Source: Verrucomicrobiota bacterium | Lineage (GTDB): Bacteria; Verrucomicrobiota; Verrucomicrobiia; Methylacidiphilales; JBCBYL01 | Direction of reading: 5' to 3' | Assembly (NCBI GenBank): GCA_038748025.1 | Contig: JBCDJI010000010.1 | Coordinates: 69,453-133,452, forward strand | Length of the DNA: 64,000 bases | Part shown: one piece after another, positions 1 through 64,000 of the stretch | Layout of the letters: every line of letters starts with the position of its first letter | Numbering within the stretch: the first letter of the stretch is position 1 | Position numbers and translations under genes: made by a program | Notes under the pieces: model-generated | Told to the model about the DNA's origin: nothing | Seen by the model: the letters and a program-made list of their open reading frames with translations, nothing else | Database searches by the model: none

Positions 1-1
1 C

Positions 2-814
2 ATTTTTGAAGCCGCTCAGAACAAAGCAGGTGCGGGTCATTTTGGTTCACGCTTTACCTGGCTGCCCGACGGGACTCTGCTCTTTTCCGTCGGGGACGGA
101 GGGAATCCCCCGGCAAGCTATCGCGGTCAGCTCATCCGGGAACAGGCACAATCCCTCCAGGCTCATTTTGGTAAAATTATCCGTATTGAGGATGATGGTC
201 GTATTCCGGCAGACAATCCTTTTAACGGGCGACCGGATGTCCGCAGGGAAATCTGGAGCTATGGCCACCGCAACGTGCAGGGCATCACTTTTGATGCAAA
301 AGGGGGAAGAGTTTTTGCCACTGAGCATGGCAGCAAAGGGGGTGACGAGCTTAATCTTGTCACTGCAGGGACAAACTACGGTTGGCCGCTGACAACGTAT
401 TCCACTGAGTATGACATTTCAGGTACGCCGATTTCTGAATATCAGGAACTTCCCGGTATGCAGGACCCGATTGCAGTCTGGACTCCCTCCATCGCCCCAT
501 CCGGTATCGTTTACTATGACGCAGACCGTTACCAGAATTGGAAAGACAGCCTGTTTCTGGCAGCCATGGTTTTACGCGCGGATCGCTCACTTATGGCCTA
601 TGCCACCCTGCCGGCGGGAGCTATTCTGCGGATTGAGCTGGATCCATCCGGTCTTCCCCGGTTTCAGCAGCGCATCGACTTGGGTCCATACCGTATCCGT
701 GATATTGATCAAGGTCAGGATGGTTTTTTATACGTGCTAACAGATGGTACAGATCCGCAGAATAAACCAGGCACCCGGGCCGGTGCTTTACTGCGGATTG
801 ACTCTGTGCAGTAG
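2..814 (+). CDS. PQQ-dependent sugar (aldose/sorbosone) dehydrogenase, C-terminal part (5' end lies outside the window)
   Basis: The frame of track ORF 275..814 stays open back to base 2 (IFEAAQNKAGAGHFGSRFTWLPDGTLLFSVGDGGNPP...HRNVQGITFD...GGDELNLVTAGTNYGWP). These are YliI/Asd-type beta-propeller motifs. Confidence 0.8.
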   Translation: MFEAAQNKAGAGHFGSRFTWLPDGTLLFSVGDGGNPPASYRGQLIREQAQSLQAHFGKIIRIEDDGRIPADNPFNGRPDVRREIWSYGHRNVQGITFDAKGGRVFATEHGSKGGDELNLVTAGTNYGWPLTTYSTEYDISGTPISEYQELPGMQDPIAVWTPSIAPSGIVYYDADRYQNWKDSLFLAAMVLRADRSLMAYATLPAGAILRIELDPSGLPRFQQRIDLGPYRIRDIDQGQDGFLYVLTDGTDPQNKPGTRAGALLRIDSVQ

Positions 815-1095
815 TCCTCGACTGCGGAATCCGGTATGAAACGTTTTTTAGTGACCCGTTTCTCATCTAACCGGATCAAGTATCACGCTAGCACTTCATG
901 TCCGGCGCCCAGGATAAATTGCCGATTTCCAGGCCAGTAATAAACGAATGACGAACAACCGACAGCCAGGCGGGCTGGGCACTCAAGTAGTTTTTCTCCC
1001 TTTGATCGATGCATCTCAACACCTGCTCATTTAGATCCTGTTATTACTTTTTCGTGGAAAATTTTGTAGTAAGTTAATTTAAGCAACTGTTCATT

Positions 1096-1875
1096 GTGAC
1101 CTACCTCTATTTCCATCTGGTTTTTATTCTGCCAGTGATTTTTGTCTTCTGGCATCTGCGTCGGCAGGAAGCCCACCTGGATCTACCGCTACAAAAATCA
1201 GGCATCGCCATTCTGGCAATGATTGCCTTCGTCTACACAACACCCTGGGACAATTATCTGGTGGCTTCACAGATCTGGACATATGGAGAGGGGCGTGTCC
1301 TGGAATCGCTGGTCATCGGATATGTGCCCATTGAAGAATACATGTTTTTCATTTTACAGCCCATTATGACCGGGACCTTTCTACTCCTGATGGCACAGCG
1401 CCATCATGCCAATACCAGCACTTTCGGTATGGCACGAAAACGTGGCAGGCCTGCCTGGGCGGGAGCTGCTTTATTCCTCCTTTTTTCCCTGTTCGGTTTG
1501 CTGTGCCTGAAAGGCTTGTCAGAGAAATTTACCTATCTGGGACTGATTCTGACCTGGGCCTGTCCGGTGCTGGCCTTTCAGTGGTTCTATGGCGGTGGCA
1601 CCCTGTGGCAGCATCGAAAGCTTTTGCGGGAGGCTGTGACATTTCCCACGATTTATTTATGGGTCGTTGACATGATCGCGATCGAATGGCGGATCTGGCA
1701 TATCCTGCCTGAGACCAGCACCGAATGGACGATCATTACCCTACCCATTGAAGAAGCGATCTTTTTTCTGGTGACCAATATGCTGGTAGTGCAAGGACTG
1801 ATTCTGTTTTACCAGCTCACTGCATACCTCAAGATCAAACAGGCTGGTTCTGCCGCCCTAAACCACGGACCCTGA
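1096..1875 (+). CDS. crtY: Lycopene cyclase domain protein (fused heterodimeric CrtYc/CrtYd type)
   Basis: 259-aa polytopic membrane protein with two copies of the lycopene-cyclase-domain signature (TPWDNYLV...PIEEYMFF and a second PIEEAIFF). Its stop overlaps the blh start (TGATG). Confidence 0.75.
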   Translation: MTYLYFHLVFILPVIFVFWHLRRQEAHLDLPLQKSGIAILAMIAFVYTTPWDNYLVASQIWTYGEGRVLESLVIGYVPIEEYMFFILQPIMTGTFLLLMAQRHHANTSTFGMARKRGRPAWAGAALFLLFSLFGLLCLKGLSEKFTYLGLILTWACPVLAFQWFYGGGTLWQHRKLLREAVTFPTIYLWVVDMIAIEWRIWHILPETSTEWTIITLPIEEAIFFLVTNMLVVQGLILFYQLTAYLKIKQAGSAALNHGP

Positions 1876-2756
1876 TGGAAGTCTGGCCTGCCCTGATTTT
1901 TTTGAGCACGCTGGTTTTGCTGGGGATGCCGCATGGGGCGATCGACCACTACCTTTATTTCCACCTGACCCAGCAGCCATTCCGCACGCTGTCTCTGCTC
2001 ATATTTGTCCTGATCTATCTGCTTTTTTCATTTTTGATGGCCGGGCTGTGGATTCTTTTCCCAGCTGTCTGCGTCTGCGGATTAATTGGGCTGACCTGGG
2101 CACACTGGGGGGAAGGAGATATGATTTTTGAGCGTGCACAAGGGCACCCGGTCTCCTGGTTTTTCGGACTCTGGCGAGGATCCTTACCGATGTTAGTCCC
2201 CATCGTTTTATACTCGGAAAACTACCGGTCCGTGCTGCATGCCGGTATGCAGGTCGTGGATCCTGATATCTCTCCCGCCTCTTTCGAATGGCTCCAGTCG
2301 CCGCAGTTACTGGCAGTGGTGGTCGCTTTGCTGGTCCTGATCGGCGTCTTGAGCTGGTTCTTTATTCTTATTGATTCTGGATTTACAGGCCGTCTGAAAT
2401 GGAGATGGTTGGGAGAAGAAGTCGTGCTGGTCGTATTCTTCCTGATGCTTCCACCTCTTGCCAGTATCGGCTTATACTTTTCCCTATGGCACGCCCGCCG
2501 ACATATCCGGGTGAGTTGTCGTGAACTGGGCCCACCTGTCTGGACGGAAACCGGAATCGACTGGCCCAGGTTTTACCTGTGGGCTGCCCCCTTTACGGTT
2601 GCCGGTATTTTACTGATGAGCCTGCTGCCGGTTTTCTACCTGAAAAGTGAAGATTTTCTGATGTTTTTGGTAGGCAGCTATCTCATCACTCTCTGGTCCT
2701 TTACCTGGCCACATGCCGTCATTTGTCGCTTATTGCATAAAAAATTGTCATTTTAA
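1875..2756 (+). CDS. blh: Brp/Blh family beta-carotene 15,15'-dioxygenase (retinal synthesis)
   Basis: 293-aa membrane protein with the N-terminal PHGAIDH motif and later His residues (WAHWGEGD, LWHARRH) typical of Blh. It lies between a lycopene cyclase and a rhodopsin. Confidence 0.8.
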   Translation: MEVWPALIFLSTLVLLGMPHGAIDHYLYFHLTQQPFRTLSLLIFVLIYLLFSFLMAGLWILFPAVCVCGLIGLTWAHWGEGDMIFERAQGHPVSWFFGLWRGSLPMLVPIVLYSENYRSVLHAGMQVVDPDISPASFEWLQSPQLLAVVVALLVLIGVLSWFFILIDSGFTGRLKWRWLGEEVVLVVFFLMLPPLASIGLYFSLWHARRHIRVSCRELGPPVWTETGIDWPRFYLWAAPFTVAGILLMSLLPVFYLKSEDFLMFLVGSYLITLWSFTWPHAVICRLLHKKLSF

Positions 2757-2824
2757 CATTTATCCGTTTGCAAAACTTAAATAGTGTTATATGTCTTACC
2801 TCTAACCATTAGGAGAAATAAATA

Positions 2825-3610
2825 ATGCCCGAATTATCATTAGGTCAATACGAACTCGTATATAATATGTTGTCATTGACGATCGCATGCATGTTTGCAT
2901 CTTTCGTCTTTTTTGTTTTAAGCAAAAACACCGTCTCTCCCCGCTATCGCGGATCTGTCATCGCCTCCGCGATTGTGGTCTTCATTGCCGGATACCACTA
3001 TGTCAGGATCTTCGGCAGCTGGGAAGGTGCCTATCAGCTCGCCGGAGGCGGCGGGTCATATGTGGCAACCGGCGAGCCATTCAACGATGCCTACCGCTAT
3101 GTGGACTGGCTACTGACCGTTCCGCTGCTCATGGTGGAACTGGTTCTGGTCCTGAGTTTGTCTGCTGCACTTACCAAGGAACTGATTGCCAAACTGGGAG
3201 TTGCTGCATTTTTGATGATTGCTTTGGGATACCCGGGGGAAATTGACCGTGAAAGTACAGAGCTTTTCTCTAACCGCGGACTATGGGGTTTTCTCAGTAC
3301 CATCCCGTTTGTCTACATTCTGTATACGGTATTCACTCAGCTGAAGATTGCCATGGGTAAAGCTTCCAAAGAAGTGGCCGTCTTGTTACGGAATGCAGGA
3401 TTGCTGACCCTCTTCACCTGGGGATTTTACCCGATTGCTTTTATGGCCCCGTTCTATGGCTTACAAGGCGGTGATGCCGAGGCCATTCTGCAGGTCGGAT
3501 ACAGCATAGCGGATATTACTGCAAAATGCGGATATGGTCTGATCATCTTTGCAATCGCTCGTTTGCGGTCTGCTGAAGAAGGTTATGAAGGTGCTGTTTC
3601 ACACAAATAA
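2825..3610 (+). CDS. Microbial rhodopsin, xanthorhodopsin/Gloeobacter-rhodopsin-like outward proton pump (DTE motif)
   Basis: Helix C RYVDWLLTVPLLMVE gives D/T/E at the BR 85/89/96-equivalent positions. The retinal Lys is in SIADITAKCGYG. The His partner is in GYHYVRIF. The N-terminus LGQYELVYNMLSLTIACMFAS resembles GR/XR, and there is no signal peptide. AGGAG lies 8 nt upstream of the ATG. Confidence 0.9.
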   Translation: MPELSLGQYELVYNMLSLTIACMFASFVFFVLSKNTVSPRYRGSVIASAIVVFIAGYHYVRIFGSWEGAYQLAGGGGSYVATGEPFNDAYRYVDWLLTVPLLMVELVLVLSLSAALTKELIAKLGVAAFLMIALGYPGEIDRESTELFSNRGLWGFLSTIPFVYILYTVFTQLKIAMGKASKEVAVLLRNAGLLTLFTWGFYPIAFMAPFYGLQGGDAEAILQVGYSIADITAKCGYGLIIFAIARLRSAEEGYEGAVSHK

Positions 3611-3644
3611 AGCCACCGCTTACTCTTTTATCATTTCTAAACCA

Positions 3645-3672
3645 AAACCCCGGCCGTTGCCGGGGTTTTTTG
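3645..3672 (+). terminator. Rho-independent terminator of the rhodopsin operon
   Basis: aaaCCCCGGCcgttGCCGGGGtttttt: a 7-bp GC stem and 4-nt loop followed by a T6 run. Confidence 0.8.
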
Positions 3673-3772
3673 TCTGAATCCTCACTTCACGGAAATTCAC
3701 AGGATCAAAAACGGAACTGGGTCGCATACAACATCACTTGCCAAGTTCGCAGGGTTAGGGCATTTTTTTTCT

Positions 3773-4240
3773 ATGAGTATACCACCCATTCCAGCACATC
3801 TCGGATCCGTTACAACCAGCCTCAATTTTCATGATGCCAAGGCTGCCATGGATTTTTATGCCAGGGTGTTCAACGCTGAAGTTCTCTACACCATGGATGC
3901 GCCTGACGGCAGTGGCACTATCATGCATGGAGAATTCAGAATCGGTGACACTGTCTTCATGTTCAGTGACGAAGCACCCGACTGGGGTGCCCTTTCACCG
4001 CAAACGGTTCGTACCTGCCCTTTCAGTTTATGCCATTACGTGGAAAATTGCGACGAGGTGCATGCGAGAGCGCTGGATGCCGGGGCTGATGAAACCCGTC
4101 CTCCTACCGATTACCCATGGGGCGAGCGCGCTTCGATGGTAACTGACCCGTTTGGCTATCGCTGGAATATCGCTACCCACATCGAGGATGTCACACCCGA
4201 AGAAATCAACGAACGTCTTAAAACCTGGCAACCGGAATAG
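3773..4240 (+). CDS. VOC (glyoxalase/bleomycin-resistance, PhnB-like) family protein
   Basis: 155 aa. The patterns FYARVFNAEV...HGEFRIGDTVFMFSDE...PWGERASMVTDPFGYRWNI are typical of PhnB-like VOC proteins. Confidence 0.7.
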   Translation: MSIPPIPAHLGSVTTSLNFHDAKAAMDFYARVFNAEVLYTMDAPDGSGTIMHGEFRIGDTVFMFSDEAPDWGALSPQTVRTCPFSLCHYVENCDEVHARALDAGADETRPPTDYPWGERASMVTDPFGYRWNIATHIEDVTPEEINERLKTWQPE

Positions 4241-4686
4241 TGTTCAACCACAGCGGATATTTCACATTATGGATTGCCGTCATAGTGGCTTGCTCTACTA
4301 TTGTGAGTGCTAACGATTCATCCGCCACACTGGAGTCTTATCGGTGGCAGAAACGACTGCTGATTGGTGCGGTCTCTGAGCCAGGTGTCGCTGAAACCCT
4401 GACTGCAGAGATGCATAAGCATCTGGAAGCGCTCAAGGAGCGCAAGTGCCTGGTTCTCATCCGGGCTGGTGAAAAATGGATTACGAATGAAAGCAATGAT
4501 CTCCGTCGATATCCGCCAAACCTGAGTGAGGCTGTCTTAAAAAAAATCAAAGACTATCCATTGGCTTTGATAGGGCTGGACGGAGGTGTAAAATCACGTT
4601 ACCACATCAAGGAATTCTCCTGGGAGCAAGTCTTCAGTGAAATTGATTCCATGCCTATGCGGCAACGGGAAATGAACGGTTATTAA
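4240..4686 (+). CDS. DUF4174-like secreted protein
   Basis: 148 aa with an N-terminal signal-like segment. YRWQKRLLI...LIGLDGGVKSRY matches my memory of the DUF4174 signature. GTG start overlaps the upstream stop. Confidence 0.55.
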   Translation: MFNHSGYFTLWIAVIVACSTIVSANDSSATLESYRWQKRLLIGAVSEPGVAETLTAEMHKHLEALKERKCLVLIRAGEKWITNESNDLRRYPPNLSEAVLKKIKDYPLALIGLDGGVKSRYHIKEFSWEQVFSEIDSMPMRQREMNGY

Positions 4687-4733
4687 AATATATAGGCACC
4701 TGCATTTGCAGTTAAGCCTAAAGAGCATATCTT

Positions 4734-4946
4734 GTGTGCATGAGTAATGATTCACACACCAATACCTGGCCGGAACTGGCGATCGGCTTATACGACAAGC
4801 TAACCGGTAGAAATGCTGAAATCACTTATACCTTTGAAGACTTCGAGGTGCTTGTCCCCAGCGGAACCGGTCCAGATGCCAACCATGCCCAGTGGAAAGC
4901 TAACGGCACCCTTAAGATAAGCACTCGCGATCGGGATGGCAGCTAG
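4734..4946 (+). CDS. Hypothetical small protein
   Basis: 70-aa ORF in an otherwise empty gap. No recognisable motif. Confidence 0.3.
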   Translation: MCMSNDSHTNTWPELAIGLYDKLTGRNAEITYTFEDFEVLVPSGTGPDANHAQWKANGTLKISTRDRDGS

Positions 4947-5256
4947 GCAGCCTGTTTCGCTTGATGTTGAAGCAGATCTGATCCTGTCCTGTGACGGTTA
5001 TCAGGCACATCTTTATACCCAGGATGGTCTTATTTTTCTGAAAATATCATCCATTTTTTTCCTGTGGAAAATGAAGTCCGTTCATCGTGTAATCTCTCGT
5101 ATTAAAGCGATTTTTCCTGCTTACTCGCTTGAAATAAATCCGGACATTGTGGTTATGCTTAAGGAACGATCTCTTGCACGCATCATATTGTCCCGCGGGG
5201 GTTGGCATGTCAAATTCACTCCGCTGAAGTTCCTGCTTAAAGAACGAGCAGCCTGA
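4936..5256 (+). CDS. Hypothetical protein
   Basis: 106-aa ORF overlapping the previous ORF by 11 nt. No recognisable motif. Confidence 0.3.
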   Translation: MAARQPVSLDVEADLILSCDGYQAHLYTQDGLIFLKISSIFFLWKMKSVHRVISRIKAIFPAYSLEINPDIVVMLKERSLARIILSRGGWHVKFTPLKFLLKERAA

Positions 5257-5317
5257 GCACTGAAGTGCACGGACTACTTCAGTTGAGGCCTGCAATTCCC
5301 CTCACAGCACCGAGCAA

Positions 5318-5920
5318 TCAGAATTGATTTCGTATCAAGACTTCTTCTCGCGGTAGCACGCCCGGTTTCGGCCAAGCCGGTTTGACCGCTTTACCGACCG
5401 TAATCATAAATCCGATCACATGATCTTCGGGAAGACCCACGATTTTTCCGACAGCTGCCGGATCAAATCCGATCATCGGACAGGAATCGAAACCCATGTC
5501 TTTAGCTGCCAGCATGATCGTCTGACCGGCAATACCGCAAGACCGCATCGCTTCATCGCGTTGGAGCTGTGGTTTATCCTGGTAGAATGGCTTGATCATC
5601 GGCACCAGAATATCCTGCGCCGCCTGGGGTGCTTCCGTCCAGTAACGCTCGGGATTCTTATCCCACGCCAGTAAGTCCGCGCAGAGCAAAATGACCATGG
5701 ATGCTTCTTCCACATGCGCCTGATCCCATGCGGCGGCACGAATCTGTTGCTGGATCTCCTTATCGGTGATCGCGACAAAGCGCCAGTTCTGGAGGTTGAA
5801 TGAAGTCGGGGATTGCACGGCGAGATCGAAGAGTGACTGGATTTCTTCTTCACTCAGTCGATGTTCCGGATCGTAGTGTTTCACCGCGCGTCGTTCGCGG
5901 ATGGCAGTTTGTGTTTCCAT
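5318..5920 (-). CDS. Nitroreductase family protein (NAD(P)H-flavin oxidoreductase)
   Basis: IRERRAVKHYD...LAVQSPTSFNLQNWRFV...CPMIGFD is a classic nitroreductase fold signature. I chose the start METQT (5920), downstream of the stop of the preceding gene (5943), rather than the track start 5989. Confidence 0.8.
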   Translation of the reverse strand: METQTAIRERRAVKHYDPEHRLSEEEIQSLFDLAVQSPTSFNLQNWRFVAITDKEIQQQIRAAAWDQAHVEEASMVILLCADLLAWDKNPERYWTEAPQAAQDILVPMIKPFYQDKPQLQRDEAMRSCGIAGQTIMLAAKDMGFDSCPMIGFDPAAVGKIVGLPEDHVIGFMITVGKAVKPAWPKPGVLPREEVLIRNQF

Positions 5921-5942
5921 GATGAGTTTTCCTTGGTTTAAG

Positions 5943-7028
5943 TTAGAGGGTTTTAAAATCGGTATATCCGGCAGCTCCTTTGGGTTCATACCAGTCGGCC
6001 ATGTCCGCTTCCGGATTCAGTTCAGCACCAGCCGCAAATCGTTGCGGCAAGTCGGGATTGCTGATGTAGGGGCGACCGAAGGCAATCAGATCGGCATGAC
6101 CTGCCGTAATCGCAGCTTCTGCAGTTTCCCGGGTGTAGCCGCAGTTGCCGATCAGTGTGCCGTCGAAAACTGCACGAAATTCCGCCAAAGTCATCGGTTC
6201 GCCGAGTTCATGGAAGCCGAAGGCCAGTCCGTCCATCACGTGCAGATAGCCAACTTTCATCCGATTAAGCTGTTTCGCGACGTAAGTAAACTGTTCCCGA
6301 TAATCCGGCGAACCCATATCATTGAACGCACCATTCGGAGCCAGCCGGACGCCCACGCGTTCTGCGCCCCAGATTTTACTAACCGCCACGATGACTTCCA
6401 ACAGCAGGCGGGATCGTTTTTCGACGTTACCTCCGTAGCCGTCGGTGCGGTGGTTGGTTTTCGACTGCAGGAACTGATCCAGCAGGTAGCCATTGGCAGC
6501 ATGCACTTCGACTCCGTCGAATCCGGCATCCTTAGCTCGTCGTGCAGCGGATTTATAATCGGCCACGATGCCTTTAAGCTCCTCCGTTTCGAGCGCTCGT
6601 GGCACTTCATGCGGCTGCTTACCTTCGGGGGTGTGAATATATTCCTCGTTGATGGCGATCGCTGAAGCCGAGACGGAGAGTTCCCCATCGTGGAAACTGC
6701 TGTGCGAAGCACGACCACAATGCCACAGCTGCAGGAAGATCGTTCCGCCCTGAGCATGTACCGTATCCACCGTTTGCTTCCAGCCCTCGGTCATCTCATC
6801 GGTGTAAATCCCCGGCGATTGCACCCAACCCAGACCCTGTTTAGAGATACTGGTGGCTTCGGTAATAATCAAACCTGCCGAAGCACGCTGGGCGTAATAC
6901 TCAGCCATCAGATCATTCGGGATGCGTTGCTCACCTGCACGCGCGCGCGTCATGGGTGCCAGTGTGATTCGGTTTTTCAGTTCCATATTTCCCAGTTGAA
7001 CGGGAGTCAGTAGTTTTTGTTCGGACAT
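5943..7028 (-). CDS. Old Yellow Enzyme family NADH:flavin oxidoreductase / alkene (N-ethylmaleimide) reductase
   Basis: 361 aa. LKNRITLAPMTRARA...WHCGRASH...GFDGVEVHAANGYLLDQFL...GNCGY is an NemA/OYE-type TIM barrel signature. Confidence 0.85.
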   Translation of the reverse strand: MSEQKLLTPVQLGNMELKNRITLAPMTRARAGEQRIPNDLMAEYYAQRASAGLIITEATSISKQGLGWVQSPGIYTDEMTEGWKQTVDTVHAQGGTIFLQLWHCGRASHSSFHDGELSVSASAIAINEEYIHTPEGKQPHEVPRALETEELKGIVADYKSAARRAKDAGFDGVEVHAANGYLLDQFLQSKTNHRTDGYGGNVEKRSRLLLEVIVAVSKIWGAERVGVRLAPNGAFNDMGSPDYREQFTYVAKQLNRMKVGYLHVMDGLAFGFHELGEPMTLAEFRAVFDGTLIGNCGYTRETAEAAITAGHADLIAFGRPYISNPDLPQRFAAGAELNPEADMADWYEPKGAAGYTDFKTL

Positions 7029-7074
7029 AGTTGGCGTGTATAAATAGTTTGAGTTTTCGTTTACAGCATGAGCC

Positions 7075-7689
7075 TTATTTTGACTCGGAATGGCAGGGCT
7101 TCAACTTGAGGCCCTCTTCGATCACGACTTGAAAAAAATCATCGAGCGGTTTGATGTGGCCTTCGATCTGCATTCGAATGGTCGCCCCCTCCCATGAATT
7201 GATCAGCACACTGGCGAGTGCATCCGGGTCGTGCATTTCACAGATTGCTCCGGCAGCCTGCGCTTCCCGCACGGTCTGGGCCAGAATGACCGCCCACTGA
7301 TCATACGTGGATTTCACGGCTGCCCGCAGCAGCGGGCTTAACTGGCAAACCTCCAGCGCCAGCTTGGCGACCAGACACGTCCGCTTCGCCCCATTCTCCC
7401 GGTAATGACTGCGTAGCATTTCAAAATACCCGTATATTCGCTCCAGCGGCTTCAAGGAACGGTCGCTCAGAAACTGCTTCATGTGCTCCATATGCTGCTC
7501 CGAGCTGCGCTCTACTACCGATACTGCAAAATCCTCCTTGGACTTGAAGTAGTGGTAGAAGGAGCCTTTCGGCACCTCTGCGGTCTTCAGGATTTCGCTG
7601 AGCCCGGCTCCATGGTAGCTTTTTTCACCAATCAGCTGCATTCCACATTGAATCAAGCGTTCTTTGGTATTTTCTGTTGTTGCAATCAT
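7075..7689 (-). CDS. TetR/AcrR family transcriptional regulator
   Basis: N-terminal HTH (GEKSYHGAGLSEILKTAEVPKGSFYHYFKSKEDF). First gene of the TetR-OYE-nitroreductase operon. Confidence 0.85.
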   Translation of the reverse strand: MIATTENTKERLIQCGMQLIGEKSYHGAGLSEILKTAEVPKGSFYHYFKSKEDFAVSVVERSSEQHMEHMKQFLSDRSLKPLERIYGYFEMLRSHYRENGAKRTCLVAKLALEVCQLSPLLRAAVKSTYDQWAVILAQTVREAQAAGAICEMHDPDALASVLINSWEGATIRMQIEGHIKPLDDFFQVVIEEGLKLKPCHSESK

Positions 7690-7695
7690 GAATTT

Positions 7696-7711
7696 ATTAG
7701 ACCAGTCGTCT
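7696..7711. promoter_or_regulatory. Operator-like half-palindrome aTTAGACCAGTCGTCT, 7 bp upstream of the TetR start codon
   Basis: 16-mer identical to 8083..8098 and related to the palindrome at 8293..8309 (TTAGACC-N4-GGTC). Confidence 0.5.
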
Positions 7712-7719
7712 CAGATAGA

Positions 7720-7902
7720 TCAAGAAAGAATTCCGACTCCGGTGCTAATCTGGTATCGTTCCAGTCGCTCCGGATACTCTACCGAAATGGATCGATTCAA
7801 TCGCTCACGAGTTTCAGCATCCAGGCTTTCGATCCAACGGAACGGGGATACTTCCCAGATGTAGCTGCCATTTTTCAGTCTGCGGACGGGTAATTTTTTC
7901 AT
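7720..7902 (-). CDS. Hypothetical small protein
   Basis: 60-aa ORF between operator copies. No motif. Confidence 0.25.
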   Translation of the reverse strand: MKKLPVRRLKNGSYIWEVSPFRWIESLDAETRERLNRSISVEYPERLERYQISTGVGILS

Positions 7903-7920
7903 TTGATTTTCTTTCTGATA

Positions 7921-8262
7921 CTAGCCGCGTGCAGAGGCGAACCCCGCTACAATAACAATTTCATAGCCATCGGCCACCTGGGCAGGTTGATAAGCTCCAT
8001 CGATGGTTCCCGTCCAAGGATTGAACCAGCCGCCGGAGAGCAAGCCGAACATCGCAAGTCCTAGTAATCCCCAAGACTTATAATTAGACCAGTCGTCTAT
8101 TTTTAGCGTAAAAAAAGAACGGTTGGATGCTGCTGAAGCCTGCTGGATCCGGTTGCGGATGGCATTGACAGGGTTACCCGCTCTGGAGGAGCGACTCAGT
8201 ATTCTGCGGCGACTTTCCAGAGTGGTTTTTGGTTGGTAGGCTTTGAATAGATTTCTCATCAT
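7921..8262 (-). CDS. Hypothetical protein (start uncertain; possibly only a short C-terminal membrane peptide is real)
   Basis: 113-aa ORF with one hydrophobic segment (GLLGLAMFGLLSGGWF). An operator-like repeat sits inside it. Confidence 0.25.
   Translation of the reverse strand: MMRNLFKAYQPKTTLESRRRILSRSSRAGNPVNAIRNRIQQASAASNRSFFTLKIDDWSNYKSWGLLGLAMFGLLSGGWFNPWTGTIDGAYQPAQVADGYEIVIVAGFASARG
8083..8098. promoter_or_regulatory. Second copy of operator-like motif aTTAGACCAGTCGTCT
   Basis: Exact 16-bp repeat of 7696..7711. It lies inside the doubtful ORF 7921..8262. Confidence 0.4.
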
Positions 8263-8292
8263 AATTTCTTTTCGAACAACAACATAGTGCTA

Positions 8293-8309
8293 TTAGACCG
8301 ACTGGTCAA
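8293..8309. promoter_or_regulatory. Third, more symmetric operator-like copy TTAGACCGACTGGTCAA in the divergent region upstream of glsA
   Basis: Shares the TTAGACC half-site. The reverse complement reads TTGACCAGTCGGTCTAA, so GACCAGTCG is common to all three copies. Confidence 0.4.
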
Positions 8310-8385
8310 CTATTATTGTTATTTTTTTAAAAATCACACTAAATTTCTTGGCTACGGAATGTAAACTGCTCTAGTTGGGAACTTT

Positions 8386-10251
8386 ATGGGTTCCGATTTT
8401 TTCAGCGAATTACGTTCTTCTTCACCGGTTCAGGATTATCTACAGCATTTGCACGATCTGTTTCAGCAGGAATCCGCGGGTGCGGTTGCCGATTACATCC
8501 CGGAACTATTCAAAGCCAATCCCGACTGGTTCGGGATCTCCATGGTAACCATGGATGGTCATGTCTACGAGGTCGGCGACACTCAAATCCCCTTTACCAT
8601 CCAGTCCATTTCCAAGCCCTTCGTCTACGGACTCGGTCTGGAGGATCACGGCCGCACCGATGTGCTCAAAAAGATCGGAGTGGAACCTTCCGGGGAAGCC
8701 TTCAATTCTATCAGTCTGCGCCCCGAAACCGGCCAGCCATTCAACCCGATGATCAATGCAGGGGCTATCGCGGCCACCGGTCTGGTTGAAGGCAGCAGTC
8801 ATGAGATCAAGTTCGACCGCATTCTCAGGATGTTTGAAAGCTATTGCGGCCATGAACTGGCCATTGATGATGCCATCTACCGTTCCGAGAGCAGTACCGG
8901 ACACCGCAATCGGGCCATTGGGTACATGCTGCGTAACTTCGGTATTCTGGGTGAAGACCCGACACCGATTCTGGAAAATTATTTCAGGCAATGCGCCATC
9001 TCCGTAACCGGCAAAGACCTGGCGGTCATCGGCGCCACTCTGGCCAACGCCGGAGTCAACCCGGTCACCGGCAGGCAAGCCGTGCGCAGTGAATACGTGG
9101 AAAACATTCTCAGCTTAATGGGCACATGCGGCATGTATGATTACGCCGGAGAGTGGATCTACAAAGTCGGTATGCCCGCAAAAAGCGGGGTGGCAGGCGG
9201 CATCGTGGCGGTACTGCCGGGTCAGCTTGGAATCGGCATCTTTTCACCACCGCTGGATGATCGCGGCAACAGCGTGCGCGGCATTCAGGCCTGTCATAAG
9301 ATCTCAATGGATTTTAACCTCCACATGTTCAACGTTCCCAACTCCACCGGATCCATTATCCGTGCTGTTTATCACGGCAACGAAGTCAGCTCGGATCGCG
9401 TGCGCCCACTGGACGAACGCGGGTTCCTGAAAGAAGCCGGTAAACGCATCCTGATCTATGAACTGCAGGGGGAATTGAATTTTGCGACTGCAGAGATCGT
9501 CCTGCGCAAAATCAATGAAGCCTTCGATAGCTTCGATTTCCTGATCATTAATCTCAAACGCGTCCTGCACATGGATGAAAGTGCGTGTAAACTCTTCTAC
9601 TCGCTCTTCCTACGCGCTCGCGGAATGAACAAGCGCGTCGTCTTCACCCACTCCGGCGACCACCGCATCCTGCGCCGCTGCTTCAGGCATCACCTGAACG
9701 AGAAAGACAAAAATATCCCGTCACAGCTCTTTATCGAAGATGCCGCCAGCGCATTAGAATATTGCGAGAACAACCTGCTGTTAGGACATTCCGGATCATA
9801 CGGTGGCGCCCGCTCCAGTAATATCAACCAGCATGAATTCTTCGAGAACCTCAAACCGGATGAAATCAAACGAATCCAACCACTGCTCAAACCCATGAGC
9901 TTTGAAGCGGACGCCCTGATCGTCCAAGCTGGATCGGAAGCGGACGAAATTTTCCTACTCAACAAAGGCACCGTTAGCGTATCAGTTTCCCTGCCCGACG
10001 GGCGCCAGCAACGACTGGCCACCTTCTCACCCGGTGTTTCCTTTGGAGAGCTGGCACTAGGCGGCAGCCGCTCCCGCTCAGCCAACATCTATGCCGATGA
10101 AAGCGTCGAATGCTGCAGCATCGCACTGGAAGACTTTCATGAGTTCTGCCTGACCCACACCGAAATCGGTATTAAACTGATGCAGAACGTCCTGCGTCTC
10201 ACTGCCTCCCGTCTCGACTCCGCCAACAAAGCCATCTCCGCTTTGGCATAA
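8386..10251 (+). CDS. glsA: Glutaminase A fused to a STAS domain and a cyclic-nucleotide-binding domain
   Basis: Residues about 20-320 are glutaminase (FTIQSISKPF Ser-x-x-Lys, NPMINAGAI, GMPAKSGVAGGI). The mid section ILIYELQGELNFATAEIV...FLIINLKRV is STAS-like. The C-terminus has FGELAL...RSANIYA, the cNMP-binding signature. Confidence 0.85.
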   Translation: MGSDFFSELRSSSPVQDYLQHLHDLFQQESAGAVADYIPELFKANPDWFGISMVTMDGHVYEVGDTQIPFTIQSISKPFVYGLGLEDHGRTDVLKKIGVEPSGEAFNSISLRPETGQPFNPMINAGAIAATGLVEGSSHEIKFDRILRMFESYCGHELAIDDAIYRSESSTGHRNRAIGYMLRNFGILGEDPTPILENYFRQCAISVTGKDLAVIGATLANAGVNPVTGRQAVRSEYVENILSLMGTCGMYDYAGEWIYKVGMPAKSGVAGGIVAVLPGQLGIGIFSPPLDDRGNSVRGIQACHKISMDFNLHMFNVPNSTGSIIRAVYHGNEVSSDRVRPLDERGFLKEAGKRILIYELQGELNFATAEIVLRKINEAFDSFDFLIINLKRVLHMDESACKLFYSLFLRARGMNKRVVFTHSGDHRILRRCFRHHLNEKDKNIPSQLFIEDAASALEYCENNLLLGHSGSYGGARSSNINQHEFFENLKPDEIKRIQPLLKPMSFEADALIVQAGSEADEIFLLNKGTVSVSVSLPDGRQQRLATFSPGVSFGELALGGSRSRSANIYADESVECCSIALEDFHEFCLTHTEIGIKLMQNVLRLTASRLDSANKAISALA

Positions 10252-10318
10252 CTACCGGTCATTGCTTCTAACCCTGTCAGCGATTGACGCTCGCTGAAGA
10301 TGCCCTAAGGATAAATGA

Positions 10319-10840
10319 ATGCCCGTTATCCCGTCCGTTACCGTCGCCGAAGCCGCCGCTGTGCTGAACTCTCCCAGCACAGCGCTCATTGATGTTCGCA
10401 CACCCGGCGAGTTTCGTGGAGAACATGCTGAAGGTGCCATTAATCTCCCGCTGGATTCTATTTCTGCTGAGGAAGTGCAACGAGCAACGGATGGAGCGTC
10501 ACACGTTTATGTAATCTGTCAGAGCGGCAAACGTTCGCTGTCCGCCTGTGAAAAGCTGGCGGCGGCTGGGATGGCTCATCTCACTAATGTGCAGGGTGGC
10601 ACCAACGCCTGGACGGATGCCCAACTTCCGGTGAAGAAGGGTCAAGGTGTCATCTCCATCGAACGCCAAGTGCGTATCGGTGCAGGACTGCTGGTATTCA
10701 CTGGGGTGTTACTGGGATTTTATGTGCATCCGCTCTGGCTGATCCTTCCCGGTTTCGCCGGGGCAGGTCTCACTTTTGCTGGGATCACGGACTTCTGCGG
10801 CATGGGACTGATATTAGCCAAGATGCCATGGAACCGCTAA
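10319..10840 (+). CDS. Rhodanese-domain sulfurtransferase with C-terminal DUF2892/YgaP-like membrane domain
   Basis: LIDVRTPGEFRGEHAEGAINLP...VICQSGKRS (active-site Cys loop), then two TM helices and ITDFCGM. Confidence 0.75.
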   Translation: MPVIPSVTVAEAAAVLNSPSTALIDVRTPGEFRGEHAEGAINLPLDSISAEEVQRATDGASHVYVICQSGKRSLSACEKLAAAGMAHLTNVQGGTNAWTDAQLPVKKGQGVISIERQVRIGAGLLVFTGVLLGFYVHPLWLILPGFAGAGLTFAGITDFCGMGLILAKMPWNR

Positions 10841-10866
10841 AGTCAGAACATAAAGGCAAGGAAGAG

Positions 10867-11928
10867 TCAAAAACTCTTTCTTCGCGTTTCCACAGCTTCC
10901 GCCAAGTTCTCCAGCACGGGGATCGTGCTGTCGAATGAGATGCAGGCATCCGTAATGCTTTGGCCGTACTTCGCCTGGCCCGCCGCATATTTCTGATTGC
11001 CCTCATGCAGGTGACTTTCCAGCATTACCCCGGCAATGTTCTTGTTGCCGTCACGGATTTGTGTGGCAATATTCTTGGCCACCACAGGCTGGCGCGTGTA
11101 GTCTTTATTGCTGTTACCATGGCTGCAATCAATCATCAACCGCGTGTTTGCTCCGGATTCCTTTAACATCGCAACCGCTGCAGCTACGTGGGCAGTCTCA
11201 TAGTTTGGGCCGGTGCGGGAGCCGCCGCGGAGGATGAGGTGGCAATCCGGATTACCATTAGTCTGAAAGATGGCAGCCACCCCTTGCTTGGTGACTGAAT
11301 CAAACCAGTGTCCATTATTAGCGGAACAAATCGCATCGACAGCAATCTTCACACTCCCGCCCGTGCCATTCTTGAAACCCACTGGCATCGACAGCCCGGA
11401 TGCCAGCTCCCGATGAATCTGACTTTCCGTGGTGCGCGCCCCAATCGCGCCCCAGGCAACTGCATCGGCAATAAACTGCGGGATAATGGTGTCGAGAAAT
11501 TCCGTGGCGCATGGCAGTCCCAGCGCATTGACTTCCAGCAACAAGGCCCGTGCCATACGCAAACCTTGGTTGATCTGGAAACTGTTATCGAGAAAGGGGT
11601 CGTTGATCAGACCTTTCCAGCCAACCACAGTGCGCGGTTTCTCGAAATACACCCGCATCACCAGCAGCAATTCCTGTTTCAGTGACTCTGCCAGAGGTTT
11701 CAGTTTTTCTACATATTCAATGGCAGCCTCTGGATCGTGAATCGAACATGGTCCGACTACAACGACCAACCGTTCATCTCTGCCCTGGAAGACATCACTG
11801 ATTTCCTGCCGCGAGTTCCTTACAACGCCTGCCGCTTTTTCACTCAAAGGCAGGTCTTCCAATAGAATGGCGGGCGGGACTAGCGGGCGCAGCGCTGCGA
11901 TACGGATGTCATCAATGGGGGTGCTCAT
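10867..11928 (-). CDS. aroG: 3-deoxy-7-phosphoheptulonate (DAHP) synthase, class I
   Basis: 353 aa, collinear with E. coli AroG/F/H (DDIRI...LVVVVGPCSIHDPEAAIEY...IDCSHGNS). Confidence 0.9.
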   Translation of the reverse strand: MSTPIDDIRIAALRPLVPPAILLEDLPLSEKAAGVVRNSRQEISDVFQGRDERLVVVVGPCSIHDPEAAIEYVEKLKPLAESLKQELLLVMRVYFEKPRTVVGWKGLINDPFLDNSFQINQGLRMARALLLEVNALGLPCATEFLDTIIPQFIADAVAWGAIGARTTESQIHRELASGLSMPVGFKNGTGGSVKIAVDAICSANNGHWFDSVTKQGVAAIFQTNGNPDCHLILRGGSRTGPNYETAHVAAAVAMLKESGANTRLMIDCSHGNSNKDYTRQPVVAKNIATQIRDGNKNIAGVMLESHLHEGNQKYAAGQAKYGQSITDACISFDSTIPVLENLAEAVETRRKSF

Positions 11929-11990
11929 GCCGGAAGATTATGTTACTAGATAATTGGGTCATGATTTAAAATAACAAAAATGGGCGGAGA

Positions 11991-12530
11991 TCAGCCTGTC
12001 AAGAGTGCTGTTTCCACCTCATCGTGCAACCGGGAAAAGCGCCGATCATCCAATACCGGTTTTCCGGTCAGGGAAAATGGTGCGGGCGGCAGAGCAACCA
12101 TGCTACGACATCCTCCCAGCGACTCCTCGTCTGCCAGCTGCCAGGGATTAGGCAATTGATAGACCCGTAGCAAGATCAGCCAAAGCGCCGGGGGATGATT
12201 CTGTTCAAAGCGTTTCTGCACCAGTTCCGGCTGGTAAATATGAAAAGGCTCCAGTCGCTGCAGCATTTCGGGTTTGTTGATACACATTACCTTAACCATT
12301 TCTGCCCATGAACGGATCTGCCACCGTATCACAGGTTGATCTGCACCTTCCGGTAACCGTCGCACCTGGTGGAGCGCTTCATGATAATCGTTGGGCATCA
12401 GGAAAAATCTTTCTGGCAGGTCGTTGTACCACTTGGTGACGTCGTGGATACCTCCCGCCCGCAATAGCAATGACTGCCACCCGCATTCCAGTGCCCGGCA
12501 GATCACATCCCATTCTTTGAAACCATGCAT
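11991..12530 (-). CDS. DUF1802-like conserved hypothetical protein
   Basis: 179 aa. The N-terminus FKEWDVICRALECGWQSLLLRAGGI matches my recollection of DUF1802. Confidence 0.45.
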   Translation of the reverse strand: MHGFKEWDVICRALECGWQSLLLRAGGIHDVTKWYNDLPERFFLMPNDYHEALHQVRRLPEGADQPVIRWQIRSWAEMVKVMCINKPEMLQRLEPFHIYQPELVQKRFEQNHPPALWLILLRVYQLPNPWQLADEESLGGCRSMVALPPAPFSLTGKPVLDDRRFSRLHDEVETALLTG

Positions 12531-12630
12531 ACTTCCAGTTTAATGGATGCTGATCCGGTAACAATCGCAAATCGAATCCTGAATATCTATTTGAGATTGT
12601 CACACCCGGGGGATTCGGGAAAATGCTGCC

Positions 12631-13686
12631 ATGACTTTTTCGTCCTATATGGAGATCAATATCCTGATCGACATGTTTCTTATCCTTATTCTGACCGCCG
12701 TAGTGCTGCCGCGCGCACCCAAGCTTTATGTAGCAATGCTGCTGCTTAATCTGGCGCAGTATGCTGTCATCATCCCTCATATCTCGGGCGATGACGCACC
12801 GATCCGCTTCGGCTGGTCAGACGGACAGAATGATTCTCCCACTGGCAGGCACAGCCTGCCTGCCAGCAATCCGCTGGAACTGATGGGACGAGCCCAGACA
12901 GCTTTTTCCACCGTATCAGGTGCCATGAGCGGCGGCGGCGGTATCAAGACCCGGGACGAAAACGCGGGAAAAAGCGTGCTACGCAAGCTTGAAACCGCTC
13001 CCGTCCCTGCACGTGGCGAACCTGCCTCCGGCCGATCTCATCGCGTCACATTGGCATGGCAGGAGGTTATGCAGGCAGCCATCCATGATCCGCACGCCAT
13101 GTGGCTCGGCATGCGTGTCTTCTGGCTGGCTGCCGCATTCATGCTTTTTATCCAGCGTCCACTCTTCGGTATGGCAGCTGCATGCTCGAATTTGATTCCT
13201 GTGCCATTTCTGGTGACAGCCGGCCCTTATCTATATCATCAATTCAACCGTCAGGAAGCAGTTCAACGCGCCAACGCAGCCGTTGAGGATTCTGAAACGC
13301 TGAAGGAATATCTGATAGAGTTTGCCACATCGAATGGTTTGGCCGTGCTGCTGTTGGCTATTATGATCCTGGGCGGAATAGCTCTGCTGCAGCGCCGCCA
13401 TCGCCTCCGGGCGCTGAAGCAGCTCAAACAGCTGGAGCGTTTTCTTGACAGTTCCCGCTACCGGGCCGAACTCAACGGCACGGAATATGATTTCTGTATG
13501 GATCACAATATTCTCATGATCAATGGGCTCCGCTTTAATGTCGATGCGATGAGACCGGACTTAGAAATCTCCAACAAATGGTTCATTAAACCCCACAATG
13601 TTCTGGTTTTTATTCCCAGGGAAGATCCCACCGCCGTCGACGGAAGACTCAATAAACCGCGCTACAGCTACCAGCGCAAAAACTGA
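12631..13686 (+). CDS. Hypothetical membrane protein
   Basis: 351-aa ORF with several hydrophobic helices. No known motif. Start uncertain. Confidence 0.4.
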   Translation: MTFSSYMEINILIDMFLILILTAVVLPRAPKLYVAMLLLNLAQYAVIIPHISGDDAPIRFGWSDGQNDSPTGRHSLPASNPLELMGRAQTAFSTVSGAMSGGGGIKTRDENAGKSVLRKLETAPVPARGEPASGRSHRVTLAWQEVMQAAIHDPHAMWLGMRVFWLAAAFMLFIQRPLFGMAAACSNLIPVPFLVTAGPYLYHQFNRQEAVQRANAAVEDSETLKEYLIEFATSNGLAVLLLAIMILGGIALLQRRHRLRALKQLKQLERFLDSSRYRAELNGTEYDFCMDHNILMINGLRFNVDAMRPDLEISNKWFIKPHNVLVFIPREDPTAVDGRLNKPRYSYQRKN

Positions 13687-13723
13687 ATCAAACCTGATTT
13701 TTCATCTCAGCCTTGACTCCTGA

Positions 13724-14515
<792 letters not shown>

Positions 14516-14567
14516 TCATCTGCTTTTACACTGGGAAATTTTAAATTATTTGAAGAAGGAGAACCTC

Positions 14568-15128
14568 ATGCCTGTAGATGACATCTTACTGGAAGCGGAA
14601 GAAAAGATGGAAAAAAGTGTAACCAAGGTGCAGGAGGACTTTCACGGTGTCCGCACCGGTAAAGCCTCACCTCAACTCGTTGAAAACATCCGGGTAGACT
14701 GCTACGGCACCAAAATGACGATGAAGGAAGTTGCAGGTATTACTTGCCCGGAACCACGAATGATTCTGATCCAGCCCTGGGACGCGGCTTCGGTTGATCC
14801 CATCCGCAAGGCGATCGAAGAATCCAATCTGGGTATTACTCCTATGGTCGACGGGAAACTGATTCGTCTTCCCATCCCGGAACTCTCCGAAGAACGCCGC
14901 CGCGACCTAACCAAGATTGTGAAGAAAATTTCAGAAGACGGCCGAATCTCCGTGCGCCACAACCGTCGCGAGGCCATGGACTCCCTGAAGAAAGAGCAGA
15001 AGACCGGTGAAATCACTGAAGATGATCAGTCTTTAGGTGAAAAAGAAGTTCAGAAACTGACCGACACTTATGTCGGAAAGATTGATGAACTCTTTGAGAA
15101 AAAAGAAAAAGACCTGATGACGGTATAA
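14568..15128 (+). CDS. frr: Ribosome recycling factor
   Basis: RTGKASPQLVENIRVDCYG...LNPMVDG-type sequence. The ATG at 14568 is preceded by AAGGAG and is preferred over the track TTG at 14550. Confidence 0.95.
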   Translation: MPVDDILLEAEEKMEKSVTKVQEDFHGVRTGKASPQLVENIRVDCYGTKMTMKEVAGITCPEPRMILIQPWDAASVDPIRKAIEESNLGITPMVDGKLIRLPIPELSEERRRDLTKIVKKISEDGRISVRHNRREAMDSLKKEQKTGEITEDDQSLGEKEVQKLTDTYVGKIDELFEKKEKDLMTV

Positions 15129-15239
15129 CGGTTATCCCAGGCTGCATTGCAGCCTGGAAAAACTGTTGCCTCTGCGTCGGCTCTACATTGACGCCCATCC
15201 AGAGTCCCTGCATGCTGCCTGTACCAGTATGTTACCGGG

Positions 15240-15680
15240 ATGAAAATTCTCTTCACATTGATCTTGTTACTGTTCAAATCCTCATGGGTTTTAACAGCTC
15301 AGACCTATTCGGAACAACTGCCCATCCGAATCTATACACCGACCGGTTGGATGCTGGAAGTGCGCCCGAACGGATCCGGCACTTTAATCTGGCAGCAGGA
15401 ACCCTTTCCCTCTGCAACCGCCAGACCCTATACTTTTAATTATCTAATGCTGATTGAGGAGTTGAAGTCGCGCCCTGAAGGCGACTCCCGGTATCACTAC
15501 GCCATTGGCACCGCCCAGTCTGTCAACAAAATCACCGCACCGAAGGATTCCCCTTTTCTGTTCAAGGCACTATTCAAGGCAGCACGTATTCTGTACTCTG
15601 AGAACACTGAAGGCTTCTATCGGGCTCGTATCACGAACCCGATTTTCACCGACCAGCAGCGAACAGATCGTAAACCGTAA
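15240..15680 (+). CDS. Hypothetical secreted protein
   Basis: 146 aa with a signal peptide (MKILFTLILLLFKSSWVLTAQ). Confidence 0.45.
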   Translation: MKILFTLILLLFKSSWVLTAQTYSEQLPIRIYTPTGWMLEVRPNGSGTLIWQQEPFPSATARPYTFNYLMLIEELKSRPEGDSRYHYAIGTAQSVNKITAPKDSPFLFKALFKAARILYSENTEGFYRARITNPIFTDQQRTDRKP

Positions 15681-15821
15681 CCGAAGAGCTGACATCCTGC
15701 CTGCTGGCCTGCGACAGAACGTTCCGTGCCGCACGGAAGCCCCGTTGCCTGACATCTCCACTTTGGATTTGCTGCCACGGATTGATCTCAAAAAACTATT
15801 CGCTACAGCTGTCAGTTTGTA

Positions 15822-16103
15822 TTGATTCCGGGACAACCGAATACTATGTTGCTCTGGAGGGAATACGCTATGCCTATCACGACAAATCTTGTGCGAATCG
15901 ATGATCAATACATCAACATGGATTGCGTCAAATTCGTAGCTGTGCGAGCGGAAGAAATCGATTTTTTTTTCACCGACGGCACGACCCAGACTTTCAGTGG
16001 TGATTCGATCCATCATCATGCAATCGCCAGCTGGCTAGAAAGCATCAGTGCCAATATAGGTCGACGCATAGGTGAATCCGGTCGAATCCCCCGCGGAAAT
16101 TAG
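15822..16103 (+). CDS. Hypothetical protein
   Basis: 93-aa ORF with no motif. Confidence 0.25.
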   Translation: MIPGQPNTMLLWREYAMPITTNLVRIDDQYINMDCVKFVAVRAEEIDFFFTDGTTQTFSGDSIHHHAIASWLESISANIGRRIGESGRIPRGN

Positions 16104-16174
16104 CTCCCGTCACTCTGCTTTCAGACCTTTTTTTAGTACACAAAGCGCGCTTTTTACGTTAAGTACCGTAAAAT

Positions 16175-16645
16175 ATGCATCTGAGAGAATTCGGAATGGC
16201 AGACGCCAAGGCAATTGAGGAAGCCAGGGGCGTCTCCGGTCGGCATACCTCTTTATGTCATCAGGACTGGGCGGAATACTTCTCCCGATCAGGTAATCGC
16301 GGTTGGGGTGGCTATCTGGATCAGCAGCTGATGGGTACAATTTTTTTGCAGGCGGATCCGCAACATCCGACTCATGTGCTGATACGTGGCTTGTGGGTAG
16401 GCGAAGCTCATCGAGGTAACGGTTATGGCCGTGCACTGGTCTCCTTTGCCTTAGATTTTGCAGACGCGGAGTGTTACCGGGTAGTCAAGCTGTGGGTGTC
16501 AGAGTTCAATACCCCGGCTGCCATGCTGTATCGAGGAATGGATTTTGTGCCAACCGGACGGCTGCGCGCGTCCGCACACGACCCGTTTCATCACTTGCAG
16601 CAATTTATGCTGAATCTGAGGCATCCGTCCATGCTTCACGCCTGA
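16175..16645 (+). CDS. GNAT family N-acetyltransferase
   Basis: LWVGEAHRGNGYGRALV is the acetyl-CoA-binding Q/RxxGxG/A motif. 156 aa. Confidence 0.7.
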   Translation: MHLREFGMADAKAIEEARGVSGRHTSLCHQDWAEYFSRSGNRGWGGYLDQQLMGTIFLQADPQHPTHVLIRGLWVGEAHRGNGYGRALVSFALDFADAECYRVVKLWVSEFNTPAAMLYRGMDFVPTGRLRASAHDPFHHLQQFMLNLRHPSMLHA

Positions 16646-17874
16646 TCCTTGATTTCCGGCGCATCTGCAACGTCAGATGATTTCCGAGAAGTTTCTTTTG
16701 CCTGATCTGCCCGTTTTTCGTCTTGCGACTCCAGATGCTCAATATCCATAGGCCATTGGGAAAGTAAAACGGCCACCCACCTCAAGTCGGCAGTATTTTC
16801 CAGCATAATTTTGACAACCATTGTCAAGGGCACGGAGAGCAACATTCCGATCGGCCCCCAGACCCAACCCCAGAAAATCAGCGATAGTACGATGACCACC
16901 GTAGAAAGACCCAGCCGACGTCCCATCAGCATCGGCTCCACAAAATTCCCGAAAATCACATTAGCCGCTACGTACAGACAGGCCACCGAGATAACCCTGC
17001 CCCAGTCAATCAGTAAGCCGGCATCCGTTGCGGTCGTAAGCAGCATATCGCTACCCGGCTGGATCACAGCCAGCATCAGTGCCGGCACCGATGCAATCAC
17101 CGAACCAATGGTGGGTACATAGTTCAGAGCAAAAGCGACGAGCCCCCACAGCACCGGGAAATCCAAGCCGATAAAATACGTTCCCAGCCCGATCACAACA
17201 CCCGTGCCCAGACTAACCAGAGTTTTAATACCAAGATACTGAACAATTTCCCGCGTTATCTTCTGAAAACGTCCCGGGTCCGAATCGTTACCTTTTTGTC
17301 CCATAATAAACCGGAACTTCTCCGGAATAGTAGTCGCTTCACCCAGGACAAAAATCATGATCAGCACAACCAGAAATCCACTGGAAAGAACCGACATCAC
17401 CTGCCCGAGTGTATCCTGCGCAATCGTTAATAATGCTGCCGGATTGATCAGATCGACCGTGATGTATTCTGCTCCAGGCAGTGTGCCCTCCTGCAATTGC
17501 CTTTGCACCGAATTTACCAGCAACTCAAATTTCTTCACATATTTGGGTGCATGCTCCCGGAAATCAGAGACGGACTGGATTGCCAGCAGCACGATCGCAG
17601 TCACTACAGCAAGGTTAACCAGCACTGCACCGAGAATCGAGAGCCACGTTGGAACGCCTTTTCCTTTCAACCAGAATAGAACTGGGAAACTCAGCACTGC
17701 CAAGAACAACGCCAGAAAGAACGGCACCATGATAGAGGCGGAGAGTTTTAAACCGGCCACCACCACTACCAGTGCGGCGGCGGTAAAAAGCATCTTGGCA
17801 CCCTTTTGTTCATCTGCGGAATTTGCCGTTGAGGGAGATGTCATATATCTTTGGGGTCTTGATACTCCCATCAC
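16636..17874 (-). CDS. AI-2E family transporter (PerM/YhhT-like permease)
   Basis: 412-aa polytopic protein. ALNYVPTIGSVIA...FWGWVWGPIGMLLSVPLT is characteristic of the family. The start may be an internal Met. Confidence 0.8.
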   Translation of the reverse strand: MMGVSRPQRYMTSPSTANSADEQKGAKMLFTAAALVVVVAGLKLSASIMVPFFLALFLAVLSFPVLFWLKGKGVPTWLSILGAVLVNLAVVTAIVLLAIQSVSDFREHAPKYVKKFELLVNSVQRQLQEGTLPGAEYITVDLINPAALLTIAQDTLGQVMSVLSSGFLVVLIMIFVLGEATTIPEKFRFIMGQKGNDSDPGRFQKITREIVQYLGIKTLVSLGTGVVIGLGTYFIGLDFPVLWGLVAFALNYVPTIGSVIASVPALMLAVIQPGSDMLLTTATDAGLLIDWGRVISVACLYVAANVIFGNFVEPMLMGRRLGLSTVVIVLSLIFWGWVWGPIGMLLSVPLTMVVKIMLENTADLRWVAVLLSQWPMDIEHLESQDEKRADQAKETSRKSSDVADAPEIKDQA

Positions 17875-18557
17875 ACATTGCCCGCAAACGTATCATTGAC
17901 AAGGACAGATCTCTTTCAGAGACTGCTCGCTTGTTACGATATTATTTTTCTATTATATTATTGTTAGTATTTCTGCTCATTCCCGCTAGTTACGCCCAGA
18001 TGTCGCGAGAACAAGCCATGCAGCTGGAACAACTCATTATCGATGGAAAACTCGATCAGGCGGAGTTGGCTTATCAGGCTGTGCTGGAAGAACACCCCGG
18101 CTCGCTGCTCGCACTTTCTAATCTGGGAGTGGTCTATTACCAGAAGAATGAAATCTTTGAAGCCATCCGCGTACTGAGCAGGGCCGTTAAAATTGCCCCT
18201 AAAGACGGTTTTTCTCACCGCACCCTCGGCATGTGTTACCTGAAAGTGGATGAATTGGATTTGGCGATTACTTCGCTCGAAATGGCCATAAAGCTGAATG
18301 CTACAGACTATCGCGCGCATAATTTCATGGGGATCGTCGCCACCAAAAAGGGGTGGTGGAAAACTGCCGAGGCAGAATGCCGCCGTGCTATTGAACTTAA
18401 TAAGGATTATGCCGATGCTTATTTTAATCTGGCGGTAGTATATAGCCTACAGGACCCACCTCGTAAAGTTCTGGGCGCCAGGGCTTACCGCGAAGCAATT
18501 GCTCTCGGCGCCGAGCGAGCGGACAAGCTGGAAAAGAAACTCGGGGTGGAATTTTAA
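17823..18557 (+). CDS. Tetratricopeptide repeat protein, secreted
   Basis: Signal-like LLLVFLLIPASYAQ, then several TPR units (AELAYQAVLEEHP..., LNKDYADAYFNLAVVY). The true start is probably downstream of 17823 because it overlaps the divergent gene. Confidence 0.7.
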   Translation: MPLREMSYIFGVLILPSHIARKRIIDKDRSLSETARLLRYYFSIILLLVFLLIPASYAQMSREQAMQLEQLIIDGKLDQAELAYQAVLEEHPGSLLALSNLGVVYYQKNEIFEAIRVLSRAVKIAPKDGFSHRTLGMCYLKVDELDLAITSLEMAIKLNATDYRAHNFMGIVATKKGWWKTAEAECRRAIELNKDYADAYFNLAVVYSLQDPPRKVLGARAYREAIALGAERADKLEKKLGVEF

Positions 18558-18640
18558 AAAAATAACATTTAATTTGAACGGCAGCGTCACAATCCGGTCT
18601 AATTTGATATACATAGATTTATTTTTGTTTTTCTCCTCTT

Positions 18641-18675
18641 AAAAAACCCGGAAGTATAAATTCCGGGTTTTTTGT
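18641..18675 (+). terminator. Rho-independent terminator after the TPR gene
   Basis: aaaaaACCCGGAAgtataaaTTCCGGGTtttttg. Confidence 0.75.
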
Positions 18676-18738
18676 GTCATCAGATCGGCGTGAATTCCCC
18701 TTGCCCGCAGACTCAAAGCCGCTTTTAATCACTATATT

Positions 18739-19128
18739 ATGCAGCAATCGAGTTTTTTTATTCTCCTGGTTTTTGGCTGGGCACTCACCGCCCTGCTCAA
18801 TGCCACAGATTCAGGTGCATCGACTGCTGCACAGATCACCGCATCCATTCCGGATGGTTACGTGCTCTACGTGACTCAGCCCAATGGCTGGGGAGATACT
18901 AAAGAGGCTGCCATCCGGGATTTGAGAAAACGCATCCTGCCCTGGTATCAGAAAACCTTCGGAAACCGTCCTGGATTTTACGTCGATTGGTCTTGGTATG
19001 CACTGGTCGAAGTGGCCGATGGACGGGAGTGGCAGGCCGATGGACGGGTCGGCTGGTATGTTCCTAAAGCAGTCGCCGCCAGCCCGAAACCCAAAAGGTC
19101 CAAGTTCAGTCATCTTCGCACTAAGTAG
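18739..19128 (+). CDS. Hypothetical secreted protein
   Basis: 129 aa with a signal peptide (FFILLVFGWALTALLNA). Confidence 0.45.
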   Translation: MQQSSFFILLVFGWALTALLNATDSGASTAAQITASIPDGYVLYVTQPNGWGDTKEAAIRDLRKRILPWYQKTFGNRPGFYVDWSWYALVEVADGREWQADGRVGWYVPKAVAASPKPKRSKFSHLRTK

Positions 19129-19178
19129 AACGCGATTTCACTCTTTACCCTGCTCTCGGTAGCTTTCAAGATCCCCTC

Positions 19179-19724
19179 GTGGCCCGCAATATTGTTTATT
19201 TTGATCTGGAAACTCAGCTCAGCGCGCAGGAAGTCGGCGGCTGGGGCAATATTGCCGATATGCGTATGTCTATCGGTGTTACCTTCAGCACCGCGCGTGG
19301 CAGCTATCAGATCTACAGCGAGGAACAGGTTGGCGCTCTGATCACCGAACTACAGCGAGCGGATCTTGTAGTCGGATTCAATCTGCTGCGTTTCGATTAT
19401 ACGGTGCTTGAGCCCTATGCCTGCTTCGATTTCTCTCAGGTACCTACTTGTGATATGATGATTGATCTGCAGCAGAGCATTGGAACGCGTCTTAAACTGG
19501 ACTCCGTCGCGGAAGCATCACTTGGCGTGAATAAGACGGCTGAGGGAACGGAAGCGCTCAAGTGGTGGAAAGAGGGCAAAATCCGTGAGATCGCCGAATA
19601 TTGCTGCTTCGATGTTAAAGTAACCAAAATGGTCTATGAGTTCGGTGCCGAAAACGGTCACGTTCTGTTTAAAAGCCGTAAGACACAGCTGAAGCAGGAA
19701 ATCCCCGTAAAGTGGGCCATGTAA
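19179..19724 (+). CDS. RNase H-like / DEDD-type 3'-5' exonuclease domain protein
   Basis: IVYFDLET (ExoI-like D-x-E), VGFNLLRFDYTVL (ExoII-like) and EYCCFDVKVT (ExoIII-like). Confidence 0.6.
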   Translation: MARNIVYFDLETQLSAQEVGGWGNIADMRMSIGVTFSTARGSYQIYSEEQVGALITELQRADLVVGFNLLRFDYTVLEPYACFDFSQVPTCDMMIDLQQSIGTRLKLDSVAEASLGVNKTAEGTEALKWWKEGKIREIAEYCCFDVKVTKMVYEFGAENGHVLFKSRKTQLKQEIPVKWAM

Positions 19725-19841
19725 CAGCCATCTTTTCCCATCATTTTCAGCAGAGTCCTGCCCGAATCCGTTGAACTGCGGTGGCCTAGCGAGTCGTTTT
19801 GTCTTGTCAAGCATCAGTATATCCCTATCGTCTCGCATCTT

Positions 19842-20963
19842 ATGACTACTGATTCACGTCTCGCAAGACAAACGGCAGAACGCCTTATTGGCTCCCGTGC
19901 TCAACTGCTCAAATACAAAGGTCTGGTCGGCTTCGACGGCTTTGTGGATACAATCGCGCAGGTGGTCGACCAGCGTCAAAGTGTCACCAAATATACTCCC
20001 CACAAAACTATCAAAGCGTTTTCCAAGAAAGTCGCTGAAGCAGCCGGTGTGAGTGGAAACTTTGAAATCGTAGCGCAGACAGAGAAAATGGGCGGAAACG
20101 GCCCGATTATGGCCTTTGCACTGAGCACACTGGGTGCTCCGGTCGAGTATCTCGGTATGGTTGGTAACAAAAATGATGCCCCGCCCGTATTCGCCGAATT
20201 TGCCAAACGAGCCAAGATCCATGGTATTGCAGACCCGGGTCAGACCCTGGCACTGGAGTTTGGTGACGGCAAATTGATGCTCGGTCAACATGCTACGGTC
20301 CACGAGGTCAGTTGGGATAATATCAAAAAGCGTTTCGGAGATAAGAAATTTAAAGCCCTGTGGAAGCAATCTGACTTTGTTTCTATGGTTAACTGGACCA
20401 TGTTGCCGCACATGTCGACCATATGGAAAAAAATGCAGAGCGAATTCAAGCCGGCTAAAGATGAAAAGCGCAAGCTGTTGTTCTTCGACCTGGCTGACCC
20501 TGCCAAGCGCACAGATGCTGACCTGAATGCCGCACTCAAAATTATTGGCGATTTCCAGACCAATCATGATGTCATTCTGGGATTGAATGAGAGCGAAGCC
20601 CTACACGTTGCCAAAGTGCTGCGTCTTAAGAAATTCCCGAAGACTCCTAAAGGTTACTCGGGGATGTCCGGAGCAATCCGGGAGAAACTTAGTCTGCATA
20701 CTGTCGTCGTGCACCCGACCCAGTATGCTGTTGGCTCCGATGAAGAAGACGGTGAAGTGCAAGTCGCTGGTCCCTTCACTGCTAAGCCGAAGATTAGCAC
20801 TGGTGCGGGAGACCACTTCAACGCCGGTTTCCTGATTGGACGCCTGCTAGGTCTAAGTCTGCGTCACTCCCTGCAACTCGCCGTTGCCAGTTCAGGCTTC
20901 TATGTGCGCCATGCCAGCAGCCCGAACCGAGAACAACTGGTTCGTTTCCTGCAGACACTATAA
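19842..20963 (+). CDS. PfkB-like carbohydrate/nucleoside kinase family protein
   Basis: 373 aa with the C-terminal ISTGAGDHFNAGF anion-hole motif of ribokinase/PfkB kinases. Confidence 0.6.
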   Translation: MTTDSRLARQTAERLIGSRAQLLKYKGLVGFDGFVDTIAQVVDQRQSVTKYTPHKTIKAFSKKVAEAAGVSGNFEIVAQTEKMGGNGPIMAFALSTLGAPVEYLGMVGNKNDAPPVFAEFAKRAKIHGIADPGQTLALEFGDGKLMLGQHATVHEVSWDNIKKRFGDKKFKALWKQSDFVSMVNWTMLPHMSTIWKKMQSEFKPAKDEKRKLLFFDLADPAKRTDADLNAALKIIGDFQTNHDVILGLNESEALHVAKVLRLKKFPKTPKGYSGMSGAIREKLSLHTVVVHPTQYAVGSDEEDGEVQVAGPFTAKPKISTGAGDHFNAGFLIGRLLGLSLRHSLQLAVASSGFYVRHASSPNREQLVRFLQTL

Positions 20964-21020
20964 TCCGATGGGCTGCTCGAAGTTCCAAAATTCGATTTCA
21001 AACGGCCATTTTATGGCATC

Positions 21021-21052
21021 AAAAAAGCCCGCTAAAGTAGGCGGGCTTTTTT
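21021..21052. terminator. Bidirectional rho-independent terminator between convergent genes
   Basis: aaaaaAGCCCGCtaaagtagGCGGGCTttttt, with A-run and T-run on either side. Confidence 0.8.
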
Positions 21053-21077
21053 AAGTCTGGATCTATGACAACAGAAT

Positions 21078-21614
21078 TTACTCACTTGAGCCTGCGCCTT
21101 CACCATCTTTGACCGTGAACGCCTTACCTTTCTTTTTACCGGGCTTGAGACCTGCATGCCGCTGGGCCTGCTGCCTGAAATTCTCGTCCAGCACCGTAAA
21201 TCCTTCAAGTTCCAGATAATAGCCGCAACCGATACCTCTTTTTCTTTCCCGATCAAGTTCCTTGATCTTACCGCTGAGTTGGACTAATGCACCGTTACGC
21301 AGCGTTTCCAGAACCGGTTTCATGTCATCCAACTCCCCGACGACGGGCAATTGCAGACTGCCTGCTCTGATCAGAACGTCTTTACCTTCCCGAAAGCGAG
21401 CGTTATTTTCAAAATACTCAGGCGCATTTTTTGCAAAGCCGCCATACACCGCTTTGTAGGTCACCCGGTCATTTTTATAATCCTCAATATTTAAGAGAAT
21501 GGATTTTAGATTAGGATCTGAATACGTGCTGTCTGGCGCACTGATGGTCTCAGCTTGGATGGATATCGCTACGGAAAGAGCGAGGACGATGATGAATGAA
21601 TATGTGGCTTTCAT
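21078..21614 (-). CDS. Hypothetical secreted protein
   Basis: I chose the start MKATYSFIIVLALSVAISIQA (ATG 21614, signal peptide) over the GTG at 21638. Confidence 0.5.
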   Translation of the reverse strand: MKATYSFIIVLALSVAISIQAETISAPDSTYSDPNLKSILLNIEDYKNDRVTYKAVYGGFAKNAPEYFENNARFREGKDVLIRAGSLQLPVVGELDDMKPVLETLRNGALVQLSGKIKELDRERKRGIGCGYYLELEGFTVLDENFRQQAQRHAGLKPGKKKGKAFTVKDGEGAGSSE

Positions 21615-21627
21615 ATCAAAGTAAACT

Positions 21628-21711
21628 GACAGAATCACAGAAAGTTGCAGAAAGAATCAGAGGCCATCAGAAGAGGCAACCCCCGATTTTGCATAAGTTA
21701 TTGCTTCTGTG
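21628..21711. repeat. Phased heptamer array (NNCAGAR x5, period 10 bp) plus a single inverted unit TTCTGTG
   Basis: gaCAGAAtCACAGAAagtTGCAGAAagaATCAGAGgccATCAGAAg at 21628..21673. The inverted partner cTTCTGTGg is at 21704..21712. It fills the tkt-to-next-gene junction. Confidence 0.6.
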
Positions 21712-21713
21712 GA

Positions 21714-23762
21714 CTATACCATCCCCCGGTAAGCACTGATAAATCCATCCGCATTCAGTCCATGTTTATCGTAAAGGTGGTCCGCTTTATAAGCGGACTG
21801 TCCAAATTCTCCGTCGATACCTAGCGTCTTGCCCTTGAAAGCAATACCGGCATTTACCAAGGCACTGATCACCTGGGAACCCATGCCACAAATGGTCTGA
21901 TGATCTTCCATGGTAACCAGATGTCCGGTTTTGCTGACGGCAGCGCCAATAGTATCAAGATCCGGCTGATTCACGAATGAATTGTTGATCACGGTGGCGG
22001 ACTTGCCTTCGGCCATCAACGTATCTGCTGCCTCCAGTGCCTTACCCACTAACGATCCATGCGTCAGGAAGGTGACATCCTCACCTTCGCGCAGCACCTG
22101 TGCTTTACCCCACTCATACGTCGCGCTCTCCAGATAGTAAACCGGATAGTTTTCACGTCCCAGGAAGAACAAAACCGAATCTGCCACCTTGCCGGCCAGC
22201 CGGGTATCGTGAATGCGTTTGATGGCCTGATACATCAGGGCTTCGGCTTCGTCCGCACAGGACAATGCCACAACTTGAGTATGCGGAATCGGGCTGGTTG
22301 CTGCAAAATAGGTAGTTGCCTGGTGCGACGCACCATCAGCAGCATCCTGAAAACCGATATGTGAAAATACACCAATGATGGGCGACTGCGAAAGTGCCGC
22401 CATGGTCAGCGGTAGATTACCCTTAGTCACACCAAACTGAGCAAAGGTATCCACAATCGGAATAAAGCCTGCGTTAGACAGCCCGGAGCCGGCGTTGATC
22501 ATGTTTGACTCAGCAATTCCTACATCAATGCTGCGATCCGGTAACGACTTGGAGAATGGTGCCATTCCGGTCGATCCTGCCAGGTCAGCCTGCACCGACA
22601 TGACGGGCATGCCCTCCTGGGCCGCTTGGATTGCTCCCTTGGAAAGTCCGGCTTGAATCTTGGTCTTCTTCACGAGCGGGGTTTCAGATACAGGAGCCTC
22701 CGCCTTAGCTTTCTGCGCCGCTTCCCAGATGTCATAAATTTCATCACCCCAGGCTTTGAATTCGGTCGGAACGTTGCCGCTGAAAATTTCATCCAGCCAA
22801 TCCTTGATCTTCTCACCGTTCGGCAAGGGGAAACCGTGACCGCCGGATGCATTTTCCTCGGTGGCTTTAATACCGTAACCTTTGATGGTCTTGAGCCAGA
22901 CGAAGACTGGTCGGGTCGGATCCGCTTTTGCTGCTGCGATGGCTTCTTCCATCTTCAGATACACGTCCTGCAGGTCGTGACCGTTCTCGACTTTGATCAC
23001 TTTCCAGCCATTGGTTTCGATGGCCGCCAGACTGTCCTGCATCGAGAAAGCATCCGTGCAACGACCCGACAGCTTGGTATTATTATCAGAAACCACCATC
23101 ACAAACGGGTTGACCATACCCTGCTTGGCAAAGCCCGGAATCGCGGCGACCGCTTCTTTAGCTTCCCCTTCGTACAGTGCCCCGTCAGAAATCACACACA
23201 GTGTCACGCGATTGCGCCCGGCGTATTTATCCCCCAGTGCCAGCCCCTGTGCTTGCGGCAGTCCGGATCCCAGCGGACCGTTACTGACCAGCACACCTTC
23301 CGGATTCAAGTGAGCTTCCCCATGGCCGGTAAGCTTGGATTCAATACTGCGGAATTTTTTAAGATCGTCGAAAGTCAGACCGTCGAAACCAAGGATGGCA
23401 CGCAAGGCATAGACTCCATTTTCAGTATGCCCGGCGTCGTTAACGTAATTGAATGCTTCATGCCATGGTCGACCAGTGGTTGCAAACATCAGCGCGTGGA
23501 TGGCAGCGTTGACCTCTGCCAGTGCGGCAGGGCCGCCCCAGTGACATGCAGCTCCCCCGTTGACCGCATGCACGTTCATGCAGGCGACGGCCCCCCGGGT
23601 GGCACGCGGATCAGCAACCTTCACGGTCTCACCAGCAGCGTTTTTAATTTCCATCAGATATTTCGGATCACTGGACGGGGTGTCAGCTAGGCGTGATTTC
23701 AGTTTAAGTGGTGTCAACGCCGGCGCTTCGACGGCTTGAACGGGTGTAGTATCAGCTCCCAT
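21714..23762 (-). CDS. tkt: Transketolase-family thiamine-diphosphate enzyme (divergent)
   Basis: 682 aa, collinear with TktA (GPLGSGLPQAQGLA; ISDGALYEGEAKE; VSDNNTKLSG; C-terminal pyrimidine-binding and TKC domains). Canonical SGHPG reads ACHWGGP and GDG reads SDG. Confidence 0.75.
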   Translation of the reverse strand: MGADTTPVQAVEAPALTPLKLKSRLADTPSSDPKYLMEIKNAAGETVKVADPRATRGAVACMNVHAVNGGAACHWGGPAALAEVNAAIHALMFATTGRPWHEAFNYVNDAGHTENGVYALRAILGFDGLTFDDLKKFRSIESKLTGHGEAHLNPEGVLVSNGPLGSGLPQAQGLALGDKYAGRNRVTLCVISDGALYEGEAKEAVAAIPGFAKQGMVNPFVMVVSDNNTKLSGRCTDAFSMQDSLAAIETNGWKVIKVENGHDLQDVYLKMEEAIAAAKADPTRPVFVWLKTIKGYGIKATEENASGGHGFPLPNGEKIKDWLDEIFSGNVPTEFKAWGDEIYDIWEAAQKAKAEAPVSETPLVKKTKIQAGLSKGAIQAAQEGMPVMSVQADLAGSTGMAPFSKSLPDRSIDVGIAESNMINAGSGLSNAGFIPIVDTFAQFGVTKGNLPLTMAALSQSPIIGVFSHIGFQDAADGASHQATTYFAATSPIPHTQVVALSCADEAEALMYQAIKRIHDTRLAGKVADSVLFFLGRENYPVYYLESATYEWGKAQVLREGEDVTFLTHGSLVGKALEAADTLMAEGKSATVINNSFVNQPDLDTIGAAVSKTGHLVTMEDHQTICGMGSQVISALVNAGIAFKGKTLGIDGEFGQSAYKADHLYDKHGLNADGFISAYRGMV

Positions 23763-24067
23763 TTTCTTATCTTTCTTAGGTTTACGTTAATTTGAGGCAC
23801 CCTTTCTAGGCACGACCCGTCCGTGTTGCAAGCAGAGGATTACTTCGTCACCCGCATGTCACCTGATGCTTAAACGATTTGAACGGCCAATGAAGTGTAT
23901 GGTCGCTCATATGCTGGTGTGAAATCTTTTGCCTGGAACTTGTTATTTTCTATGGCTGAGACAACTCTATTCCATAGAGATCCAGTAGAATTCGTGCAAA
24001 AACAGCATCAACCTTATCCAGCAAGTGCCTTGACCTGATCATTGCCTCATGTGAACCTAATGACATT

Positions 24068-24523
24068 ATGACACCACTCCCTGAAATTGGATTTGCTGCT
24101 GCGCTAACTGAAAATGCCCGTAACTACCTGACCACCTTCGGTGAATATTGTGACTACCCGGAAAACACGATTATTATTAAGCAAGGGGAAGCGGATGCTT
24201 ACATGTATCTCGTACTGGAAGGAGACTGCGATGTCTACTACCGCGGCTTCAAAGGGGATGTGAGCGTTGGGACCATCAAGCCTGGATCCAGCTTCGGGGA
24301 ATTTTCCATGCTTTTTAAGCAAGCCGCTAATGCTAATATTCGCAGCACCTCACCAGTGAAAGTCTGGAAAATCAAAGACGAGCGCTTTAATGTCTTTGAA
24401 CGCGAAGTGCCTGGAGCATCCAATACGATCATGCGAGAACTCCTGCAACTCATGGGCCGCCGCCTGAAAAATGCCGGACAGATTGTGGTGGGTAATACCA
24501 TTACTGGAGAAGCGGAGAAATAG
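24068..24523 (+). CDS. Cyclic nucleotide-binding domain protein (stand-alone)
   Basis: 151 aa. IIKQGEADAYMYLVLEGDCDV...FGEFSML...ANIRS. Confidence 0.75.
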   Translation: MTPLPEIGFAAALTENARNYLTTFGEYCDYPENTIIIKQGEADAYMYLVLEGDCDVYYRGFKGDVSVGTIKPGSSFGEFSMLFKQAANANIRSTSPVKVWKIKDERFNVFEREVPGASNTIMRELLQLMGRRLKNAGQIVVGNTITGEAEK

Positions 24524-24574
24524 GCCAGTATACTTCTGTCTATTCCGGGCGCCTATATTGAAGCCTGGCAAGAA

Positions 24575-24608
24575 ATTCCTCCCGACCACACAAAATGTCG
24601 GGAGGAAT
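24575..24608. terminator. Perfect 12-bp hairpin between convergent genes (possible terminator)
   Basis: ATTCCTCCCGACcacacaaaatGTCGGGAGGAAT. Only a weak T-run follows. Confidence 0.45.
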
Positions 24609-24689
24609 ATTCTCACGCTAAACCCGAAATTATAGGATAAGGATGTCCGATGTAGCCGGACTTCTTGTCATCGCATCACCCGCAACATT

Positions 24690-25370
24690 CTACCTGGTCA
24701 ACACGTTCTGCTCGCGAATTTCGGTGACCTGTTGTTTGTGGCAGAGCAAAAAGCGAGGTTTTTCGAAGTAATCTGTTAGCGGCTCTTCCGGCCACCAAAG
24801 GCCTCCGGTATAGGCACCGTAGGCGGGACAAAGCACTTGCTGCTTCGTAACCAGAAAACACTTCCCGGAAAGACGCCGTCCGCGCAGCTGTATCCGAGCT
24901 TTGGGGTGGAAGTGTCCGAAGATGTTAAATCCGCTGTTCCTTACCGGCTCATGAGTGTAAAGGATGCCGGATTGCTCCAACTTGGGACAGACCATGCCGG
25001 GAATTTCCTTTTTACTCATGTTGAAGGAATCTGCGTCATGGTTGCCGGTCACCCAAACCCACTCGCGCCCGGACGCCAGTGGCTGCAACTGTTCCCATAC
25101 CTCACCGTCCACCCACTCCGGGCTATCGCTGCAGTGAAATGAATCTCCGAGTAACCATACCCTCTGTGGCTGCCAGTTTGCGATATCCGCTGTGAGCTGC
25201 TGTAAGGTCGCACGATCATCATACGGCGGCAACAGATTTCCCTGAGTGGCAAAACTCTGCCCCTTGCCCAGATGCAGATCGGCAACGATCAGAGTCTTTG
25301 ACCCTGTCAGCCACAACCCGCCGGAAGGCAATGCTAAAAACTGCTGATCTGCAAATTGAAATTCCGACAT
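24690..25370 (-). CDS. pdeM: Ligase-associated DNA damage response endonuclease PdeM (metallophosphoesterase)
   Basis: LIVADLHLGKG...WLLGDSFH...VTGNHD...GHFHP are calcineurin-like phosphoesterase motifs. I chose the start MSEFQF (25370). The track ORF extension to 25631 overlaps the helicase. Confidence 0.8.
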   Translation of the reverse strand: MSEFQFADQQFLALPSGGLWLTGSKTLIVADLHLGKGQSFATQGNLLPPYDDRATLQQLTADIANWQPQRVWLLGDSFHCSDSPEWVDGEVWEQLQPLASGREWVWVTGNHDADSFNMSKKEIPGMVCPKLEQSGILYTHEPVRNSGFNIFGHFHPKARIQLRGRRLSGKCFLVTKQQVLCPAYGAYTGGLWWPEEPLTDYFEKPRFLLCHKQQVTEIREQNVLTR

Positions 25371-25385
25371 GGTGATCAGGAAATG

Positions 25386-25463
25386 AACCACAGAAGATAC
25401 GGAGAACACAGGTTTTTTAGCAGCAAATAGCCCAGCTCTGTAACATCTATGGCACTCTGATTG
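25386..25463. repeat. Degenerate cargo-less heptamer doublet (CACAGAG type) between the lhr stop and the pdeM start
   Basis: Left arm AACCACAGAAGATACGGAGAACACAGG. Right arm GCTCTGTAACATCTATGGCACTCTGATTG. Both align with the arms at 61625..61652 and 61683..61711. Confidence 0.5.
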
Positions 25464-25467
25464 TTCA

Positions 25468-27909
25468 TTATTCCATACCTGCTTCCCTGACCAGTTGATC
25501 GGATTCAAGTTCCAGTAACGCCGCCACGCCGCCCCCATCAATTGTTTCTTTACCCACTTCCAGAATGACCGGAATCGCAAAGGGAGAGATACGTTCGAGT
25601 CGCACGAAATGATGATGTCCCTGTGCTTCACTCAGCACGGCGTGCAAACGATCGCTGTTTACCATACCACGCGCTGCTTCAACGCGGGTAGCCTCCAGCA
25701 GCACGTGATCGGGCTCATATTGATGCAGCACATCGTAAATTAAATCGGAGGAAAAGGTCACCTGGCGACCCGACTTGCGTTTGCCGGGCAGTTGCCGGTC
25801 GATGAGCCCCGCGACCACCGCCGTTTCCCGGAATGTGCGTTTCATCCAGAAGGACTGATCCAGCCAGGTGCCCAGTTCCTGCTGAATGATTTCAGGATCC
25901 AGCAACGCTGCTGCCGTTGCGGCATCAGCGACCGGTTTGAGTGACCACACTGCCAGGGAGTAATCCGTAGTGACAAACCCCATAGGCTGCAGTCCGCATT
26001 TCTCCATCCGCTGAGTCATCAGCATACCTAAAGTATGATGAGCCGCCTTTCCTGCAAATGGATGCATCACCAGAAACTGCATTTCCTGGCGTGAAAAAGA
26101 CTCAACCAGAAGTTCATTCCTCTGCGGAATATGTGAGCGCCGGTCCTGCCAGGCCAGCCACTGCTGCACCGGCCCCGGAAAATCCGGCCAGTGGTTCCGG
26201 TCCGCAATGCGATCCCTCACTCGTTGTGCCAGTGGACCGGAGAGTGGTAATCTTCCTCCGGCAAAAGCAGGAATCTTAGGCGTATCCCCTTTGGCAGGTT
26301 CGGTTATTACCATCATTTCACGCACACTTTTAAACTCCAGCAAGCGGCCCGAAAACAAAAACGTATCGCCTGGTTGTAGTCCCTGAATAAACCGCTCTTC
26401 CACCTCACCCAGATGCATCCGCTTCCCCATCCGGATTTTAAGATGGGTATAACCGACGATGGTGCCAATATTCATCCGGTAATTGCGCGCGATGCGCTGG
26501 CTAGCTATCTGCAGTCTGCCATCCGGCAATGTCTTAAGCTTGCGGAACTGTTCATACGCTTTCAATGCATAGCCGCCGGTTGCCGCAAAATTTAACGCCC
26601 GGTCAAACAGCTCGCGCGACAATGCGCGATAAGGTCCGGCTGCTTTCACCTCGGCAAATAGCTGGTCGGTCCAAGCCGGGCTTGAACAACATCTTCCTGT
26701 AAGATGCTGGATCAGCACGTCCATGCTGCCGGTGCGTCGGTAATGATTGTCCAGATCATTGACGGTAATGGCATCAATCGCAGCCAGTGCTTCTATGGTT
26801 TCCATCCGGTTCGTCGGAACCAGCACTGCTTTACTTGCCTTGTCCAGTTGGTGATTGGATCGCCCGATGCGCTGCATCAGTCGAGCCACCCCTTTTGGCG
26901 GTCCGATCTGCACCACCAGATCCACGCTGCCCCAGTCGATCCCCAGATCCAGTGACGAAGTGGCCACTACGGCTCGGTATTCTCCATTCGCCAAATCCTG
27001 CTCCAGCTCCAGCCGGTGTTCGCGATCCAGACTACCATGGTGTAGCGCTATGGGCAGGTCCTCATGATTCATCTCCTGCAGGGCCTGATAGGTGAGCTCC
27101 GCTTGTGCCCGGGTATTGACGAATACTATGCTGGTCTGATGCTGGAGGATCATCTGTATTATTTCCGGAATGGCATAGCGTCCGCTGTGCCCCGACCACG
27201 GCAAGCGATCCGTAGCCTCCAATAAAGTGATGTCAGGCACAGCTTTGGTAACCATCTGCTGCTGGTAGGCATTAATGACCCTTACCTGCTCCGGATTCCG
27301 GGCATTCAGATATCCAGCCAGCTCTTCCGGTTCCGCGACTGTGGCAGAGAGCGCAATCAGTTTCAGCTTCGGATTTGCTTGCCGCAGCCGCGCCAGGTTC
27401 AGAGCTAACAGATCGCCCCGCTTGTTGTCCGCCAGCGCGTGCAGTTCATCCAGAATCACATAATCCAGATGTTTAAAATACGCCTCGGCATCCGCGTAGG
27501 AATGGATCAGCGCCAACGACTCCGGCGTCGTCAGCAGCATGTCCGGCGGGTCGGTCATCTGCTTTTTGCGCTGGTAGCTGTTGGTATCGCCGGTGCGGAC
27601 TTCGCACCGCAGTCCCAGTTTCATTTCCAGCAGCGGCACCTGCAGGTTGCGGTGAATGTCTGTAGCCAATGCCTTGAGTGGGGAAAGATAAAGCATCCGC
27701 AGTTTGGATTTAGAAGCAGAAGCTGCCGCCGCATCGATCAGCCCGGGTAGAAAACCCGACAATGTCTTTCCGCCACCAGTTGGAGCAATCAGCAGCACCG
27801 TATCTGCCGAGTGACTCGCCTCAATGACATCCAGCTGGTGCGGATACGGCGCCCAACCACGCGACTCGAACCAATATTGAAAGCGCTCAGGAAGTTTTGT
27901 CATTTTCAT
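25468..27909 (-). CDS. lhr: Ligase-associated DNA damage response DEXH-box helicase (Lhr-like)
   Basis: APTGGGKT (Walker A), ILDELH (DExH), SATV, HHGSL...TSSLDLGID...QIGPPKG..RIGRSNH. The start is MKMTK (27909) or MTK (27903). Confidence 0.85.
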   Translation of the reverse strand: MKMTKLPERFQYWFESRGWAPYPHQLDVIEASHSADTVLLIAPTGGGKTLSGFLPGLIDAAAASASKSKLRMLYLSPLKALATDIHRNLQVPLLEMKLGLRCEVRTGDTNSYQRKKQMTDPPDMLLTTPESLALIHSYADAEAYFKHLDYVILDELHALADNKRGDLLALNLARLRQANPKLKLIALSATVAEPEELAGYLNARNPEQVRVINAYQQQMVTKAVPDITLLEATDRLPWSGHSGRYAIPEIIQMILQHQTSIVFVNTRAQAELTYQALQEMNHEDLPIALHHGSLDREHRLELEQDLANGEYRAVVATSSLDLGIDWGSVDLVVQIGPPKGVARLMQRIGRSNHQLDKASKAVLVPTNRMETIEALAAIDAITVNDLDNHYRRTGSMDVLIQHLTGRCCSSPAWTDQLFAEVKAAGPYRALSRELFDRALNFAATGGYALKAYEQFRKLKTLPDGRLQIASQRIARNYRMNIGTIVGYTHLKIRMGKRMHLGEVEERFIQGLQPGDTFLFSGRLLEFKSVREMMVITEPAKGDTPKIPAFAGGRLPLSGPLAQRVRDRIADRNHWPDFPGPVQQWLAWQDRRSHIPQRNELLVESFSRQEMQFLVMHPFAGKAAHHTLGMLMTQRMEKCGLQPMGFVTTDYSLAVWSLKPVADAATAAALLDPEIIQQELGTWLDQSFWMKRTFRETAVVAGLIDRQLPGKRKSGRQVTFSSDLIYDVLHQYEPDHVLLEATRVEAARGMVNSDRLHAVLSEAQGHHHFVRLERISPFAIPVILEVGKETIDGGGVAALLELESDQLVREAGME

Positions 27910-28312
27910 CCGCAGATGACGCAGATTTTCGCAGATTAAATACCAATCTTTTATATTGGAGGCTCGGGGCACCAAAATTAATTAGCAGCCCTCGGTTTAG
28001 GCCTGTGGCTTTGAGATAATTGATTACTTGAGATTCTTCTACGCCGGTTAGTTTTTGCAGAGCTTTCAATTCTACAATGACCATACCATAACAAATAAAA
28101 TCTGCCTGATATTCTGCGATGACCTCACCCCGATACGATACCGGCAAGCGAACCTCTCGTTCATACGGAATGCCTTGTGCCAGGAAATCCTTTTCGAGCG
28201 CCGTCTGATAAACTGCCTCTAAAAAACCATGCCCTAATTCACGATGGACGGTCATGGCTACACCAATAATGTCATAAGTTTCTTTATCTTTGTTTTTAGA
28301 ATCTGCGTCCAT
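27887..28312 (-). CDS. GxxExxY protein (PD-(D/E)xK nuclease-like), copy 1
   Basis: TVHRELGHGFLEAVYQTAL carries the GxxExxY motif. ADFICYGMVIVELKA has the D...ELK nuclease-like motif. The C-terminal 15 aa are encoded by the repeat arm. Confidence 0.85.
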   Translation of the reverse strand: MDADSKNKDKETYDIIGVAMTVHRELGHGFLEAVYQTALEKDFLAQGIPYEREVRLPVSYRGEVIAEYQADFICYGMVIVELKALQKLTGVEESQVINYLKATGLNRGLLINFGAPSLQYKRLVFNLRKSASSADENDKTS

Positions 28313-28329
28313 CTGCGAAATCTGCGGAT
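27908..28329 (-). mobile_element. GxxExxY cassette 1: gene bounded by inverted arrays of 3 phased CGCAGAT heptamers
   Basis: Arm 27908..27937 is atcCGCAGATgaCGCAGATtttCGCAGATt. Arm 28300..28329 is aATCTGCGtccATCTGCGaaATCTGCGgat. The arms are in inverted orientation with 9-10 bp phasing. Confidence 0.4.
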
Positions 28330-28362
28330 TTTGTTTCTTGTAATGTGCGTTAAGATAAATTG

Positions 28363-29379
28363 ATGAGTCAACCGGAAAGCATCGACTGGATTTACCCGAC
28401 CGAACGCGGTCTCTATGTCGAGCCGGGGAATTTCTACATCGATCCGGTTCGTACGGTAGAACGAGCGATCATCAGTCACGGTCACGCCGATCATGCCCGC
28501 CCGGGAAATCAGCAAGTCTGGGCCACTCCGCAGACCATCGGTATCATGCAGGTGCGTTACCGGAAAGCAGCGGGGGATGAATTACTGGCTCAGGATTATG
28601 GCGAGTCTTTCGAAATCGGTCCGGTAAAACTCTCCTTCGCCCCCGCTGGTCATGTGCTGGGCAGTGCTCAAGTGGTATTAGATTATAATGGCACCCGCGT
28701 GGTCTATTCCGGCGACTACAAACGCAAACCGGATCCTACCTGCCAACCGTTTGAGGTGGTGCCTTGCAATATCTTCATTACCGAAGCGACCTTCGGCCTA
28801 CCGATTTTCCACAATCCGGATCCCGCAGAAGAAATCGAACGACTGATGGGGTCGATGCGACGCCTGCCGGAACGCACACATGTCGTTGGCGTCTATTCGC
28901 TGGGAAAAGCCCAACGCGTCATCGCCCTCGTACGGGAAGCGGGTTATCAGAGACCGATTTATCTGCACGGTGCTTTACAATCGTTATGCGACTATTATAT
29001 GTCCGAAGGTATCGAGCTGGGCCAACTGAAACCCGCAACCGTTGCACAGAAAGAAAGCCTCAAAGGAGCGTTGGTGCTGGCTCCCCCGTCCGCCATTCGT
29101 GAAACCTGGTCGCGCCGGCTGCATCAACCGGTTACCTGCTTTGCCTCCGGTTGGATGACGGTGCGGCAGCGGGTCAAGCAACGTAATGCCGAGCTACCAC
29201 TGAGAATATCCGATCACGCCGACTGGCCGGATCTGATGGATACGATTGAAGCCACCGGCTGCAGCGAAGTCTGGGTAACACACGGACAGGAAGACGCGCT
29301 GGTGCATGTCTGTCGTGAGCGCGGCCTGCACGCCAAGCCTTTGTCCTTGGTCGGCTTTAGCGAGGAAAGTGACGAATGA
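28363..29379 (+). CDS. Ligase-associated DNA damage response exonuclease (MBL-fold / beta-CASP)
   Basis: ISHGHADHA (HxHxDH), SGDYKR, and a C-terminal ISDHADW...WVTHG. It overlaps the ligase start by 4 nt. Confidence 0.8.
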   Translation: MSQPESIDWIYPTERGLYVEPGNFYIDPVRTVERAIISHGHADHARPGNQQVWATPQTIGIMQVRYRKAAGDELLAQDYGESFEIGPVKLSFAPAGHVLGSAQVVLDYNGTRVVYSGDYKRKPDPTCQPFEVVPCNIFITEATFGLPIFHNPDPAEEIERLMGSMRRLPERTHVVGVYSLGKAQRVIALVREAGYQRPIYLHGALQSLCDYYMSEGIELGQLKPATVAQKESLKGALVLAPPSAIRETWSRRLHQPVTCFASGWMTVRQRVKQRNAELPLRISDHADWPDLMDTIEATGCSEVWVTHGQEDALVHVCRERGLHAKPLSLVGFSEESDE

Positions 29380-31034
29380 ACCCCGGGTTCCATCAGCTGG
29401 CACAACTCATCGAACAGTTGCTGTTTTCGCCCTCGCGTAATGCCAAGCTGGCTTTGCTGGCGGAGTATTTTCATACCGCGCCGGCGCAGGATCGCGGTTA
29501 CGGGTTGGCACTGCTGACCGGAGAACTGCCATTGGATTGTGTGCGCGCCTCGCAACTGCGCAAACTGGTTACCACCAAGGTCGATGAAGAACTGTTCCGC
29601 CTCTCCTACGCTTACGTCGGGGATTTAGGCGAAACGATTGCCCTGATCTGGCCACCTGCAGAGCGGACCTCCAATGCAGGCACAACCGACTTTGCAGAGC
29701 TGATCCAGCGGATCCAGTCGCTCACCCCACTGGAGCGTTTTCCGTTTATTGATCACACGCTGGATGAACTCTCCGAAACCGAGCGCTGGGTATTTATCAA
29801 ACTGCTGACCGGATCCTCCTTGCGCATCGGGGTTTCCGCCCGACTGGCCAAGCAGGGACTGGCACAGGCGTTTGAGAAGAATGTCGATGACATCGAACGC
29901 ATCTGGAGCGCCTTCGAACCGCCGTATCCCGCGCTGTTTGACTGGCTGGAAGGTCGAACCGATGAACCCGAATTACCCGACGAGGTCTTCTTCCATCCAC
30001 CGATGCTGGCGCCACCACTGGATGAAGCGGAGTTAGAACAGATGGCTCCGAGCGACTACGCCGCCGAATGGAAATGGGATGGTATCCGGGTGCAACTGAC
30101 TGGTGATGGCGATGGCAAAGTGCGCCTCTTCTCCCGCTCCGGTGATGACATCTCTGAAGCTTTTCCGGAGATCACAGGATCATTTACCACTCGCGCGGTG
30201 GTGGATGCCGAATTACTGATCCGCCATGAATCACTCCAGGCCATGGCATCAGAGTTGCCCGGAGTCTTGCCTGACGTTGCCAGCTTTAACCAGCTGCAAC
30301 AGCGGTTAAATCGCAAGCAGATCAGTGCTCAACTGCTGGTGGATTCACCAGCTATGTTATGCTGTTACGACTTACTCTTTCAGGAAGGAGAGGACTTACG
30401 GGAATGGCGCTGGGTTGATCGCAGAACCCGGCTTGAAAGCTGGTATCAGAAAGCCAGGCTGAACCCGTTAATCTATCGGATTTCCAGTTTGTTGCCAGTT
30501 GACGGATGGAATGCACTGAACAATTTACGCCAGCAGTCCCGGGCTGCCGAAATGGAAGGGGTGATGCTCAAGCGCAAAGACAGCCGTTATCTGCCAGGCC
30601 GGCCGAAAGGGCACTGGTTCAAATGGAAGCGCGATCCTTTAAATATCGATACAGTCATGTTATACGCGCAACGTGGTCATGGCAAACGTTCGTCATATTA
30701 TTCGGATTACACGTTTGGAGTATGGTGTCACACCGGAGACGCGGCACCGGAACTGGTGCCCGTAGGCAAAGCCTATTCCGGGTTTACCGATGAGGAGCTG
30801 GTCCGGCTGGACCAGTGGATCCGCCAGCATACCACCGAACGTTACGGTGCCTCGGTCCGGGCAGTGGAACCGGAACTGGTGCTGGAAGTCATTTTCGATG
30901 ATCTCCGGGTCTCCGGGCGACACCGCTCCGGAGTCGCCATGCGTTTTCCCCGGATCCACCGTATTCGATGGGACAAGCCTGCTGCCGAAGCGGGTACACT
31001 GGCCGAGCTGCGCCAACTGGGCGGAATAAAATAA
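29376..31034 (+). CDS. ATP-dependent DNA ligase (ligase-associated damage response type)
   Basis: The adenylation motif I is AEWKWDGIR (KxDG), followed by EGVMLKR, WFKWK, and an OB-fold C-terminus. 552 aa. Confidence 0.85.
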   Translation: MNPGFHQLAQLIEQLLFSPSRNAKLALLAEYFHTAPAQDRGYGLALLTGELPLDCVRASQLRKLVTTKVDEELFRLSYAYVGDLGETIALIWPPAERTSNAGTTDFAELIQRIQSLTPLERFPFIDHTLDELSETERWVFIKLLTGSSLRIGVSARLAKQGLAQAFEKNVDDIERIWSAFEPPYPALFDWLEGRTDEPELPDEVFFHPPMLAPPLDEAELEQMAPSDYAAEWKWDGIRVQLTGDGDGKVRLFSRSGDDISEAFPEITGSFTTRAVVDAELLIRHESLQAMASELPGVLPDVASFNQLQQRLNRKQISAQLLVDSPAMLCCYDLLFQEGEDLREWRWVDRRTRLESWYQKARLNPLIYRISSLLPVDGWNALNNLRQQSRAAEMEGVMLKRKDSRYLPGRPKGHWFKWKRDPLNIDTVMLYAQRGHGKRSSYYSDYTFGVWCHTGDAAPELVPVGKAYSGFTDEELVRLDQWIRQHTTERYGASVRAVEPELVLEVIFDDLRVSGRHRSGVAMRFPRIHRIRWDKPAAEAGTLAELRQLGGIK

Positions 31035-31081
31035 AATTTTCAAATGGTTGATCCCTGAGGGATTCACCGTATGGTTCCGTG

Positions 31082-32347
31082 ATGAGTGAACAACCCCATG
31101 TGGTCATTTTAGGTGGTGGATTTGGTGGACTGGAGGCAGCCAAAAAACTGGAGGACGCTGATTGCACCATAACCCTGGTTGATCGCAATAATCACCATCT
31201 TTTCCAACCTCTGCTCTACCAGGTCGCTACCGCTGGTCTATCCCAGCCTGAGATTGCCAGCCCAATCCGTTCTGAACTGAGAACAGGCCATAATACCAGC
31301 ATCCGGATGGATGAAGTAACCGCAGTGGATTTACCCAACCGCACCGTTAAGCTGAAGAAAGGTGATATTTCCTATGATTTTCTAGTTATCGCGCTGGGTG
31401 CTGAAAACGGATACTTTGGAAACGACCACTGGGCAGATTACACGCTGGGTTTAAAATCGCTGGATCAGGCTATCGCCATTCGCCGCAATGTGCTTTACGC
31501 CTATGAAAAAGCGGAAATGTGTGCAGACCCCGAAGAACAAAAACGTCTGATGACTACTGTGGTGGTAGGCGGTGGTCCAACGGGAGTAGAGATGGCAGGA
31601 GCTCTGATCGAACTGGCCCGTCATGTCATTAACCGGGACTTCCGCAACATCGATCCACTGGAAACCCGGGTCATCCTGATTGAAGCCAGTCCTAAAATTT
31701 TAGGCCAGTTTTCCGATCCACTTCCGGAAAAGGCAAAAAAAGCGCTCGAAGAAATGGGGGTAGAAGTTCGCGTCAACACCCCCGTCAAAGACATTCGGGA
31801 AGGTGAAGTAATTCTGGAAAATGAAACTATACAGGCTACGAGCATTATCTGGGGGGCGGGTGTCCAGGCGCCCAAGTTGACCCGAGACATGGATGTTCCT
31901 TTAGACCGTGGTGGTCGAATCCTGATTGAACCGGACTGCTCGCTGCCCAGTCATCCAAATGTTTTTGCAATCGGTGACATTGTCTCACTAACGGATGCAC
32001 GGGGTAAAAGAGTGCCAGGCGTTTCTCCGGCGGCGATTCAGATGGGAGATTATGTTGCGGAGATTATCCGCAGGGAAGTCGCCAGCGGTGAAAAATCACG
32101 TCGCACGCCATTTGTTTATTTCGATAAGGGCAGCATGGCCACCATCGGTCGCTCGCAGGCCATTGCCGAACTAGGTCCCATGAAAATGACCGGCTTCCTG
32201 GCATGGCTGATGTGGTTGGCGGTTCACCTGCTGTTTCTGATCGGCTTTCGTAATAAAGTTGCCGTGCTGGTGCAGTGGTTCTATGCCTACATCCGGTATA
32301 AGCACGGTGCCCGGATCATTACCGGATTGCAGACAGATCCGGCTTGA
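31082..32347 (+). CDS. ndh: Type II NADH:quinone oxidoreductase (NDH-2)
   Basis: VVILGGGFGGLEAAKKL and VVVGGGPTGVEMAGAL dinucleotide folds, and AIGD. A C-terminal membrane anchor helix is present. Confidence 0.8.
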   Translation: MSEQPHVVILGGGFGGLEAAKKLEDADCTITLVDRNNHHLFQPLLYQVATAGLSQPEIASPIRSELRTGHNTSIRMDEVTAVDLPNRTVKLKKGDISYDFLVIALGAENGYFGNDHWADYTLGLKSLDQAIAIRRNVLYAYEKAEMCADPEEQKRLMTTVVVGGGPTGVEMAGALIELARHVINRDFRNIDPLETRVILIEASPKILGQFSDPLPEKAKKALEEMGVEVRVNTPVKDIREGEVILENETIQATSIIWGAGVQAPKLTRDMDVPLDRGGRILIEPDCSLPSHPNVFAIGDIVSLTDARGKRVPGVSPAAIQMGDYVAEIIRREVASGEKSRRTPFVYFDKGSMATIGRSQAIAELGPMKMTGFLAWLMWLAVHLLFLIGFRNKVAVLVQWFYAYIRYKHGARIITGLQTDPA

Positions 32348-32390
32348 TCTTAAGCCTGAATTCAATACTCCATAACGACGTCATATCGGT

Positions 32391-32591
32391 ATGACGCTAA
32401 AAAATGGATTATTCTTTCTGTCCTGGTTTGGAAGTGTGGCGGTTTTTTCCGGCTGCTATGCACACTCATCCCACTATTCGGCTGCCTATGGTTATTACGA
32501 ACCTGCCTACGTCGAAGAAGTTTATGTAGTCAAACCGGTCGCTCACTACCGCGGCTACGGTCATCACCGGTATGGCAGACATTGTTATTAA
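32391..32591 (+). CDS. Small Tyr/His/Gly-rich putative lipoprotein
   Basis: 66 aa with a lipobox-like VFSGC after a signal sequence. Confidence 0.35.
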   Translation: MTLKNGLFFLSWFGSVAVFSGCYAHSSHYSAAYGYYEPAYVEEVYVVKPVAHYRGYGHHRYGRHCY

Positions 32592-32664
32592 CGCTGAGGC
32601 GGCAGGATGCTGAGTATTAATATTTCAGAACTTGCGGCTGCTCAATGAGCTTTAAACGTCTGCA

Positions 32665-35600
32665 TTAAAATGATTTGCACAATGCTTTAGCGGTTTCGAA
32701 GGCGGCAGGGATACCGGATGGGTTCGTGCCTCCGCCCTGAGCCATTTCGGGACGTCCTCCACCCTTGCCGCCGACATACGGCCCCATAGCTTTGATCACA
32801 TCACCGGCTTTCACCGTTTTCACATAGTCAGGTGATACCGATACGGCCAGTGCTACCCGCTCATTCGCATCACCTGCCAGAACGGCCACACCGTTAAAGT
32901 GTTTTTTCAACTCACCTAATACCACTTGCAGGAACTTGCCATCACCCCCTGCAATGTGCTGAATCAGCACTGGAATGCTGCCGGAATAATCCGCTTGCCG
33001 GGCCCATTCCGGCGCTAACGTTGCCGCCTGGCTCAACAACTCCGACTGTTTGGCTTTGGCCTGGTCTTTTTCCCATTGCTTGATTTCCTCGCGCAGCTGT
33101 TCAATGACATCACGGTTTCCGCTCAGCGCATCCCACCCCACTTGCACCATTTCTTCATCCCAGCGGGTCAGAGACAGTTTAGTGTCCGACTTTTTGGATT
33201 TGAGTTGTTCGTACACGGCGGCCACCTTTTCCTGCTCGTTGAGCAGGTAAGGTCGTAAGGCGTCCCCACAAATCGCTTCGATACGGCGGACGCCAGCGGC
33301 GATGGCTCCTTCATGCACCAATCGGAACGGGCCGATACCCAGTGTACTATCGACATGCGTGCCACCGCACAGTTCCCTGGAAAAGCCGCCGATATCGACT
33401 ACCCGAACCGTCTCCCCGTATTTGTCACCGAAGAACTGGATAATATCAGGATCATGCTTTACCTCCGCATAGGGACGATTATACCACTGAATGCCGGCAT
33501 CGTGCAGGATACGGTCATTCACCAGCTCCCCGACCTTGTCTATCTCATCCGGCTTCATGGCTTCGATGTGTGAAAAGTCAAAACGCAGACGGTCCGAACC
33601 GACGTAGGAACCTTTCTGTTGGACCGTGTTTCCCAAAACTTCACGCAACGCCCAGCCCAGCAGGTGAGTGGCGGAATGGTGCGATTCAATCAGGTGCCGG
33701 CGCCCGGCATCCACACTGGCTTTCAACGGGAAGGAGATATCCTCCAGCATACCGACATCCTCAGTGATGGCGGCGATAGATTCATCGGTGGATTTCTGCG
33801 TGTCGATGATTTCGATCTTCTGACCACCGAACTCAAGCCATCCCGTGTCGCCCAGCTGACCACCCATTTCCCCGTAGAACGGAGTCGGTGAGAGATAGAG
33901 TCGCGCGGTGACCGTGCCGCCCTCTTCAGCCGGCATATCCAGAATGAAGTTGCATACCTCGACATTTACATCAGCTTTGTTTTCAAAACCGACGAACTCG
34001 GTCGGAATCAGGTTTTCCTCCGTTTTATCTTTGACTGAAATCACTGATTTTTTCTGTGCTGCCTTGGATCGTTCACGCTGTTCGGTCATGCACTGTTCAA
34101 AACCGGCGACGTCTACAGCGATACCACGCTCACGCGCCATCAGCTCGGTCAGATCTAGCGGGAATCCGTAGGTATCGAAGAGTTTGAAGGCATCTTCACC
34201 TGAAACTATAGGCTTCTGGCTCGTGTATTTTTTCCAGGCGCCATTGCGTAATTCATCGAATGTATATTTAGCTATAAACTCGGATTTTCCATCATCCGTT
34301 TGTTTGTGAATACGCATACTGTTGTACTCAACCTCTTCCGGAATCTCTTCGTCCTCCCCAAGCCATACCGCATTACTACCATGAGACTGTAGAAAACCAT
34401 CTTTATGCAACTGTGTGACAATTGCATTCGAGAATATTTTATTATCAAACAGGCTAATTCCTTTATCCAATGTCTTGGAAAAGCTCTGTTCCTCAGCCTT
34501 GATAACTTTTTCAACCGTGGCCTGATTGCTACGCAGCTCCGGGAACACATCCCCCATTTCATCGGCGATGGTGCCGACGAGTTGGTAGAAGAAGAGATCA
34601 TGGAATCCGAGCTGGCGACCATAACGCACAGCCCGACGCAGAATGCGGCGCAGCACATACCCGCGCCCTTCATTGGAGGGCAGGATGCCGTCGGCGATGG
34701 AACAGCTCAACGTGCGAATGTGGTCGGCAATGACTCGCATCGCTATATCAATTTCGAATTTCGAATTTCGAATTTCGAAATCAGGCCCTTCAGCTTCAAT
34801 ATCTTCCAGCAAAGTGGATGAGTAGGTTTTCCCGGATAATTCCTCGATCTTACTGAAGATCGGGGCGAACACATCGGTATCGTAATTGGAGACCTGCTTG
34901 GAGAAATCAGTGAAATTCTTAGTGCCCTGCATAATCGAGCACACACGCTCAAAACCCATTCCGGTGTCGACGTGGCAGGCAGGCAGGTTTTTGAAGCTGC
35001 CATCCGGATGGGCATTGAACTGGATGAAGACCAGATTCCAGATCTCGATGCAGCGGGCATCGTCGGCATTCACCAGTGAGCCTTTGGTGTCGCCGTCCGG
35101 CGTCAGATCCATGTGCACTTCCGAGCAGGGACCGCAGGGGCCGGTGTCTCCCATCATCCAGAAGTTGTCCTTCTTGTTGCCATAGACGATGTGCACAGCC
35201 GGATCCAGTCCAGCATCCTCGAGGATCTTTTTCCAGATGTCGTAAGCTTCCTGGTCGAAATCTGCCGGATCCCCTTCGCCCGGTTTATAGACCGTGGCGT
35301 AGAGCCGCTCTTTCGGCAGTTTCCAGCGTTCGGTCAGCAGTTCCCACGCCCATTCGATGGCTTCCTGTTTGAAATAATCGCCGAATGACCAGTTGCCCAG
35401 CATTTCAAAGAAGGTATGGTGATAGGTATCCATCCCGACATCTTCGAGGTCGTTGTGTTTGCCTCCGGCGCGGATACATTTCTGGGTATCGGCAGCGCGG
35501 GGGGGATCATAAGGGCAGGGCTGTTCGTTGAGAAAGATCGGCACGAACTGGTTCATTCCGGCGTTGGTGAAGAGCAGGCCGGGAGAATCCGGCATCAATG

Positions 35601-35676
35601 ATGCGGAGGCCACCATGGTGTGCTGCTTTTCTTGGAAGAAATCCAGAAAGCTCTGTCGAATATCTGCCGAAGTCAT
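32665..35676 (-). CDS. alaS: Alanine--tRNA ligase (unusually long, 1003 aa)
   Basis: FTNAGMNQF, KCIRAGGKHNDLEDVG, HHTFFEMLGNWSFGDYF, the editing-domain HSATHLL...CGGTH, and a C-terminal DHHA1-like GGGRPEMAQGGG. Confidence 0.95.
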   Translation of the reverse strand: MTSADIRQSFLDFFQEKQHTMVASASLMPDSPGLLFTNAGMNQFVPIFLNEQPCPYDPPRAADTQKCIRAGGKHNDLEDVGMDTYHHTFFEMLGNWSFGDYFKQEAIEWAWELLTERWKLPKERLYATVYKPGEGDPADFDQEAYDIWKKILEDAGLDPAVHIVYGNKKDNFWMMGDTGPCGPCSEVHMDLTPDGDTKGSLVNADDARCIEIWNLVFIQFNAHPDGSFKNLPACHVDTGMGFERVCSIMQGTKNFTDFSKQVSNYDTDVFAPIFSKIEELSGKTYSSTLLEDIEAEGPDFEIRNSKFEIDIAMRVIADHIRTLSCSIADGILPSNEGRGYVLRRILRRAVRYGRQLGFHDLFFYQLVGTIADEMGDVFPELRSNQATVEKVIKAEEQSFSKTLDKGISLFDNKIFSNAIVTQLHKDGFLQSHGSNAVWLGEDEEIPEEVEYNSMRIHKQTDDGKSEFIAKYTFDELRNGAWKKYTSQKPIVSGEDAFKLFDTYGFPLDLTELMARERGIAVDVAGFEQCMTEQRERSKAAQKKSVISVKDKTEENLIPTEFVGFENKADVNVEVCNFILDMPAEEGGTVTARLYLSPTPFYGEMGGQLGDTGWLEFGGQKIEIIDTQKSTDESIAAITEDVGMLEDISFPLKASVDAGRRHLIESHHSATHLLGWALREVLGNTVQQKGSYVGSDRLRFDFSHIEAMKPDEIDKVGELVNDRILHDAGIQWYNRPYAEVKHDPDIIQFFGDKYGETVRVVDIGGFSRELCGGTHVDSTLGIGPFRLVHEGAIAAGVRRIEAICGDALRPYLLNEQEKVAAVYEQLKSKKSDTKLSLTRWDEEMVQVGWDALSGNRDVIEQLREEIKQWEKDQAKAKQSELLSQAATLAPEWARQADYSGSIPVLIQHIAGGDGKFLQVVLGELKKHFNGVAVLAGDANERVALAVSVSPDYVKTVKAGDVIKAMGPYVGGKGGGRPEMAQGGGTNPSGIPAAFETAKALCKSF
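34751..34778. repeat. Perfect heptanucleotide tandem repeat (ATTTCGA)x4 inside the alaS coding sequence
   Basis: atttcgaatttcgaatttcgaatttcga encodes DFEIRNSKFEI on the minus strand. Confidence 0.95.
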
Positions 35677-35751
35677 AGATTACCTGTTCTTTTTACGGAC
35701 CATAAAAGATGGAACAGTAATGAATAATTCGGAGGTGACAACCCTGTTCCG

Positions 35752-37356
35752 CTATCTGGTCATCTGGGTTTGAACGAGACTTTCAATATGATTGCGTAAG
35801 ACACTTAACTTACAGGGCTTGTGTAGGATCAGGTCTACATTTTGTCTTTCGAGAGTCCTTTTTTTAGATTCGTCCAGATATCCGGTCATCATGATAATCG
35901 GAATTTTTTGGGAATACTTACGAATACAACCAATAAATTTTTCCCCGTTCATCTTCGGCATAGAAAAATCCGTGATTACCACATCATACTTTTCTTTAGC
36001 GAACTTAGTGATTCCCTCCACTCCATCACCTGCAAAATCAAAATTCATGCCCACTGCGTTCAGATATATCTGCATGGCCGTTCTGATTTTTTTTTCGTCT
36101 TCTACCAATAGCACCCGTATCGGACGACCCCTGGCAACCTCGGATCTCGCATCATCCGAAGACCAGCTGTCTGCGCATAACTCTTTTGCGGTAAGAGGAA
36201 AGTCGATACGGAATACCGTGCCCAGATCGATTTTGGATCGCACGCTGATTTCCGCTTTGTGCCGTTCCACAATTCCATATACGGATGACAGCCCCAACCC
36301 GCAGCCCCCCGTCATATCGCTACTCATTTTTTTGGTGCTAAAAAACGGCTCAAAACATTTTTGAGCTTCTCGTGCAGTCATTCCTATTCCATCATCTGAA
36401 ACTTCCAGGATGACCCTGTCATTTTTCACTGTAGTTGAGACGTTAATGGTTCCACTTCTATGGATAGCATCTGTCGCATTGAAGAGTAAATTGGTGATCA
36501 TCTCGCGGATTTCAGATTTAGATCCGAGGATTCTGGCTGCTGGATCCAGATTGAGCGTGACACTTATCTTTCGCCCTTCAGCCAGCGACTGATCCTTCCA
36601 TCTCGGGCGTGTCACCTGAAACACTTCCTGGATGCTTTCATTTATATCGATAGGTATATGTGAATCATCTGATTTCTTATCATCACTGAAACGCGACAAC
36701 CTCTTTGCCACCTCAGATGCATCGGAGGTCATCATCAGAACATTCTTAAGCATTTTGCCGGTGTCCTCTTCAGACAGTTTCAACTTCTGCGAATCCAGCA
36801 GAAGCTCCACGTTGGCCTGTATCGCTGCCAGGGCATTGTTGAAGTCATGTGCGATTCCGCTCGCCATCTGCCCGACCGCCTCGAGTCTTTCTTTTTGTAC
36901 CAGCCGGTCCTGGGCACCCTTCAGTTTTTGCATGGCTTCATTGAGTTCTGCATTCGACTCCACCAACTCTCTTTCTTTGATCATGCGTTTATTCGCATAG
37001 AGAATGGACCTTTTAAGCATGTCAATCGTCAGTGTTCCTTTGATCAGATAGTCATGTGCACCCAGTTCAAGCGCACTTTGGCTCACTTCCTCACTGTTAT
37101 CTCCGGTGAGCACAATGAGTATGGTATTGGATCCTCGGATTTTTTTTCTGAGCCTTGCAACAGACTGCGTTCCCGCGCTGTCCGGCAAGCCTAAATCCAG
37201 CAAGATAAGCTCATAACAGCCTTCTTCCAACAGCTGTTCCGCTTCCGACAAGGAAGTAGCCCGGCCCTTAACCTGATAATCCAAATCAATGCAATCAATC
37301 AGACGACTAACAATTTTTGCATCAATGGCAATATCTTCAATAACCAGGACATTCAT
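35752..37356 (-). CDS. Hybrid two-component protein REC-HisKA-HATPase-REC
   Basis: N-terminal receiver (ILLDLGLPD). H-box SGIAHDFNNAL. N/G boxes NLLFNATDA, DDGIGM, GLGLSSV. C-terminal receiver (VITDFSMPKMNG). Confidence 0.8.
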   Translation of the reverse strand: MNVLVIEDIAIDAKIVSRLIDCIDLDYQVKGRATSLSEAEQLLEEGCYELILLDLGLPDSAGTQSVARLRKKIRGSNTILIVLTGDNSEEVSQSALELGAHDYLIKGTLTIDMLKRSILYANKRMIKERELVESNAELNEAMQKLKGAQDRLVQKERLEAVGQMASGIAHDFNNALAAIQANVELLLDSQKLKLSEEDTGKMLKNVLMMTSDASEVAKRLSRFSDDKKSDDSHIPIDINESIQEVFQVTRPRWKDQSLAEGRKISVTLNLDPAARILGSKSEIREMITNLLFNATDAIHRSGTINVSTTVKNDRVILEVSDDGIGMTAREAQKCFEPFFSTKKMSSDMTGGCGLGLSSVYGIVERHKAEISVRSKIDLGTVFRIDFPLTAKELCADSWSSDDARSEVARGRPIRVLLVEDEKKIRTAMQIYLNAVGMNFDFAGDGVEGITKFAKEKYDVVITDFSMPKMNGEKFIGCIRKYSQKIPIIMMTGYLDESKKRTLERQNVDLILHKPCKLSVLRNHIESLVQTQMTR

Positions 37357-38075
37357 ATACCGCCTTCCAAGAAGGAATTTTAATTCTCAATTAAATTATC
37401 TACTTGTCAATTATTAGGTAATTTTTTCTGAATCTTATAGAGCATTTTCTCTAGTAAATAGTTGAAGGATATTAGATTGAATTATATTTAAGCGCTCTAA
37501 CTCCGGAGGTATGCCTACCATTTACCTGATACTCCTTATATTTAGGCTTGTCGGGTGTTCGGATCCGGTTTTGTTATCTAACAAATAAAATTACTCTTTA
37601 TATTGGCCTGCATGCACCCGGTCATCTGTCCTAAGTCATGGAGAAGCGGATTACAGGTAGTGTTCATCACCCTTTACCCCTGTATTGGAGTAAAATCAGC
37701 CACCTATGATAATACCACGCTCCATAGTGGTCATGGACTGAAAAAGAGCAGATTTACACTGCTCAAATATGTAAAAAAGCTATCGGTAATCCCCGAATAT
37801 GAGGCACCTCCGCAACGCTATGCTGTGAATTTTGGAAAATACTATTGTCAGCATAATGCTATTGAAGGCAGAAAGCCGCATTCTACGATCATTTAGCCCG
37901 CCATGGCACAAGCCCCAGTGGGCTTCAGATATTGCTACCTGTGGAAGCTGCATATTTCCAGGCTGACCCCTCCTGTGACATCATGGTAATAACCACAACC
38001 AGGCGGGTGTGCCCTCTCAAAAGTATCGATATCAGAGCACCTCAGAATATCTCTGCAGTATAATGAAAAAACGAT

Positions 38076-38474
38076 TCAGGAGTGATGCTCCGGATGTTCC
38101 AGAACGCCCTGGACTTTGGCTAACATCTCTTGAGGAGGAACCGATTTACTCACAAAGCCCTGCGCTCCATGCCGTCGTGCCTCTTCCATCAGCTTATCGT
38201 CATATCCCATGGCCGTTAACATAACCACAGGAACTCCGGGCCATACCGCTTTCAGCTCCGGTAATAGTTTGATTCCGTCTCCATCTCCCAGATTAATGTC
38301 GAGTATAATACTTATCGGGGCCTGGCCAGACAACCTTTGTGTCAGCTGATGCGCCGAGTTGATTCCTTCTGATTCATATCCGCTATGATTAAAATACTTT
38401 TCTAATGCATCTGTGAGAGAGCGGTTATCGTCAACGACCAGTATTTTAGATTTTACCGTATCGGAATTATCCAT
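38076..38474 (-). CDS. Single-domain response regulator (CheY-like)
   Basis: KILVVDDN...ILDINLGDGDG...MLTAMG...FVSKS. 132 aa. Confidence 0.8.
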   Translation of the reverse strand: MDNSDTVKSKILVVDDNRSLTDALEKYFNHSGYESEGINSAHQLTQRLSGQAPISIILDINLGDGDGIKLLPELKAVWPGVPVVMLTAMGYDDKLMEEARRHGAQGFVSKSVPPQEMLAKVQGVLEHPEHHS

Positions 38475-38827
38475 ACCTCAATGCTAAATTATTTTTTTTG
38501 ATATTCAAGAATGAAGCGTGTTTGCACTTATTGGTGGATAGTCTGTAATGCCGGGAAAACCTCATTCTCAGTCTCTCCGAGAAACTATCCAGGCATAATT
38601 CTCATGCTTTTTCCGGTCTGGTCTGCTTCTGCTCATTGTTGCTAAAATGAATCAGTCTGGAGCAAGCATTTTTACTAAAATAGCCTGCCTTTGCATTCCG
38701 TCTTCGTGTCTTTTAAACCAACCGAAGTCTGATACGGCATTTTCTCCGTTAACTGCTGGATTGCTACACAGAAGAAGCGGAGTCTTTTCACTTAGAGTAA
38801 GGAGACGTTATCCGGGCGGGGCGCAGG

Positions 38828-39877
38828 CTATTGATTCACTTGCCGGATGATTTCCAATGTGGCCCGTAAGTGTTTTTCCCAGGTGCAGCTCTGTGCTGTT
38901 TGCCGGGCACGAGCTCCTATGGCTGCACCCCAACCGGTCTCTTTCAAGTCGCGCAGATAGTTCACCATTTCATCAATGGAATTGGCATCTTCCACCAGCA
39001 GGCCGTTCTTTCCATCCTCAATGACCTGCCGGGCACCATTCGCCTTGGTAGTGACAACCGGTAAACCTGCGGCCATGGCTTCCAGTGTTACATTCGCAAA
39101 CGGATCATATACGGTTGGTAACACAAAAACATCGGCAGCAGCGTAGACATCCGGCATCACACATGACGGAGGTGAATCAATAATCGCTAGCCGGTAATCT
39201 TGGCCGGCGCGTTCCACCACCTGCCTGGCCTGCTCATGTCCCTTACGCAGTGCCCCCCTGCCCACCAGCAGGCAGATAAATTCATGATCACCCCAGCCCA
39301 AAGCCGCCCGTCCCGCTGCACGCGATCCGGACCCGAAATAATCGGCATCTACGCCATTAGGAATAACCGCAATGCGTTCCTCCGGAAACGGGGTGGCTGC
39401 CAGAATCTCCTGCTTGACCATCTCAGAGTTGGCAATAACCGTGCCGGTTACCAGTGGATGGAAGGTCTGCTTTTCCATGGCATGCAATACATGATTCTTC
39501 AGGCTCATGCCATTCCGCAACTTGCGCCAGAAACGATCCTGCGCTCTGCGGTGCAACCACTGGCGGTGAACACCGTCGCCTGCACGGTAGATCGGAGCAG
39601 TGATCCCGCGTTCCAGTGAAAAAACAACTCCCAGCTCACGGCGCGGGATACGATTCACCCCATTGGCAAAATTTTCCGGTGCCGTGTGGCGAAATCCGCT
39701 GACTTTGATTTGGCGAATCTGATTAAACGGTGAATCAGGCTGCTCCCAGGATTCACATAACAGGTTACACTGATAATCCATTTCACGCAGACGGGTGACC
39801 AGCCGCGAGAGATAGTGCTCCGCTCCGCCAGCTTCATTCCAGCGGCGACGAACAAAAGTAATCAATGGTGCGGGCAT
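38828..39877 (-). CDS. Glycosyltransferase family 4 (GT-B, WaaG/RfaG-like)
   Basis: The C-terminal half has VFVLPTVYDPFANVTLEAMAAGLPVVTT, the E-x7-E region of GT4 enzymes. Confidence 0.75.
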   Translation of the reverse strand: MPAPLITFVRRRWNEAGGAEHYLSRLVTRLREMDYQCNLLCESWEQPDSPFNQIRQIKVSGFRHTAPENFANGVNRIPRRELGVVFSLERGITAPIYRAGDGVHRQWLHRRAQDRFWRKLRNGMSLKNHVLHAMEKQTFHPLVTGTVIANSEMVKQEILAATPFPEERIAVIPNGVDADYFGSGSRAAGRAALGWGDHEFICLLVGRGALRKGHEQARQVVERAGQDYRLAIIDSPPSCVMPDVYAAADVFVLPTVYDPFANVTLEAMAAGLPVVTTKANGARQVIEDGKNGLLVEDANSIDEMVNYLRDLKETGWGAAIGARARQTAQSCTWEKHLRATLEIIRQVNQ

Positions 39878-39930
39878 TGGTGATGCTTCCTAGATAGACC
39901 GTTCCATTCCAGTGTTAACCTTGGAGTTAT

Positions 39931-41778
39931 TCATGCTTTTTCAGCCAGCTCACCGGCATGCACTGAATCCCAGATCGCTTCAATGGTGCCAGTGCTCTGA
40001 GCCTGACACAGACCGGCATAGAGACCGTCCTGTTCCAGTAATTGCTGGTGGGTGCCGCGCTCGATAATTTCACCCTGTCTGAGCACCAGGATCTGATCGG
40101 CATCCACGATAGTAGAGAGCCGGTGCGCGATGACGAAGGAGGTGCGGTTTTTGAGCAGATGATCCAGGGCCTGCTGGATCAGTTTCTCCGTAGCAGTATC
40201 CACACTGGCAGTGGCTTCATCCAGAATGAGAATCGGCGGATTTTTCAGTAGCGCCCTCGCAATGGAGACTCGCTGTTTTTCTCCGACACTGAGTTTGATC
40301 CCGCGCTCCCCGACCACGGTATCGAGCTGATCCGGCAGGGCTTCCACAAATTCACGGGCATGGGCGGCCTCCAGCACTTCCCAGCACTCGTTATCCGCGG
40401 CATCCGGTTTTCCGAACAGCAGATTCCGGCGCAGCGTGTCATTGAACAGAAACGCCTCCTGCGAAACAACACCGATGAGAGAACGTAATTCACGGAGTGA
40501 TAACTTCCGGTTGTCGATTCCATCAATAGTGATCGTTCCCTCATATTTACCGTAAAACCGGGGGATCAGTCCCACCAGTGTGGACTTACCCGCACCAGTC
40601 GGCCCGACCAGTGCGATCGTTTGGCCTGGCTTGGCATCCAGCTGAATATGATTCAGCACAAGAAGATCTTTGTCATAAGTGAACTGCACATCTGAAAATT
40701 CCACGGCACATGCCTGGGCGGCAGGGGCGAGCGACTCAGAGGGAACCGGATCCCCTTCCGGCTGCGTGTCCAGAATCCCGAAGACTCGTTCAGAAGCCGC
40801 GCGGCCGGACTGGAAGAGCTGGTTGAGCTGGTGCAGGCGGCTGATCGGTTCGTAGAGAAACCCCACGGCCACCATGAATGAAACCAGTTCCGCGTATTGC
40901 AAGCCGGACTCAGGCTGGACAGGGTTCGGATTTAATACCATCTGCCCTCCGAAAAATAAAACCAGCACCGTTCCCAGTGAGGCAAAAAAAGTCATGGAAG
41001 GACTGTAAATTGCCCAGGCTTTCATGACCCGCAGACTGGATGACATCACCTGGGATGACTTCTCGCGGAAGTGCTGCAGCTCTGACGACTCCCGCACAAA
41101 GGATTTGATCTGTGCCACGCCCTGGAGGTTATCCATCAACAGGGCATTCAGATTGGATGTTGCGATCCGCACCAGCCGATAGCGTTTATGTGCTGTGGTC
41201 GTATACCACAGCGCCCCCACCAGCATCAGCGGAATCGGTATCAGCGTCCACAAGGTCAACTGCCAGTTGACGAACGCCATATAGCCGAGAATCCCGCAGA
41301 TCTGCAGCAGCGCAACGCTGCCCTGTTCGATCCCGTCAATGAGCACGCGCTCCATGTTGGTCACATCCTCACTGACCCGCGTCATAATGTCACCGGACGC
41401 CTTGTCGTCAAACCAGCTCAGGGGTAATCGCTGAATGTGCTCATACAGATCACTGCGAATATCAAAGATCACCCGCTGCTCGAACATATTGTTAAAATAA
41501 ATGCGTGCCGCATTCAACAGATCGCGACCGAGGAAGGCCCCTGCTGCCAGCAAACCCAGCAACAACAGCACCATATTCGGTTCAGTGATTTCCCGACTTC
41601 TGATCAACGTTCCCACCAACCCGCTGATCTCGTCACCCGCTATCAACTCAAAGATCAATTTAGTAAGATAGGGCACCAGCAACAAACTCAGAGTTGAAAG
41701 CACCGCACAAGTAAAGGTTCCACCAGCATACCATTTGTAGCGGGCGCAGTAGGCAAAGACTCGTTTCAGTTCAGACAT
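39931..41778 (-). CDS. ABC transporter, fused permease/ATP-binding (MsbA-like exporter)
   Basis: Six-TM domain, then GPTGAGKST (Walker A), LSVGEKQRVSIARAL (signature) and ILILDEATS (Walker B). I chose the start MSELKR (41778). Confidence 0.85.
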   Translation of the reverse strand: MSELKRVFAYCARYKWYAGGTFTCAVLSTLSLLLVPYLTKLIFELIAGDEISGLVGTLIRSREITEPNMVLLLLGLLAAGAFLGRDLLNAARIYFNNMFEQRVIFDIRSDLYEHIQRLPLSWFDDKASGDIMTRVSEDVTNMERVLIDGIEQGSVALLQICGILGYMAFVNWQLTLWTLIPIPLMLVGALWYTTTAHKRYRLVRIATSNLNALLMDNLQGVAQIKSFVRESSELQHFREKSSQVMSSSLRVMKAWAIYSPSMTFFASLGTVLVLFFGGQMVLNPNPVQPESGLQYAELVSFMVAVGFLYEPISRLHQLNQLFQSGRAASERVFGILDTQPEGDPVPSESLAPAAQACAVEFSDVQFTYDKDLLVLNHIQLDAKPGQTIALVGPTGAGKSTLVGLIPRFYGKYEGTITIDGIDNRKLSLRELRSLIGVVSQEAFLFNDTLRRNLLFGKPDAADNECWEVLEAAHAREFVEALPDQLDTVVGERGIKLSVGEKQRVSIARALLKNPPILILDEATASVDTATEKLIQQALDHLLKNRTSFVIAHRLSTIVDADQILVLRQGEIIERGTHQQLLEQDGLYAGLCQAQSTGTIEAIWDSVHAGELAEKA

Positions 41779-41866
41779 GGAAATCGTAGAACTTACGGTG
41801 ATCTGTAGAAAAAACAATCCCGCACGCACGAGGCGTCGGGATTGCCGGATTTAAAAAAACGCGATC

Positions 41867-44107
41867 TTAAAGATCGACGCGGACTCCACCTGTCGCAGAA
41901 TTCACGATATAGCCTTCCTGTCCGATCTGCAGCTGCCAACCGAGAGTGAAATGAATGTTGTCTGCCTCGGTTAAGGAGGCATTGAACCCGGCCCCGATGA
42001 CTGCAAAATCTGCGTCTGCCTCGCGAGTTGAAACGGTGAAGCTGGCAAGTGCCGGATCGATAAAGGTGGTGGTTACATCTCTCGAATTATCCAGGAACTC
42101 GTGGTGCCAGGCAGCGCTGACATATGGAGCACACCAGCCCCAGTCACCCTCGAACGTCTTGGCCAGTTCAAAGCCAAGTTTCGTGCGTAAGGAATGTGCC
42201 GTCTGATCATCAAAACTGAGGCCCGCTCCGCCCAGTCCGGATTCCTGAAAGTCTTCCACATGCAGTAGAGAATACTGGAGACCCACCATCGGGGTTACGC
42301 GAATACTTCTATCCGCTCCAAAGTGAATGTCTCTGGAAAGTTCGAGCGCGGAGATGAACTGGTGCGCATCTGCATCACTCTCTCCGGTTCCAGTGAACGT
42401 TGGTGATACAATATTACGTTCGTTTTCATAAGCAGTATAACTGTATCCGAGGATGCCGCTGGCAAGCCAGTCACCCCACTGATAACGCGCATAGCCACCG
42501 ACCTGCGCACCATTACCCTCCATGTTTGAACCAAAGGCATCCACATCTGAATCGACACTCTGATATCCAATGTAGCCGCCTGCATTCAGTGCCTCAGAAA
42601 GGTTCTTGCCTGCCCCGATGATTACGGAAGTGCTGACGGTCTCACTTTCTGCCAGACCAGAAATGTCATCCTGTTGCGCGTAGGATCCGGAACCGATGAC
42701 AAATGCCTGCCAGTCGTAAAAAGGATCAAAACCGGAGGCTGCGGCAGTAGCCAGAGTCGCCGCTTCAAGCGAGCCCGTGTCCACCGAGACCAGGCCGGGA
42801 TTGCTCATCGCCAGTAAGTTCTGGTCCATGTTGACCAGCATGGGATCCAGATCCCGGGTATTCCACTGGAAGGCCGTGAGATCTGCCCCCATGGCTGCGT
42901 TACGTCCCTGATGGCGCAGCTGACTGAAAAAATCCCCGGTCATGCGGGTCGCATTATTGAACGCGACACTAGAAAATGCATTTTGATAGACCTGCCCACT
43001 GACTGTCTGGGCCAACTCATTAAGATCGGAAAGCGCGACGCTGTTCAACGCAATGAAGATGTCAATGAATTCAGTACCCGGAGCCGTCGTAACATTGTCC
43101 AGACTGCTGGCAAATCCACTGAGCCCGGGAGCTGTTAGCAGGCTGGAAAACGTCTGGAAACCGGTTACGTTGACGGTAGCAAAACTGTTTAGCGTTAGCG
43201 GACTACCCAGGATTGTAACTGTGCCTGAGCCTCCGGTCGCAATAAGCGCATTGGCGGTGGCCTGCGAAAACCCGCGCCAATTGTTGAAATTGATCGTGTC
43301 GGCTCCACCACCGCCATTGACTGTACCAGTCAGCAGCGAGTATCCATTCAGATTCACCGTATCGGCTCCACCACCACCATTGATCGAGTTACCGCCGCCG
43401 TTGGCTACGATGCGACTCGCAGTAAGGTTTAGGGTGTCATCATTACCAGCTAAACTTAATGCATTACCTCCACCCGATGTTGTAATCGTCGAGTTTATAA
43501 TCGTTACGACGTCGTTCCCGCCAGCGGTATGAATCCCCCGGCCGCCACCGGTTGTGGTAAAGGTGGTATCCGAAATATTTATAACGTCATTCCCTCCTCC
43601 GGCACTGATCCCATCTCCACCGCCCGCAACGGAGATTGTACCACCCGTAATGTTAAAAGTCTCTACATTGCCTGACCCGTTAAAGGCATCTCCACCACCA
43701 AAATTCACAGTAATGTTCCCTGAGCTCCAAACGGTAGCACCTCCCGTAATTGAAATCGCATGATCGCCCGTGCCGGAACCATTCAGAATGATATTGCCCA
43801 TGTGATTCACCGTACCTGAGCTGATACGCACTGCATCCTGTCCGGTAGTAGTAATTGTAGCTCCGCTGTTAATGGTAATGGTGCTGCCGCCATTGTTGGC
43901 ATCAATACCCCGAGTTCCGGTCGTAGTAATACTTCCGCCAACCGTTATGGTATCACCGGCCGCCAGATTGGCAGGCGCTCCTGTCAGGTCACCGGCATTG
44001 GTGGTCGTCGACGAAGTTCCTGCATCCTGAGTAAAATCGACAGCTTGCCCGCTGCTAATGCAGGCAAATATTAGCGCAATAGTAATGGCGTTGTAGCATT
44101 TCATCAT
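41867..44107 (-). CDS. Autotransporter outer-membrane protein with Gly/Thr/Asn-rich beta-helical passenger
   Basis: Signal peptide MMKCYNAITIALIFACISSGQA. The passenger has degenerate GGG(N/A)D..(I/L)N repeats. The C-terminal ~280 aa has alternating aromatic beta-barrel patterns. Confidence 0.75.
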   Translation of the reverse strand: MMKCYNAITIALIFACISSGQAVDFTQDAGTSSTTTNAGDLTGAPANLAAGDTITVGGSITTTGTRGIDANNGGSTITINSGATITTTGQDAVRISSGTVNHMGNIILNGSGTGDHAISITGGATVWSSGNITVNFGGGDAFNGSGNVETFNITGGTISVAGGGDGISAGGGNDVINISDTTFTTTGGGRGIHTAGGNDVVTIINSTITTSGGGNALSLAGNDDTLNLTASRIVANGGGNSINGGGGADTVNLNGYSLLTGTVNGGGGADTINFNNWRGFSQATANALIATGGSGTVTILGSPLTLNSFATVNVTGFQTFSSLLTAPGLSGFASSLDNVTTAPGTEFIDIFIALNSVALSDLNELAQTVSGQVYQNAFSSVAFNNATRMTGDFFSQLRHQGRNAAMGADLTAFQWNTRDLDPMLVNMDQNLLAMSNPGLVSVDTGSLEAATLATAAASGFDPFYDWQAFVIGSGSYAQQDDISGLAESETVSTSVIIGAGKNLSEALNAGGYIGYQSVDSDVDAFGSNMEGNGAQVGGYARYQWGDWLASGILGYSYTAYENERNIVSPTFTGTGESDADAHQFISALELSRDIHFGADRSIRVTPMVGLQYSLLHVEDFQESGLGGAGLSFDDQTAHSLRTKLGFELAKTFEGDWGWCAPYVSAAWHHEFLDNSRDVTTTFIDPALASFTVSTREADADFAVIGAGFNASLTEADNIHFTLGWQLQIGQEGYIVNSATGGVRVDL

Positions 44108-44256
44108 TTTCTCTCCGATACGGTTTTGCACCATTCCGTTCAACGAAGCAAGTACCATTCCAAAGACTTTGGTTTATCATATTAAATATCTATTATATTG
44201 TTAGGTGTGTGATCTGATAGCATTGACATTATCTGTCTTTCTGGCAATCGGTACCC

Positions 44257-44949
44257 ATGCCCATAGAGGAATCACAGAAGCCACGCCCCTGCTGGTGGCG
44301 CCTGCCTTGGGATCTGTTGCTAGCTCATTTTTCCGAATGGGCACGTTTCCGGAAACCGACGACGCTTCTCCTGCTAGCCGTCAGTCTGGTCTCCTTAATA
44401 CTCTACCTCCAGGATGCGGAGCTGGCTGCCCGGGTCAGTCCCGAACATCGTGCAGGATGGGTCAATGAGCTGGCGCGAGGATTGAGCTACTGGGGTGATT
44501 TTCTGACCTTCTGTATTCCCGTGGGCGTATTATTCTGGCTTGGCGGCGCGTTGCTGAAACGAATTCCCTGGCAACGTGCTGGCGTTGCCTGCCTGCTCGG
44601 AGCATGCCTGGCCGGCCTGACCGCTGATTTGATCCAGTTCTCCGTCGGCCGCGCCCGGCCTCGCCATGATACAGAGATACAATTTGCTCCCTTTAATACT
44701 AAAACGGAACAGCACTCCTTCCCTTCCGGACATTCCGCCACCGCCTTCGGCAGCGCAACTGCTCTGGCTGTATGCTATCCCCCCGTCTCGGTTCCCCTGC
44801 TGCTGGGTGCCAGCGGTGTGGCGTGGTCACGCGTCTATCTGGGTGCGCACTACCCTTCCGACATCGTGATGGGCAGCGGTATTGGATTGGTTTTTGGCTT
44901 CCTGCTTGGAAAGACCGCCCGAAAAACTAGAACCACTAATGAACACTAA
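44257..44949 (+). CDS. PAP2 superfamily phosphatase (membrane)
   Basis: The acid-phosphatase motifs are RARPRH, PSGHSATAF and SRVYLGAHYPSD. The last 5 codons and the stop lie in a heptamer-repeat arm. Confidence 0.7.
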   Translation: MPIEESQKPRPCWWRLPWDLLLAHFSEWARFRKPTTLLLLAVSLVSLILYLQDAELAARVSPEHRAGWVNELARGLSYWGDFLTFCIPVGVLFWLGGALLKRIPWQRAGVACLLGACLAGLTADLIQFSVGRARPRHDTEIQFAPFNTKTEQHSFPSGHSATAFGSATALAVCYPPVSVPLLLGASGVAWSRVYLGAHYPSDIVMGSGIGLVFGFLLGKTARKTRTTNEH

Positions 44950-45022
44950 TTATCTGGAAAACCAGCACTCTTGATATATGAAAAAAGAAATTAGTGAAAA
45001 TTAGTGTCCATTAGTGGTTAAA
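44931..45022 (+). repeat. Cargo-less heptamer doublet (CACTAAT type) at the PAP2|mnmG junction
   Basis: The 5' arm is aacCACTAATgaaCACTAAT (44931..44950). The 3' arm is ATTAGTGaaaATTAGTGtccATTAGTGgttaaa (44990..45022). 44989..45022 is 34/34 identical to the reverse complement of 60490..60523. Confidence 0.85.
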
Positions 45023-45031
45023 TAGCATCCC

Positions 45032-46915
45032 ATGTTTATCGATCCCAAACCATATGATGTGCTGGTCGTAGGTGCCGGCCATGCCGGTGTCGAAGCTGCA
45101 CTGGCTGCGGCCCGGATGGGATGCCAGACACTATTGGTGACCATGAATCTGGACACTATTGCGCAAATGAGCTGCAACCCCGCCATTGGCGGTCTGGCCA
45201 AAGGTCATCTGGTGCGGGAGATGGATGCACTGGGAGGCGAGATGGGCATGAATACGGATGCCACCGGGATCCAGTTCCGGATGCTCAATACCAAGAAGGG
45301 TGCCAGTGTGCGAGCACCCCGGGCACAATGTGATAAGAAGGCTTACCAATTTCGGATGAAGTATGTGCTGGAATCACAGCTGAATCTGGACATCCGGCAG
45401 GGCAGTATCGCGGACCTGGTAATTAAGAACGATCGGGTCACCGGGATCCAGACCAGCCTGGGCGTTCAGTATCAAGCCAAGACCGTGGTCATCACCACCG
45501 GTACCTTCCTTAAAGCGCTCATGCACGTTGGTCTACAGCATGCCAAAGGTGGACGCATGGGGGACGGCGTCAGTGGGTTTTCCGACTGTCTGATGCGGCT
45601 CGGTTTCGAGGTTGCGCGACTCAAAACCGGCACGCCCCCCCGTCTGAATGGTCGCAGTATCGACTTCTCCAAGATGTCCCGACAGGAAGGGGACACTCCC
45701 CCGCCCCACTTTAGTTATCTGCATGAGGATCTAAATCCCGGCAAAGAGGAACTATTTACCCTGAATCGGTTTGTTGACGGAATGTTCCACGTGGAACAAT
45801 TGCCCTGCTGGATCTCGTATACCAACTCTAAGACGGCAGACATCATCCGGGATAACCTGGATCAATCACCACTCTACTGCGGCATCATCGAGGGCACCGG
45901 ACCGCGCTATTGCCCTTCCATCGAGGACAAGATCGTGCGTTTTGCAGACAAGGATCGCCATCAGGTTTTCCTCGAGCCGGAGGGTCGCCACACTTTGGAA
46001 TACTACATCAACGGCTGCTCTACCAGTCTGCCGATCGAAGCACAGTATCAATTCATTCAAAGCATCGAAGGGCTGGAGCATGCCGAGATCATCCGGGCCG
46101 GTTATGCGGTGGAATATGATTTCTGTCCCCCGACTCAACTCTACGGACACCTCGAAACCAAACGGGTGGAAGGCTTGTTCTTTGCCGGTCAGCTGAACGG
46201 AACCTCGGGTTATGAAGAAGCCGGCGCTCAGGGCCTGATGGCAGGCGCCAATGCCGCTCTGAAAGTGCAGGGCAAGAATCCGCTGATTATCGGCCGCCAT
46301 GAAGGCTACATCGGCGTGCTGATCGACGACCTCGTCACCAAAGGAACACAGGAACCCTACCGGATGTTTACCTCCCGTGCTGAATACCGTTTACTATTAC
46401 GGCAGGATAATGCCGATCTCCGACTCACTGAGCAGGGCGGGGAGGCGGGTCTGGTCTCGGAAAAGCGACTCAAAAAAGTTCAAGCCAAGCGTGAGCAGAT
46501 CAAGAAGATCCAGCGGGAATTAGAGAACACCTGGCATGAGGGTAAGACCTGGGCCAAGTGGCTAAGGATGCCAGAAAACGATTGGCGCTTTCTGCCGGAG
46601 TCCTACCAGAGAACCGATCCCGAAATAGCTACCGAGGTGCTCAATGCAATCAAATACTCCGGTTACATTGAACGCGAGCTCGTCCAAATCCAAAAGCAGA
46701 AAGAACTGGAAGACAAGGCCATTCCCGAATGGGTGAACTATGATGAGGTAACAGGTCTCAAGACTGAAGCCCGTCACAAACTTCAATCCGTTGCCCCGCG
46801 TTCCTTCGGTCAAGCTGCGCGCATCTCCGGCATCAATCCTTCGGACATTTCGTTACTTGCGGTGCATGTCAAGCGGGGAAGAGCTCAAGACGCGACTCTG
46901 ACCAAAGAAGCCTGA
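45032..46915 (+). CDS. mnmG: tRNA uridine-5-carboxymethylaminomethyl(34) synthesis enzyme MnmG (GidA)
   Basis: YDVLVVGAGHAGVEAALAAARMG...MSCNPAIGG..KG.LVRE.DALGG...GPRYCPSIEDK. Confidence 0.95.
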   Translation: MFIDPKPYDVLVVGAGHAGVEAALAAARMGCQTLLVTMNLDTIAQMSCNPAIGGLAKGHLVREMDALGGEMGMNTDATGIQFRMLNTKKGASVRAPRAQCDKKAYQFRMKYVLESQLNLDIRQGSIADLVIKNDRVTGIQTSLGVQYQAKTVVITTGTFLKALMHVGLQHAKGGRMGDGVSGFSDCLMRLGFEVARLKTGTPPRLNGRSIDFSKMSRQEGDTPPPHFSYLHEDLNPGKEELFTLNRFVDGMFHVEQLPCWISYTNSKTADIIRDNLDQSPLYCGIIEGTGPRYCPSIEDKIVRFADKDRHQVFLEPEGRHTLEYYINGCSTSLPIEAQYQFIQSIEGLEHAEIIRAGYAVEYDFCPPTQLYGHLETKRVEGLFFAGQLNGTSGYEEAGAQGLMAGANAALKVQGKNPLIIGRHEGYIGVLIDDLVTKGTQEPYRMFTSRAEYRLLLRQDNADLRLTEQGGEAGLVSEKRLKKVQAKREQIKKIQRELENTWHEGKTWAKWLRMPENDWRFLPESYQRTDPEIATEVLNAIKYSGYIERELVQIQKQKELEDKAIPEWVNYDEVTGLKTEARHKLQSVAPRSFGQAARISGINPSDISLLAVHVKRGRAQDATLTKEA

Positions 46916-47002
46916 CCGTAAACCGCAGGCGCACTGAAAAAATATCTTTGCTCCGGCAGTTCTGCGATATCAGATAAAACAGCTTCCTGTTTTTAGATGC
47001 TA

Positions 47003-47746
47003 CTATTCTGTTAGTTCAGATTTGATAGCGGAGTAGACAATCGCCTGTTCTGCGTATCGGATCCACGGCCCATATGGAACTTCATCGGCTTCGACAAAAC
47101 GCCAGTTGGTCTGGTTGAGACCGGTCAGCCCAAGGTAATCACGCACTGCCGGCGATACATCCAGTCCTGCTTTACTATGGATTTGGGGACGTTCATTTCC
47201 AAAAATATATCTGGCATGGTCATAACGAAACGGACCGACATCTTCCCACTGGGCGAAACAGACTTTTCCCTGATACTCGATCATAATCCAGCGTCCCTTA
47301 CACTGAGATCTATAGGGTTCCTTGCGCCATGCCTCATGATCCCACCAGGGGACATACTTTTGAGACATCTTCGGATATTTGATGTCATTGTAGGGTAGGG
47401 CGACATAGAACGGGTTGAGCGTCGGAGCAAAGGTGTCTGGCAGACTGATAGCGCCCATATATTGATCCGTAAGACGATTTTTAGGACAGTCTTCGCCTCC
47501 GTAGTTTTTGGTCCAGGATCCGTCCCAGGCACTCTTGTAATTAGTCATGCTATTGTAGCCGGAAGAACCCTGCCCGATCCAGAAATAAGTGGTGACGATG
47601 TTCTTCTTCCACGGATAATCCGAATGCAGTTCCACATCCTGAACTTTCATGGGGGCCACTTTCAGCGGCACTTCTTCGGCACGCAGCGGGCTGACCAGAA
47701 AAAAAACCACTACCAGCGCAAAATAACTCCTACTTAATTTCCGCAT
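47003..47746 (-). CDS. Conserved-looking secreted protein of unknown function (possibly RlpA/expansin-like double-psi beta-barrel)
   Basis: Signal peptide. The Trp/Tyr-rich region CKGRWIMIEYQGKVCFAQWEDVGP...GLDVSPAV is reminiscent of DPBB folds. The fold call is tentative. Confidence 0.45.
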   Translation of the reverse strand: MRKLSRSYFALVVVFFLVSPLRAEEVPLKVAPMKVQDVELHSDYPWKKNIVTTYFWIGQGSSGYNSMTNYKSAWDGSWTKNYGGEDCPKNRLTDQYMGAISLPDTFAPTLNPFYVALPYNDIKYPKMSQKYVPWWDHEAWRKEPYRSQCKGRWIMIEYQGKVCFAQWEDVGPFRYDHARYIFGNERPQIHSKAGLDVSPAVRDYLGLTGLNQTNWRFVEADEVPYGPWIRYAEQAIVYSAIKSELTE

Positions 47747-48061
47747 ACATCTGTCATACCACAGCTAACGGTACACCGAGTCAAGGCTTTTTAAGTATAT
47801 ATGCATAGAAAGTGTTCTATTTTTCATGCATGGAATCGTTTAAGAAAAGTAAATTTGCTTCACGCTTATGTTTGTTTTAGCAGACTGGATTTTTTGTACT
47901 TGGCGGGCTATCAGATTTCACTAGTATTTTGCGCTTCTGCACCCTGCAGGGACAGAAACAAACGTTCGCACTGCGGATACAATAACAACAACCCTATTCC
48001 CTAGAAAGGGAAGTTCCGGCTCATTGAGCTATCGGAATCATAAAACAAAGGAAAGACGACC

Positions 48062-48904
48062 ATGGGCAAAATTGATGCCAAAACATTGTTGGAAGCCGGC
48101 GTCCACTTCGGACACCGAACAGATAAGTGGAACCCGAAAATGGCCCCATACATCTATGAAGCACGTAACGGGATTCACATCATTGATCTGAACAAAACGG
48201 TTGAACAGATTCATCGGGCAGAAGAATTTTTAAAAGGCGTTGCTGAAAAAGGTGGTCATGTTCTCTTTGTGGGAACCAAAAAGGCCGCCCAGGAAACGGT
48301 CAAAGAACTTGCCACCCGTTGCCAGTCCTACTACGTTTCCGAACGCTGGCTGGGAGGGATGCTCACCAACCTGAATACCATCCGCAAGAGTGTAAAGCGC
48401 ATGCAGGAGATTGACGAGATGGAAGCAAGCGGTGCATTCAAAGGTATGCCCAAGCAGGAAGTATCCGCCCTGCGCCGTGAATCTGCCAAGATCCACCGTA
48501 ACCTCGATGGAATCAAAGACATGCAAAAACAGCCGGATGCGGTTGTCATTGTAGATGTTCCGCGCGAAGATATCGCCCTGACTGAAGCCAGCAAGCTCAA
48601 GATTCCTGTCGTTGCCCTGACGGATACTAATGCAAAACCGGACGGTATCCAGATTCCGATTCCAGCCAATGACGACGCCATTCGTTCTGTCAGCACTATC
48701 CTCGATGTGCTCAGTGCTGCCGTTGCCGAAGGTAACGTGGTCGGTAGTAAAAAGCGTGCGGAAGAGCAGGCCAAATCAAAGAAGGCTAAAGCGAAAGCGG
48801 CTGCTGACCCGGAGCCCGCCCCGGATGCTCCGAAAGCCAAAGCCAAGCCCAGGGCTGCTACTCCAAAAGCGGCTGACAAGCCCGCCGCTAATGCTTCCGC
48901 TTGA
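48062..48904 (+). CDS. rpsB: 30S ribosomal protein S2 with Lys/Ala/Pro-rich C-terminal tail
   Basis: LLEAGVHFGH...WNPKM..YI...R.GIHIIDL. The tail from about residue 229 is KKRAEEQAKSKKAKAKAAADPEPAPDAPKAKAKPRAA... Confidence 0.95.
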   Translation: MGKIDAKTLLEAGVHFGHRTDKWNPKMAPYIYEARNGIHIIDLNKTVEQIHRAEEFLKGVAEKGGHVLFVGTKKAAQETVKELATRCQSYYVSERWLGGMLTNLNTIRKSVKRMQEIDEMEASGAFKGMPKQEVSALRRESAKIHRNLDGIKDMQKQPDAVVIVDVPREDIALTEASKLKIPVVALTDTNAKPDGIQIPIPANDDAIRSVSTILDVLSAAVAEGNVVGSKKRAEEQAKSKKAKAKAAADPEPAPDAPKAKAKPRAATPKAADKPAANASA

Positions 48905-48961
48905 TCCGGATCAAGCTATACCCCCTTTATTAATAAACTTATTTACAGGAAAAGATACCCC

Positions 48962-49549
48962 ATGAGTGTTGATGCAAAACTCGTAAAAGAACTCCGCGAT
49001 AAAACCAACGCGGGAATGATGGACTGCAAAAAGGCTTTATCAGAAGCCAAAGGTGACCTGGAAGCCGCAGAAATGATTCTGCGAAAAAAGCTCGGTCTGA
49101 GCGCCTCCAAAAAAGCCGGTCGTGACGCTAAGGAGGGAATCATCTCCAGCTATATTCATATGGGCGGAAAGGTCGGCGTGCTGCTGGAAGTGAATTGTGA
49201 AACCGATTTCGTGGCAAAGAACGAAAACTTCCGCGATTTTGTAAAAGACATTACCCTGCAAATTGCTGCGGCTAATCCGTTATATGTCCGCCGAGATGAA
49301 GTTCCTGAAGAAATGATTGCCAGGGAGCGCGAAGTGGCCGCTGACCAGGTCAAAGATAAACCCGAAAACGTCATCGAAAAAATCGTCGCAGGCAAAGTCG
49401 ACAAATTCCTGGCAGGTATCTGTCTGTTGGAGCAGGGATACATCAAGGACCAGAACATGACCATGGAAGATGTGATTAAGGAAAAAATCGGCGAGCTGGG
49501 TGAAAATATCGTCATCCGCCGATTTACCCGCTATTCCGTGGGCGAATAA
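48962..49549 (+). CDS. tsf: Translation elongation factor Ts (short form, 195 aa)
   Basis: LVKELRDKTNAGMMDCKKAL (UBA-like N-terminus) and EVNCETDFVAKNE. Confidence 0.9.
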   Translation: MSVDAKLVKELRDKTNAGMMDCKKALSEAKGDLEAAEMILRKKLGLSASKKAGRDAKEGIISSYIHMGGKVGVLLEVNCETDFVAKNENFRDFVKDITLQIAAANPLYVRRDEVPEEMIAREREVAADQVKDKPENVIEKIVAGKVDKFLAGICLLEQGYIKDQNMTMEDVIKEKIGELGENIVIRRFTRYSVGE

Positions 49550-49551
49550 GT

Positions 49552-49666
49552 TGGCTCATTGCTATTGGCTTATGGCTGATAGCTAAAAACTTTGAAACCC
49601 TTTTCTGATTTTTCAGGAAAGGGGTTTTCGTGTCCCATGAACTACGAGCCATGAGCCATTAGCTAA
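49552..49666. repeat. Inverted arrays of contiguous heptamers (T[G/A]GCTNA, period 7) flanking the tsf/purF terminator
   Basis: The left array is TGGCTCA TTGCTAT TGGCTTA TGGCTGA TAGCTAA (49552..49586). The right array is GAGCCAT GAGCCAT TAGCTAA (49646..49666). Confidence 0.6.
49594..49629. terminator. Imperfect hairpin between convergent tsf and purF (likely bidirectional terminator)
   Basis: GAAACCCTTTTCTGatttttCAGGAAAGGGGTTTTC, with A/T runs on both sides. Confidence 0.5.
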
Positions 49667-49681
49667 TTCCGCAGTGCGGAA

Positions 49682-51601
49682 TTAATAGCTCCTGCCGCTG
49701 GAGTCTGACTCTTCGTAGTAATTGATGAAAGCCTTGTTCAAAACCCGGTAACCGCCGGGAGTCGGATAATTTCCGGTGAAAAACCAGTCGCCCTCGTGCT
49801 CGGGCAGCGCTTCGTGCAGCGCATCGATGGTCTGGTAAATGACCTGCACCTGGCCCTTCCAGCGATTGTTCTCGGGGGTGACCAGTTTGGCAATGCGATC
49901 AGAAAGCTCCTCCTGTGAAAATCGCTCATAGATCCGGCGCACATGATTCTTGAGCTCCGTGTCCGGCCTGTCTTCCTGCTGAATGCAGTCCTGATAGACC
50001 TCACGGATCAACTCATGCTGACCACGTTCTTGGAGTAGATCGATCGCTGCCTGGAATGCAATGAATTTTCCTAATTGCGACATATCAATGCCATAGCAGT
50101 CTGGATAACGGATCTGTGGCGCCGTCGAGGCGATGACAATTTTCCGGGGGTTCAGGCGGGAAAGAATATTGATGACAGATCGCTTCAGCGTTGTTCCGCG
50201 CACGATCGAATCATCTACGCATACCAGGTGATCTTCCGCGGTAATGACACCGTAAGTAATATCATAGACGTGAGAAGCCATCTGATTGCGGTCTGACTCC
50301 TGGCTGATAAATGTACGGAGTTTAATGTCCTTATGCGCCACCTTTTCAGCCCGCGGCCACCCTTTGATAATGAGACTATCGAGTAATTCATCAGATAGCT
50401 CACCTTTATCCCGGGCATCTCTGATGATATCCCGCACCTGTAACCTGCGATTCAGACGCAATGCCTCGAGCATCCCGAAATATGCTGTTTCGGCAGTGTT
50501 GGGAATAAAACTGAAAACGGTGTGATCCAGATCGTGGTTAACGGCCTCCATGACAGCAGGGCCCAGCAGAGCACCCAGGCGTTTGCGGTCTTTATAAATG
50601 TCACTGTCATTACCACGTGAGAAATATATCCGTTCGAAGGAACAGGATTTACGCGCCTGATGCGGCTTGAAGTCCTCATGGATCAATTCACCATTCTTTT
50701 TCACTACCATCACGGTGCCGGGCTCAACCTCCTGCACATCTCCCCGCTCCAGGTCGAATACCGTCCTGAGCGGCGCACGCTCACTGGCAAAGGCGATGAC
50801 CTCATCATTCATAAAATAGTGGAATGGTCGTATCGCCAGGGGATCACGAAAAGCAAAGGCATCACCATTTCCTACCGCTCCCGCAATGGCATAGCCGCCG
50901 TCCCATCCGACCGAAGCATCCCGGATAATCTTTACCAGGTCGATATTGTCACTGATCTTTTCTGCAATCTGAGCTCCGGAAAGGTCTGAGCCTTTGACAT
51001 CACGGTAGATGCGATCATGTTCCTGATCCAAATGGTAACCAATACCTTCCAGTAACGTCTGCGTATCCGTATCAAAGATCGGATGCTGCCCATGATCAAT
51101 CAGGTCCTGATTGAGTTCCGAATTATTGGTGATGTTAAAGTTTCCGGCCAGAATCAAGTTTTTCGTGGGCCAGTTGCTGCGGCGAAAATAAGGATGGCAG
51201 GCACTGATATTGTATCCACCCGACGTTCCGTAGCGTAAATGACCAAGTAAAATTTCAGCAGCAAAATCAAAATTTTCCTTAAGCGTCTGAGTGAACTCAG
51301 GATGGATAATTCCTTTTTTTACCTTCTTGTTGTACTCTTTAAACAACGTGCTGAAGATCCTATCCAGCGGATTACGCTTCATGTTCCGCTCACGGAAAAT
51401 ATAGGGGTGTCCGGCAGGAACATGGAGTTTGATGGAGGCCACTCCTGCACCATCCTGACCACGATTATGCTGCTTCTCCATCAATAAATACAGCTTGAAG
51501 AACCCCCACAAGGGCGAGTCGTATTTTTCGTAGTAATACGACAGCGGCTTTAGCAGGCGAACCATAGCCACGCCGCACTCGTGCTTCAGCGGATCACTCA
51601 T
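49682..51601 (-). CDS. purF: Amidophosphoribosyltransferase (long, ~640-aa class II glutamine amidotransferase form)
   Basis: The N-terminal nucleophile context is KHECGVAMV, followed by HLRYGTSG. The PRPP-binding loop is VCVDDSIVRGTT. Confidence 0.85.
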   Translation of the reverse strand: MSDPLKHECGVAMVRLLKPLSYYYEKYDSPLWGFFKLYLLMEKQHNRGQDGAGVASIKLHVPAGHPYIFRERNMKRNPLDRIFSTLFKEYNKKVKKGIIHPEFTQTLKENFDFAAEILLGHLRYGTSGGYNISACHPYFRRSNWPTKNLILAGNFNITNNSELNQDLIDHGQHPIFDTDTQTLLEGIGYHLDQEHDRIYRDVKGSDLSGAQIAEKISDNIDLVKIIRDASVGWDGGYAIAGAVGNGDAFAFRDPLAIRPFHYFMNDEVIAFASERAPLRTVFDLERGDVQEVEPGTVMVVKKNGELIHEDFKPHQARKSCSFERIYFSRGNDSDIYKDRKRLGALLGPAVMEAVNHDLDHTVFSFIPNTAETAYFGMLEALRLNRRLQVRDIIRDARDKGELSDELLDSLIIKGWPRAEKVAHKDIKLRTFISQESDRNQMASHVYDITYGVITAEDHLVCVDDSIVRGTTLKRSVINILSRLNPRKIVIASTAPQIRYPDCYGIDMSQLGKFIAFQAAIDLLQERGQHELIREVYQDCIQQEDRPDTELKNHVRRIYERFSQEELSDRIAKLVTPENNRWKGQVQVIYQTIDALHEALPEHEGDWFFTGNYPTPGGYRVLNKAFINYYEESDSSGRSY

Positions 51602-51657
51602 GTAGTGGGAAAAACATAGTTACGTTTTTGCCGCATACAATCCCCGAATAAAAGAAT

Positions 51658-52902
51658 CTATGTGCTGAGCAAATGATCTTCCCACTGGTGCTGCAGCCGG
51701 AATACTTTTTGCATAAAGTCCTGTTCCGTTGAAGGTAACAACGGGTCGTTTGCGTCCAGCGGTAACCGAATGGTCATCTTCTTCATATCCGTCTCACATT
51801 TTTCGAGATCAATGACGCCACCGTGATGATAAATCAGGAAGAACGCTCCCAGCAAGTGAACCCCGGGTTCAGAAGGTTTTTCGTTGTTAATATGAAACGG
51901 ATCAAAAAGCGGAATAATGTCATTTACTCCTGTCGTTGCAGACAGCCCATTCAGACTAATTGTCAGACAGTCGGCCTGTCTGGCCATTTCAAGCTGAAGC
52001 TTTTTACCCGTAGGCATAAAACAGACAGCATCTTTGAAAAGCATTTCAAACGCCTGATGTAACAATTTTTTATTTCCGGTCATCTGTAAATTCTCTTCCA
52101 GATCAGACAGGCTCAGATCAATGCCGGCTGCTTTCAGTTCTGAGGCTTTATTTTCAAGCGCAACCTTCAGCGCATCTGCCACATCAATGTTATCAGAAAA
52201 TTTTGTTTCCGTGATCGTGCTGTAACACTCTACTCCTTTGAGCATCTCTACAATCTGGCTCACCTGACTCTGGGCAGCCTCGTACAAGTCATGCCAGAAT
52301 GCCGGATCATTAATTTGAGCAGGGTTGCCTTCTGACTTAAGCTTTTCGGGAGCGAGATCTAAGAAGGCTCGCACGGCTGTCAGCGAATTGCGCACATGAT
52401 GACTGATCCCTGCGGATAAAACTCCCATACTCAAAACACGCTCGGTCAACACCGAACGGTGCATTGCTCCAATTTTTTCTCGCAGCAGGGCATTACGCTC
52501 TTTCTGGATAATATAAAATTCCAGTGCGCGCTTTACGGTAATTTCCAGATCCAGGTCTTCATATGGTTTGGAAAGATACTTATAAACTGCTCCATTGTTA
52601 ATGGCGGCTATGGTTGCATCCATATCCGCGTAAGCCGTAATTAAAATACGGATACAGTCCGGATAATTTTTGCGCACCGATTCCAGGAACTCTGTTCCGG
52701 ATATTTCCGGCATTCTCTGATCCGAGAGAATCACACCGATACGATCACCTTGCTCGGACAGAATCTTTTGTGCATCGGAAGCGCTGCTGGCGGTCAAGAC
52801 GTCAAACGTGGATTTAAAGTTTCTCTCAAAATACTTGAGTGTTAGTTCTTCATCATCTACCAGAAGCACTGCATATTCTTTATAATTGTAGAGAGCCTGC
52901 AT
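51658..52902 (-). CDS. Response regulator receiver fused to HisKA plus a degenerate (pseudo-)kinase domain
   Basis: The receiver has LLVDDEE...ILSDQRMPEISG...YLSKP (RpfG/PhcQ-like DQRMP class). The H-box is SAGISHHVRNSL. The C-terminal region lacks clear N/G1/G2 ATP-lid boxes. Confidence 0.7.
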   Translation of the reverse strand: MQALYNYKEYAVLLVDDEELTLKYFERNFKSTFDVLTASSASDAQKILSEQGDRIGVILSDQRMPEISGTEFLESVRKNYPDCIRILITAYADMDATIAAINNGAVYKYLSKPYEDLDLEITVKRALEFYIIQKERNALLREKIGAMHRSVLTERVLSMGVLSAGISHHVRNSLTAVRAFLDLAPEKLKSEGNPAQINDPAFWHDLYEAAQSQVSQIVEMLKGVECYSTITETKFSDNIDVADALKVALENKASELKAAGIDLSLSDLEENLQMTGNKKLLHQAFEMLFKDAVCFMPTGKKLQLEMARQADCLTISLNGLSATTGVNDIIPLFDPFHINNEKPSEPGVHLLGAFFLIYHHGGVIDLEKCETDMKKMTIRLPLDANDPLLPSTEQDFMQKVFRLQHQWEDHLLST

Positions 52903-52925
52903 AACTAATCTCTAACCATGCACGA

Positions 52926-55568
52926 CTATTTGGGAAATTCCATAATGAAAAGACATTTTTCTCCCGGAACGGATTCTACACGGATCGTTCCCGCGTGATT
53001 CAGAACAATACGATGACAAATACTCAGACCTAAACCTACCCCATGACCAACGGGTTTGGTCGTGAAAAAGGGGTCTAGCACCTGATCAACCTTTTCCGGC
53101 TCGATTCCTAACCCATTATCCTCCAAGAGGATCGTGATAGAATCGGCTTTTTCGCAGGAAGCAGCCACGCATATCCTGCCTTGCCAGTCAGATCCCTGTT
53201 GTGGCTGTTTATCTTTTAGACTGTCGATAGAGTTCTGCAGCATATTCAGTATCAGGTGAACCAACTGGTTGCGATTGGCTTTCAATTCAACCTGCCCAAC
53301 AGCACTGTAATCAAACTCAATCTTGTGCCCGACCAAATCGTGATTTACGAATCGTTCGCACTCGGCACAGATATCACCCAACAATAATGTTTCTATACTC
53401 TCCTGGTCGGGATGTGCAAAACGCTTGAGTCCGAACAAAATCGTTTTGGCCCGGTTTAACCCGATCGAAAGATCCTGTATAATTTCGGTGTAATCCTCAC
53501 TGTTCCTTTCCGTGGGCGTCAGGTTGTTCAGCGCTTTTACGGCACCCAGGCAAAAAGTGATCGGATTGTTCACTTCATGTAGCAAGCCGGCACTCAACTG
53601 CCCCAACGAACTGACTTTTGCCGACTGCACCAGTTGGGATTCCATCACTTTCAATTCCTCCAGGGCACGCTCTGCCTCTTCCTGTTTTTCCGCAGCAACC
53701 ATCTGTGCCTGGCGTAAGTGAATTAAATTAGCACAGCGGTTATGCAGCTCTTCAAAACCAAACGGCTTTGTCAGAAAATCAGTTGCTCCCGCAGAGAGTG
53801 CCTGAATTCGAGTTTTATGGTCGGCCCGCGCTGTCACCAGAATAATGGGGATGACTGCCGTGTGCAGATTATCTTTGAGTGACTGACATACTTCCACTCC
53901 GTCCAAATCCGGCATCATGTAGTCCAGCAGAATCAACTCGGGCAGGTGTTGTATCGCAAGCCTTACTGCTTCAGATCCTGTTTGTGCTTTAATGATATGA
54001 TATCGTTTTCCTAACTGATCCGCCAGATACTCCCGCATTTCCGGCTCATCATCTGCGACCAGAACCGTCGGTGCTTCGGATGCAACCTGCGCCTGCTCAC
54101 GGACCACAGGCTGATCCCATTCTACCGGCAGCGGCTCCGAATAATTCGGAGCTGGTGTTCTATATTCAGGCGGTTTTTTTGAATATCCTGTCTGAGTCTG
54201 CAGATCGGCTGCTGTCGGCAGGGGAAAGCGAACGCTGAAACAACTGCCTTGTCCCAGCGTGCTGCTGACACTTACGTCACCTCCATGTGCTGTTACCCAC
54301 TGTTTGACCAAAGCCAACCCCAGACCCGCACCCTGATGCTTACGAGTAGCTCCTCCGTCTCCCTGCCAGAACGGATCAAAAATGTGCGGCAGCTGTTCAC
54401 CGGAAATACCTGGACCATCGTCTTCCACACAAAACAGAATATGAGAGTCATCCTGTTCCACACTCAACTTCAGCGTTCCACCAATATCCATGAATTTCAA
54501 AGCATTGAAAATCAAGTTCAGGAGCACTTTTTCACATTTTGCAATATCTGCCAGAAACCAGATAGGCTCTGACGACAGACTGAGATCTATGGTGATCTTT
54601 TTCTTATCTGCGAACGATTTCACAGAACTCGCCAAGCCCTGCAGCAATAAGTTTCCATCTACACGGGTAGGAATAATCAGTGTCTGGTCTGCCTGTGATT
54701 TTGCCAGAGCTAACAGCTCATCAATCAGTTTTAGCAATCTGTCAGCATTGCGGTACATCACCTGAAAAATTTCAATTTCTGCTGCGGGTGTCGATTTGGC
54801 CTTTGCCTCCGCCAGCAACTGCTCGATCGGCGCCATAATCAACGTTAGTGGTGTCCTTAATTCGTGACTGATGTTAGCAAAAAACTGACTTCTGGCCCGG
54901 TCCATTTCATTAAGCTGGTAGTTCTTCTCTTCCAGCTGCCTGCGACTGGCATCCAGGGCCACTCGGTTTGTGTATTCCCGTTGCCGCAAGCGGTTCAGCA
55001 CGTAATTCCCGGTGACGGTTGTGATACCGGTCAGTACGATAAAATAGGTGTTATTAAAAAACAGAGCGTGATCTATTTTCCCATGTGCCAGGCAGGCCGC
55101 CAGATACATACTGGTTGTTGTGGCAAAAGCGATCATGCTCTCCCGGAAAGTTACTTGAGCCACCCAACAGACCGTCACCAGCACCAGGTTCAATCCTGCA
55201 TAATAAGGAGATGCTGCACCTTCCGATAAATAGATCATGAGTGAGATAAATGCAGTGGGAATGCAAAACCAGGCAAAGCTCAAATAACGGTAATATCGGC
55301 GACTGACCCTGGGGAACCAAAGCAGGCCCAGGCAACAGGCCGCCAGTAGACTGCTGATCAGGCGCAAAGATAAGAAAAGCCAAAAAAATTCCGGATAAAC
55401 AAAGTAGTCTAATGATGCACCAGCCGGCATGAGCACCATTACTAATACAGAGGCAATCCGGGAATTGGATATCTGGTCGCGGCGATGGTATGCCAGAAAT
55501 CGGAGGCGTGTTCGAAGTGTCAACTCAGGCGACTCACCGATTAATTTTTGTTTCAGTGCCTCCCACAT
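52926..55568 (-). CDS. Membrane hybrid sensor kinase with two transmitter modules (6-7 TM, HisKA-HATPase, REC, HisKA-HATPase)
   Basis: First H-box FFANISHELRTPL, with DDGPGI and GAGLGLALV. Receiver VLVADDE...LLDYMMPDLDG. Second H-box LSAGLLHEVNNPI, with MLQNSIDS, DNGLGI and GVGLGLS. Confidence 0.8.
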   Translation of the reverse strand: MWEALKQKLIGESPELTLRTRLRFLAYHRRDQISNSRIASVLVMVLMPAGASLDYFVYPEFFWLFLSLRLISSLLAACCLGLLWFPRVSRRYYRYLSFAWFCIPTAFISLMIYLSEGAASPYYAGLNLVLVTVCWVAQVTFRESMIAFATTTSMYLAACLAHGKIDHALFFNNTYFIVLTGITTVTGNYVLNRLRQREYTNRVALDASRRQLEEKNYQLNEMDRARSQFFANISHELRTPLTLIMAPIEQLLAEAKAKSTPAAEIEIFQVMYRNADRLLKLIDELLALAKSQADQTLIIPTRVDGNLLLQGLASSVKSFADKKKITIDLSLSSEPIWFLADIAKCEKVLLNLIFNALKFMDIGGTLKLSVEQDDSHILFCVEDDGPGISGEQLPHIFDPFWQGDGGATRKHQGAGLGLALVKQWVTAHGGDVSVSSTLGQGSCFSVRFPLPTAADLQTQTGYSKKPPEYRTPAPNYSEPLPVEWDQPVVREQAQVASEAPTVLVADDEPEMREYLADQLGKRYHIIKAQTGSEAVRLAIQHLPELILLDYMMPDLDGVEVCQSLKDNLHTAVIPIILVTARADHKTRIQALSAGATDFLTKPFGFEELHNRCANLIHLRQAQMVAAEKQEEAERALEELKVMESQLVQSAKVSSLGQLSAGLLHEVNNPITFCLGAVKALNNLTPTERNSEDYTEIIQDLSIGLNRAKTILFGLKRFAHPDQESIETLLLGDICAECERFVNHDLVGHKIEFDYSAVGQVELKANRNQLVHLILNMLQNSIDSLKDKQPQQGSDWQGRICVAASCEKADSITILLEDNGLGIEPEKVDQVLDPFFTTKPVGHGVGLGLSICHRIVLNHAGTIRVESVPGEKCLFIMEFPK

Positions 55569-55585
55569 AACACGAGAGCATCAAA

Positions 55586-56992
55586 TCAAGGCCGGCGCAC
55601 TTCCAGAAAAATATTGAATCCGGTATCATCGGCAATGATCTTGCAGTTTTCTGCTTTGGCATCGTCCGGTTTGAGTCTCATCAGGCCCTTTGAGTCGCGA
55701 TAGATCAGATGCCATTCCATCATATATTCCATCATTTTGATGGATGGATTTGATGATTCCACGTTAGTAACCACCAGTAGTCCGCCAGGTGCAACCATAC
55801 TGTATAAAATTTCGGTCAGCCTTTTCGCAACCCGGTCTGAAAGATAATCAAACAACCCTGCACAGTAAACGAAGTCAAATTTCTCGTCTGTTTTAGTTCC
55901 TGATTTATCTTTCAAAATCTGATGCACGGAACGCTGCATCGTGCGGATGGTGGTTTTCCGGGCATAACGCACTTTGAGTTCCTGCACAATCTCTGTCGTT
56001 GCATCGATCGTTTCCTTGTTAAAATCCAATAAAGTCAATTCGGCACGCTCACACAGATCGTCCTGTGAGAGAAATCTTTGCACTTCCTGGGCCGGTCCAC
56101 AGCCTAAATTGAACATCCGAACCGGACGGTGGAGTTTCATCATTCTGCGGGTTTCCTGATTCAAATAATCCGCGAGCATCGAGACGCGGTTGCGGTGTGC
56201 CTGCCCAGCTGGTAGTGCGAGAAAATTTAAATTCAATAATTTGGCAAACAAAGATGGCCCTTCAACCGGATCCCGCAGAAGCATGTTGACCATTTCGTAG
56301 TCACCTGCATATCCCAGTGGTTTGGTATAGGTTCTCCATAAAAATGGTGAGCATAAGACTAGCGGATGCAATAGCCGCCGAACATAAACACGATGTGCCG
56401 GTTCTATATCTTTTTCAACTCCGCCAGCCACTGACTCAAATCGGTCGAACAATTCCTGCACGGTTGGAACAATCAAGTCTGATAATTCTCGTATTACCTC
56501 CACTTCCCGGTTTTGAGTTTGCTGCTTATCCCGTTGCCGAAGTGAAAATTCCACCTGCTCCATCCACCGGTGCAGGTCTGTCAAAAATGTGTGCATATCC
56601 GCCACCAGTAACTTGAACTCCGGCACCACAATCTGCACTTTTTTCCATTCCTGAAAAAAATCCAGATATTCACTTTTAATTTGTAAAGGGCCGGAACTGG
56701 TTTCGAGTAGATCAATATCCAGCCAGTCTTCTTCCAGCGTAGCTTCACAAACCAACACGGTTCCCGTGTTGACCATAGCACTTACCACAGCCCGGCCGGA
56801 ATATGAGGCACGACTACGGATAAAGATCTGGAAATCAGCCAGCACCTCCGAGATCTGTAAGATGCTGAAGGGATTATATACTTCAAAGGAAACAACGTAG
56901 CGCGTCATTCTTAGACAAACACCGCGAACTGGAGAACCCTGGCTGTTTTTGCAGACGATAAAGCTTTCGTTGGTAATATCTTTATCTGCCAT
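55586..56992 (-). CDS. Class I SAM-dependent methyltransferase with ~230-aa N-terminal accessory region (PhcB-like candidate signal synthase)
   Basis: Motif I is VRMFNLGCGPAQE. Motif II is FDFVYCAGLFDYL. Motif III is PGGLLVVTN. The protein is 468 aa and embedded among REC/HK genes. Confidence 0.6.
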   Translation of the reverse strand: MADKDITNESFIVCKNSQGSPVRGVCLRMTRYVVSFEVYNPFSILQISEVLADFQIFIRSRASYSGRAVVSAMVNTGTVLVCEATLEEDWLDIDLLETSSGPLQIKSEYLDFFQEWKKVQIVVPEFKLLVADMHTFLTDLHRWMEQVEFSLRQRDKQQTQNREVEVIRELSDLIVPTVQELFDRFESVAGGVEKDIEPAHRVYVRRLLHPLVLCSPFLWRTYTKPLGYAGDYEMVNMLLRDPVEGPSLFAKLLNLNFLALPAGQAHRNRVSMLADYLNQETRRMMKLHRPVRMFNLGCGPAQEVQRFLSQDDLCERAELTLLDFNKETIDATTEIVQELKVRYARKTTIRTMQRSVHQILKDKSGTKTDEKFDFVYCAGLFDYLSDRVAKRLTEILYSMVAPGGLLVVTNVESSNPSIKMMEYMMEWHLIYRDSKGLMRLKPDDAKAENCKIIADDTGFNIFLEVRRP

Positions 56993-57031
56993 ACACCTTG
57001 ATCATGATTACAAAGAGGAATCTACGCTAAA

Positions 57032-58129
57032 TCATTCCAACGGCAAATTTACGACAAACGTCGTGCCTTGGCCTTCCGTCGAAGTAAAACATACCGTACC
57101 GTCATGTGTTTTAACCAACCGCTCCAGCAGCAGCAGCCCCATACCATGATGCCTTTTTTCCTGTTTGGTCGTCCAGTGTTTGCAAAAAAGCTTTTTCATG
57201 TTCTCCGGAGATATCCCCTTGCCGTTATCAGATACCAGTATCAGACATCTCTGCTGTTTTATTCTGAACTGAATACTCAGTCTCCTTTTTCCTGCCATTT
57301 CATCCATGGCGGCGGCTGCATTTTCCAGTAAATTGGTTAATATCCTGCCAAACGGTATAACCGGTATCCCCACGATGACATCATCATCCACCGCGCGATG
57401 ATTCCAGACAATTTCTATTCCATCCCGATGATGGAGCAAGGCCACGGTTTCTTTAGCCGCATGAACCAGCTCTTTCAGTGGGGCAGGGTCATCACCTAGC
57501 GCTTTGTCAATCTCACGGTCTCGCCAGTGTTCCAGCAGACGGTTAATGTATTCAACCTGCCCCAGTAGCGTTGCTAGAAATATATCCGGCTTATCAGCAA
57601 CATTCTGCTGAATCTGGCTGTAGACGGAAAATTCCAAAGTGGTTAATCCATTACTCAAATCATGGATCAGATCGATCGTTTCAGAATCACTTTGCTGCTT
57701 CGCGTCTGTTTGTGCACTGTATCCGTTGGTGGGGCGGCGGCTTTTCCGGATCGCTTTAGAAACACAATCCAGCAGATATTTGGGACGGATCGGCTTTTCC
57801 AGATAATTTAGGGCCCCGCGACGCAGCGCTTGTACGGCGTCATCATAATTAGGATACCCGGTAAGCACCAGCACCGGAATCTCAGCATCATAATCATGAA
57901 TTTGTTTTAACCCGGAAAGTCCCACCTGATCCGGAAGGCACATATCCAATATTACAAGATGCGGCTTGGACTGATAAATGTGCAGCAGTCCATCCCGCAG
58001 TGTATTAGCGATACTGACATGATAAGTTCCCGAGAGTGCAAAACTAAAGACACGACTCACTTTTACATCATCGTCAATGATCAAAATGGAATTTCGATCT
58101 TTTATATGATTAGTGTCCAGTGCTTCCAT
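57032..58129 (-). CDS. Receiver domain fused to a histidine-kinase transmitter (REC-HK, PhcR-like architecture)
   Basis: Receiver ILIIDDD...VILDMCLPD...YLEKP. H-box IDLIHDLSNGL. N box LTNLLENAAAAM. G boxes SDNGKGI and HGMGLLL. Confidence 0.75.
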   Translation of the reverse strand: MEALDTNHIKDRNSILIIDDDVKVSRVFSFALSGTYHVSIANTLRDGLLHIYQSKPHLVILDMCLPDQVGLSGLKQIHDYDAEIPVLVLTGYPNYDDAVQALRRGALNYLEKPIRPKYLLDCVSKAIRKSRRPTNGYSAQTDAKQQSDSETIDLIHDLSNGLTTLEFSVYSQIQQNVADKPDIFLATLLGQVEYINRLLEHWRDREIDKALGDDPAPLKELVHAAKETVALLHHRDGIEIVWNHRAVDDDVIVGIPVIPFGRILTNLLENAAAAMDEMAGKRRLSIQFRIKQQRCLILVSDNGKGISPENMKKLFCKHWTTKQEKRHHGMGLLLLERLVKTHDGTVCFTSTEGQGTTFVVNLPLE

Positions 58130-58226
58130 AAATCAGGTTATCTATAGAGATACTAACAGACTCGCAAAATGTCACGACATTCCACGCCGTATATTTTAAA
58201 AGCCGCACCTCAGGCAGAGAACTAAT

Positions 58227-60488
58227 TTACACAGCCATGCACCTGGAAATCGCCCCACGATAACTGTCCTGGAGGTGGGATAAGCGAAATTCCAGTGTGC
58301 CAGATTTTAATATGACTCGCGATAACTTGTGCTCAGCAGTAACACCAATCTTTTGTGCATTCACCTTTAATCCACTAAACTGAGCAAGCAAGGCTTCTGT
58401 TTGGGTAGCCTCCGTGGTCAAGATGGCGCGGCCTTGTGTTTCGTTGAAAAGCAAGATATCAGGTCGCAAACAAGAAGTAGCAAAATCCACTTCATACCCG
58501 ATACCACTGTTCACCGCTGATTCTGTCAGCGCCAGTGCCAGCCCGCCGTCACTGATATCGTGCGCACTTTGGACCATACCCTGATGAATGACAGCACGCA
58601 CCGCATTCTGAAATCTAACCTCTGCTTCCAGATTCATTTCCGGCGGCATTCCTTTTTTAATTCCGTGGATTTCATATAAGAAAGCAGAAGCTCCCATCTC
58701 ACTGCCTTCGCCGCCGACCAGCACGATGTCGTGACCGGTCGACTGGAAATCCGAAGGAGTAATATGTTCGCGTTCTTCGATCAATCCTACCATAGCCATG
58801 ACCGGAGTCGGATCGATGGAACATTTCGGGTTCTTATTATAAAGACTGACATTTCCACCGGTGACAGGCGTTGCAAACGCACGGCAAGCTTCAGAGAGTC
58901 CTTCCACTGATTCACGGAATTGCCAGAAAACTTCCGGATCATGTGGATTTCCAAAATTCAGATTATCGGTGCAGCCGATCGGCAGGGCACCCGACATGGT
59001 GCAGTTCCGGGCCGATTCCGCGACAGCAATCATTGCCCCTCGGCGTGGATTCAGCGAACAATAGCGCCCATTACAATCCGCGGCCATGGCAATAAAGCGT
59101 TCGCCTCCGCTCTCGGTTTCAATGCGGATTACGGCAGCATCACCGCCCGGCACCAATACCGTATTCTTCTGCACCTGATGATCATACTGGCGGTAAACCC
59201 ATTCTTTCGAAGCGAGGCTGGGAGAATTCATGAGCGTGACCCAGTGCTGGGCCAGTTCCTCGGGCGCAGGCGAAGAGGGGAACTCTGCTTCGTAAGAGAA
59301 GGACTGAAGTGTCTTGAGGCCAGACGGCTCACGAACTTCACGATGATAGAGTGGTGCATCATCGGCCAACTCACGTGAGGGCACATCAGCTACCACATCA
59401 TCGCCAACCTTGATTACCGTCCGGCCGGTGTCCGTTACGTAGCCGATCTCAGCAGCATCCAGATCCCATTTGGCAAAGATGCGGCGCACCTCATCTTCAA
59501 AGCCTTTCTTTACGATGATCAGCATCCTTTCCTGCGATTCAGAGAGCATGATTTCATACGGCGTCATCCCGGTTTCACGCTGCGGCACCAGATTGAGGTC
59601 TACTTCAATGCCGGAACCTCCACGGCTGGCAGTTTCAATCGTCGAACAGGTCAGTCCGGCAGCACCCATGTCCTGCACGCCGACGACGGCCTCCGGATGT
59701 TGAAATAACTCCAGGCACGCCTCCAGCAACAGCTTCTCCATGAATGGATCCCCCACCTGAACTGCCGGACGATCTTCTTTGGATTCTTCTGTCAGGTCGC
59801 GTGAGGCGAAGGCGGCACCGGCCAGACCGTCCCGTCCGGTTTTGGCACCGACATAGAACACCGGATTGCCTACCCCGGATGCCGCTCCACGGCGGATCTG
59901 ATCATGCCGCAGGATGCCGAGATTGAAGGCATTTACCAACGGATTTCCATTGTAAGAGGGATCAAAGACGACTTCTCCCCCAACAGTCGGAACACCAATA
60001 CAGTTGCCGTAGTGGGCAATACCTTCCACTACTCCGGCCAGCAGCACGCGGTTGCGTTTGGCCTCCGCCGAGTCGCCACAGATCGGACCGAAGCGCAGTG
60101 AGTTCAAATTAGCGACCGGGCGTGCCCCCATGGTAAAGATATCGCGCAGGATACCGCCGACGCCGGTCGCCGCTCCTTGAAACGGCTCTACTGCACTCGG
60201 GTGGTTGTGGGATTCAATTTTAAAGCAGACGGCCATATTGCCGCCAATGTCGAGCACCCCGGCGTTTTCCTCTCCAGCTTTTACCAGAATCTTATCTCCT
60301 TCGGTCGGGAATTTTTTCAGTTCGGCACGTGAATTTTTATACGAGCAGTGCTCACTCCACATGACCGAAAAGATTCCGAGCTCGGTAAAGTTAGGCTCAC
60401 GTCCGAGAATCTCGAGGATGTGTTCATACTCCTCCGGTGTAATGCCGTGTTTATCGATCAGTTCAGGGGTAATTGCGGGATCTTTCAT
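58227..60488 (-). CDS. purL: Phosphoribosylformylglycinamidine synthase subunit PurL
   Basis: [14 protein letters not shown]...[25 protein letters not shown]. 753 aa. Confidence 0.95.
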
Positions 60489-60492
60489 TTTT

Positions 60493-60929
60493 AACCACTA
60501 ATGGACACTAATTTTCACTAATTAACGAACCACTCTCTTCCATTCTAGTTGGGGGTGGCTGGCAAAATTAATCAGGTAGCCAACTTTCATGCCTGCTGCT
60601 TTGAGGTAATTAAATAACGGAGCAAAATGCTCCGGTGCCAGTTTTTGAACAGCCTTTAGTTCTACTGTAATTTTTTCACTTACGATCAAATCCGGTTCGT
60701 AAGTCTGATTTAAAGAGCGCCCTTTATAATAAAGTTTTAACTTCGGCTTGGATTTGAAGGAGATATTCTGAATATCCAGCTCGTGTTCCAGGCATTCCTG
60801 ATAAACAGCTTTCAGAAAACCACTTCCTTTTTCATTATAGACTTCAAAAGCGGCAGCCATTAGTTCGTAGCCTTCCTGGTTGTATAAATTTTCCCCGTCA
60901 TTAGTGGCCATTAGTGTTAATCAGTGGTT
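60493..60929 (-). mobile_element. GxxExxY cassette 2: gene bounded by inverted arrays of 3 phased CACTAAT heptamers, inserted between purQ and purL
   Basis: Arm 60493..60523 is aacCACTAATggaCACTAATtttCACTAATt. Arm 60900..60929 is ATTAGTGgccATTAGTGttaATCAGTGgtt. The phasing is exactly 10 bp. Confidence 0.4.
60522..60911 (-). CDS. GxxExxY-family protein (PD-(D/E)xK nuclease-like), copy 2
   Basis: EVYNEKGSGFLKAVYQECL is the motif with E replaced by K. EPDLIVSEKITVELKA gives PD...ELK. 129 aa. Confidence 0.85.
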   Translation of the reverse strand: MATNDGENLYNQEGYELMAAAFEVYNEKGSGFLKAVYQECLEHELDIQNISFKSKPKLKLYYKGRSLNQTYEPDLIVSEKITVELKAVQKLAPEHFAPLFNYLKAAGMKVGYLINFASHPQLEWKRVVR

Positions 60930-61607
60930 TGATAACAGTGAATCGAAGAGTTTCTTGCCGTTGTCAGATCCAAGCAGGATTTCAGCGGCACGCTCCGGGT
61001 GGGGCATCATGCCGAAGACGTTGCCTTCACGGTTGCAGACGCCGGCAATGTTGGATACCGAGCCGTTGGGATTTGCTGCTTCGATCGCTTCCCCGTTTTC
61101 ATCCACGTAACGGAAAATGACCTGCCCATAAGATTCCATTTCTTTGAGCGTATCCTGATCGACAGTATAGTTGCCCTCTCCGTGGGCGATGGGGATCTGA
61201 AGCAGCTCCCCATCGTGCATGTGGGCAGTGATTTTAGTCCGGCTGTTGTCTACCCGCAGCGTCACTGTTTCACAGATGAAGTGCATATCGCGGTTTCGCA
61301 CCAACGCTCCCGGCAGCAGTCCCGCTTCACATAAGATTTGAAACCCGTTACATATCCCGATGATGGTTTGTCCATTGGCGGCCGCTTTTTTGACTGCATG
61401 CATAATTGGAGAAAAGCGGGCAATGGCACCGCATCGCAGATAATCCCCATAGGAAAATCCACCCGGGACGATGATGGTTTCATCGGGCTCCAGCGTTTCT
61501 TCTTTGTGCCAGACCATACGTGCCGGCTGGCCCATGACATCCCGGACGGCCCGCAGGCAATCCTGGTCACAATTGGAACCGGGAAATTGGAGAACAGCAA
61601 ATTTCAT
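60921..61607 (-). CDS. purQ: Phosphoribosylformylglycinamidine synthase glutaminase subunit PurQ
   Basis: FAVLQFPGSNCD...GICNGFQIL...MPHPER. The last 2 codons and the stop lie in the repeat arm. Confidence 0.95.
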   Translation of the reverse strand: MKFAVLQFPGSNCDQDCLRAVRDVMGQPARMVWHKEETLEPDETIIVPGGFSYGDYLRCGAIARFSPIMHAVKKAAANGQTIIGICNGFQILCEAGLLPGALVRNRDMHFICETVTLRVDNSRTKITAHMHDGELLQIPIAHGEGNYTVDQDTLKEMESYGQVIFRYVDENGEAIEAANPNGSVSNIAGVCNREGNVFGMMPHPERAAEILLGSDNGKKLFDSLLSNH

Positions 61608-61624
61608 AGTGATGTCTTAAAACT

Positions 61625-61711
61625 AACCACAGAGGACACGGAGGCCACAGAGCAGGAACATTTAATAAATCCGTTTTTAAAAGCTCTGTGTTTCCTGTGT
61701 CCTCTGTGATT
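61625..61711 (-). repeat. Cargo-less heptamer doublet (CACAGAG type) filling the purS|purQ junction
   Basis: aacCACAGAGgaCACGGAGgcCACAGAGc, a 29-nt spacer, then gCTCTGTGttTCCTGTGtcCTCTGTGatt. The phasing is 9 bp. Confidence 0.8.
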
Positions 61712-61717
61712 TAAAAA

Positions 61718-61960
61718 TTAGGGGGTTATTTCAATCCGGTAGTCTTCGATGACCGGGTTGGAGAGCAGGTCATGCGCAACCTCTTCCAGCCTGGCGCGCG
61801 TTTTTTCAACATCGCTTCCCTCGATCTCCATTTCAATGTATTTGCCGATCCGGGTGGTACCGACGCATTCCATTCCGAGATTATGGACGGCTTTACGCAC
61901 CGCTTCCCCCTGAGGGTCGAGAACCGTTGTCTTCGGGGTAACAATCACTACTGCTTTCAT
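61718..61960 (-). CDS. purS: Phosphoribosylformylglycinamidine synthase subunit PurS
   Basis: 80 aa. VLDPQGEAV...LG...V...RIGKYIEMEIE is typical of PurS. Confidence 0.9.
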   Translation of the reverse strand: MKAVVIVTPKTTVLDPQGEAVRKAVHNLGMECVGTTRIGKYIEMEIEGSDVEKTRARLEEVAHDLLSNPVIEDYRIEITP

Positions 61961-62040
61961 GAAGACTCCTTACTAGCGGGGAGACCCAGAAGTACACGCA
62001 GAAAATGACCGAAAGGTAAAATAATCTGCTGTATCAGATA

Positions 62041-63270
62041 CTAGAACTTATATCCCACGCTCGCCGTCAGGGTATGAAAGGTATATTCATAATCTCCATC
62101 CACAGACTGGCCTGCTGCACTGGGAGTGCTGCCGGAGACGGTTGTATCACCATTGATAAACTGATACGACAATGCATAGGTCCAATTCTTTCGTTCATAA
62201 GACCCGCCGATACTAAATGCATGCAGCGGAGTATCTGGAACCGCCGGGTTGTAGTTGATATCCTTGACGTTGTTTTCCGTATAAAAATAGCCCCCACTCA
62301 GCGTAAATCCGTTATCAAAATAGTAACTGAGTCCAAATTTATACATAAATCCGGATTTGTAATCAAAAGGGACGATTAGATTGGCGTTCCCAGGCGTCGG
62401 ACGCTCCAGGATGACATCTCCAATTTCATCCCAATTGGTGTATTCCAGATTGAATTCGACATTCCATTTAGGCGTCGGCCGGTAGGAAACACCGAAGGCA
62501 AAGGTGCTGGGAAAACGCACTTCGGCTTCAGAGTCCTCGACAGGGGAGATCGGACGAAGCATCAGATCTCCTTCATGGTCCACTTTCGTGGCACTGCGAT
62601 AATTAAAGCCAAACGACCATTCAGGAACAGGTTGCCAAAGCACCCCGGCACTGAATCCGAAGTCGAAGCCGTTTCCATCAAAACTGAGCTCGTCGGCAGA
62701 ACTGGTTCCTCCGGGAAATAGGCCATTCTTTAACTGGATCTGGCTGTAGTTGATGGTGGGCCCCATGGCAATCGACAACCCCTCAGTAACTTCCCAGGCA
62801 ACAACCGGATTAACACTGGTATACTGTAATGAAGCTTTGGTCACAAAAGTGCGAAAACCGGTGTCCTCCGGCCAGCTGAGTTTGAGACCGTAGCTATTGT
62901 TAATACCGAGGCCAAAAGCTAGCGGTAAGCTTTCGGGGTTATAGGTATAATAGAAATGAGGCACCGGCACAATGCGAAGATCGGTTTCCGGACTGGCTCC
63001 GGTCGGGCTGGTATACTGTGAATTAAGATAAACATTATAACTCCCGAAGGAAAGCTGGTGGCCTTCCAGTTGCGTAATACCAGCAGGATTGTAATAGACT
63101 GCAGAGGGATTGTCAGCCGTCGCGACGAATGCATTCCCGCGAGCGATGGCTTCAGCATCCTGATTGGGAACTCGGTATCCCAGTGACCAGGCGCTGTGCT
63201 GTAGACTGACAGTGCCGGCAAAAGTGATGAAAAAACAAACCCACGATATAAAATGCTTACGGATACTCAT
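62041..63270 (-). CDS. Outer-membrane transport protein, OmpP1/FadL/TodX family (hydrophobic compound channel)
   Basis: Signal peptide. N-terminal GYRVPNQDAEAIARGNAFVATADNPSAVYYNPAG hatch region. C-terminal aromatic terminus ...SVGYKF. Confidence 0.8.
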   Translation of the reverse strand: MSIRKHFISWVCFFITFAGTVSLQHSAWSLGYRVPNQDAEAIARGNAFVATADNPSAVYYNPAGITQLEGHQLSFGSYNVYLNSQYTSPTGASPETDLRIVPVPHFYYTYNPESLPLAFGLGINNSYGLKLSWPEDTGFRTFVTKASLQYTSVNPVVAWEVTEGLSIAMGPTINYSQIQLKNGLFPGGTSSADELSFDGNGFDFGFSAGVLWQPVPEWSFGFNYRSATKVDHEGDLMLRPISPVEDSEAEVRFPSTFAFGVSYRPTPKWNVEFNLEYTNWDEIGDVILERPTPGNANLIVPFDYKSGFMYKFGLSYYFDNGFTLSGGYFYTENNVKDINYNPAVPDTPLHAFSIGGSYERKNWTYALSYQFINGDTTVSGSTPSAAGQSVDGDYEYTFHTLTASVGYKF

Positions 63271-63379
63271 ATAAACAAGTTAGTGAAATCATATCCCATG
63301 GCGATCACAATATTTGCTGTTCAAACTTGGAAGTTTTCAGGAAACCGTTAATATATATTTAATTCAGCCGGAAAATCTC

Positions 63380-64000
63380 ATGAAAATGTCGCAGCCGTTT
63401 AAAGATAAAGTCGTCGTCGTTACTGGAGGAAGTTCAGGAATTGGATATGCTACGGCCATCGCTTTAGCTGAACAAGGTGCCCAGACAGCTGTGATTGCTG
63501 ACATTAATCAAAGTGGTCTCGAGTCCGCAGTCGCCTATGGCAACCAGCATGAACTTTCTATCGAAAGTATGCAGTTAGACGTTTCCAGTGCAGAAAATGT
63601 AGAACGGATGATTAAAACGGTGCTGGATAAACATGGACGCCTGGATTGTGCTGTAAATAACGCCGGGATTGAAGGCGAAATGAAGCCGACTCATGAATGT
63701 TCCGAGGAGAATTGGGACCGGGTCATGGGAGTCAATCTGAAAGGAATATGGCTGAGTATGAAATACGAATTGCAGGCCATGCTGGCTCAGGGTTCAGGCA
63801 GCATTGTTAATGTTTCATCAACGGCAGGTGTCGGTGGCCTGCCACAATGGAGTGCTTACTCTGCATCCAAACATGGGGTGCTGGGACTAACCAAGACCGC
63901 AGCCTTGGAATACGCCAAAACAGGTGTTCGCATTAATGCAGTATGCCCGGGTGCCATTGAAACTGCCATGACAGACCGCATCATTGAACGCGAGCCCTCC
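63380..64000 (+). CDS. SDR family oxidoreductase (3' end outside the window)
   Basis: This ORF is not in the track because it runs off the end. It reads [24 protein letters not shown] (TGxxxGIG), NNAG and [13 protein letters not shown] (YxxxK). The frame is open to base 64000. Confidence 0.85.

Follow-up and report, generated by a model that had tools for sequence, protein, structure and literature searches.

The 422-bp unit lying between the ligase-associated helicase gene lhr and the divergent exonuclease gene is best read as a discrete, horizontally transferred cassette of a type usually found in operon spacers. It is built of a small GxxExxY nuclease gene and two inverted arms, each carrying three copies of one heptamer, CGCAGAT. 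We propose, with slightly less than even confidence, that it is one copy of a widespread family of inverted-repeat-bounded cassettes whose heptamers would be read by their own nuclease, which in turn would disseminate or maintain the arms. No description of such heptamer-arm packaging was found in Rfam or in the searchable literature.

In the window, i.e. the whole 64-kb stretch of DNA analysed here, CGCAGAT starts on the + strand at 27911, 27920 and 27930 (spacing 9 and 10, spanning 27911-27936), and its complement ATCTGCG at 28301, 28311 and 28320 (spacing 10 and 9, spanning 28301-28326). A repeat finder returned the two arms as a 30-nt inverted repeat, 83% complementary. CGCAGAT sites number 16 in the window against 10.4 expected, 6 of them within the two 26-nt arm stretches. 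Exact triple arrays of a 7-mer at 8-12 nt spacing occur four times, against a mean of 0.015 and a maximum of 2 in 200 dinucleotide shuffles, and all four are parts of heptamer-arm elements.

The arms are interwoven with the coding sequences. The ORF begins in the context CGCAG-ATG-GA, so that its start codon is made of the middle heptamer's AT plus G. At its other end it reads through the distal arm, whose translation is the tail NLRKSASSAD, and its stop codon (27887-27889) lies 14-20 nt inside lhr, for an lhr start at 27909 or 27903. The co-oriented lhr thus lies downstream of the cassette and overlaps the end of its ORF; the start codon at 27909 is the downstream arm's terminal GAT plus G, with the same junction in the orthologous locus L171. 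Only ~30 bp remain before the exonuclease start (28360), and the unit is flanked by four ligase-associated repair genes. No sigma-70-like promoter was found on the strand of the cassette gene. The first-pass annotation had described the nuclease motifs, the paired arms with their six identical, evenly spaced heptamers, the borrowed start codon, the read-through into lhr, the lhr start abutting the arm and the nearly filled divergent region, and all of these points were confirmed.

Table 1 Features of the cassette and of related elements in the window (F and R refer to the sense strand of the cassette).
Feature	Coordinates	Strand	Remarks
Ligase-associated DEXH (Lhr-like) helicase, lhr	25468..27909	-	TIGR04121, E 9e-304
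GxxExxY / PDDEXK_3 nuclease ORF, 141 aa	27887..28312	-	Profile matches and structure model
Downstream arm "R"	27908..27937	-	ATCTGCG-aaa-ATCTGCG-tc-ATCTGCG-GAT
Upstream arm "F"	28300..28329	-	ATC-CGCAGAT-tt-CGCAGAT-gga-CGCAGAT
Ligase-associated exonuclease	28360..29379	+	TIGR04122, E 2e-136; divergent from the cassette
Gene-less hairpin, CACTAAT class	44933..45017	.	2 intact F and 3 R heptamers, ~39 nt between
Second cassette, between purQ and purL	60494..60928	-	Co-oriented with both genes
Gene-less hairpin, CACAGAG class, between purQ and purS	61627..61709	.	

The encoded protein matches TIGR04256 (E 2e-41, 140.9 bits, cut-off 35) and PF13366 (E 6e-39, 133.6 bits, cut-off 22) over the full domain (residues 10/11-122/124). 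These are its sole family matches; the PADLOC (defence-system) and PHROGs (phage-protein) libraries gave none. Across a 41-sequence alignment D71 and E81-L82-K83 are invariant, and E32 of the GxxExxY motif is conserved in at least 90%. In the structure model (pLDDT 85), the folded domain covers residues 11-124 (27941..28282) with strands at 50-60, 63-74 and 78-83, while both tails, which are translated arms, are predicted to be disordered. Fold comparison matched the model best to Cas4 SSO0001, lambda exonuclease and the RecB-type nuclease domains of AddAB/AdnAB; splicing and cap-snatching endonucleases match weakly. Catalytic residues and modelled core fold place the protein in the PD-(D/E)xK superfamily, and the invariant D...ELK together with the model makes it look like an active nuclease. 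PF13366/TIGR04256 comprises 29,652 clusters at 50% identity (E <= 1e-3), and the only classification found to mention the family gives its function as "Unknown" (PMC3424549).

The same architecture of arm, gene and inverted arm recurs across 80 loci from about 20 phyla: under a strict criterion in 57 of 89 full-length copies, and under a looser one in 79 of 97 hits. Two further clades have it as well. The consensus of 159 arms reads ATC-CRCAGAT-KA-CRCAGAT-KNA-CRCAGAT; in their logo the heptamers carry 1.2-2.0 bits per position and the spacers 0.1-1.0, and the outer edge is sharp, falling from about 1.9 bits at ATC to below 0.3 outside. The heptamer words differ between clades. Clade 1 uses CGCAGAT or CACAGAT and clade 2 CACTAAT, while CACGAAT, CACGAAA, CGCGAAA, CACAGAG and CGCCAAG occur elsewhere. 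All classes fit C-R-C-N-R-A-N, a consensus already guessed in the first-pass annotation, with C1, C3 and A6 common to all. With the clades assigned by N-terminal peptide signatures, CGCAGAT stands to CACTAAT as 79:2 in clade 1 and 1:27 in clade 2. That signature is missing from 85 of the 120 clade-2 proteins; the DNA of one of the 85 was inspected (P0249, at locus L186), and arms are present there.

The window itself holds further elements of this kind, including a second paralog with arrays. The purQ|purL cassette encodes a GxxExxY protein (60522..60911) that is 39-40% identical to the first, between arms of three CACTAAT (60496-60522) and of two ATTAGTG and one ATCAGTG (60900-60926). Heptamer 1 contains the stop codon of purQ, and as in the first cassette it is the middle heptamer that provides the ATG; orthologues are found in L182 and L185. 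Fifteen kb away, the gene-less CACTAAT hairpin has an R arm and flank (~35 nt) identical to those of this cassette, and the PAP2-like ORF upstream of it ends within the arm. The site of the CACAGAG hairpin is occupied in L186 by a gene-bearing element. The gene-less arm pairs found number 31 altogether. Two duplicated elements represent copies with an internal deletion in which the gene ends are retained, and sequence comparison indicates that some units decay to gene-less hairpins. The same word occurs in about 20 phyla, yet three different ones stand together in this single 64-kb window, which makes it likely that whatever reads the word moves along with the cassette.

Most units occupy short spacers whose flanking genes share one orientation. 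The gene upstream has the orientation of the cassette in 62 of 73 cases, compared with 86 of 130 control pairs (Fisher p = 0.005), and 32 of 57 elements have the upstream gene's stop codon inside the arm or no more than 20 nt from it; host stop or start codons are often supplied by the arm. The first-pass annotation had also drawn an analogy with 23S rRNA intervening sequences, of which those of Leptospira and Coxiella have inverted repeats around a small ORF. A relic of such a sequence, with stem and ORF evolved for RNase III excision and the other copies being strays, would share just this layout. We regard that origin as very improbable: none of the loci sampled is in or beside rRNA, Rfam at gathering threshold matched nothing across the window and no more than one tRNA among 16 loci, protein-coding genes flank most copies on either side, and the known intervening-sequence ORFs belong to a different, four-helix-bundle family (PF05635).

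Comparison of related genomes at the lhr|exonuclease site shows the unit in the window, L005 and L171 but not in L168, L170 or L172. None of 80 distant metagenomic exonuclease loci holds a GxxExxY gene, and where lhr is directly divergent from the exonuclease in these loci the spacer measures 81-94 bp. A conserved component of ligase-associated repair was considered for the cassette and rejected on these 80 loci and on the gene's absence from three of six closer relatives. The cassette protein reaches 78-80% identity across phyla, compared with 73% between orthologous copies in related Verrucomicrobiota, and the neighbouring exonuclease drops to about 55% across phyla. Judged from such comparisons, orthologous sites gain and lose units, and units pass from one phylum to another. 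The arrays at other paralogs and the presence/absence polymorphism bear out the first-pass view of a discrete cassette, either mobile or an RNA module, rather than an ordinary gene with a terminator.

Between the window and its L171 orthologue, four-fold sites are saturated (11 of 44 alike), whereas 40 of 42 heptamer bases are alike; in the L005 copy, changes are confined to spacers. This alignment-based contrast shows strong purifying selection on the heptamers, as opposed to the spacers. Together with the logo it argues that the word itself is selected, beyond any need for pairing. It also bears on another account, in which the gene is ordinary and the repeats beside it resemble arms by chance or act as a simple terminator. 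The right arm is a weak terminator-like site on the + strand, as that account would have it; the recurrence of the architecture in about 20 phyla, the arm logo, the excess of triple arrays and the heptamers conserved at synonymous saturation refute it, leaving it practically no probability.

A more substantial alternative acts at the RNA level. The arms would pair in the polycistronic transcript into a stem of ~30 bp with two interruptions (10-11 bp, small loop, 7-8 bp, small loop, 7-8 bp), and the ORF would lie within it. RNase III or other host RNases, or the encoded nuclease working on RNA, would process the message or make it more stable and govern translation from the ATG buried in the stem, and the gene-less hairpins would behave like REP or Correia elements in mRNA. 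Much of the pairing evidence agrees with this. In its minimum-free-energy fold, the sense transcript is closed by precisely the three heptamer helices, and 96.6-97.5% of heptamer cells pair. The gene-less hairpins fold with z-scores of -6.1 and -6.8 (44933..45017) and -7.5 and -9.2 (61627..61709). The first-pass statement that the spacers are non-complementary stands for the window copy but not across 40 elements, where pairing is common at the first base of each spacer (80% and 60% of cells for the two spacers). That base also alternates between U-A and G-C in a covarying manner (12 and 9 double changes), with a covariation score above all 500 shuffles. Variants match between arms in register (AGA/AGA, GGA/GGA), as is equally expected from selection on base pairing. 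The preference for transcribed operon spacers below co-oriented genes, the strand without a sigma-70-like promoter, the existence of PD-(D/E)xK RNases and the weak fold matches to splicing and cap-snatching endonucleases point the same way.

Other features of the same arms speak against an RNA module. Pairing alone leaves unexplained why the word is frozen across about 20 phyla despite synonymous saturation, and why an arm repeats a single word three times. Pairing at the second and third spacer bases does not exceed chance, G-U is not favoured over A-C on the sense strand (6 versus 12), and no Rfam family matches; the covariation could reflect shared arm ancestry and two-state constraints. 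Spacers whose complementarity stays at chance level, save at their first base, fit sites read on duplex DNA. We consider the RNA module possible, though on balance unlikely.

The age of the copies raises another option, in which mobility is ancient and the arms now serve as operators through which the nuclease represses its own toxic expression or controls the host genes at its flanks, the gene being kept as host-serving or addictive. Past synonymous saturation, the purQ|purL cassette has kept its locus and an intact ORF between the window and L182 (69% amino-acid identity), and so has the lhr|exonuclease cassette between the window and L171. Persistence of this kind is more suggestive of a function that is maintained, or of a domesticated element, than of an active transposon, and an ATG inside the arm and host start and stop codons embedded in the arms would suit regulation. 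It would leave unexplained the gene-less arm pairs in other operons, the transfer across phyla and the many paralogs per genome with different words, and PADLOC and PHROGs returned no match; we rate it as improbable.

We therefore return to a cassette whose heptamers are probably read by its own nuclease, by analogy with the reading of REP by RAYT. The heptamers would be double-stranded-DNA binding sites, three per arm and about one helical turn apart, a phasing that parallels the iterated binding sites in transposon ends. The nuclease might cut at or near the outer boundary (ATC|C), or cut gene-less arm pairs, and cutting would disseminate or maintain the arms and the nuclease gene, much as RAYT acts on REP/REPIN or as a homing nuclease is copied into an empty site by repair. 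The promoter-less gene would be expressed through read-through and translational coupling to the upstream host gene; in the window, it would have become the first cistron of lhr-pdeM, with no functional tie to the ligase-associated repair system.

Mobility of the cassette is something we infer, and several observations count against it. To our knowledge, no type of transposase consists of a 125-aa nuclease core that lacks an additional DNA-binding domain. Among the loci sampled, identical copies are confined to tandem or local duplicates (L014, L017, L025); none lies in two different contexts, and P0094 and P0249, followed by exact sequence, have one context each. The flanks, TTAA|CC..GG|TTAA or AAT|CC..GG|ATT, are palindromic, so that a target-site duplication is indistinguishable from an extension of the inverted repeat, and the empty orthologous sites are too diverged to align. 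In addition, the clade-specific words could be explained by co-inheritance alone, which counts against reading by the cassette's own nuclease. A bolder generalisation, that GxxExxY proteins are sequence-specific nucleases for a modular C-R-C-N-R-A-N code with three sites in each arm, and drive unrecognised selfish or symbiotic elements in about 20 phyla, is offered as doubtful; as part of it, heptamer-array hairpins may be mobilised, or homed into through cut gene-less arm pairs and repair.

The cassette gives a concrete substrate hypothesis, a GxxExxY protein with its cognate heptamer array. If the nuclease reads the word, the clade-to-word map would be a natural set of related specificities; if the whole reading is true, this would be a REP/RAYT-like system on a PD-(D/E)xK enzyme, a previously unrecognised class of prokaryotic element. 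On the practical side, the recurrent tails NPQITQMDAD, NLRKSAQSAD and their variants are explained as an annotation artefact, translated arms. Host genes borrow stop and start codons from the inserted element, and the arms form a repeat family that breaks assemblies, as in L005, whose contig ends within an arm.

Known systems share parts of this design. The 23S rRNA intervening sequences also have an inverted-repeat stem around a ~120-aa ORF; the cassette differs in lying outside rRNA at all loci seen, in its iterated heptamers and in the family of its ORF. Free-standing homing endonucleases, including the PD-(D/E)xK enzyme I-Ssp6803I, are likewise small nuclease genes placed seamlessly between conserved genes, expressed from host transcripts, polymorphic in presence and spread horizontally, and a gene-less arm pair could be the uninterrupted target that an inserted gene splits. 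Unlike theirs, the cassette's sites are many and unrelated, the conserved flank is carried by the cassette and not by the host gene, and cleavage is putative.

Integron cassettes with attC resemble it as promoter-less single ORFs with 7-bp words in imperfect inverted repeats, unpaired spacers separating the paired boxes. We rejected an integron gene cassette: arms stand at both ORF ends instead of one attC at one end, the words are CRCNRAN and not GTTRRRY, the cargo belongs to one protein family throughout, and units occur singly in ordinary operons, with no integrase/attI platform or array at the loci seen. Autonomous transposons with terminal inverted repeats, and their MITE derivatives such as the Correia elements of Neisseria, share inverted ends of ~30 nt that stop sharply on the outside, copies that have lost the gene by internal deletion, a location in transcribed spacers with RNA that forms a long hairpin, and iterated protein-binding words in the ends (Mu, Tn7, CACTA-type), binding at the cassette arms being putative. 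They are set apart by the cassette's lack of a DDE, serine or tyrosine transposase, by the absence of a demonstrable target-site duplication and of identical dispersed copies among the sampled loci, and by its size of only about 420 bp with a promoter-less gene translationally coupled to a host gene.

The REP/RAYT analogy drawn in the first-pass annotation has been strengthened by gene-less hairpins made of the same arms. The two systems differ in enzyme, a ~125-aa PD-(D/E)xK core against an HUH/Y1 (IS200/IS605-like) transposase, and in repeat, three iterated heptamers against a single imperfect palindrome tagged by GTAG or CGTC; by this tag criterion (PMC3733652), the arm consensus has no REP-type tag. 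The cassette gene is moreover enclosed by the arm pair, occurs in several copies per genome and often passes between phyla. Both systems nevertheless combine a nuclease-type gene flanked by its own short inverted repeats, gene-less repeats as hairpin pairs or clusters in transcribed intergenic spacers, several repeat classes per genome, each apparently with its own protein clade, and long vertical persistence of copies.

The GxxExxY nuclease gene between lhr and the exonuclease gene very probably belongs to a discrete family of horizontally transferred cassettes, bounded by inverted repeats and accompanied by gene-less derivatives. In the window, its four flanking genes encode a ligase-associated helicase, PdeM, an exonuclease and a ligase, and it is enclosed by two 30-nt arms of 83% complementarity found by repeat search. 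The first-pass annotation had reported triple CGCAGAT heptamers in inverted orientation around this ORF; coordinates, repeat search and shuffles all agree with that description. CGCAGAT occurs 16 times in the window against 10.4 expected, six of them within the two arm stretches, and exact triple 7-mer arrays with 8-12 nt spacing number 4, compared with a mean of 0.015 and a maximum of 2 in 200 dinucleotide-preserving shuffles of the window. A fifth candidate array proved to be a chance similarity within an ABC-ATPase coding region. The termini of the protein are translated arms, with MDADS at the start and NLRKSASSAD at the tail.

Three more cassette-type elements lie in the window: a second GxxExxY paralog, whose ATG, like that of the first, is supplied by the middle heptamer, and two gene-less hairpins. 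The inner arms of the 44.9-kb hairpin and of the 60.5-kb cassette, together with flanking bases, are identical over ~35 nt, spacers included. Elsewhere in the window are a short tandem repeat and a repeat-rich ORF with a beta-barrel-like C-terminus that looks like an autotransporter or adhesin.

Coordinates of cassettes, hairpins and other features in the window and in loci from other genomes (L numbers)
Feature	Position	Strand	Remark
Window, GxxExxY ORF at lhr/exonuclease	27887..28312	-	TIGR04256 (E 2e-41) and PF13366 (E 6e-39), residues 10/11-122/124
Left arm	27908-27937		CGCAGAT starts 27911, 27920, 27930
Right arm	28300-28329		complement starts 28301, 28311, 28320
lhr start	27903..27912
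Window, second GxxExxY paralog	60522..60911	-	39-40% identical; CACTAAT-class arms
Left arm	60496-60522		CACTAAT x3
Right arm	60900-60926		ATTAGTG, ATTAGTG, ATCAGTG
purQ stop	60921..60930
Window, gene-less hairpin	44933..45017		CACTAAT/ATTAGTG; between PAP2-like ORF and mnmG
PAP2-like ORF end	44931..44949
Window, gene-less hairpin	61627..61709		CACAGAG/CTCTGTG; between purQ and purS
Window, rejected array	40371/40816
Window, tandem repeat	34750..34779		exact AATTTCG, 4.3 copies; within long ORF 32665..35676(-)
Window, repeat-rich ORF	41867..44158	-	763 aa; Gly/Thr/Asn repeats (GGG(N/D)D..., TITTSGGGN...)
L168, MITE-like insert	3740..3960		GCA_964351865.1; lhr/exonuclease spacer
L186/L187, gene-bearing cassette	1440..1925		CACTAAA; purS/purQ
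L182, empty hairpin	2150..2300		CACGAAT, longer loop; purS/purQ
L014, tandem cassettes	1940..3300		OW818681.1; 443-bp period
L013, L022, L066, arm clusters	1590..1950; 1580..2460; 1..800
L032, rejected cargo	1500-1920
L005, contig end	6398		inside downstream arm
Host codons in arms, further sites	L182 2990..3005; L186 1460..1475; L188 2501..2944

Protein homologs of 64-88% identity are spread over many phyla, and their termini, (M)NPQITQMDAD... and ...NLRKSAQSAD(K), translate the same arms. A scan of a genome collection gave 80 loci from about 20 phyla, in which arm, gene and inverted arm is the most frequent map. The question raised by the first-pass annotation, whether other GxxExxY paralogs carry such arrays, was thereby answered positively: 57 of 89 full-length copies have an arm on either side, the downstream one inverted, under a strict rule (three heptamers per arm, at most one mismatch), as do 79 of 97 hits under a looser one. 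The logo of 159 arms gives the consensus ATC-CRCAGAT-KA-CRCAGAT-KNA-CRCAGAT, with 1.2-2.0 bits at heptamer positions, 0.1-1.0 in the spacers and no conservation beyond the ATC. Heptamer spacing is 9,10 in 160 arms, 9,9 in 48 and 10,10 in 28.

Other words are CACTAAT or CACTAAA (window, L182, L185, L186), CACGAAT (L084, L182), CACGAAA (L181), CGCGAAA or CGCTAAA (L180), CGCAGAA (L178) and CGCCAAG (L058). All of these obey the general form C-R-C-N-R-A-N guessed beforehand; the degenerate ACCAGAT or ACCGAAT of L002 do not. In L002, L004 and L177, Bacteroidota-like IMG/VR contigs, the gene is preceded by a hairpin (inverted arm, loop, arm) and followed by a second arm copy in direct orientation, with units GGTTCAT, TTTCATT and CGGAATA. 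Searched by profile, a set of 1.84 billion representatives yields 29,652 clusters of the GxxExxY family (E <= 1e-3), many with further triplet peptides in their tails, such as NLRNLRI, PITPITPI, TDYTDYTE and SVTSVTSVD. The heptamer arms are apparently undescribed, as no account of arms or flanks turned up in Rfam or the searchable literature; curated-entry texts and subscription journals lay outside that scope, and an earlier mention may exist.

Presence and absence at orthologous lhr/exonuclease loci, the comparison proposed in the first-pass annotation, is indeed variable. The window, L005 (exonuclease ~88% identical) and L171 (82%) carry the cassette there; L168 (82%), L170 (76%, spacer 96 bp) and L172 (70%, spacer 131 bp) lack it. 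The intergenic DNA of the empty sites is too diverged for the exact insertion junction to be recovered from them. In L168 the spacer holds an unrelated MITE-like insert with perfect 38-nt inverted ends (AGTAACCCCGAAAGCGTTCGCATACACGTTAACATAAG) separated by ~110 nt; two different small elements have thus hit the same spacer. The cassette is found in 0 of 80 more distant exonuclease loci, where directly divergent lhr and exonuclease genes lie 81-94 bp apart. We therefore consider it an insertion unrelated to the ligase-associated repair system, and a functional tie to that system was rejected.

At purQ/purL the window, L185 and L182 carry a cassette and L186 does not. At purS/purQ, L186 and L187 have a gene-bearing cassette, the window and L185 an empty CACAGAG hairpin, and L182 an empty CACGAAT hairpin; either insertions struck one spot repeatedly, or the word was replaced in situ. 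Nuclease identity across phyla reaches 78-80%, higher than between orthologous copies in related Verrucomicrobiota (73%), whereas the neighbouring exonuclease retains only ~55% across phyla; this comparison of sequences implies horizontal transfer of the cassette.

Gene-less arm pairs number 31, with loops of 13-140 nt (one more, of 370 nt, is not a true pair). Duplicated elements in L025 and L032 are copies with an internal deletion in which the gene's 5' and/or 3' ends survive, and L017 partly retains remnants as well. There are none in the two hairpins of the window or in L182, so not every empty pair is visibly a deletion derivative. The sole candidate for alternative cargo, in L032, turned out to be the 3' end of an upstream gene beside an unpaired arm-like array. 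L014 contains three identical tandem arm-gene-arm copies, the downstream arm of one ~20 nt from the upstream arm of the next. In L013, L022 and L066, clusters of gene-less pairs or runs of same-orientation arms (in L022 five upstream-type, then three downstream-type) adjoin a gene-bearing copy and recall BIME clusters. The L005 contig, from a related MAG, ends within an arm, its protein being annotated as partial; arms appear to break short-read assemblies.

The lhr/exonuclease copies of the window, L005 and L171 are orthologs. Comparison of the window copy with that of L171 shows four-fold degenerate sites at saturation (11 of 44 identical) and 83 of 114 residues shared between the proteins; of 42 heptamer bases 40 are the same, and roughly half of the spacer positions have changed. 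Arm changes in L005 are confined to spacers. Across phyla CRCAGAT is fixed, toggling between G and A at position 2 alone. Since pairing alone would permit compensatory drift, the heptamers are under selection as words. Three different words coexist in the 64-kb window and the word follows the protein clade: CGCAGAT-type against CACTAAT-type peptide signatures number 79 to 2 in clade 1 and 1 to 27 in clade 2. A universal host factor is for these reasons unlikely as reader, and the obvious candidate would be the protein travelling with the arms.

The main rival, in which host RNases would act on the arms as an RNA-stem module, is in our estimation rather unlikely. In the predicted fold of the sense transcript, the ORF is enclosed by a stem with helices of 10, 7 and 8 bp, the first two separated by a 2x2 loop and the last two by a 3x3 loop, and empty hairpins are predicted to be very stable at -29 to -43 kcal/mol (z-scores -6 to -9). 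Every transcribed copy will form the stem, selected feature or not. The arms have no Rfam match even at E <= 10. Partner heptamers at position 2 are G-C in 115 cases, A-T in 32, A-C in 12 and G-T in 6, and mixed patterns agree in register between arms (AGA/AGA three times, GGA/GGA, AGG/AGG). In an alignment of 40 elements, 96.6-97.5% of heptamer-helix cells are paired; at the first spacer base the figures are 80% and 60%, with 12 and 9 U-A to G-C double changes, and at the remaining spacer bases 20-48%. None of 500 shuffles reaches the observed covariation score. In a separate column test, spacer identity between arms is at chance, the first base excepted. No G-U preference is seen on the sense strand (6 G-U against 12 A-C, counts inflated by the L014 triplicate and uninformative on RNA pairing). 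These data accord with selection for pairing, and equally well with arms born as exact inverted copies that then diverged under two-state constraints; DNA and RNA models are both compatible with them.

An AlphaFold model built with 41 sequences has a pLDDT of 85, above 90 over most of the core and below 50 in the arm-encoded tails (residues 1-6 and 129-141). Its Foldseek neighbours, with TM-scores of ~0.5 or lower, are Cas4 SSO0001, lambda exonuclease, AddAB/AdnAB nuclease domains and MGME1; weaker matches include splicing and cap-snatching endonucleases, Hjc and a PD-(D/E)xK homing-endonuclease domain. D71 and E81-L82-K83 are invariant in the 41 sequences and E32 of the GxxExxY motif nearly so; the protein is likely an active metal-dependent nuclease. 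It matches no defence-system or phage protein in PADLOC or PHROGs, and sequence search retrieved no solved structure.

Crude ORF calling puts the upstream neighbour in the same orientation as the cassette in 62 of 73 near cases, compared with 86 of 130 control pairs from the same loci (p = 0.005); downstream there is no significant enrichment. A long co-directional ORF ends inside the upstream arm or within 20 nt of it in 32 of 57 elements, and in 30 of 57 the start of a long ORF falls no more than 35 nt from the downstream arm. Arms even supply host codons: purQ and purS both terminate in ..AAC CAC TGA/TAA inside heptamer 1 (AAC CAC TGA for purQ of the window), the PAP2-like ORF ends inside the empty hairpin, and lhr, in the window as in L171, begins with an ATG formed by the arm's GAT plus G. 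The purQ stop of L182 overlaps the cassette start as TAATG, and the Chlorobium cassette ORF shares 11 nt with sbcD and 4 nt with sbcC. A test for start and stop codons favoured in the spacers gave a weak difference, ATG being present in 24 of 32 upstream versus 16 of 32 downstream arms. The lhr/exonuclease cassette has a divergent upstream neighbour, which places the window copy in the minority class; lhr-pdeM now has this copy as its first cistron. No sigma-70-like promoter was found on the gene's strand in the window, a search of limited value for Verrucomicrobiota.

Intact copies have resided long at one site, which speaks for a maintained function of some kind and against a transposon that simply jumps and decays. 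We tentatively propose that the cassette nuclease would read the heptamers of its own arms, and that this interaction would spread or maintain arms and gene, as in REP/RAYT or homing. The 23S rRNA intervening sequences once offered as an analogy fell away, as Rfam shows no rRNA in the window or at 16 loci; the GxxExxY cassette fails the test that defines them, as it does that of integron cassettes. RAYT is set apart by its defining HUH enzyme, in place of which the cassette carries a GxxExxY nuclease.

What the first reader, a model, noticed from the sequence alone, without database searches (positions are those of the whole stretch)
44931..45022. Cargo-less, MITE/REPIN-like doublet at the PAP2|mnmG junction, with one arm 34/34 identical to an arm of GxxExxY cassette 2
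Seen in the sequence:
- 44989..45022 (aATTAGTGaaaATTAGTGtccATTAGTGgttaaa) is identical over 34 bp to the reverse complement of 60490..60523. That is the downstream arm of the purQ|purL cassette, 15.5 kb away in an unrelated context.
- Its partner arm aacCACTAATgaaCACTAAT (44931..44950) can pair with 45000..45019 over 20 bp with a single mismatch. This encloses only a 49-nt loop instead of a gene.
- The partner arm supplies the last five codons and the stop codon of the PAP2 phosphatase (TTNEH*). The distal arm ends 9 nt before the mnmG ATG.
- The 5' arm retains the cassette-style start (CACTA-ATG-AA), opening an 11-codon remnant ORF (MNTNYLENQHS*). Its beginning loosely resembles the MATNDGENLYNQ start of copy 2.

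Inference: this is an internally deleted, non-autonomous derivative of a CACTAAT-type cassette. Exact identity of an arm at two loci argues for recent duplication or mobilisation, or for gene conversion.
Basis: partly seen in the sequence, partly recalled or inferred. Interest (0 to 1): 0.75.

Follow-up and report, generated by a model that had tools for sequence, protein, structure and literature searches.

The report
Gene-less heptamer-repeat palindrome between two genes
The 92-bp stretch is a gene-less copy of a widespread, apparently undescribed palindromic element made of phased 7-base repeats, and the same repeats bracket small GxxExxY nuclease genes, which suggests a nuclease-plus-satellite system like the REPIN/RAYT pair.

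Summary
44989-45022 is 34/34 the reverse complement of 60490-60523. The arms 44931-44954 and 44996-45019 pair over 24 nt (92%). The left arm supplies the PAP2 stop codon, and the right arm ends 9 nt before the mnmG ATG.

- The doublet does belong to the same family as the arms around the purQ|purL GxxExxY gene.
- Nothing supports an origin by internal deletion. The loop resembles the cassette interior no better than chance.
- Gene-less doublets with loops of 2-130 nt far outnumber gene-carrying copies in the genomes sampled from several phyla.
- Identity does not prove recency. A relative keeps the same 34-mer although synonymous sites are saturated.

The family consists of AAC plus 2-3 heptamers (CRCNNAN) at 9-10 nt phase, in inverted arrays. 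Heptamers are conserved, spacers are not. Each GxxExxY subfamily keeps its own heptamer across phyla: CRCTNAT for the purQ|purL type, CGCAGAT for the other copy in the window. Orthologous junctions in relatives carry other heptamer types or no element.

Most likely (about 0.45) the doublet is a non-autonomous partner recognised in trans by the cognate PD-(D/E)XK nuclease. No description was found in the literature searched.

The parts
44931..44954 (+). Left arm of doublet A: AAC + CACTAAT (44934-44940) + gaa + CACTAAT (44944-44950) + tatc. It encodes the last PAP2 codons and the TAA stop (44947-44949).
   Evidence: I12
44955..44988 (+). Variable loop of doublet A. Together with the left arm it holds the incidental 11-codon ORF 44938-44973. 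It shows no similarity to the cassette interior beyond chance.
44989..45022 (+). Right arm of doublet A: ATTAGTG x3 (44990, 45000, 45010) + GTT + AAA. It is 34/34 identical to the reverse complement of the downstream arm of cassette 2 and ends 9 nt before the mnmG ATG (45032).
   Evidence: I1
44928..44930 (+). Out-of-frame TAG immediately 5' of the arm. It aligns with the in-frame PAP2 stop of the closest relative (L211), which suggests that PAP2 now reads through into the arm. This is an inference.
60490..60523 (-). Downstream arm of cassette 2, between the GxxExxY stop and the purL ATG at 60488. It is the same 34-mer as in doublet A, and it is identical in relative L210.
60522..60911 (-). 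GxxExxY / PDDEXK_3 nuclease gene (129 aa), the putative cognate of CACTAAT arms. Its ATG is formed by a heptamer plus G.
60900..60929 (-). Upstream arm of cassette 2 (on the coding strand AAC CACTGAT taa CACTAAT ggc CACTAAT). It contains the purQ stop codon (60921-60923).
   Evidence: I2
61625..61711 (.). Doublet B, a second cargo-less element of the same family: CACAGAG/CACGGAG heptamers at a 9-nt period with a 29-nt loop, at the purS|purQ junction.
   Evidence: I8; I3
27908..28329 (-). Cassette 1: CGCAGAT-type arms (27908-27937 and 28300-28329) around a second GxxExxY gene of another subfamily (ORF 27887-28312).
   Evidence: (I3)

Best explanation
44931-45022 is a cargo-less member of a family of short intergenic palindromes. 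Each arm is the triplet AAC followed by 2-3 copies of one heptamer (general form CRCNNAN, here CACTAAT) spaced 9-10 nt apart. The two arms face each other across a variable loop. The same arms bracket small genes for GxxExxY (PF13366, TIGR04256) PD-(D/E)XK nucleases.

I propose that it works like a REPIN with its RAYT, or like a MITE or homing site with its nuclease. The phased heptamers would be the DNA recognition sites of the cognate nuclease subfamily. Here that is the CACTAAT-type gene between purQ and purL, 15.5 kb away. Acting in trans, the nuclease would cut at or near the arms. Host repair would then copy, convert or maintain the arms, which would explain the 34/34 arm shared by the two loci.

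The element is tolerated at 3' ends of genes inside operons because the arm itself carries TAA stops in two frames and an ATG in the third.

Shown: the anatomy, the family and its spread across phyla, constraint on heptamers but not on spacers, heptamer type tracking the nuclease subfamily, gain, loss and type turnover at orthologous junctions, and a conserved catalytic D...ExK in a confident nuclease fold.

Inferred: that the nuclease binds the heptamers, that it acts in trans on the doublet, and how copies are made.
For: 1. Family. An unbiased repeat scan of those loci finds almost only CRC-type heptamers.

2. Sequence-specific constraint. Heptamer positions carry about 1.7 bits and the AAC flank 1.6-2.0 bits. 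Spacers carry 0.36-0.53 bits. Between the two arms of one element, heptamer positions are 93.6% complementary. Spacers are 41.6% complementary against a null of 29.6%.

3. Coupling of gene and arm.
- 83 of 84 purQ|purL-type cassettes have flanking arrays. 75 of those arrays have a CRCTNA[TAC] consensus, 72 of them CRCTNAT. The closest eleven homologues all have CACTAAT or CACTAAG arrays on at least one side.
- The nearest protein neighbour shares the heptamer consensus in 50 of 84 cases, against 22.9 expected and a maximum of 37 in 2000 permutations.
- The other subfamily carries CGCAGAT arms, visible as translated NPQITQMDAD heads and NLRKSAQSAD tails. These are found in 54 and 62 of 120 homologues, and in 0 of 120 of the first subfamily. 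The homologues are 65-87% identical across several phyla.
- CACAGAG arms flank a third type in Bacteroides finegoldii.

4. Cassette and doublets of the same heptamer occur together in one genome: the window, the MAG DAOVNC01 (L103 and L035) and the MAG CBRAFL01 (L017, L099, L104).

5. Turnover.
- purS|purQ carries a CACAGAG doublet in the window, a CACGAAT doublet in L207, nothing in L210 and a CACTAAT cassette in L127.
- PAP2|mnmG carries CACTAAT in the window, other heptamer types in L211, L123, L125 and L126, and no array in L212 and L213.

6. The arms are under selection. L210 keeps the 34-mer 34/34 while third-position identity at 4-fold-type codons is 0.37-0.53.

7. Nuclease. D74, E84 and K86 are invariant in 70 homologues. 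The AlphaFold model has pLDDT 91.7 and its best fold match is Cas4 SSO0001, followed by lambda exonuclease.

8. Position. Of 73 doublets, 23 lie between tandem genes, 12 between convergent genes and 3 between divergent genes. None lies inside a long ORF (P = 0.007 for so few divergent sites).
Against: - No biochemical or genetic evidence links GxxExxY proteins to these repeats, and their function is listed as unknown (PMC3424549).
- Heptamer-protein association could be simple co-inheritance of a linked unit.
- One cassette (L058, Ancylomarina) has CACTAAT arms with a protein of the other subfamily.
- Cassettes sit at the same junction (purQ|purL, and upstream of hemL) in diverged genomes, so they behave as long-term residents rather than frequent jumpers.
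- No target-site duplication was seen.
- The whole genome could not be searched, so copy numbers and the match between doublet classes and cassette classes are unknown.
- Doublet B (CACAGAG) has no cognate gene within the window.
Confidence: 0.45

Rival explanations
1. Host-serving structural element at operon junctions. The inverted arrays form a hairpin in the polycistronic mRNA, or a cruciform in DNA. This structure would stabilise or process the upstream message, or couple translation of PAP2 and mnmG. The shared 34-mer would reflect selection for one favoured arm sequence, not copying.
For: - Strong predicted fold (z = -5.5).
- Doublets lie almost only downstream of genes.
- The arm is conserved 34/34 in L210 despite saturated synonymous sites.
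- Arms carry stop and start codons and end a few nt before the next ATG.
- From my own knowledge, REP and MIRU elements have such roles.
Against: - Spacers are mostly non-complementary, so the helix is interrupted every 7 bp.
- G.U versus A.C replacements show no strand bias, 14 against 19, though the sample is small.
- Pairing alone would not keep the same heptamer in all six positions, nor tie it to a nuclease subfamily.
- No terminator-like features and no Rfam family.
- Relatives carry different heptamers or nothing at the same junction.
Confidence: 0.2
2. Empty attachment site or excision scar. Doublets would be the recombination sites of GxxExxY cassettes. Cassettes would enter and leave by recombination between doublets, and doublet A would be an unoccupied or vacated site.
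For: - In 37 of 85 cassettes the gene lies between two complete doublets. In some (L183, L155) these are near-identical direct repeats, as expected after Campbell-type integration.
- Tandem cassettes exist (L147, L152).
- The arms end in AAC...GTT, and doublet A ends in GTTAAAT, reminiscent of integron attC core sites (my own knowledge).
Against: - No integrase or recombinase gene adjoins any of the four elements in the window.
- In this genome and its relatives the cassettes have the arm-gene-arm form. Recombination between those arms would invert the gene, not excise it.
- Arms track the gene's subfamily, so cassettes bring their own arms rather than adopting resident ones.
- No cassette was seen at PAP2|mnmG in seven genomes.
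Confidence: 0.15
3. One reading: a full CACTAAT cassette once sat at PAP2|mnmG and lost its gene by internal deletion, leaving a MITE-like shell.
For: - The arms match those of cassette 2 (34/34 on one side, 18/20 on the other).
- The relative L207 has an upstream cassette arm reduced to two heptamers, like the left arm of the doublet.
- The ATG of the heptamer opens a short ORF.
Against: - The loop shows no similarity to the 5' end, the 3' end or the whole of the cassette interior (p = 0.17 to 0.84).
- Relatives have other doublets or nothing here, never a cassette.
- Doublets with loops of 2-15 nt are common, which is hard to obtain by imprecise deletion.
Confidence: 0.1

Closest known systems
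REPIN-RAYT systems (Bertels and Rainey; bioRxiv 10.1101/2021.07.10.451892, read)
   Same: - Both are roughly 100-bp extragenic doublets of two inverted repeats around a variable spacer.
- Both have an associated gene flanked by the same repeats.
- That gene sits in the same intergenic space across relatives and is rare on plasmids and phages.
- Different gene groups go with different repeat families.
   Different: - The gene is a 125-aa PD-(D/E)XK nuclease (PF13366), not a HUH/Y1 transposase.
- Each arm is a direct array of phased heptamers, not a small palindrome with a GTAG or CGTC tag.
- Several gene copies with different heptamers occur in one genome (two in 64 kb).
- One subfamily is 65-87% identical across phyla, which implies horizontal transfer.
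- The host range is PVC and Bacteroidota rather than mainly Proteobacteria.
MITEs derived from TIR transposons, such as Correia/NEMIS elements (my own knowledge)
   Same: Short, non-coding, with terminal inverted repeats matching those of a gene-carrying element in the same genome. Intergenic and close to coding ends.
   Different: No target-site duplication was seen. There is no internal homology to the parent. The parent gene is not a recognised transposase. The arms contain repeated subterminal sites rather than a single TIR.
Homing endonuclease genes sitting inside their own recognition site (my own knowledge)
   Same: A small nuclease gene lies in the middle of a palindromic site that also exists uninterrupted elsewhere. 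The gene and its flanking site co-vary. The gene is inserted between conserved housekeeping genes, like free-standing phage HEGs.
   Different: No cleavage has been shown. The uninterrupted sites persist in the same genome. The protein family is not one of the known homing-enzyme families, apart from a weak fold hit to the I-Bth0305I catalytic domain (E = 0.08).
MIRU-type intercistronic repeats of mycobacteria (my own knowledge)
   Same: Short repeats inside operons whose ends overlap the stop codon of the upstream gene and lie next to the start codon of the downstream gene.
   Different: MIRUs are direct tandem units with small ORFs. They are not inverted heptamer arrays and have no associated nuclease gene.
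Integron attC sites (my own knowledge)
   Same: Imperfect palindromes bounding small promoterless genes, with AAC...GTT at the ends. Some loci show gene-between-two-sites and tandem arrangements.
   Different: No integrase. The elements are dispersed at housekeeping operon junctions rather than in one array. The heptamer iterons are unlike the attC R/L boxes.

Membership tests
REPIN (with RAYT) | Two inverted repeat units around a variable spacer, in extragenic space | tested here: met
   The arms 44931-44954 and 44996-45019 are 92% complementary. The loop is variable between elements. All 73 doublets lie outside long ORFs.
REPIN (with RAYT) | A gene in the same genome is flanked by the same repeat | tested here: met
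   Cassette 2 (60490-60929) carries CACTAAT arms, one of them 34/34 identical to the doublet arm.
REPIN (with RAYT) | That gene is a HUH/Y1 RAYT transposase | tested here: not met
   The gene matches only PF13366 PDDEXK_3 and TIGR04256 GxxExxY. The predicted fold is Cas4/lambda-exonuclease-like.
REPIN (with RAYT) | Each arm is itself a short palindrome (a REP hairpin), often tagged GTAG or CGTC (PMC3733652) | tested here: not met
   Each arm is a direct array AAC-(CACTAAT-N3)x2-3, with no internal dyad and no GTAG or CGTC tag.
REPIN (with RAYT) | Tens to hundreds of copies per genome | not testable with these tools
   Only 64 kb of the source genome could be read. It holds four elements.
MITE (internally deleted transposon) | Terminal inverted repeats matching an autonomous element in the genome | tested here: met
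   The right arm is 34/34 identical. The left arm is 18/20 identical to the upstream arm of cassette 2.
MITE (internally deleted transposon) | Internal sequence derived from the parent element | tested here: not met
   Loop against cassette interior gives a local score of 18 against a null of 15.4 +/- 2.3 (p = 0.17). Comparison with the first and last 60 nt gives p = 0.53 and 0.84.
MITE (internally deleted transposon) | Target-site duplication | tested here: inconclusive
   The flanks are CTAG|AAC...GTT|AAAT here and other sequences elsewhere, with no consistent direct repeat. Empty sites in relatives are too diverged to align.
GxxExxY cassette (TIGR04256 gene between heptamer arms) | Encloses a GxxExxY ORF | tested here: not met
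   The arms enclose only 34-41 nt, and the only ORF has 11 codons. This is why the element is called cargo-less.
Heptamer-array palindrome family (defined in this work) | AAC + at least two CRCNNAN heptamers at 9-11 nt phase, a mirrored complement array ending in GTT, CRC arm first | tested here: met
   The doublet fits the consensus derived from 91 elements.
Intrinsic terminator | G+C-rich stem followed by a T run | tested here: not met
   No terminator-like site in 44900-45030. The stem is A+T-rich and is followed by AAA.
Any Rfam RNA family | Covariance-model match | tested here: not met
   The only hit is a chance miRNA match (E = 0.71, 21 bits against a gathering score of 130).
Integron attC | RYYYAAC...GTTRRRY cores and a neighbouring intI or cassette array | tested here: inconclusive
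   AAC and GTT are present, and GTTAAAT fits GTTRRRY, but the left core CTAGAAC does not fit RYYYAAC. The neighbouring genes are PAP2, mnmG, purS, purQ and purL, not an integrase. The rest of the window was not scanned for intI.

The most novel reading that the evidence does not exclude
GxxExxY/PDDEXK_3 proteins are sequence-specific nucleases. In this reading, each subfamily reads its own 7-bp word presented two or three times, one helical turn apart. Together with their gene-less heptamer doublets they would form a cross-phylum class of intragenomic replicators in PVC bacteria, Bacteroidota and others. These would be analogous to REPIN-RAYT but built on a restriction-enzyme-like fold. The heptamer-protein pairs would amount to a natural table of recognition specificities for a 125-residue DNA-binding nuclease.
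Probability: 0.3. Interest if true: 0.85.

Novelty: new variant of a known kind. Interest (0 to 1): 0.7.

Why it matters
- PF13366/TIGR04256 is a large family of unknown function. More than 7,900 proteins matched one query here. Tying each subfamily to a specific phased heptamer gives the family a first testable function.
- It would add a second, unrelated enzyme class to the short list of long-lived nuclease-plus-satellite systems in bacterial chromosomes, and extend them to phyla where REPINs are rare.
- There are practical consequences for annotation. The arms break short-read assemblies: contigs L122 and L125 end inside an arm. They extend gene calls, giving PAP2 the tail ...TTNEH and producing NPQITQMDAD heads and NLRKSAQSAD tails on GxxExxY proteins. 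They also supply stop and start codons at operon junctions.

Tried and rejected
- **Known RNA family:** the Rfam search of the region gave nothing real.
- **Terminator or promoter:** the scan found none at the element.
- **Remnant of a deleted gene:** alignment of the loop to the cassette interior is at chance level.
- **Sense-strand RNA pairing:** G.U against A.C replacements between arms were 14 against 19, so no bias.
- **Continuous hairpin:** spacer complementarity is only 41.6% against a null of 29.6%.
- **Defence system or phage protein:** no PADLOC or PHROG match.
- **Solved homologue by sequence:** none in the PDB.
- **Other cargo:** I expected, from memory, four-helix-bundle '23S IVS' proteins between such arms. 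None was found in the 120 pattern-matched loci, where the only recurrent cargo was GxxExxY.
- **Carriage on mobile replicons:** 8 of 72,556 plasmid records, mostly megaplasmids, and no phage record.
- **Literature:** searches for GxxExxY, PDDEXK_3, CACTAAT with inverted repeat, IVS with four-helix bundle, and heptanucleotide palindromes in Verrucomicrobia gave no description of these elements.
- **Source genome:** it was not among the 120 loci returned by the capped genome scan, so a genome-wide count was impossible.
Full report
**1. The observation**

The sequence is as described.
- 44989-45022 is the exact reverse complement of 60490-60523 over 34 nt. This is the longest inverted repeat in the window (I1).
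- 44931-44954 pairs with 44996-45019 over 24 nt at 92% (I12).
- The left arm reads AAC-CACTAAT-gaa-CACTAAT. The right arm reads ATTAGTG-aaa-ATTAGTG-tcc-ATTAGTG-GTT.
- The PAP2-family ORF (PF01569) ends ...TTNEH* with its TAA inside the second heptamer.
- mnmG (TIGR00136) starts 9 nt after the arm.
- CACTAAT is over-represented: 12 copies against 5.3 expected, and no shuffle out of 100 reached 12.
- The region folds far better than shuffles (z = -5.5).
- The 11-codon ORF is real. Its likeness to copy 2 comes from the repeat itself. Beyond M-x-T-N the similarity is at chance level.

**2. What else is in the window**

The four strongest local inverted repeats are four elements of one kind.
- Cassette 1 (27908-28329) has CGCAGAT arms.
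- Cassette 2 (60490-60929) has CACTAAT arms.
- Doublet A is the finding.
- Doublet B (61625-61711) has CACAGAG/CACGGAG arms and lies between purS and purQ.

Both cassettes enclose a TIGR04256 GxxExxY / PF13366 PDDEXK_3 gene. In both, the start codon is made from the ...AT of a heptamer plus a G.

**3. The family outside the window**

They come from Planctomycetota, Verrucomicrobiota (including Opitutales, Kiritimatiellales and Lentisphaerae), Bacteroidota, Nitrosomonas, Nitrospinia and a few others. For 21 fixed bases in 596 Gb I estimate about 0.3 chance hits.

- Among the 146 arrays the 3-nt spacers take almost any value. The outer flank is AAC, or GGAA in Planctomycetota.
- An unbiased search for any 7-mer repeated three times at 8-12 nt spacing found, in the same loci, CGCTAAT, CGCGAAT, CACGAAT, CACGGAT, CACAGAT, CACGAAA, CGCAGAT, CGCAAAG and CACAGAG. 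The general form is therefore CRCNNAN.
- Paired arrays almost always have the CRC arm first.
- Loops fall into two groups. Loops of 2-130 nt carry no gene. Loops of about 360-420 nt carry a GxxExxY gene.
- In this sample there were 73 gene-less doublets against 9 GxxExxY genes. No other recurrent cargo was seen.

**4. What is constrained**

- In cassette arms, heptamer positions carry about 1.7 bits, the AAC flank 1.6-2.0 bits, spacers 0.36-0.53 bits and the inner flank 0.3 bits.
- Between the two arms of one element (91 elements), heptamer positions are 93.6% complementary. Spacers are only 41.6% complementary against a null of 29.6%. The potential helix is therefore interrupted every 7 bp.
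- Where the arms differ, replacements that would be G.U on the sense transcript (14) are no commoner than those that would be A.C (19).
- The element does not look like a terminator and matches no Rfam family.

These points argue against a plain RNA hairpin. They favour recognition of the heptamer word itself, repeated about once per DNA turn.

**5. Gene and arm go together**

- A metagenome scan with the purQ|purL-type protein returned 80 loci. With five further loci this makes a set of 85, one of which had no detectable flanking array. Arrays were found at 83 of the 84 loci outside the window. In 75 of the 84 with arrays the consensus is CRCTNA[TAC], and in 72 it is CRCTNAT.
- The eleven closest homologues (54-66% identity) all have CACTAAT or CACTAAG arrays on at least one side. 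A clade with an EIYKDEGY start has CGCTAAT. More distant members have CGCGAAT, CACGAAT or CACGGAT.
- The nearest protein neighbour shares the consensus heptamer in 50 of 84 cases, against 22.9 expected and a maximum of 37 in 2000 permutations.
- The second subfamily (cassette 1) shows the same rule with another word. Its homologues are 65-87% identical across Verrucomicrobiota, Victivallales, Thermodesulfobacteriota, Nitrococcus and Sedimentisphaerales.
- Their gene calls carry NPQITQMDAD heads and NLRKSAQSAD tails, which are translated CGCAGAT and ATCTGCG arrays. Heads occur in 54 of 120 and tails in 62 of 120, against 0 of 120 in the first subfamily.
- A Bacteroides finegoldii GxxExxY gene between radA and a FAD-dependent gene has CACAGAG-type arms at a 9-nt period, the type of doublet B.
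- One exception was seen: L058 has CACTAAT arms with a protein of the other subfamily.

Two architectures exist: arm-gene-arm (40 loci) and doublet-gene-doublet (37 loci).

**6. History at the two junctions**

The source is the MAG GCA_039025795.1, a Verrucomicrobiota bacterium.

*The purQ|purL cassette is old.*
- It is present in L210 (GxxExxY 86% identical), L207 (69%) and L128 (62%).
- Between the window and L210, third positions of conserved 4-fold-type codons are only 37-53% identical. Even so, the downstream arm is 34/34 identical and the upstream arm differs at 2 of 38 positions.
- The arm is therefore under selection or is continually homogenised. Identity alone does not date the doublet.

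*The purS|purQ junction varies.* It holds a CACAGAG doublet in the window, a CACGAAT doublet in L207, nothing in L210 (32 nt) and a CACTAAT cassette in L127.

*The PAP2|mnmG junction varies too.*
- The window holds the CACTAAT doublet.
- L211 (PAP2 78% identical) holds a mixed doublet: AAC-CACTGAT-CACGGAG ... CTCTGTG.
- L123 (72%) holds CGCTAAG/CGCAAAG.
- L126 (69%) holds CACGAAT, with a last unit tccATTAGTTGTTaaaaa that resembles the one in the window.
- L125 (72%) ends in a CTCTGTG array.
- L212 (74%) and L213 (54%) have short spacers with no array.

Doublets are therefore gained, lost and changed in type, possibly by patchwise conversion. No cassette was seen at this junction.

The PAP2 C-termini differ in every relative. 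In the window an out-of-frame TAG sits directly 5' of the arm, where L211 has its in-frame stop. This suggests read-through into the arm (an inference).

**7. Position**

Of the 38 doublets with two resolved neighbours, 23 lie between tandem genes, 12 between convergent genes and 3 between divergent genes (P = 0.007 against 25%). None lies inside a long ORF. In about a dozen flanks the neighbouring ORF ends at the TAA of the first or second heptamer, as PAP2 does.

**8. The protein**

D74, E84 and K86 are invariant in 70 homologues. The AlphaFold model is confident (pLDDT 91.7). Its best fold matches are Cas4 SSO0001 (E = 2.5e-4) and lambda exonuclease.

There is no sequence match in the PDB, PADLOC or PHROGs. 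The gene is rare on plasmids and absent from the phage collection. The one review that lists PDDEXK_3 gives its function as unknown, with multiple transfers (PMC3424549).

**9. Explanation**

The best reading is a nuclease-plus-satellite system. The heptamer arrays would be the recognition sites of the cognate GxxExxY subfamily, and gene-less doublets such as 44931-45022 would be partners acted on in trans. The shared 34-mer would then be a product of copying or conversion between the two CACTAAT loci.

This works like REPIN-RAYT (definition), or like a homing nuclease with its uninterrupted site. Membership in REPIN-RAYT fails on two defining features: the enzyme class and the arm structure.

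What is shown is the anatomy, the distribution, the constraint, the coupling and the turnover. Binding, cleavage and the copying mechanism are inferred.

**10. Novelty**

Searches of 8 million papers found no description of these arrays or of repeats flanking GxxExxY genes. The survey of REPs that covers PVC bacteria describes only GTAG- and CGTC-tagged palindromes.

I rate the system a new variant of a known kind: a palindromic satellite with a resident enzyme gene. The specific finding is one ordinary member of that system.

Noticed in passing
window 61625-61711: A second cargo-less doublet (AAC-CACAGAG-ga-CACGGAG-gc-CACAGAG, 9-nt period, 29-nt loop) lies between purS and purQ. The junction is empty in relative L210, holds a CACGAAT doublet in L207 and holds a CACTAAT GxxExxY cassette in L127.
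   Followed up: yes
window 27887-28329: Cassette 1 lies between a divergent Lhr-like helicase gene and a ligase-associated exonuclease/ATP-dependent DNA ligase pair. Its ORF reads through the downstream arm (tail NLRKSASSADENDKTS) and overlaps the helicase start region.
   Followed up: partly
window 44921-44949: PAP2 appears to read past an out-of-frame TAG (44928-44930), which is in frame in relative L211, and to stop at the TAA of heptamer 2. Five doublets in other genomes show the same stop position, 16 nt into the arm.
   Followed up: partly
proteins P0160-P0279 (homologues of window 27887-28312): This GxxExxY subfamily is 65-87% identical across Verrucomicrobiota, Victivallales, Thermodesulfobacteriota, Nitrococcus and Sedimentisphaerales, which points to horizontal transfer. 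Public gene calls carry artefactual heads (NPQITQMDAD) and tails (NLRKSAQSAD) that are translated repeat arms.
   Followed up: partly
L002 59-717 (Nitrosomonas MAG): A tandem run of CGCTAAT / ATTCGCG doublets with a 174-nt period. The two arms use heptamers that differ at one position.
   Followed up: no
L147, L152, L183, L155: L147 and L152 hold tandem GxxExxY cassettes, each preceded by a + arm. In L183 and L155 the gene is flanked by two near-identical complete doublets, including their loops, as after Campbell-type integration.
   Followed up: no
L038, L039, L052 and other Planctomycetota loci: In Planctomycetota the outer flank is GGAA instead of AAC. The nuclease gene usually lies between two doublets rather than between the two arms of one.
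   Followed up: partly
L122 (end at 3762) and L125 (end at 3754): Short-read (Logan) contigs end inside the heptamer arms, so these repeats break assemblies.
   Followed up: no
L214-L218 (IMG/VR contigs): GxxExxY genes on contigs classed as viral are also flanked by inverted short-period arrays. Some use non-CRC words (GATGAAC, AAATGAA). L218 has CGCGAAA/CGCTAAA with AAC...GTT ends.
   Followed up: no
window 41867-44158 and 43284-43383: Upstream of PAP2 lies a 763-aa autotransporter (PF03797) with glycine-rich internal repeats, including a 63-nt direct repeat (D14). It is absent from some relatives (L123, L125), where the ABC transporter gene adjoins PAP2 directly.
   Followed up: no

Follow-up and report, generated by a model that had tools for sequence, protein, structure and literature searches.

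A putative autoinducer synthase and sensor cassette of a divergent Phc type in the genome of a Verrucomicrobiota bacterium

In the Phc system, PhcB is the signal synthase and PhcS the sensor; PhcR combines a receiver (REC) with a kinase and carries no DNA-binding domain; PhcQ is the main transducer in R. pseudosolanacearum (PMC8578825). The product of the only characterised members is secreted and acts between cells (PMC8578825). PhcR has been called the prototypical REC-controlled kinase, a class in which the activation mechanism of LvrB has been described: phosphorylation of the receiver releases the catalytic domains (PMC13269768). Wherever the length of the 80 Burkholderiales loci allows it to be seen, the gene order is phcB-S-R-Q, with two exceptions, namely L033, where PhcR and PhcQ match in part only, and L057, which retains only the receiver of PhcR.

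The alpha-hydroxyketone systems CqsA/CqsS of Vibrio and LqsA/LqsS of Legionella use a hydrophobic, fatty-acid-derived signal as well, and here, too, the synthase gene adjoins the sensor kinase gene. CqsS and LqsS are polytopic six-helix sensor kinases with short loops that bind the lipid-like signal within the membrane. The synthase is a PLP-dependent acyl-CoA transferase and not a methyltransferase, and to our knowledge these systems have no sequence relation to the cassette described below and use a different sensor domain family.

Here, we describe a four-gene cassette within a window of 64,000 nucleotides, which is the whole stretch of DNA that was analysed. The genome belongs to the Verrucomicrobiota, a phylum other than that of the Phc organisms, and no paper linking phcB to Verrucomicrobia was found. 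We consider it probable that the locus represents a divergent Phc-type autoinducer synthase and sensor cassette.

Layout and conservation of the cassette

All four open reading frames are encoded on the minus strand (Table 1). The first-pass annotation of the DNA had described four tightly spaced, co-oriented genes with gaps of 17-39 bp, and the frames are indeed found where it placed them, with gaps of 39, 17 and 23 bp. A promoter and terminator scan detected no terminator-like site in any of the three gaps, and promoter-like sites were fewer than in shuffled sequences. The neighbours in the window are housekeeping genes, purS/Q/L and a purF-like gene. No DNA-binding output or transcription factor is encoded within the cassette, and hence the regulated targets lie elsewhere. 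A FadL-type outer-membrane protein 4 kb upstream (62041-63270) was considered as a signal importer and rejected as part of the cassette, because purS/Q/L lie in between and because it is absent near the cassette in the relatives L007-L010.

Existing annotation is generic. NCBI names the cassette proteins only 'class I SAM-dependent methyltransferase' and 'ATP-binding protein', and in our NCBIfam scan no model reached its cut-off for any of them. In IMG, homologues of the methyltransferase are already labelled automatically with the KEGG name phcB.

Table 1. Coordinates of the cassette genes and of the domains they encode, counted from the first nucleotide of the window.
Feature	Position	Strand	Basis
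REC-controlled histidine kinase gene, 365 aa	57032..58129	-	Pfam REC and HATPase_c; motifs read from sequence
PhcB-family SAM-dependent methyltransferase gene, 468 aa, proposed signal synthase	55586..56992	-	PhcB homology
Six-stranded beta-barrel, aa 10-86 of the methyltransferase	56735..56965	-	AF2 models, pLDDT 86.5 and 87.7
Helical middle domain, aa 102-286, with invariant KPLGYAGDYEMV motif	56135..56689	-	AF2 secondary structure; invariant columns K224-V235
Class I Rossmann methyltransferase domain, aa 291-466, SAM motif I NLGCGPAQE	55595..56122	-	Pfam Methyltransf_12/25/31/11/23; AF2 and Foldseek
Sensor kinase gene, 880 aa	52926..55568	-	Pfam, precomputed MASE8 hit, PhcS alignment including the TM region
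Membrane sensor domain, aa ~30-192, ~six TM helices, conserved SPYYAGLN	54993..55481	-	BLASTP, profile-profile comparison, hydropathy
First kinase core, aa 225-451, His235 in SHELRTPL, part of the inserted relay	54216..54896	-	Pfam HisKA and HATPase_c
Internal receiver domain, aa 502-611, Asp549	53736..54065	-	Pfam REC
Second kinase core, aa ~650-880, His664 in LLHEVNNPI, PhcS-type	52929..53621	-	Profile-profile comparison with the PhcS core
PhcR-like receiver and pseudokinase gene, 414 aa	51658..52902	-	Family profile against PhcR profile

Conservation of the neighbourhood in relatives, on which the first reading of the locus had been made to depend, was assessed in a sample of 80 related metagenome loci, and only loci covered by enough sequence were counted. 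Of 71 such loci, 70 have the sensor kinase gene immediately behind that of the methyltransferase, and a gene like that of the 414-aa protein follows the kinase in all 29 loci that could be counted (29/29), while the flanks are unrelated between loci. The order is likewise kept in four genomes (L007-L010) with unrelated flanks, and around a distant member of the methyltransferase family that is only 33% identical. The full four-gene cassette is present in Pelagicoccus mobilis, a named species that we take to be cultured. The gene of the 365-aa REC-kinase is an accessory member found in some relatives only: it lies directly upstream in only 8 of 46 metagenome loci, but the closest relatives (L007-L009) have it.

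The methyltransferase and its N-terminal barrel

The 468-aa protein had been read as a SAM methyltransferase from the motifs NLGCGPAQE, FVYCAGLFDYL and PGGLLVVTN, all three of which were found, and a search against PhcB had been proposed. This search yields direct homology over the full length of the protein, N-terminal barrel and helical domain included: identity is 40% to Ralstonia syzygii PhcB (454 of 468 aa, E = 7e-123), 38% to Cupriavidus PhcB, and 40% to a copy on a Paraburkholderia plasmid, where it is part of a phcBSRQ-like operon. One subclade of 46 leaves unites the window protein with PhcB in a rough neighbour-joining tree of 117 family members, and thus the enzyme does not belong to an unrelated O-methyltransferase clade. 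Across 93 sequences from both clades, that of the window and that of PhcB, 65 columns are invariant, the SAM motifs and the KPLGYAGDYEMV motif among them. These alignments establish the 468-aa enzyme as a full-length PhcB homologue. An identity of 38-40% to PhcB nevertheless leaves the substrate unfixed as judged from sequence, and closely related PhcB variants differ even among themselves in chain length.

The family comprises 658 clusters at 50% identity (E ≤ 1e-30), and its named members come from the Verrucomicrobiota and from MAGs labelled Omnitrophica and Chloroflexi. Hits on Rhizobium plasmids with 24-33% identity cover the C-terminal part only and were set aside as a different, shorter family.

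Pfam recognises a class I methyltransferase domain at aa 292-429 and no domain in the first ~230 aa. With the AF2 model as query, Foldseek matched class I methyltransferases. The best solved structure is 3OCJ, an uncharacterised Bordetella parapertussis protein from structural genomics, which corresponds to the helical and Rossmann parts (E = 2e-11, TMt 0.61, rmsd 3.6 Å over 269 columns). In contrast to the window enzyme, 3OCJ has no N-terminal barrel, and the two share only 16% identity.

For the N-terminal region, a PilZ-like beta-barrel had been suggested as an alternative to PhcB affinity. The barrel may be PilZ-like in its predicted fold (AF2 model of the N-domain, pLDDT 87.7), but the two possibilities do not compete, since PhcB has the same domain. 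Foldseek places PilZ domains among the top matches of the N-domain with TMq of 0.56-0.62, at E values that are not significant (0.02-0.2) and interleaved with flavin-reductase split barrels. PilZ receptors of c-di-GMP (YcgR, BcsA, MrkH, PP4397) are the best fold match, yet their ligand-binding motifs RxxxR and D/NxSxxG are absent from the window methyltransferase and from PhcB alike; the window protein has R-M-T-R-Y-V where D/NxSxxG would stand. When the first 234 aa were scanned with Pfam and NCBIfam, nothing useful and no Pfam PilZ match emerged, and hhalign found no match between the N-domain family and a PilZ alignment of four sequences only, a comparison too small to weigh in either direction. 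Given the missing motifs, the insignificant Foldseek values and the lack of a Pfam PilZ match, binding of c-di-GMP is not expected for this N-domain. Distant family members carry a canonical PilZ domain in front of the barrel and keep N-F-S-x-x-G within it, and some relatives of the methyltransferase bear regulatory input domains, PilZ or REC. On the predicted structures, the N-domain is a candidate degenerate PilZ-like domain that is common to PhcB.

The sensor kinase and the receiver proteins

As in Phc, the genes follow each other in the order synthase, sensor, PhcR-like protein. The gene next to the methyltransferase encodes a kinase that shares with PhcS the MASE8-type 6-TM sensor and the 'HE(V/I/L)NNP' core. 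Sequence and hydropathy bear out the earlier description of a polytopic sensor with short loops, with about six hydrophobic helices in the first ~195 aa. The TM region alone is 30% identical to R. syzygii PhcS in BLASTP (E = 6e-19), and profile-profile alignment of the two sensor domains gives a probability of 100% and E = 7.7e-39 over 184 columns. Precomputed annotation records MASE8 for both the 880-aa kinase and PhcS. MASE8 was not recovered when the kinase N-terminus was scanned locally with hmmscan, not even in Cupriavidus PhcS, and therefore the homology rests on BLASTP, hhalign and the precomputed annotation. By these alignments, the 880-aa kinase and PhcS have homologous sensor domains.

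Behind the sensor, Pfam reports HisKA-HATPase_c, then REC, then again HisKA-HATPase_c. In profile-profile comparison, the kinase core of PhcS matches the second core with E = 7e-70 as against 8e-29 for the first. Residues H235, N355 and D383/G385/G387 of the first core, D549 and K601 of the internal receiver, and H664, N779 and D817/G819/G821 of the second core are invariant in 40 family members. No phospho-acceptor or ATP-binding residue of the family thus varies among the 40 sequences, which we count in favour of a working relay. PhcS has only ~442 aa, with the sensor joined directly to one core. A comparable short form exists near the window type: L168 and L169, two of 38 related loci and members of the same methyltransferase clade, encode 465-aa kinases in which the sensor is joined directly to a PhcS-type core. 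Taken by its domain alignments, the 880-aa protein is a kinase of the PhcS type in which an inserted HisKA-ATPase-REC relay separates the sensor from the PhcS-type core. A simple PhcS-PhcR fusion was rejected, because the PhcS-type core is the C-terminal one and because the 414-aa protein is the better match to PhcR.

The 414-aa protein had been described as a DQRMP-class receiver fused to HisKA and a degenerate ATPase domain, and this is what we find: REC at aa 12-120 with SDQRMPE around Asp61, a DHp-like region with His168, and an ATPase-like domain without the N-box Asn and the G1 DxGxG. Pfam recognises REC and a weak HisKA, and HATPase_c at E = 0.11 only. The family profile aligns with the PhcR profile over 358 columns (E = 2.9e-56). 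With PhcQ, only REC and linker align (160 columns), and the C-terminal domains give a 45-column match at their very start, which is still linker. The receiver shares 47% identity with that of PhcR and 40% with that of PhcQ, as against 22-30% with the remaining receivers of the cassette; for PhcR of Ralstonia, the reading frame L059:8509-9870 was used. All kinase motifs are present in PhcR, whereas the window protein is a pseudokinase. In its family, the REC residues are invariant, the H-box His is not conserved (His168 in 24 of 34 members) and the N-box Asn is mostly absent; the G1 D-x-G is missing in the window copy alone. As read from its sequence, this REC-DHp-ATPase-like protein is a relative of PhcR over the full length, with an intact receiver and a decayed kinase domain, and is not PhcQ.

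The claim that the component list matches Phc therefore stands for the PhcB-, PhcS- and PhcR-type proteins, each of them by homology, and fails for PhcQ, of which the cassette contains neither an equivalent nor another candidate gene. No PhcA-type regulator is linked to the cassette either, and we know of no PhcA in this lineage. In Ralstonia, phcA is unlinked to phcBSRQ, and thus its absence from the cassette says nothing. With PhcQ absent and no PhcA-type regulator linked, the downstream logic must differ from that of Ralstonia.

A further difference from Phc is the optional extra REC-kinase upstream. The 365-aa protein was correctly read as a REC-transmitter fusion (Pfam REC and HATPase_c); it has REC at aa 15-122 (Asp62), the DHp His156 in IHDLSNGL, and intact N, G1 and G2 boxes. 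Its REC-DHp-CA order, which recurs in the C-terminal half of the 880-aa protein, is that of Leptospira LvrB and of PhcR. By analogy with LvrB, receiver phosphorylation probably releases the catalytic domains in these REC-kinase units, too. The NCBIfam scores for LvrA (276 against a cut-off of 1200 bits) and LvrB (64 against 500 bits) are weak and far below the cut-offs, and thus the window proteins are not Lvr orthologues. Different from Lvr, one polypeptide here comprises a complete sensor kinase and, fused to its C-terminal side, a REC-kinase unit.

Proposed circuit, alternatives and meaning

We propose that the methyltransferase would use SAM to methyl-esterify a lipid carboxylate, most likely that of a 3-hydroxy fatty acid, and that the product would be a membrane-permeant, diffusible ester. 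Such an ester could partition into the membrane and be read there by the sensor domain of the 880-aa kinase. The sensor would set autophosphorylation of His235, and the phosphate would pass within the same protein to Asp549. The phosphorylated internal receiver may then switch on the second, PhcS-type core (His664), as in REC-controlled kinases such as LvrB, and His664 would feed Asp61 of the 414-aa PhcR-like protein. Since the kinase-like domain of the latter has lost ATP-binding residues, the role of this protein is probably that of a phosphate sink or of a partner in protein-protein contacts. The upstream 365-aa REC-kinase would be a lineage-specific extra branch. In this scheme, the product and its role in sensing cell density are inferred, and direction and partners of phosphotransfer are suggested by the domain order only.

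A phcBSR-homologous module need not serve signalling between cells. The methyl ester, or another methylated lipid, might be a private cue that reports fatty-acid or lipid A precursor pools or the state of the envelope to the membrane kinase, in a homeostatic circuit rather than a density sensor. Any membrane lipid would be a suitable ligand for a sensor that lies entirely within the membrane and has short loops, PilZ or REC domains on relatives of the methyltransferase point to production gated by metabolism or by a second messenger, and the cassette lies among housekeeping genes with no transcription factor linked to it. Against this, the characterised members secrete a product that acts between cells (PMC8578825), and the pairing of synthase and receptor genes is tight across very distant lineages, which is the usual signature of an autoinducer and its receptor. 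We regard the private cue as rather unlikely.

The methyltransferase could also make no small molecule at all and instead methylate a pathway protein, kinase or receiver, in a CheR-like adaptation, or serve as a regulatory partner itself via its PilZ-like barrel. The N-terminal barrel is of a protein-interaction type, and the CheR SAM-binding domain of Pfam appears below threshold, with E = 3.7e-4 in the window protein and, in one family member, 26 bits where the cut-off is 27. These CheR matches, however, reflect generic Rossmann similarity below the curated cut-off, and the best structural neighbours are small-molecule methyltransferases. PhcB itself is documented as a methyl ester signal synthase (PMC8578825), and the residues invariant between PhcB and the window clade argue for the same chemistry, so that we judge a protein substrate or partner role very improbable.

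That a generic small-molecule O-methyltransferase lies by accident beside ordinary two-component genes, with no functional or Phc link, can hardly be credited: generic NCBI names and NCBIfam scores below cut-off would suit it, but it is contradicted by the full-length PhcB homology and the PhcS sensor homology and refuted by the gene order kept between unrelated flanks, and the 46-61% identity spread of the loci excludes one recently transferred element.

Returning to the Phc-type synthase and sensor cassette, what is new here is a synthase-sensor-PhcR-like core that is conserved across a large family. From the cassette, a class of ligand can be suggested for MASE8, a sensor domain that is uncharacterised, and in the 880-aa protein we have a natural case in which sensor kinase and REC-controlled kinase, the one feeding the other, form a single polypeptide. 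If read as a decayed PilZ, the N-terminal domain of PhcB hints at how signal synthesis was once regulated.

A wider reading, which we put forward tentatively and with more doubt than confidence, is that the PhcB-type methyltransferase, the MASE8-type kinase and the PhcR-like pseudokinase form an ancient and widespread class of cell-to-cell signalling by lipid methyl esters across the Verrucomicrobiota and other largely uncultured lineages. The Phc system of Ralstonia and Cupriavidus would then be one late, simplified branch, and in some lineages synthesis would be gated by c-di-GMP via a fused canonical PilZ domain or by phosphorylation via a fused REC. The presence of the full cassette in Pelagicoccus mobilis makes our reading directly testable. 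As the cassette recurs in many uncultured bacteria, fatty-acid-methyl-ester signalling may reach far beyond the plant pathogens in which it was found, and should the product be a diffusible ester, bacteria that abound in soil, freshwater and the sea would acquire a chemistry of quorum sensing undescribed in their lineages.

The cassette and its setting

Four co-oriented, tightly spaced genes had been proposed in the first-pass annotation as a Phc-like quorum-sensing module based on fatty acid methyl esters. All four were found at the positions given there, on the minus strand, with gaps of 39, 17 and 23 bp, and a site scan detected no terminator-like site in any of the three gaps. The methyltransferase motifs quoted in the annotation are present in the 468-aa sequence. 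Over its first ~195 residues, the 880-aa protein has some six hydrophobic helices joined by short loops. NCBI names the proteins just 'class I SAM-dependent methyltransferase' and 'ATP-binding protein'.

The cassette is flanked by purS-purQ-(PD-(D/E)XK gene)-purL on one side and by a purF-like gene on the other. The nuclease-superfamily gene lies between purQ and purL in an otherwise ordinary run. The 639-aa gene immediately downstream of the cassette reaches 125 bits against TIGR01134 (cut-off 350) over residues 92-358 of a protein far longer than this match, and may encode a class II amidotransferase, either a divergent amidophosphoribosyltransferase or a different member of that class. A FadL/TodX-family transporter gene lies 4 kb upstream; a role as signal or fatty-acid porin was tempting, but the gene was not counted in the cassette, as none occurs near it in four genomic relatives (L007-L010). 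The part of the window with the lowest GC content (0.449 at 36-38 kb) contains the gene for a second signalling protein, of 534 aa.

Coordinates of the cassette, of protein domains and of other features mentioned in the text
Feature	Location	Strand	Annotation
365-aa REC-kinase	window 57032-58129	-	Pfam: REC + HATPase_c
468-aa methyltransferase	window 55586-56992	-	Pfam: class I methyltransferase domain, residues 292-429
880-aa sensor kinase	window 52926-55568	-	Pfam: HisKA-HATPase_c, REC, HisKA-HATPase_c
414-aa receiver protein	window 51658-52902	-	Pfam: REC + weak HisKA match
Region annotated MASE8 (PF20968), 880-aa kinase	window 54909-55568		precomputed Pfam, E ≤ 1e-5
Region annotated MASE8 (PF20968), Cupriavidus PhcS	L005 8421-9080		precomputed Pfam, E ≤ 1e-5
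Six-stranded barrel	residues 10-86 of 468-aa protein		AlphaFold2
Long helical domain	residues 102-286 of 468-aa protein		AlphaFold2
Rossmann domain	residues 291-466 of 468-aa protein		AlphaFold2
purQ	window 60921-61607
PD-(D/E)XK nuclease-superfamily gene, 129 aa	window 60522-60911	-	PDDEXK_3, E 1.6e-37
purL	window 58227-60488
639-aa gene	window 49682-51601	-	weak PurF match
FadL/TodX-family outer-membrane transporter for hydrophobic compounds	window 62041-63270	-
763-aa protein	window 41867-44158	-	C-terminal autotransporter beta-domain, E 5.7e-50; no passenger domain recognised
534-aa signalling protein	window 35752-37356	-	HisKA, HATPase_c, two receiver-domain matches
phc-like set, plasmid pPHS1_P	L001 432595-436970
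Sigma-54-type response regulator + small HATPase protein	L010 12399-14440		REC-Sigma54_activat-HTH_8
Single-domain receiver, Pelagicoccus mobilis	L008 12353-12736
Long PhcB-family proteins, 594-673 aa	P0388, P0372, P0386, P0395, P0310		extra N-terminal regulatory domain

Homology of the methyltransferase to PhcB

More than 5,700 relatives of the 468-aa methyltransferase were retrieved from a large protein collection, and the family comprises 658 clusters (50% identity, E ≤ 1e-30). The best named relatives belong to Verrucomicrobiota, i.e., Methylacidiphilales MAGs and Pelagicoccus. IMG tags many relatives with KEGG's name for phcB, 'extracellular factor (EF) 3-hydroxypalmitic acid methyl ester biosynthesis protein'. 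Since such labels are transitive, reference phc loci were compared directly.

The only full-length plasmid match (40% identity) stems from Paraburkholderia graminis, where the operon has the order methyltransferase–kinase–RR–RR: the kinase has 445 aa, the response regulator in the position of PhcR is truncated (134 aa), and the other response regulator has 344 aa. This plasmid, pPHS1_P, is conjugative, measures 494 kb and carries a cyclopropane-fatty-acyl-phospholipid synthase family gene about 1 kb upstream of the set. Querying with the plasmid protein led to the Cupriavidus homologues, whose locus is a textbook phcB-phcS-phcR-phcQ (463-aa methyltransferase, 443-aa MASE8 kinase, 381-aa REC-kinase, 332-aa REC protein). 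A genome scan supplied a reference set of 80 loci from Burkholderiales, with Ralstonia syzygii, a member of the R. solanacearum species complex, among the hosts. Wherever a locus is long enough, its genes run in the order B-S-R-Q, except in two (L033, L057) with an only partly matched PhcR.

The relation to PhcB, which had been posed as a question, is one of end-to-end homology: aligned along residues 15-466, the 468-aa protein is 40% identical to R. syzygii PhcB (E 7e-123), and its identity to Cupriavidus PhcB is 38% (E 1e-118); the alignments take in its N-terminal 230 residues. Sixty-five columns are invariant among 93 sequences of the window-type and PhcB clades, among them N295, C298, G299, P300, A301 and E303 of motif I, D323-F324, Y376-C377-A378-G379 and K224-P-L-G-Y-A-G-D231. 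When 117 full-length members of the family were placed in a rough NJ tree, the window protein grouped with PhcB in a 46-leaf subclade.

An AlphaFold2 model built on the family alignment (mean pLDDT 86.5) has three domains. Foldseek against the PDB returned generic class I methyltransferases only, with the uncharacterised Bordetella protein 3OCJ at the top; we know of no solved structure of PhcB. Modelled by itself (pLDDT 87.7), the barrel gave its top TM-scores (0.56-0.62) to the PilZ domains of BcsA, YcgR, MrkH and PP4397, with weak E-values of 0.02-0.2 and flavin-reductase split barrels interleaved in the same list. Independent support for a PilZ origin comes from the long family members, because in four of them a canonical Pfam PilZ domain (above cut-off, with RxxxR and D/NxSxxG) stands ahead of the family barrel, and their family barrel itself retains N-F-S-x-x-G. 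The equivalent in the window protein is R28-M-T-R-Y-V33, and c-di-GMP motifs are absent from its barrel. The idea of a PilZ-like domain thus probably holds for ancestry and fold, but not as an alternative to PhcB affinity, as the barrel belongs to PhcB itself. A fifth long protein has a REC domain in place of PilZ, and these architectures suggest that c-di-GMP or phosphorylation may gate signal synthesis in some lineages.

Sensor kinase and receiver proteins

In the precomputed Pfam annotation, MASE8 is assigned to the 880-aa kinase and to Cupriavidus PhcS, whereas local hmmscan found no match to it in either protein, even at E ≤ 10; the disagreement is a library-version or filter discrepancy. 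The relation of the sensor to PhcS was therefore tested by direct comparison. The transmembrane region by itself is 30% identical to R. syzygii PhcS (E 6e-19), with the motif SPYYAGLN common to both, and the sensor family profiles match with a probability of 100% (E 7.7e-39, 184 columns).

On the evidence of sequence comparison, the 880-aa protein is a kinase of the PhcS type in which a HisKA-ATPase-REC relay separates sensor and core as an insertion, because the PhcS core matches the second of its two cores far better than the first (profile E 7e-70 versus 8e-29; BLASTP 118 versus 72 bits) and because a short 465-aa kinase in two related loci (L168, L169) joins the sensor directly to a core of the second type (39-41% identity to core 2, 23-25% to core 1). 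In 40 members of the 880-aa family, the sequences do not vary at H235, D549 or H664, nor at any N or G1 residue of either core, and the relay is therefore under selection.

The 414-aa protein is the counterpart of PhcR rather than PhcQ. Its family profile matches that of PhcR across REC, DHp and ATPase-like domain (E 2.9e-56, 358 columns), whereas the match to PhcQ is limited to REC and linker; its REC is 47% identical to that of PhcR, 40% to that of PhcQ and 22-30% to the other cassette receivers. The receiver residues D16, D17, D61, T89 and K112 are invariant in the family. The H-box His occurs in 24 of 34 sequences and the N-box Asn in six, and the G1 D-x-G is lost in the window copy alone, so that the label 'REC-pseudokinase' was fair; PhcR, in contrast, keeps all three motifs. 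The motifs of the 365-aa protein are intact, and a similar gene is found upstream in the three closest genomic relatives (L007-L009) but in only 8 of 46 metagenome loci.

Proposed signalling route and conservation of the cassette

In Ralstonia, the ester produced by PhcB is methyl 3-hydroxymyristate or methyl 3-hydroxypalmitate; its sensor is PhcS, and PhcR combines REC and kinase domains without a DNA-binding domain (PMC8578825). In REC-controlled kinases, receiver phosphorylation releases the catalytic domains (PMC13269768). Beyond the homology, gene order and kept or lost motifs, which the comparisons show, we propose a route in which the 468-aa enzyme would methyl-esterify a lipid carboxylate and the MASE8-type sensor of the 880-aa kinase would read the ester within the membrane. 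Phosphate would pass from His235 to Asp549, the phosphorylated receiver would turn on the second core (His664), and this core would feed the PhcR-like pseudokinase at Asp61 and perhaps, in the window lineage, the 365-aa kinase at Asp62 too. A private sensor of lipid state instead of quorum sensing is a rather improbable reading of the same genes, and it is unlikely that the methyltransferase is a protein-methylating, CheR-like enzyme.

The cassette recurs within wholly different flanks in four relatives, namely a Methylacidiphilales MAG, Pelagicoccus mobilis, an ENA contig and an unclassified bacterial MAG. Among 80 metagenome loci (46-61% identity), the sensor kinase directly follows the methyltransferase in 70 of the 71 with enough sequence, a count that includes two loci with overlapping start codons flagged by the script; of the 38 complete kinases, 36 have lengths of 883-941 aa, and a 414-like gene comes after the kinase in 29 of 29 loci. 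Even in a distant member (33% identical), a PhcS-like transmembrane kinase comes next, then a REC-pseudokinase without the H-box His. The methyltransferase–sensor kinase–PhcR-like core is therefore ancient, and chance adjacency is excluded. The neighbourhood is conserved, and the objection foreseen in the first-pass annotation, a lack of such conservation, does not apply. Outputs of the cassette would be encoded elsewhere in the genome; candidates are the sigma-54-type regulator and the small HATPase protein behind the cassette in L010 and the single-domain receiver behind it in P. mobilis, and the window holds no such gene.

The cassette thus resembles Phc in PhcB, in the sensor domain of PhcS and in PhcR-type architecture, but differs from it in the domain order of PhcS and in having no PhcQ. 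The enzyme family is already auto-labelled phcB by IMG; no paper that ties phcB to Verrucomicrobia came up in the literature search, and a 2026 review treats Phc signalling in the R. solanacearum species complex only. Pelagicoccus mobilis, a member of the Verrucomicrobiota, has the full cassette. Provided that this named species can be cultured, as is expected, the idea would be directly testable there.
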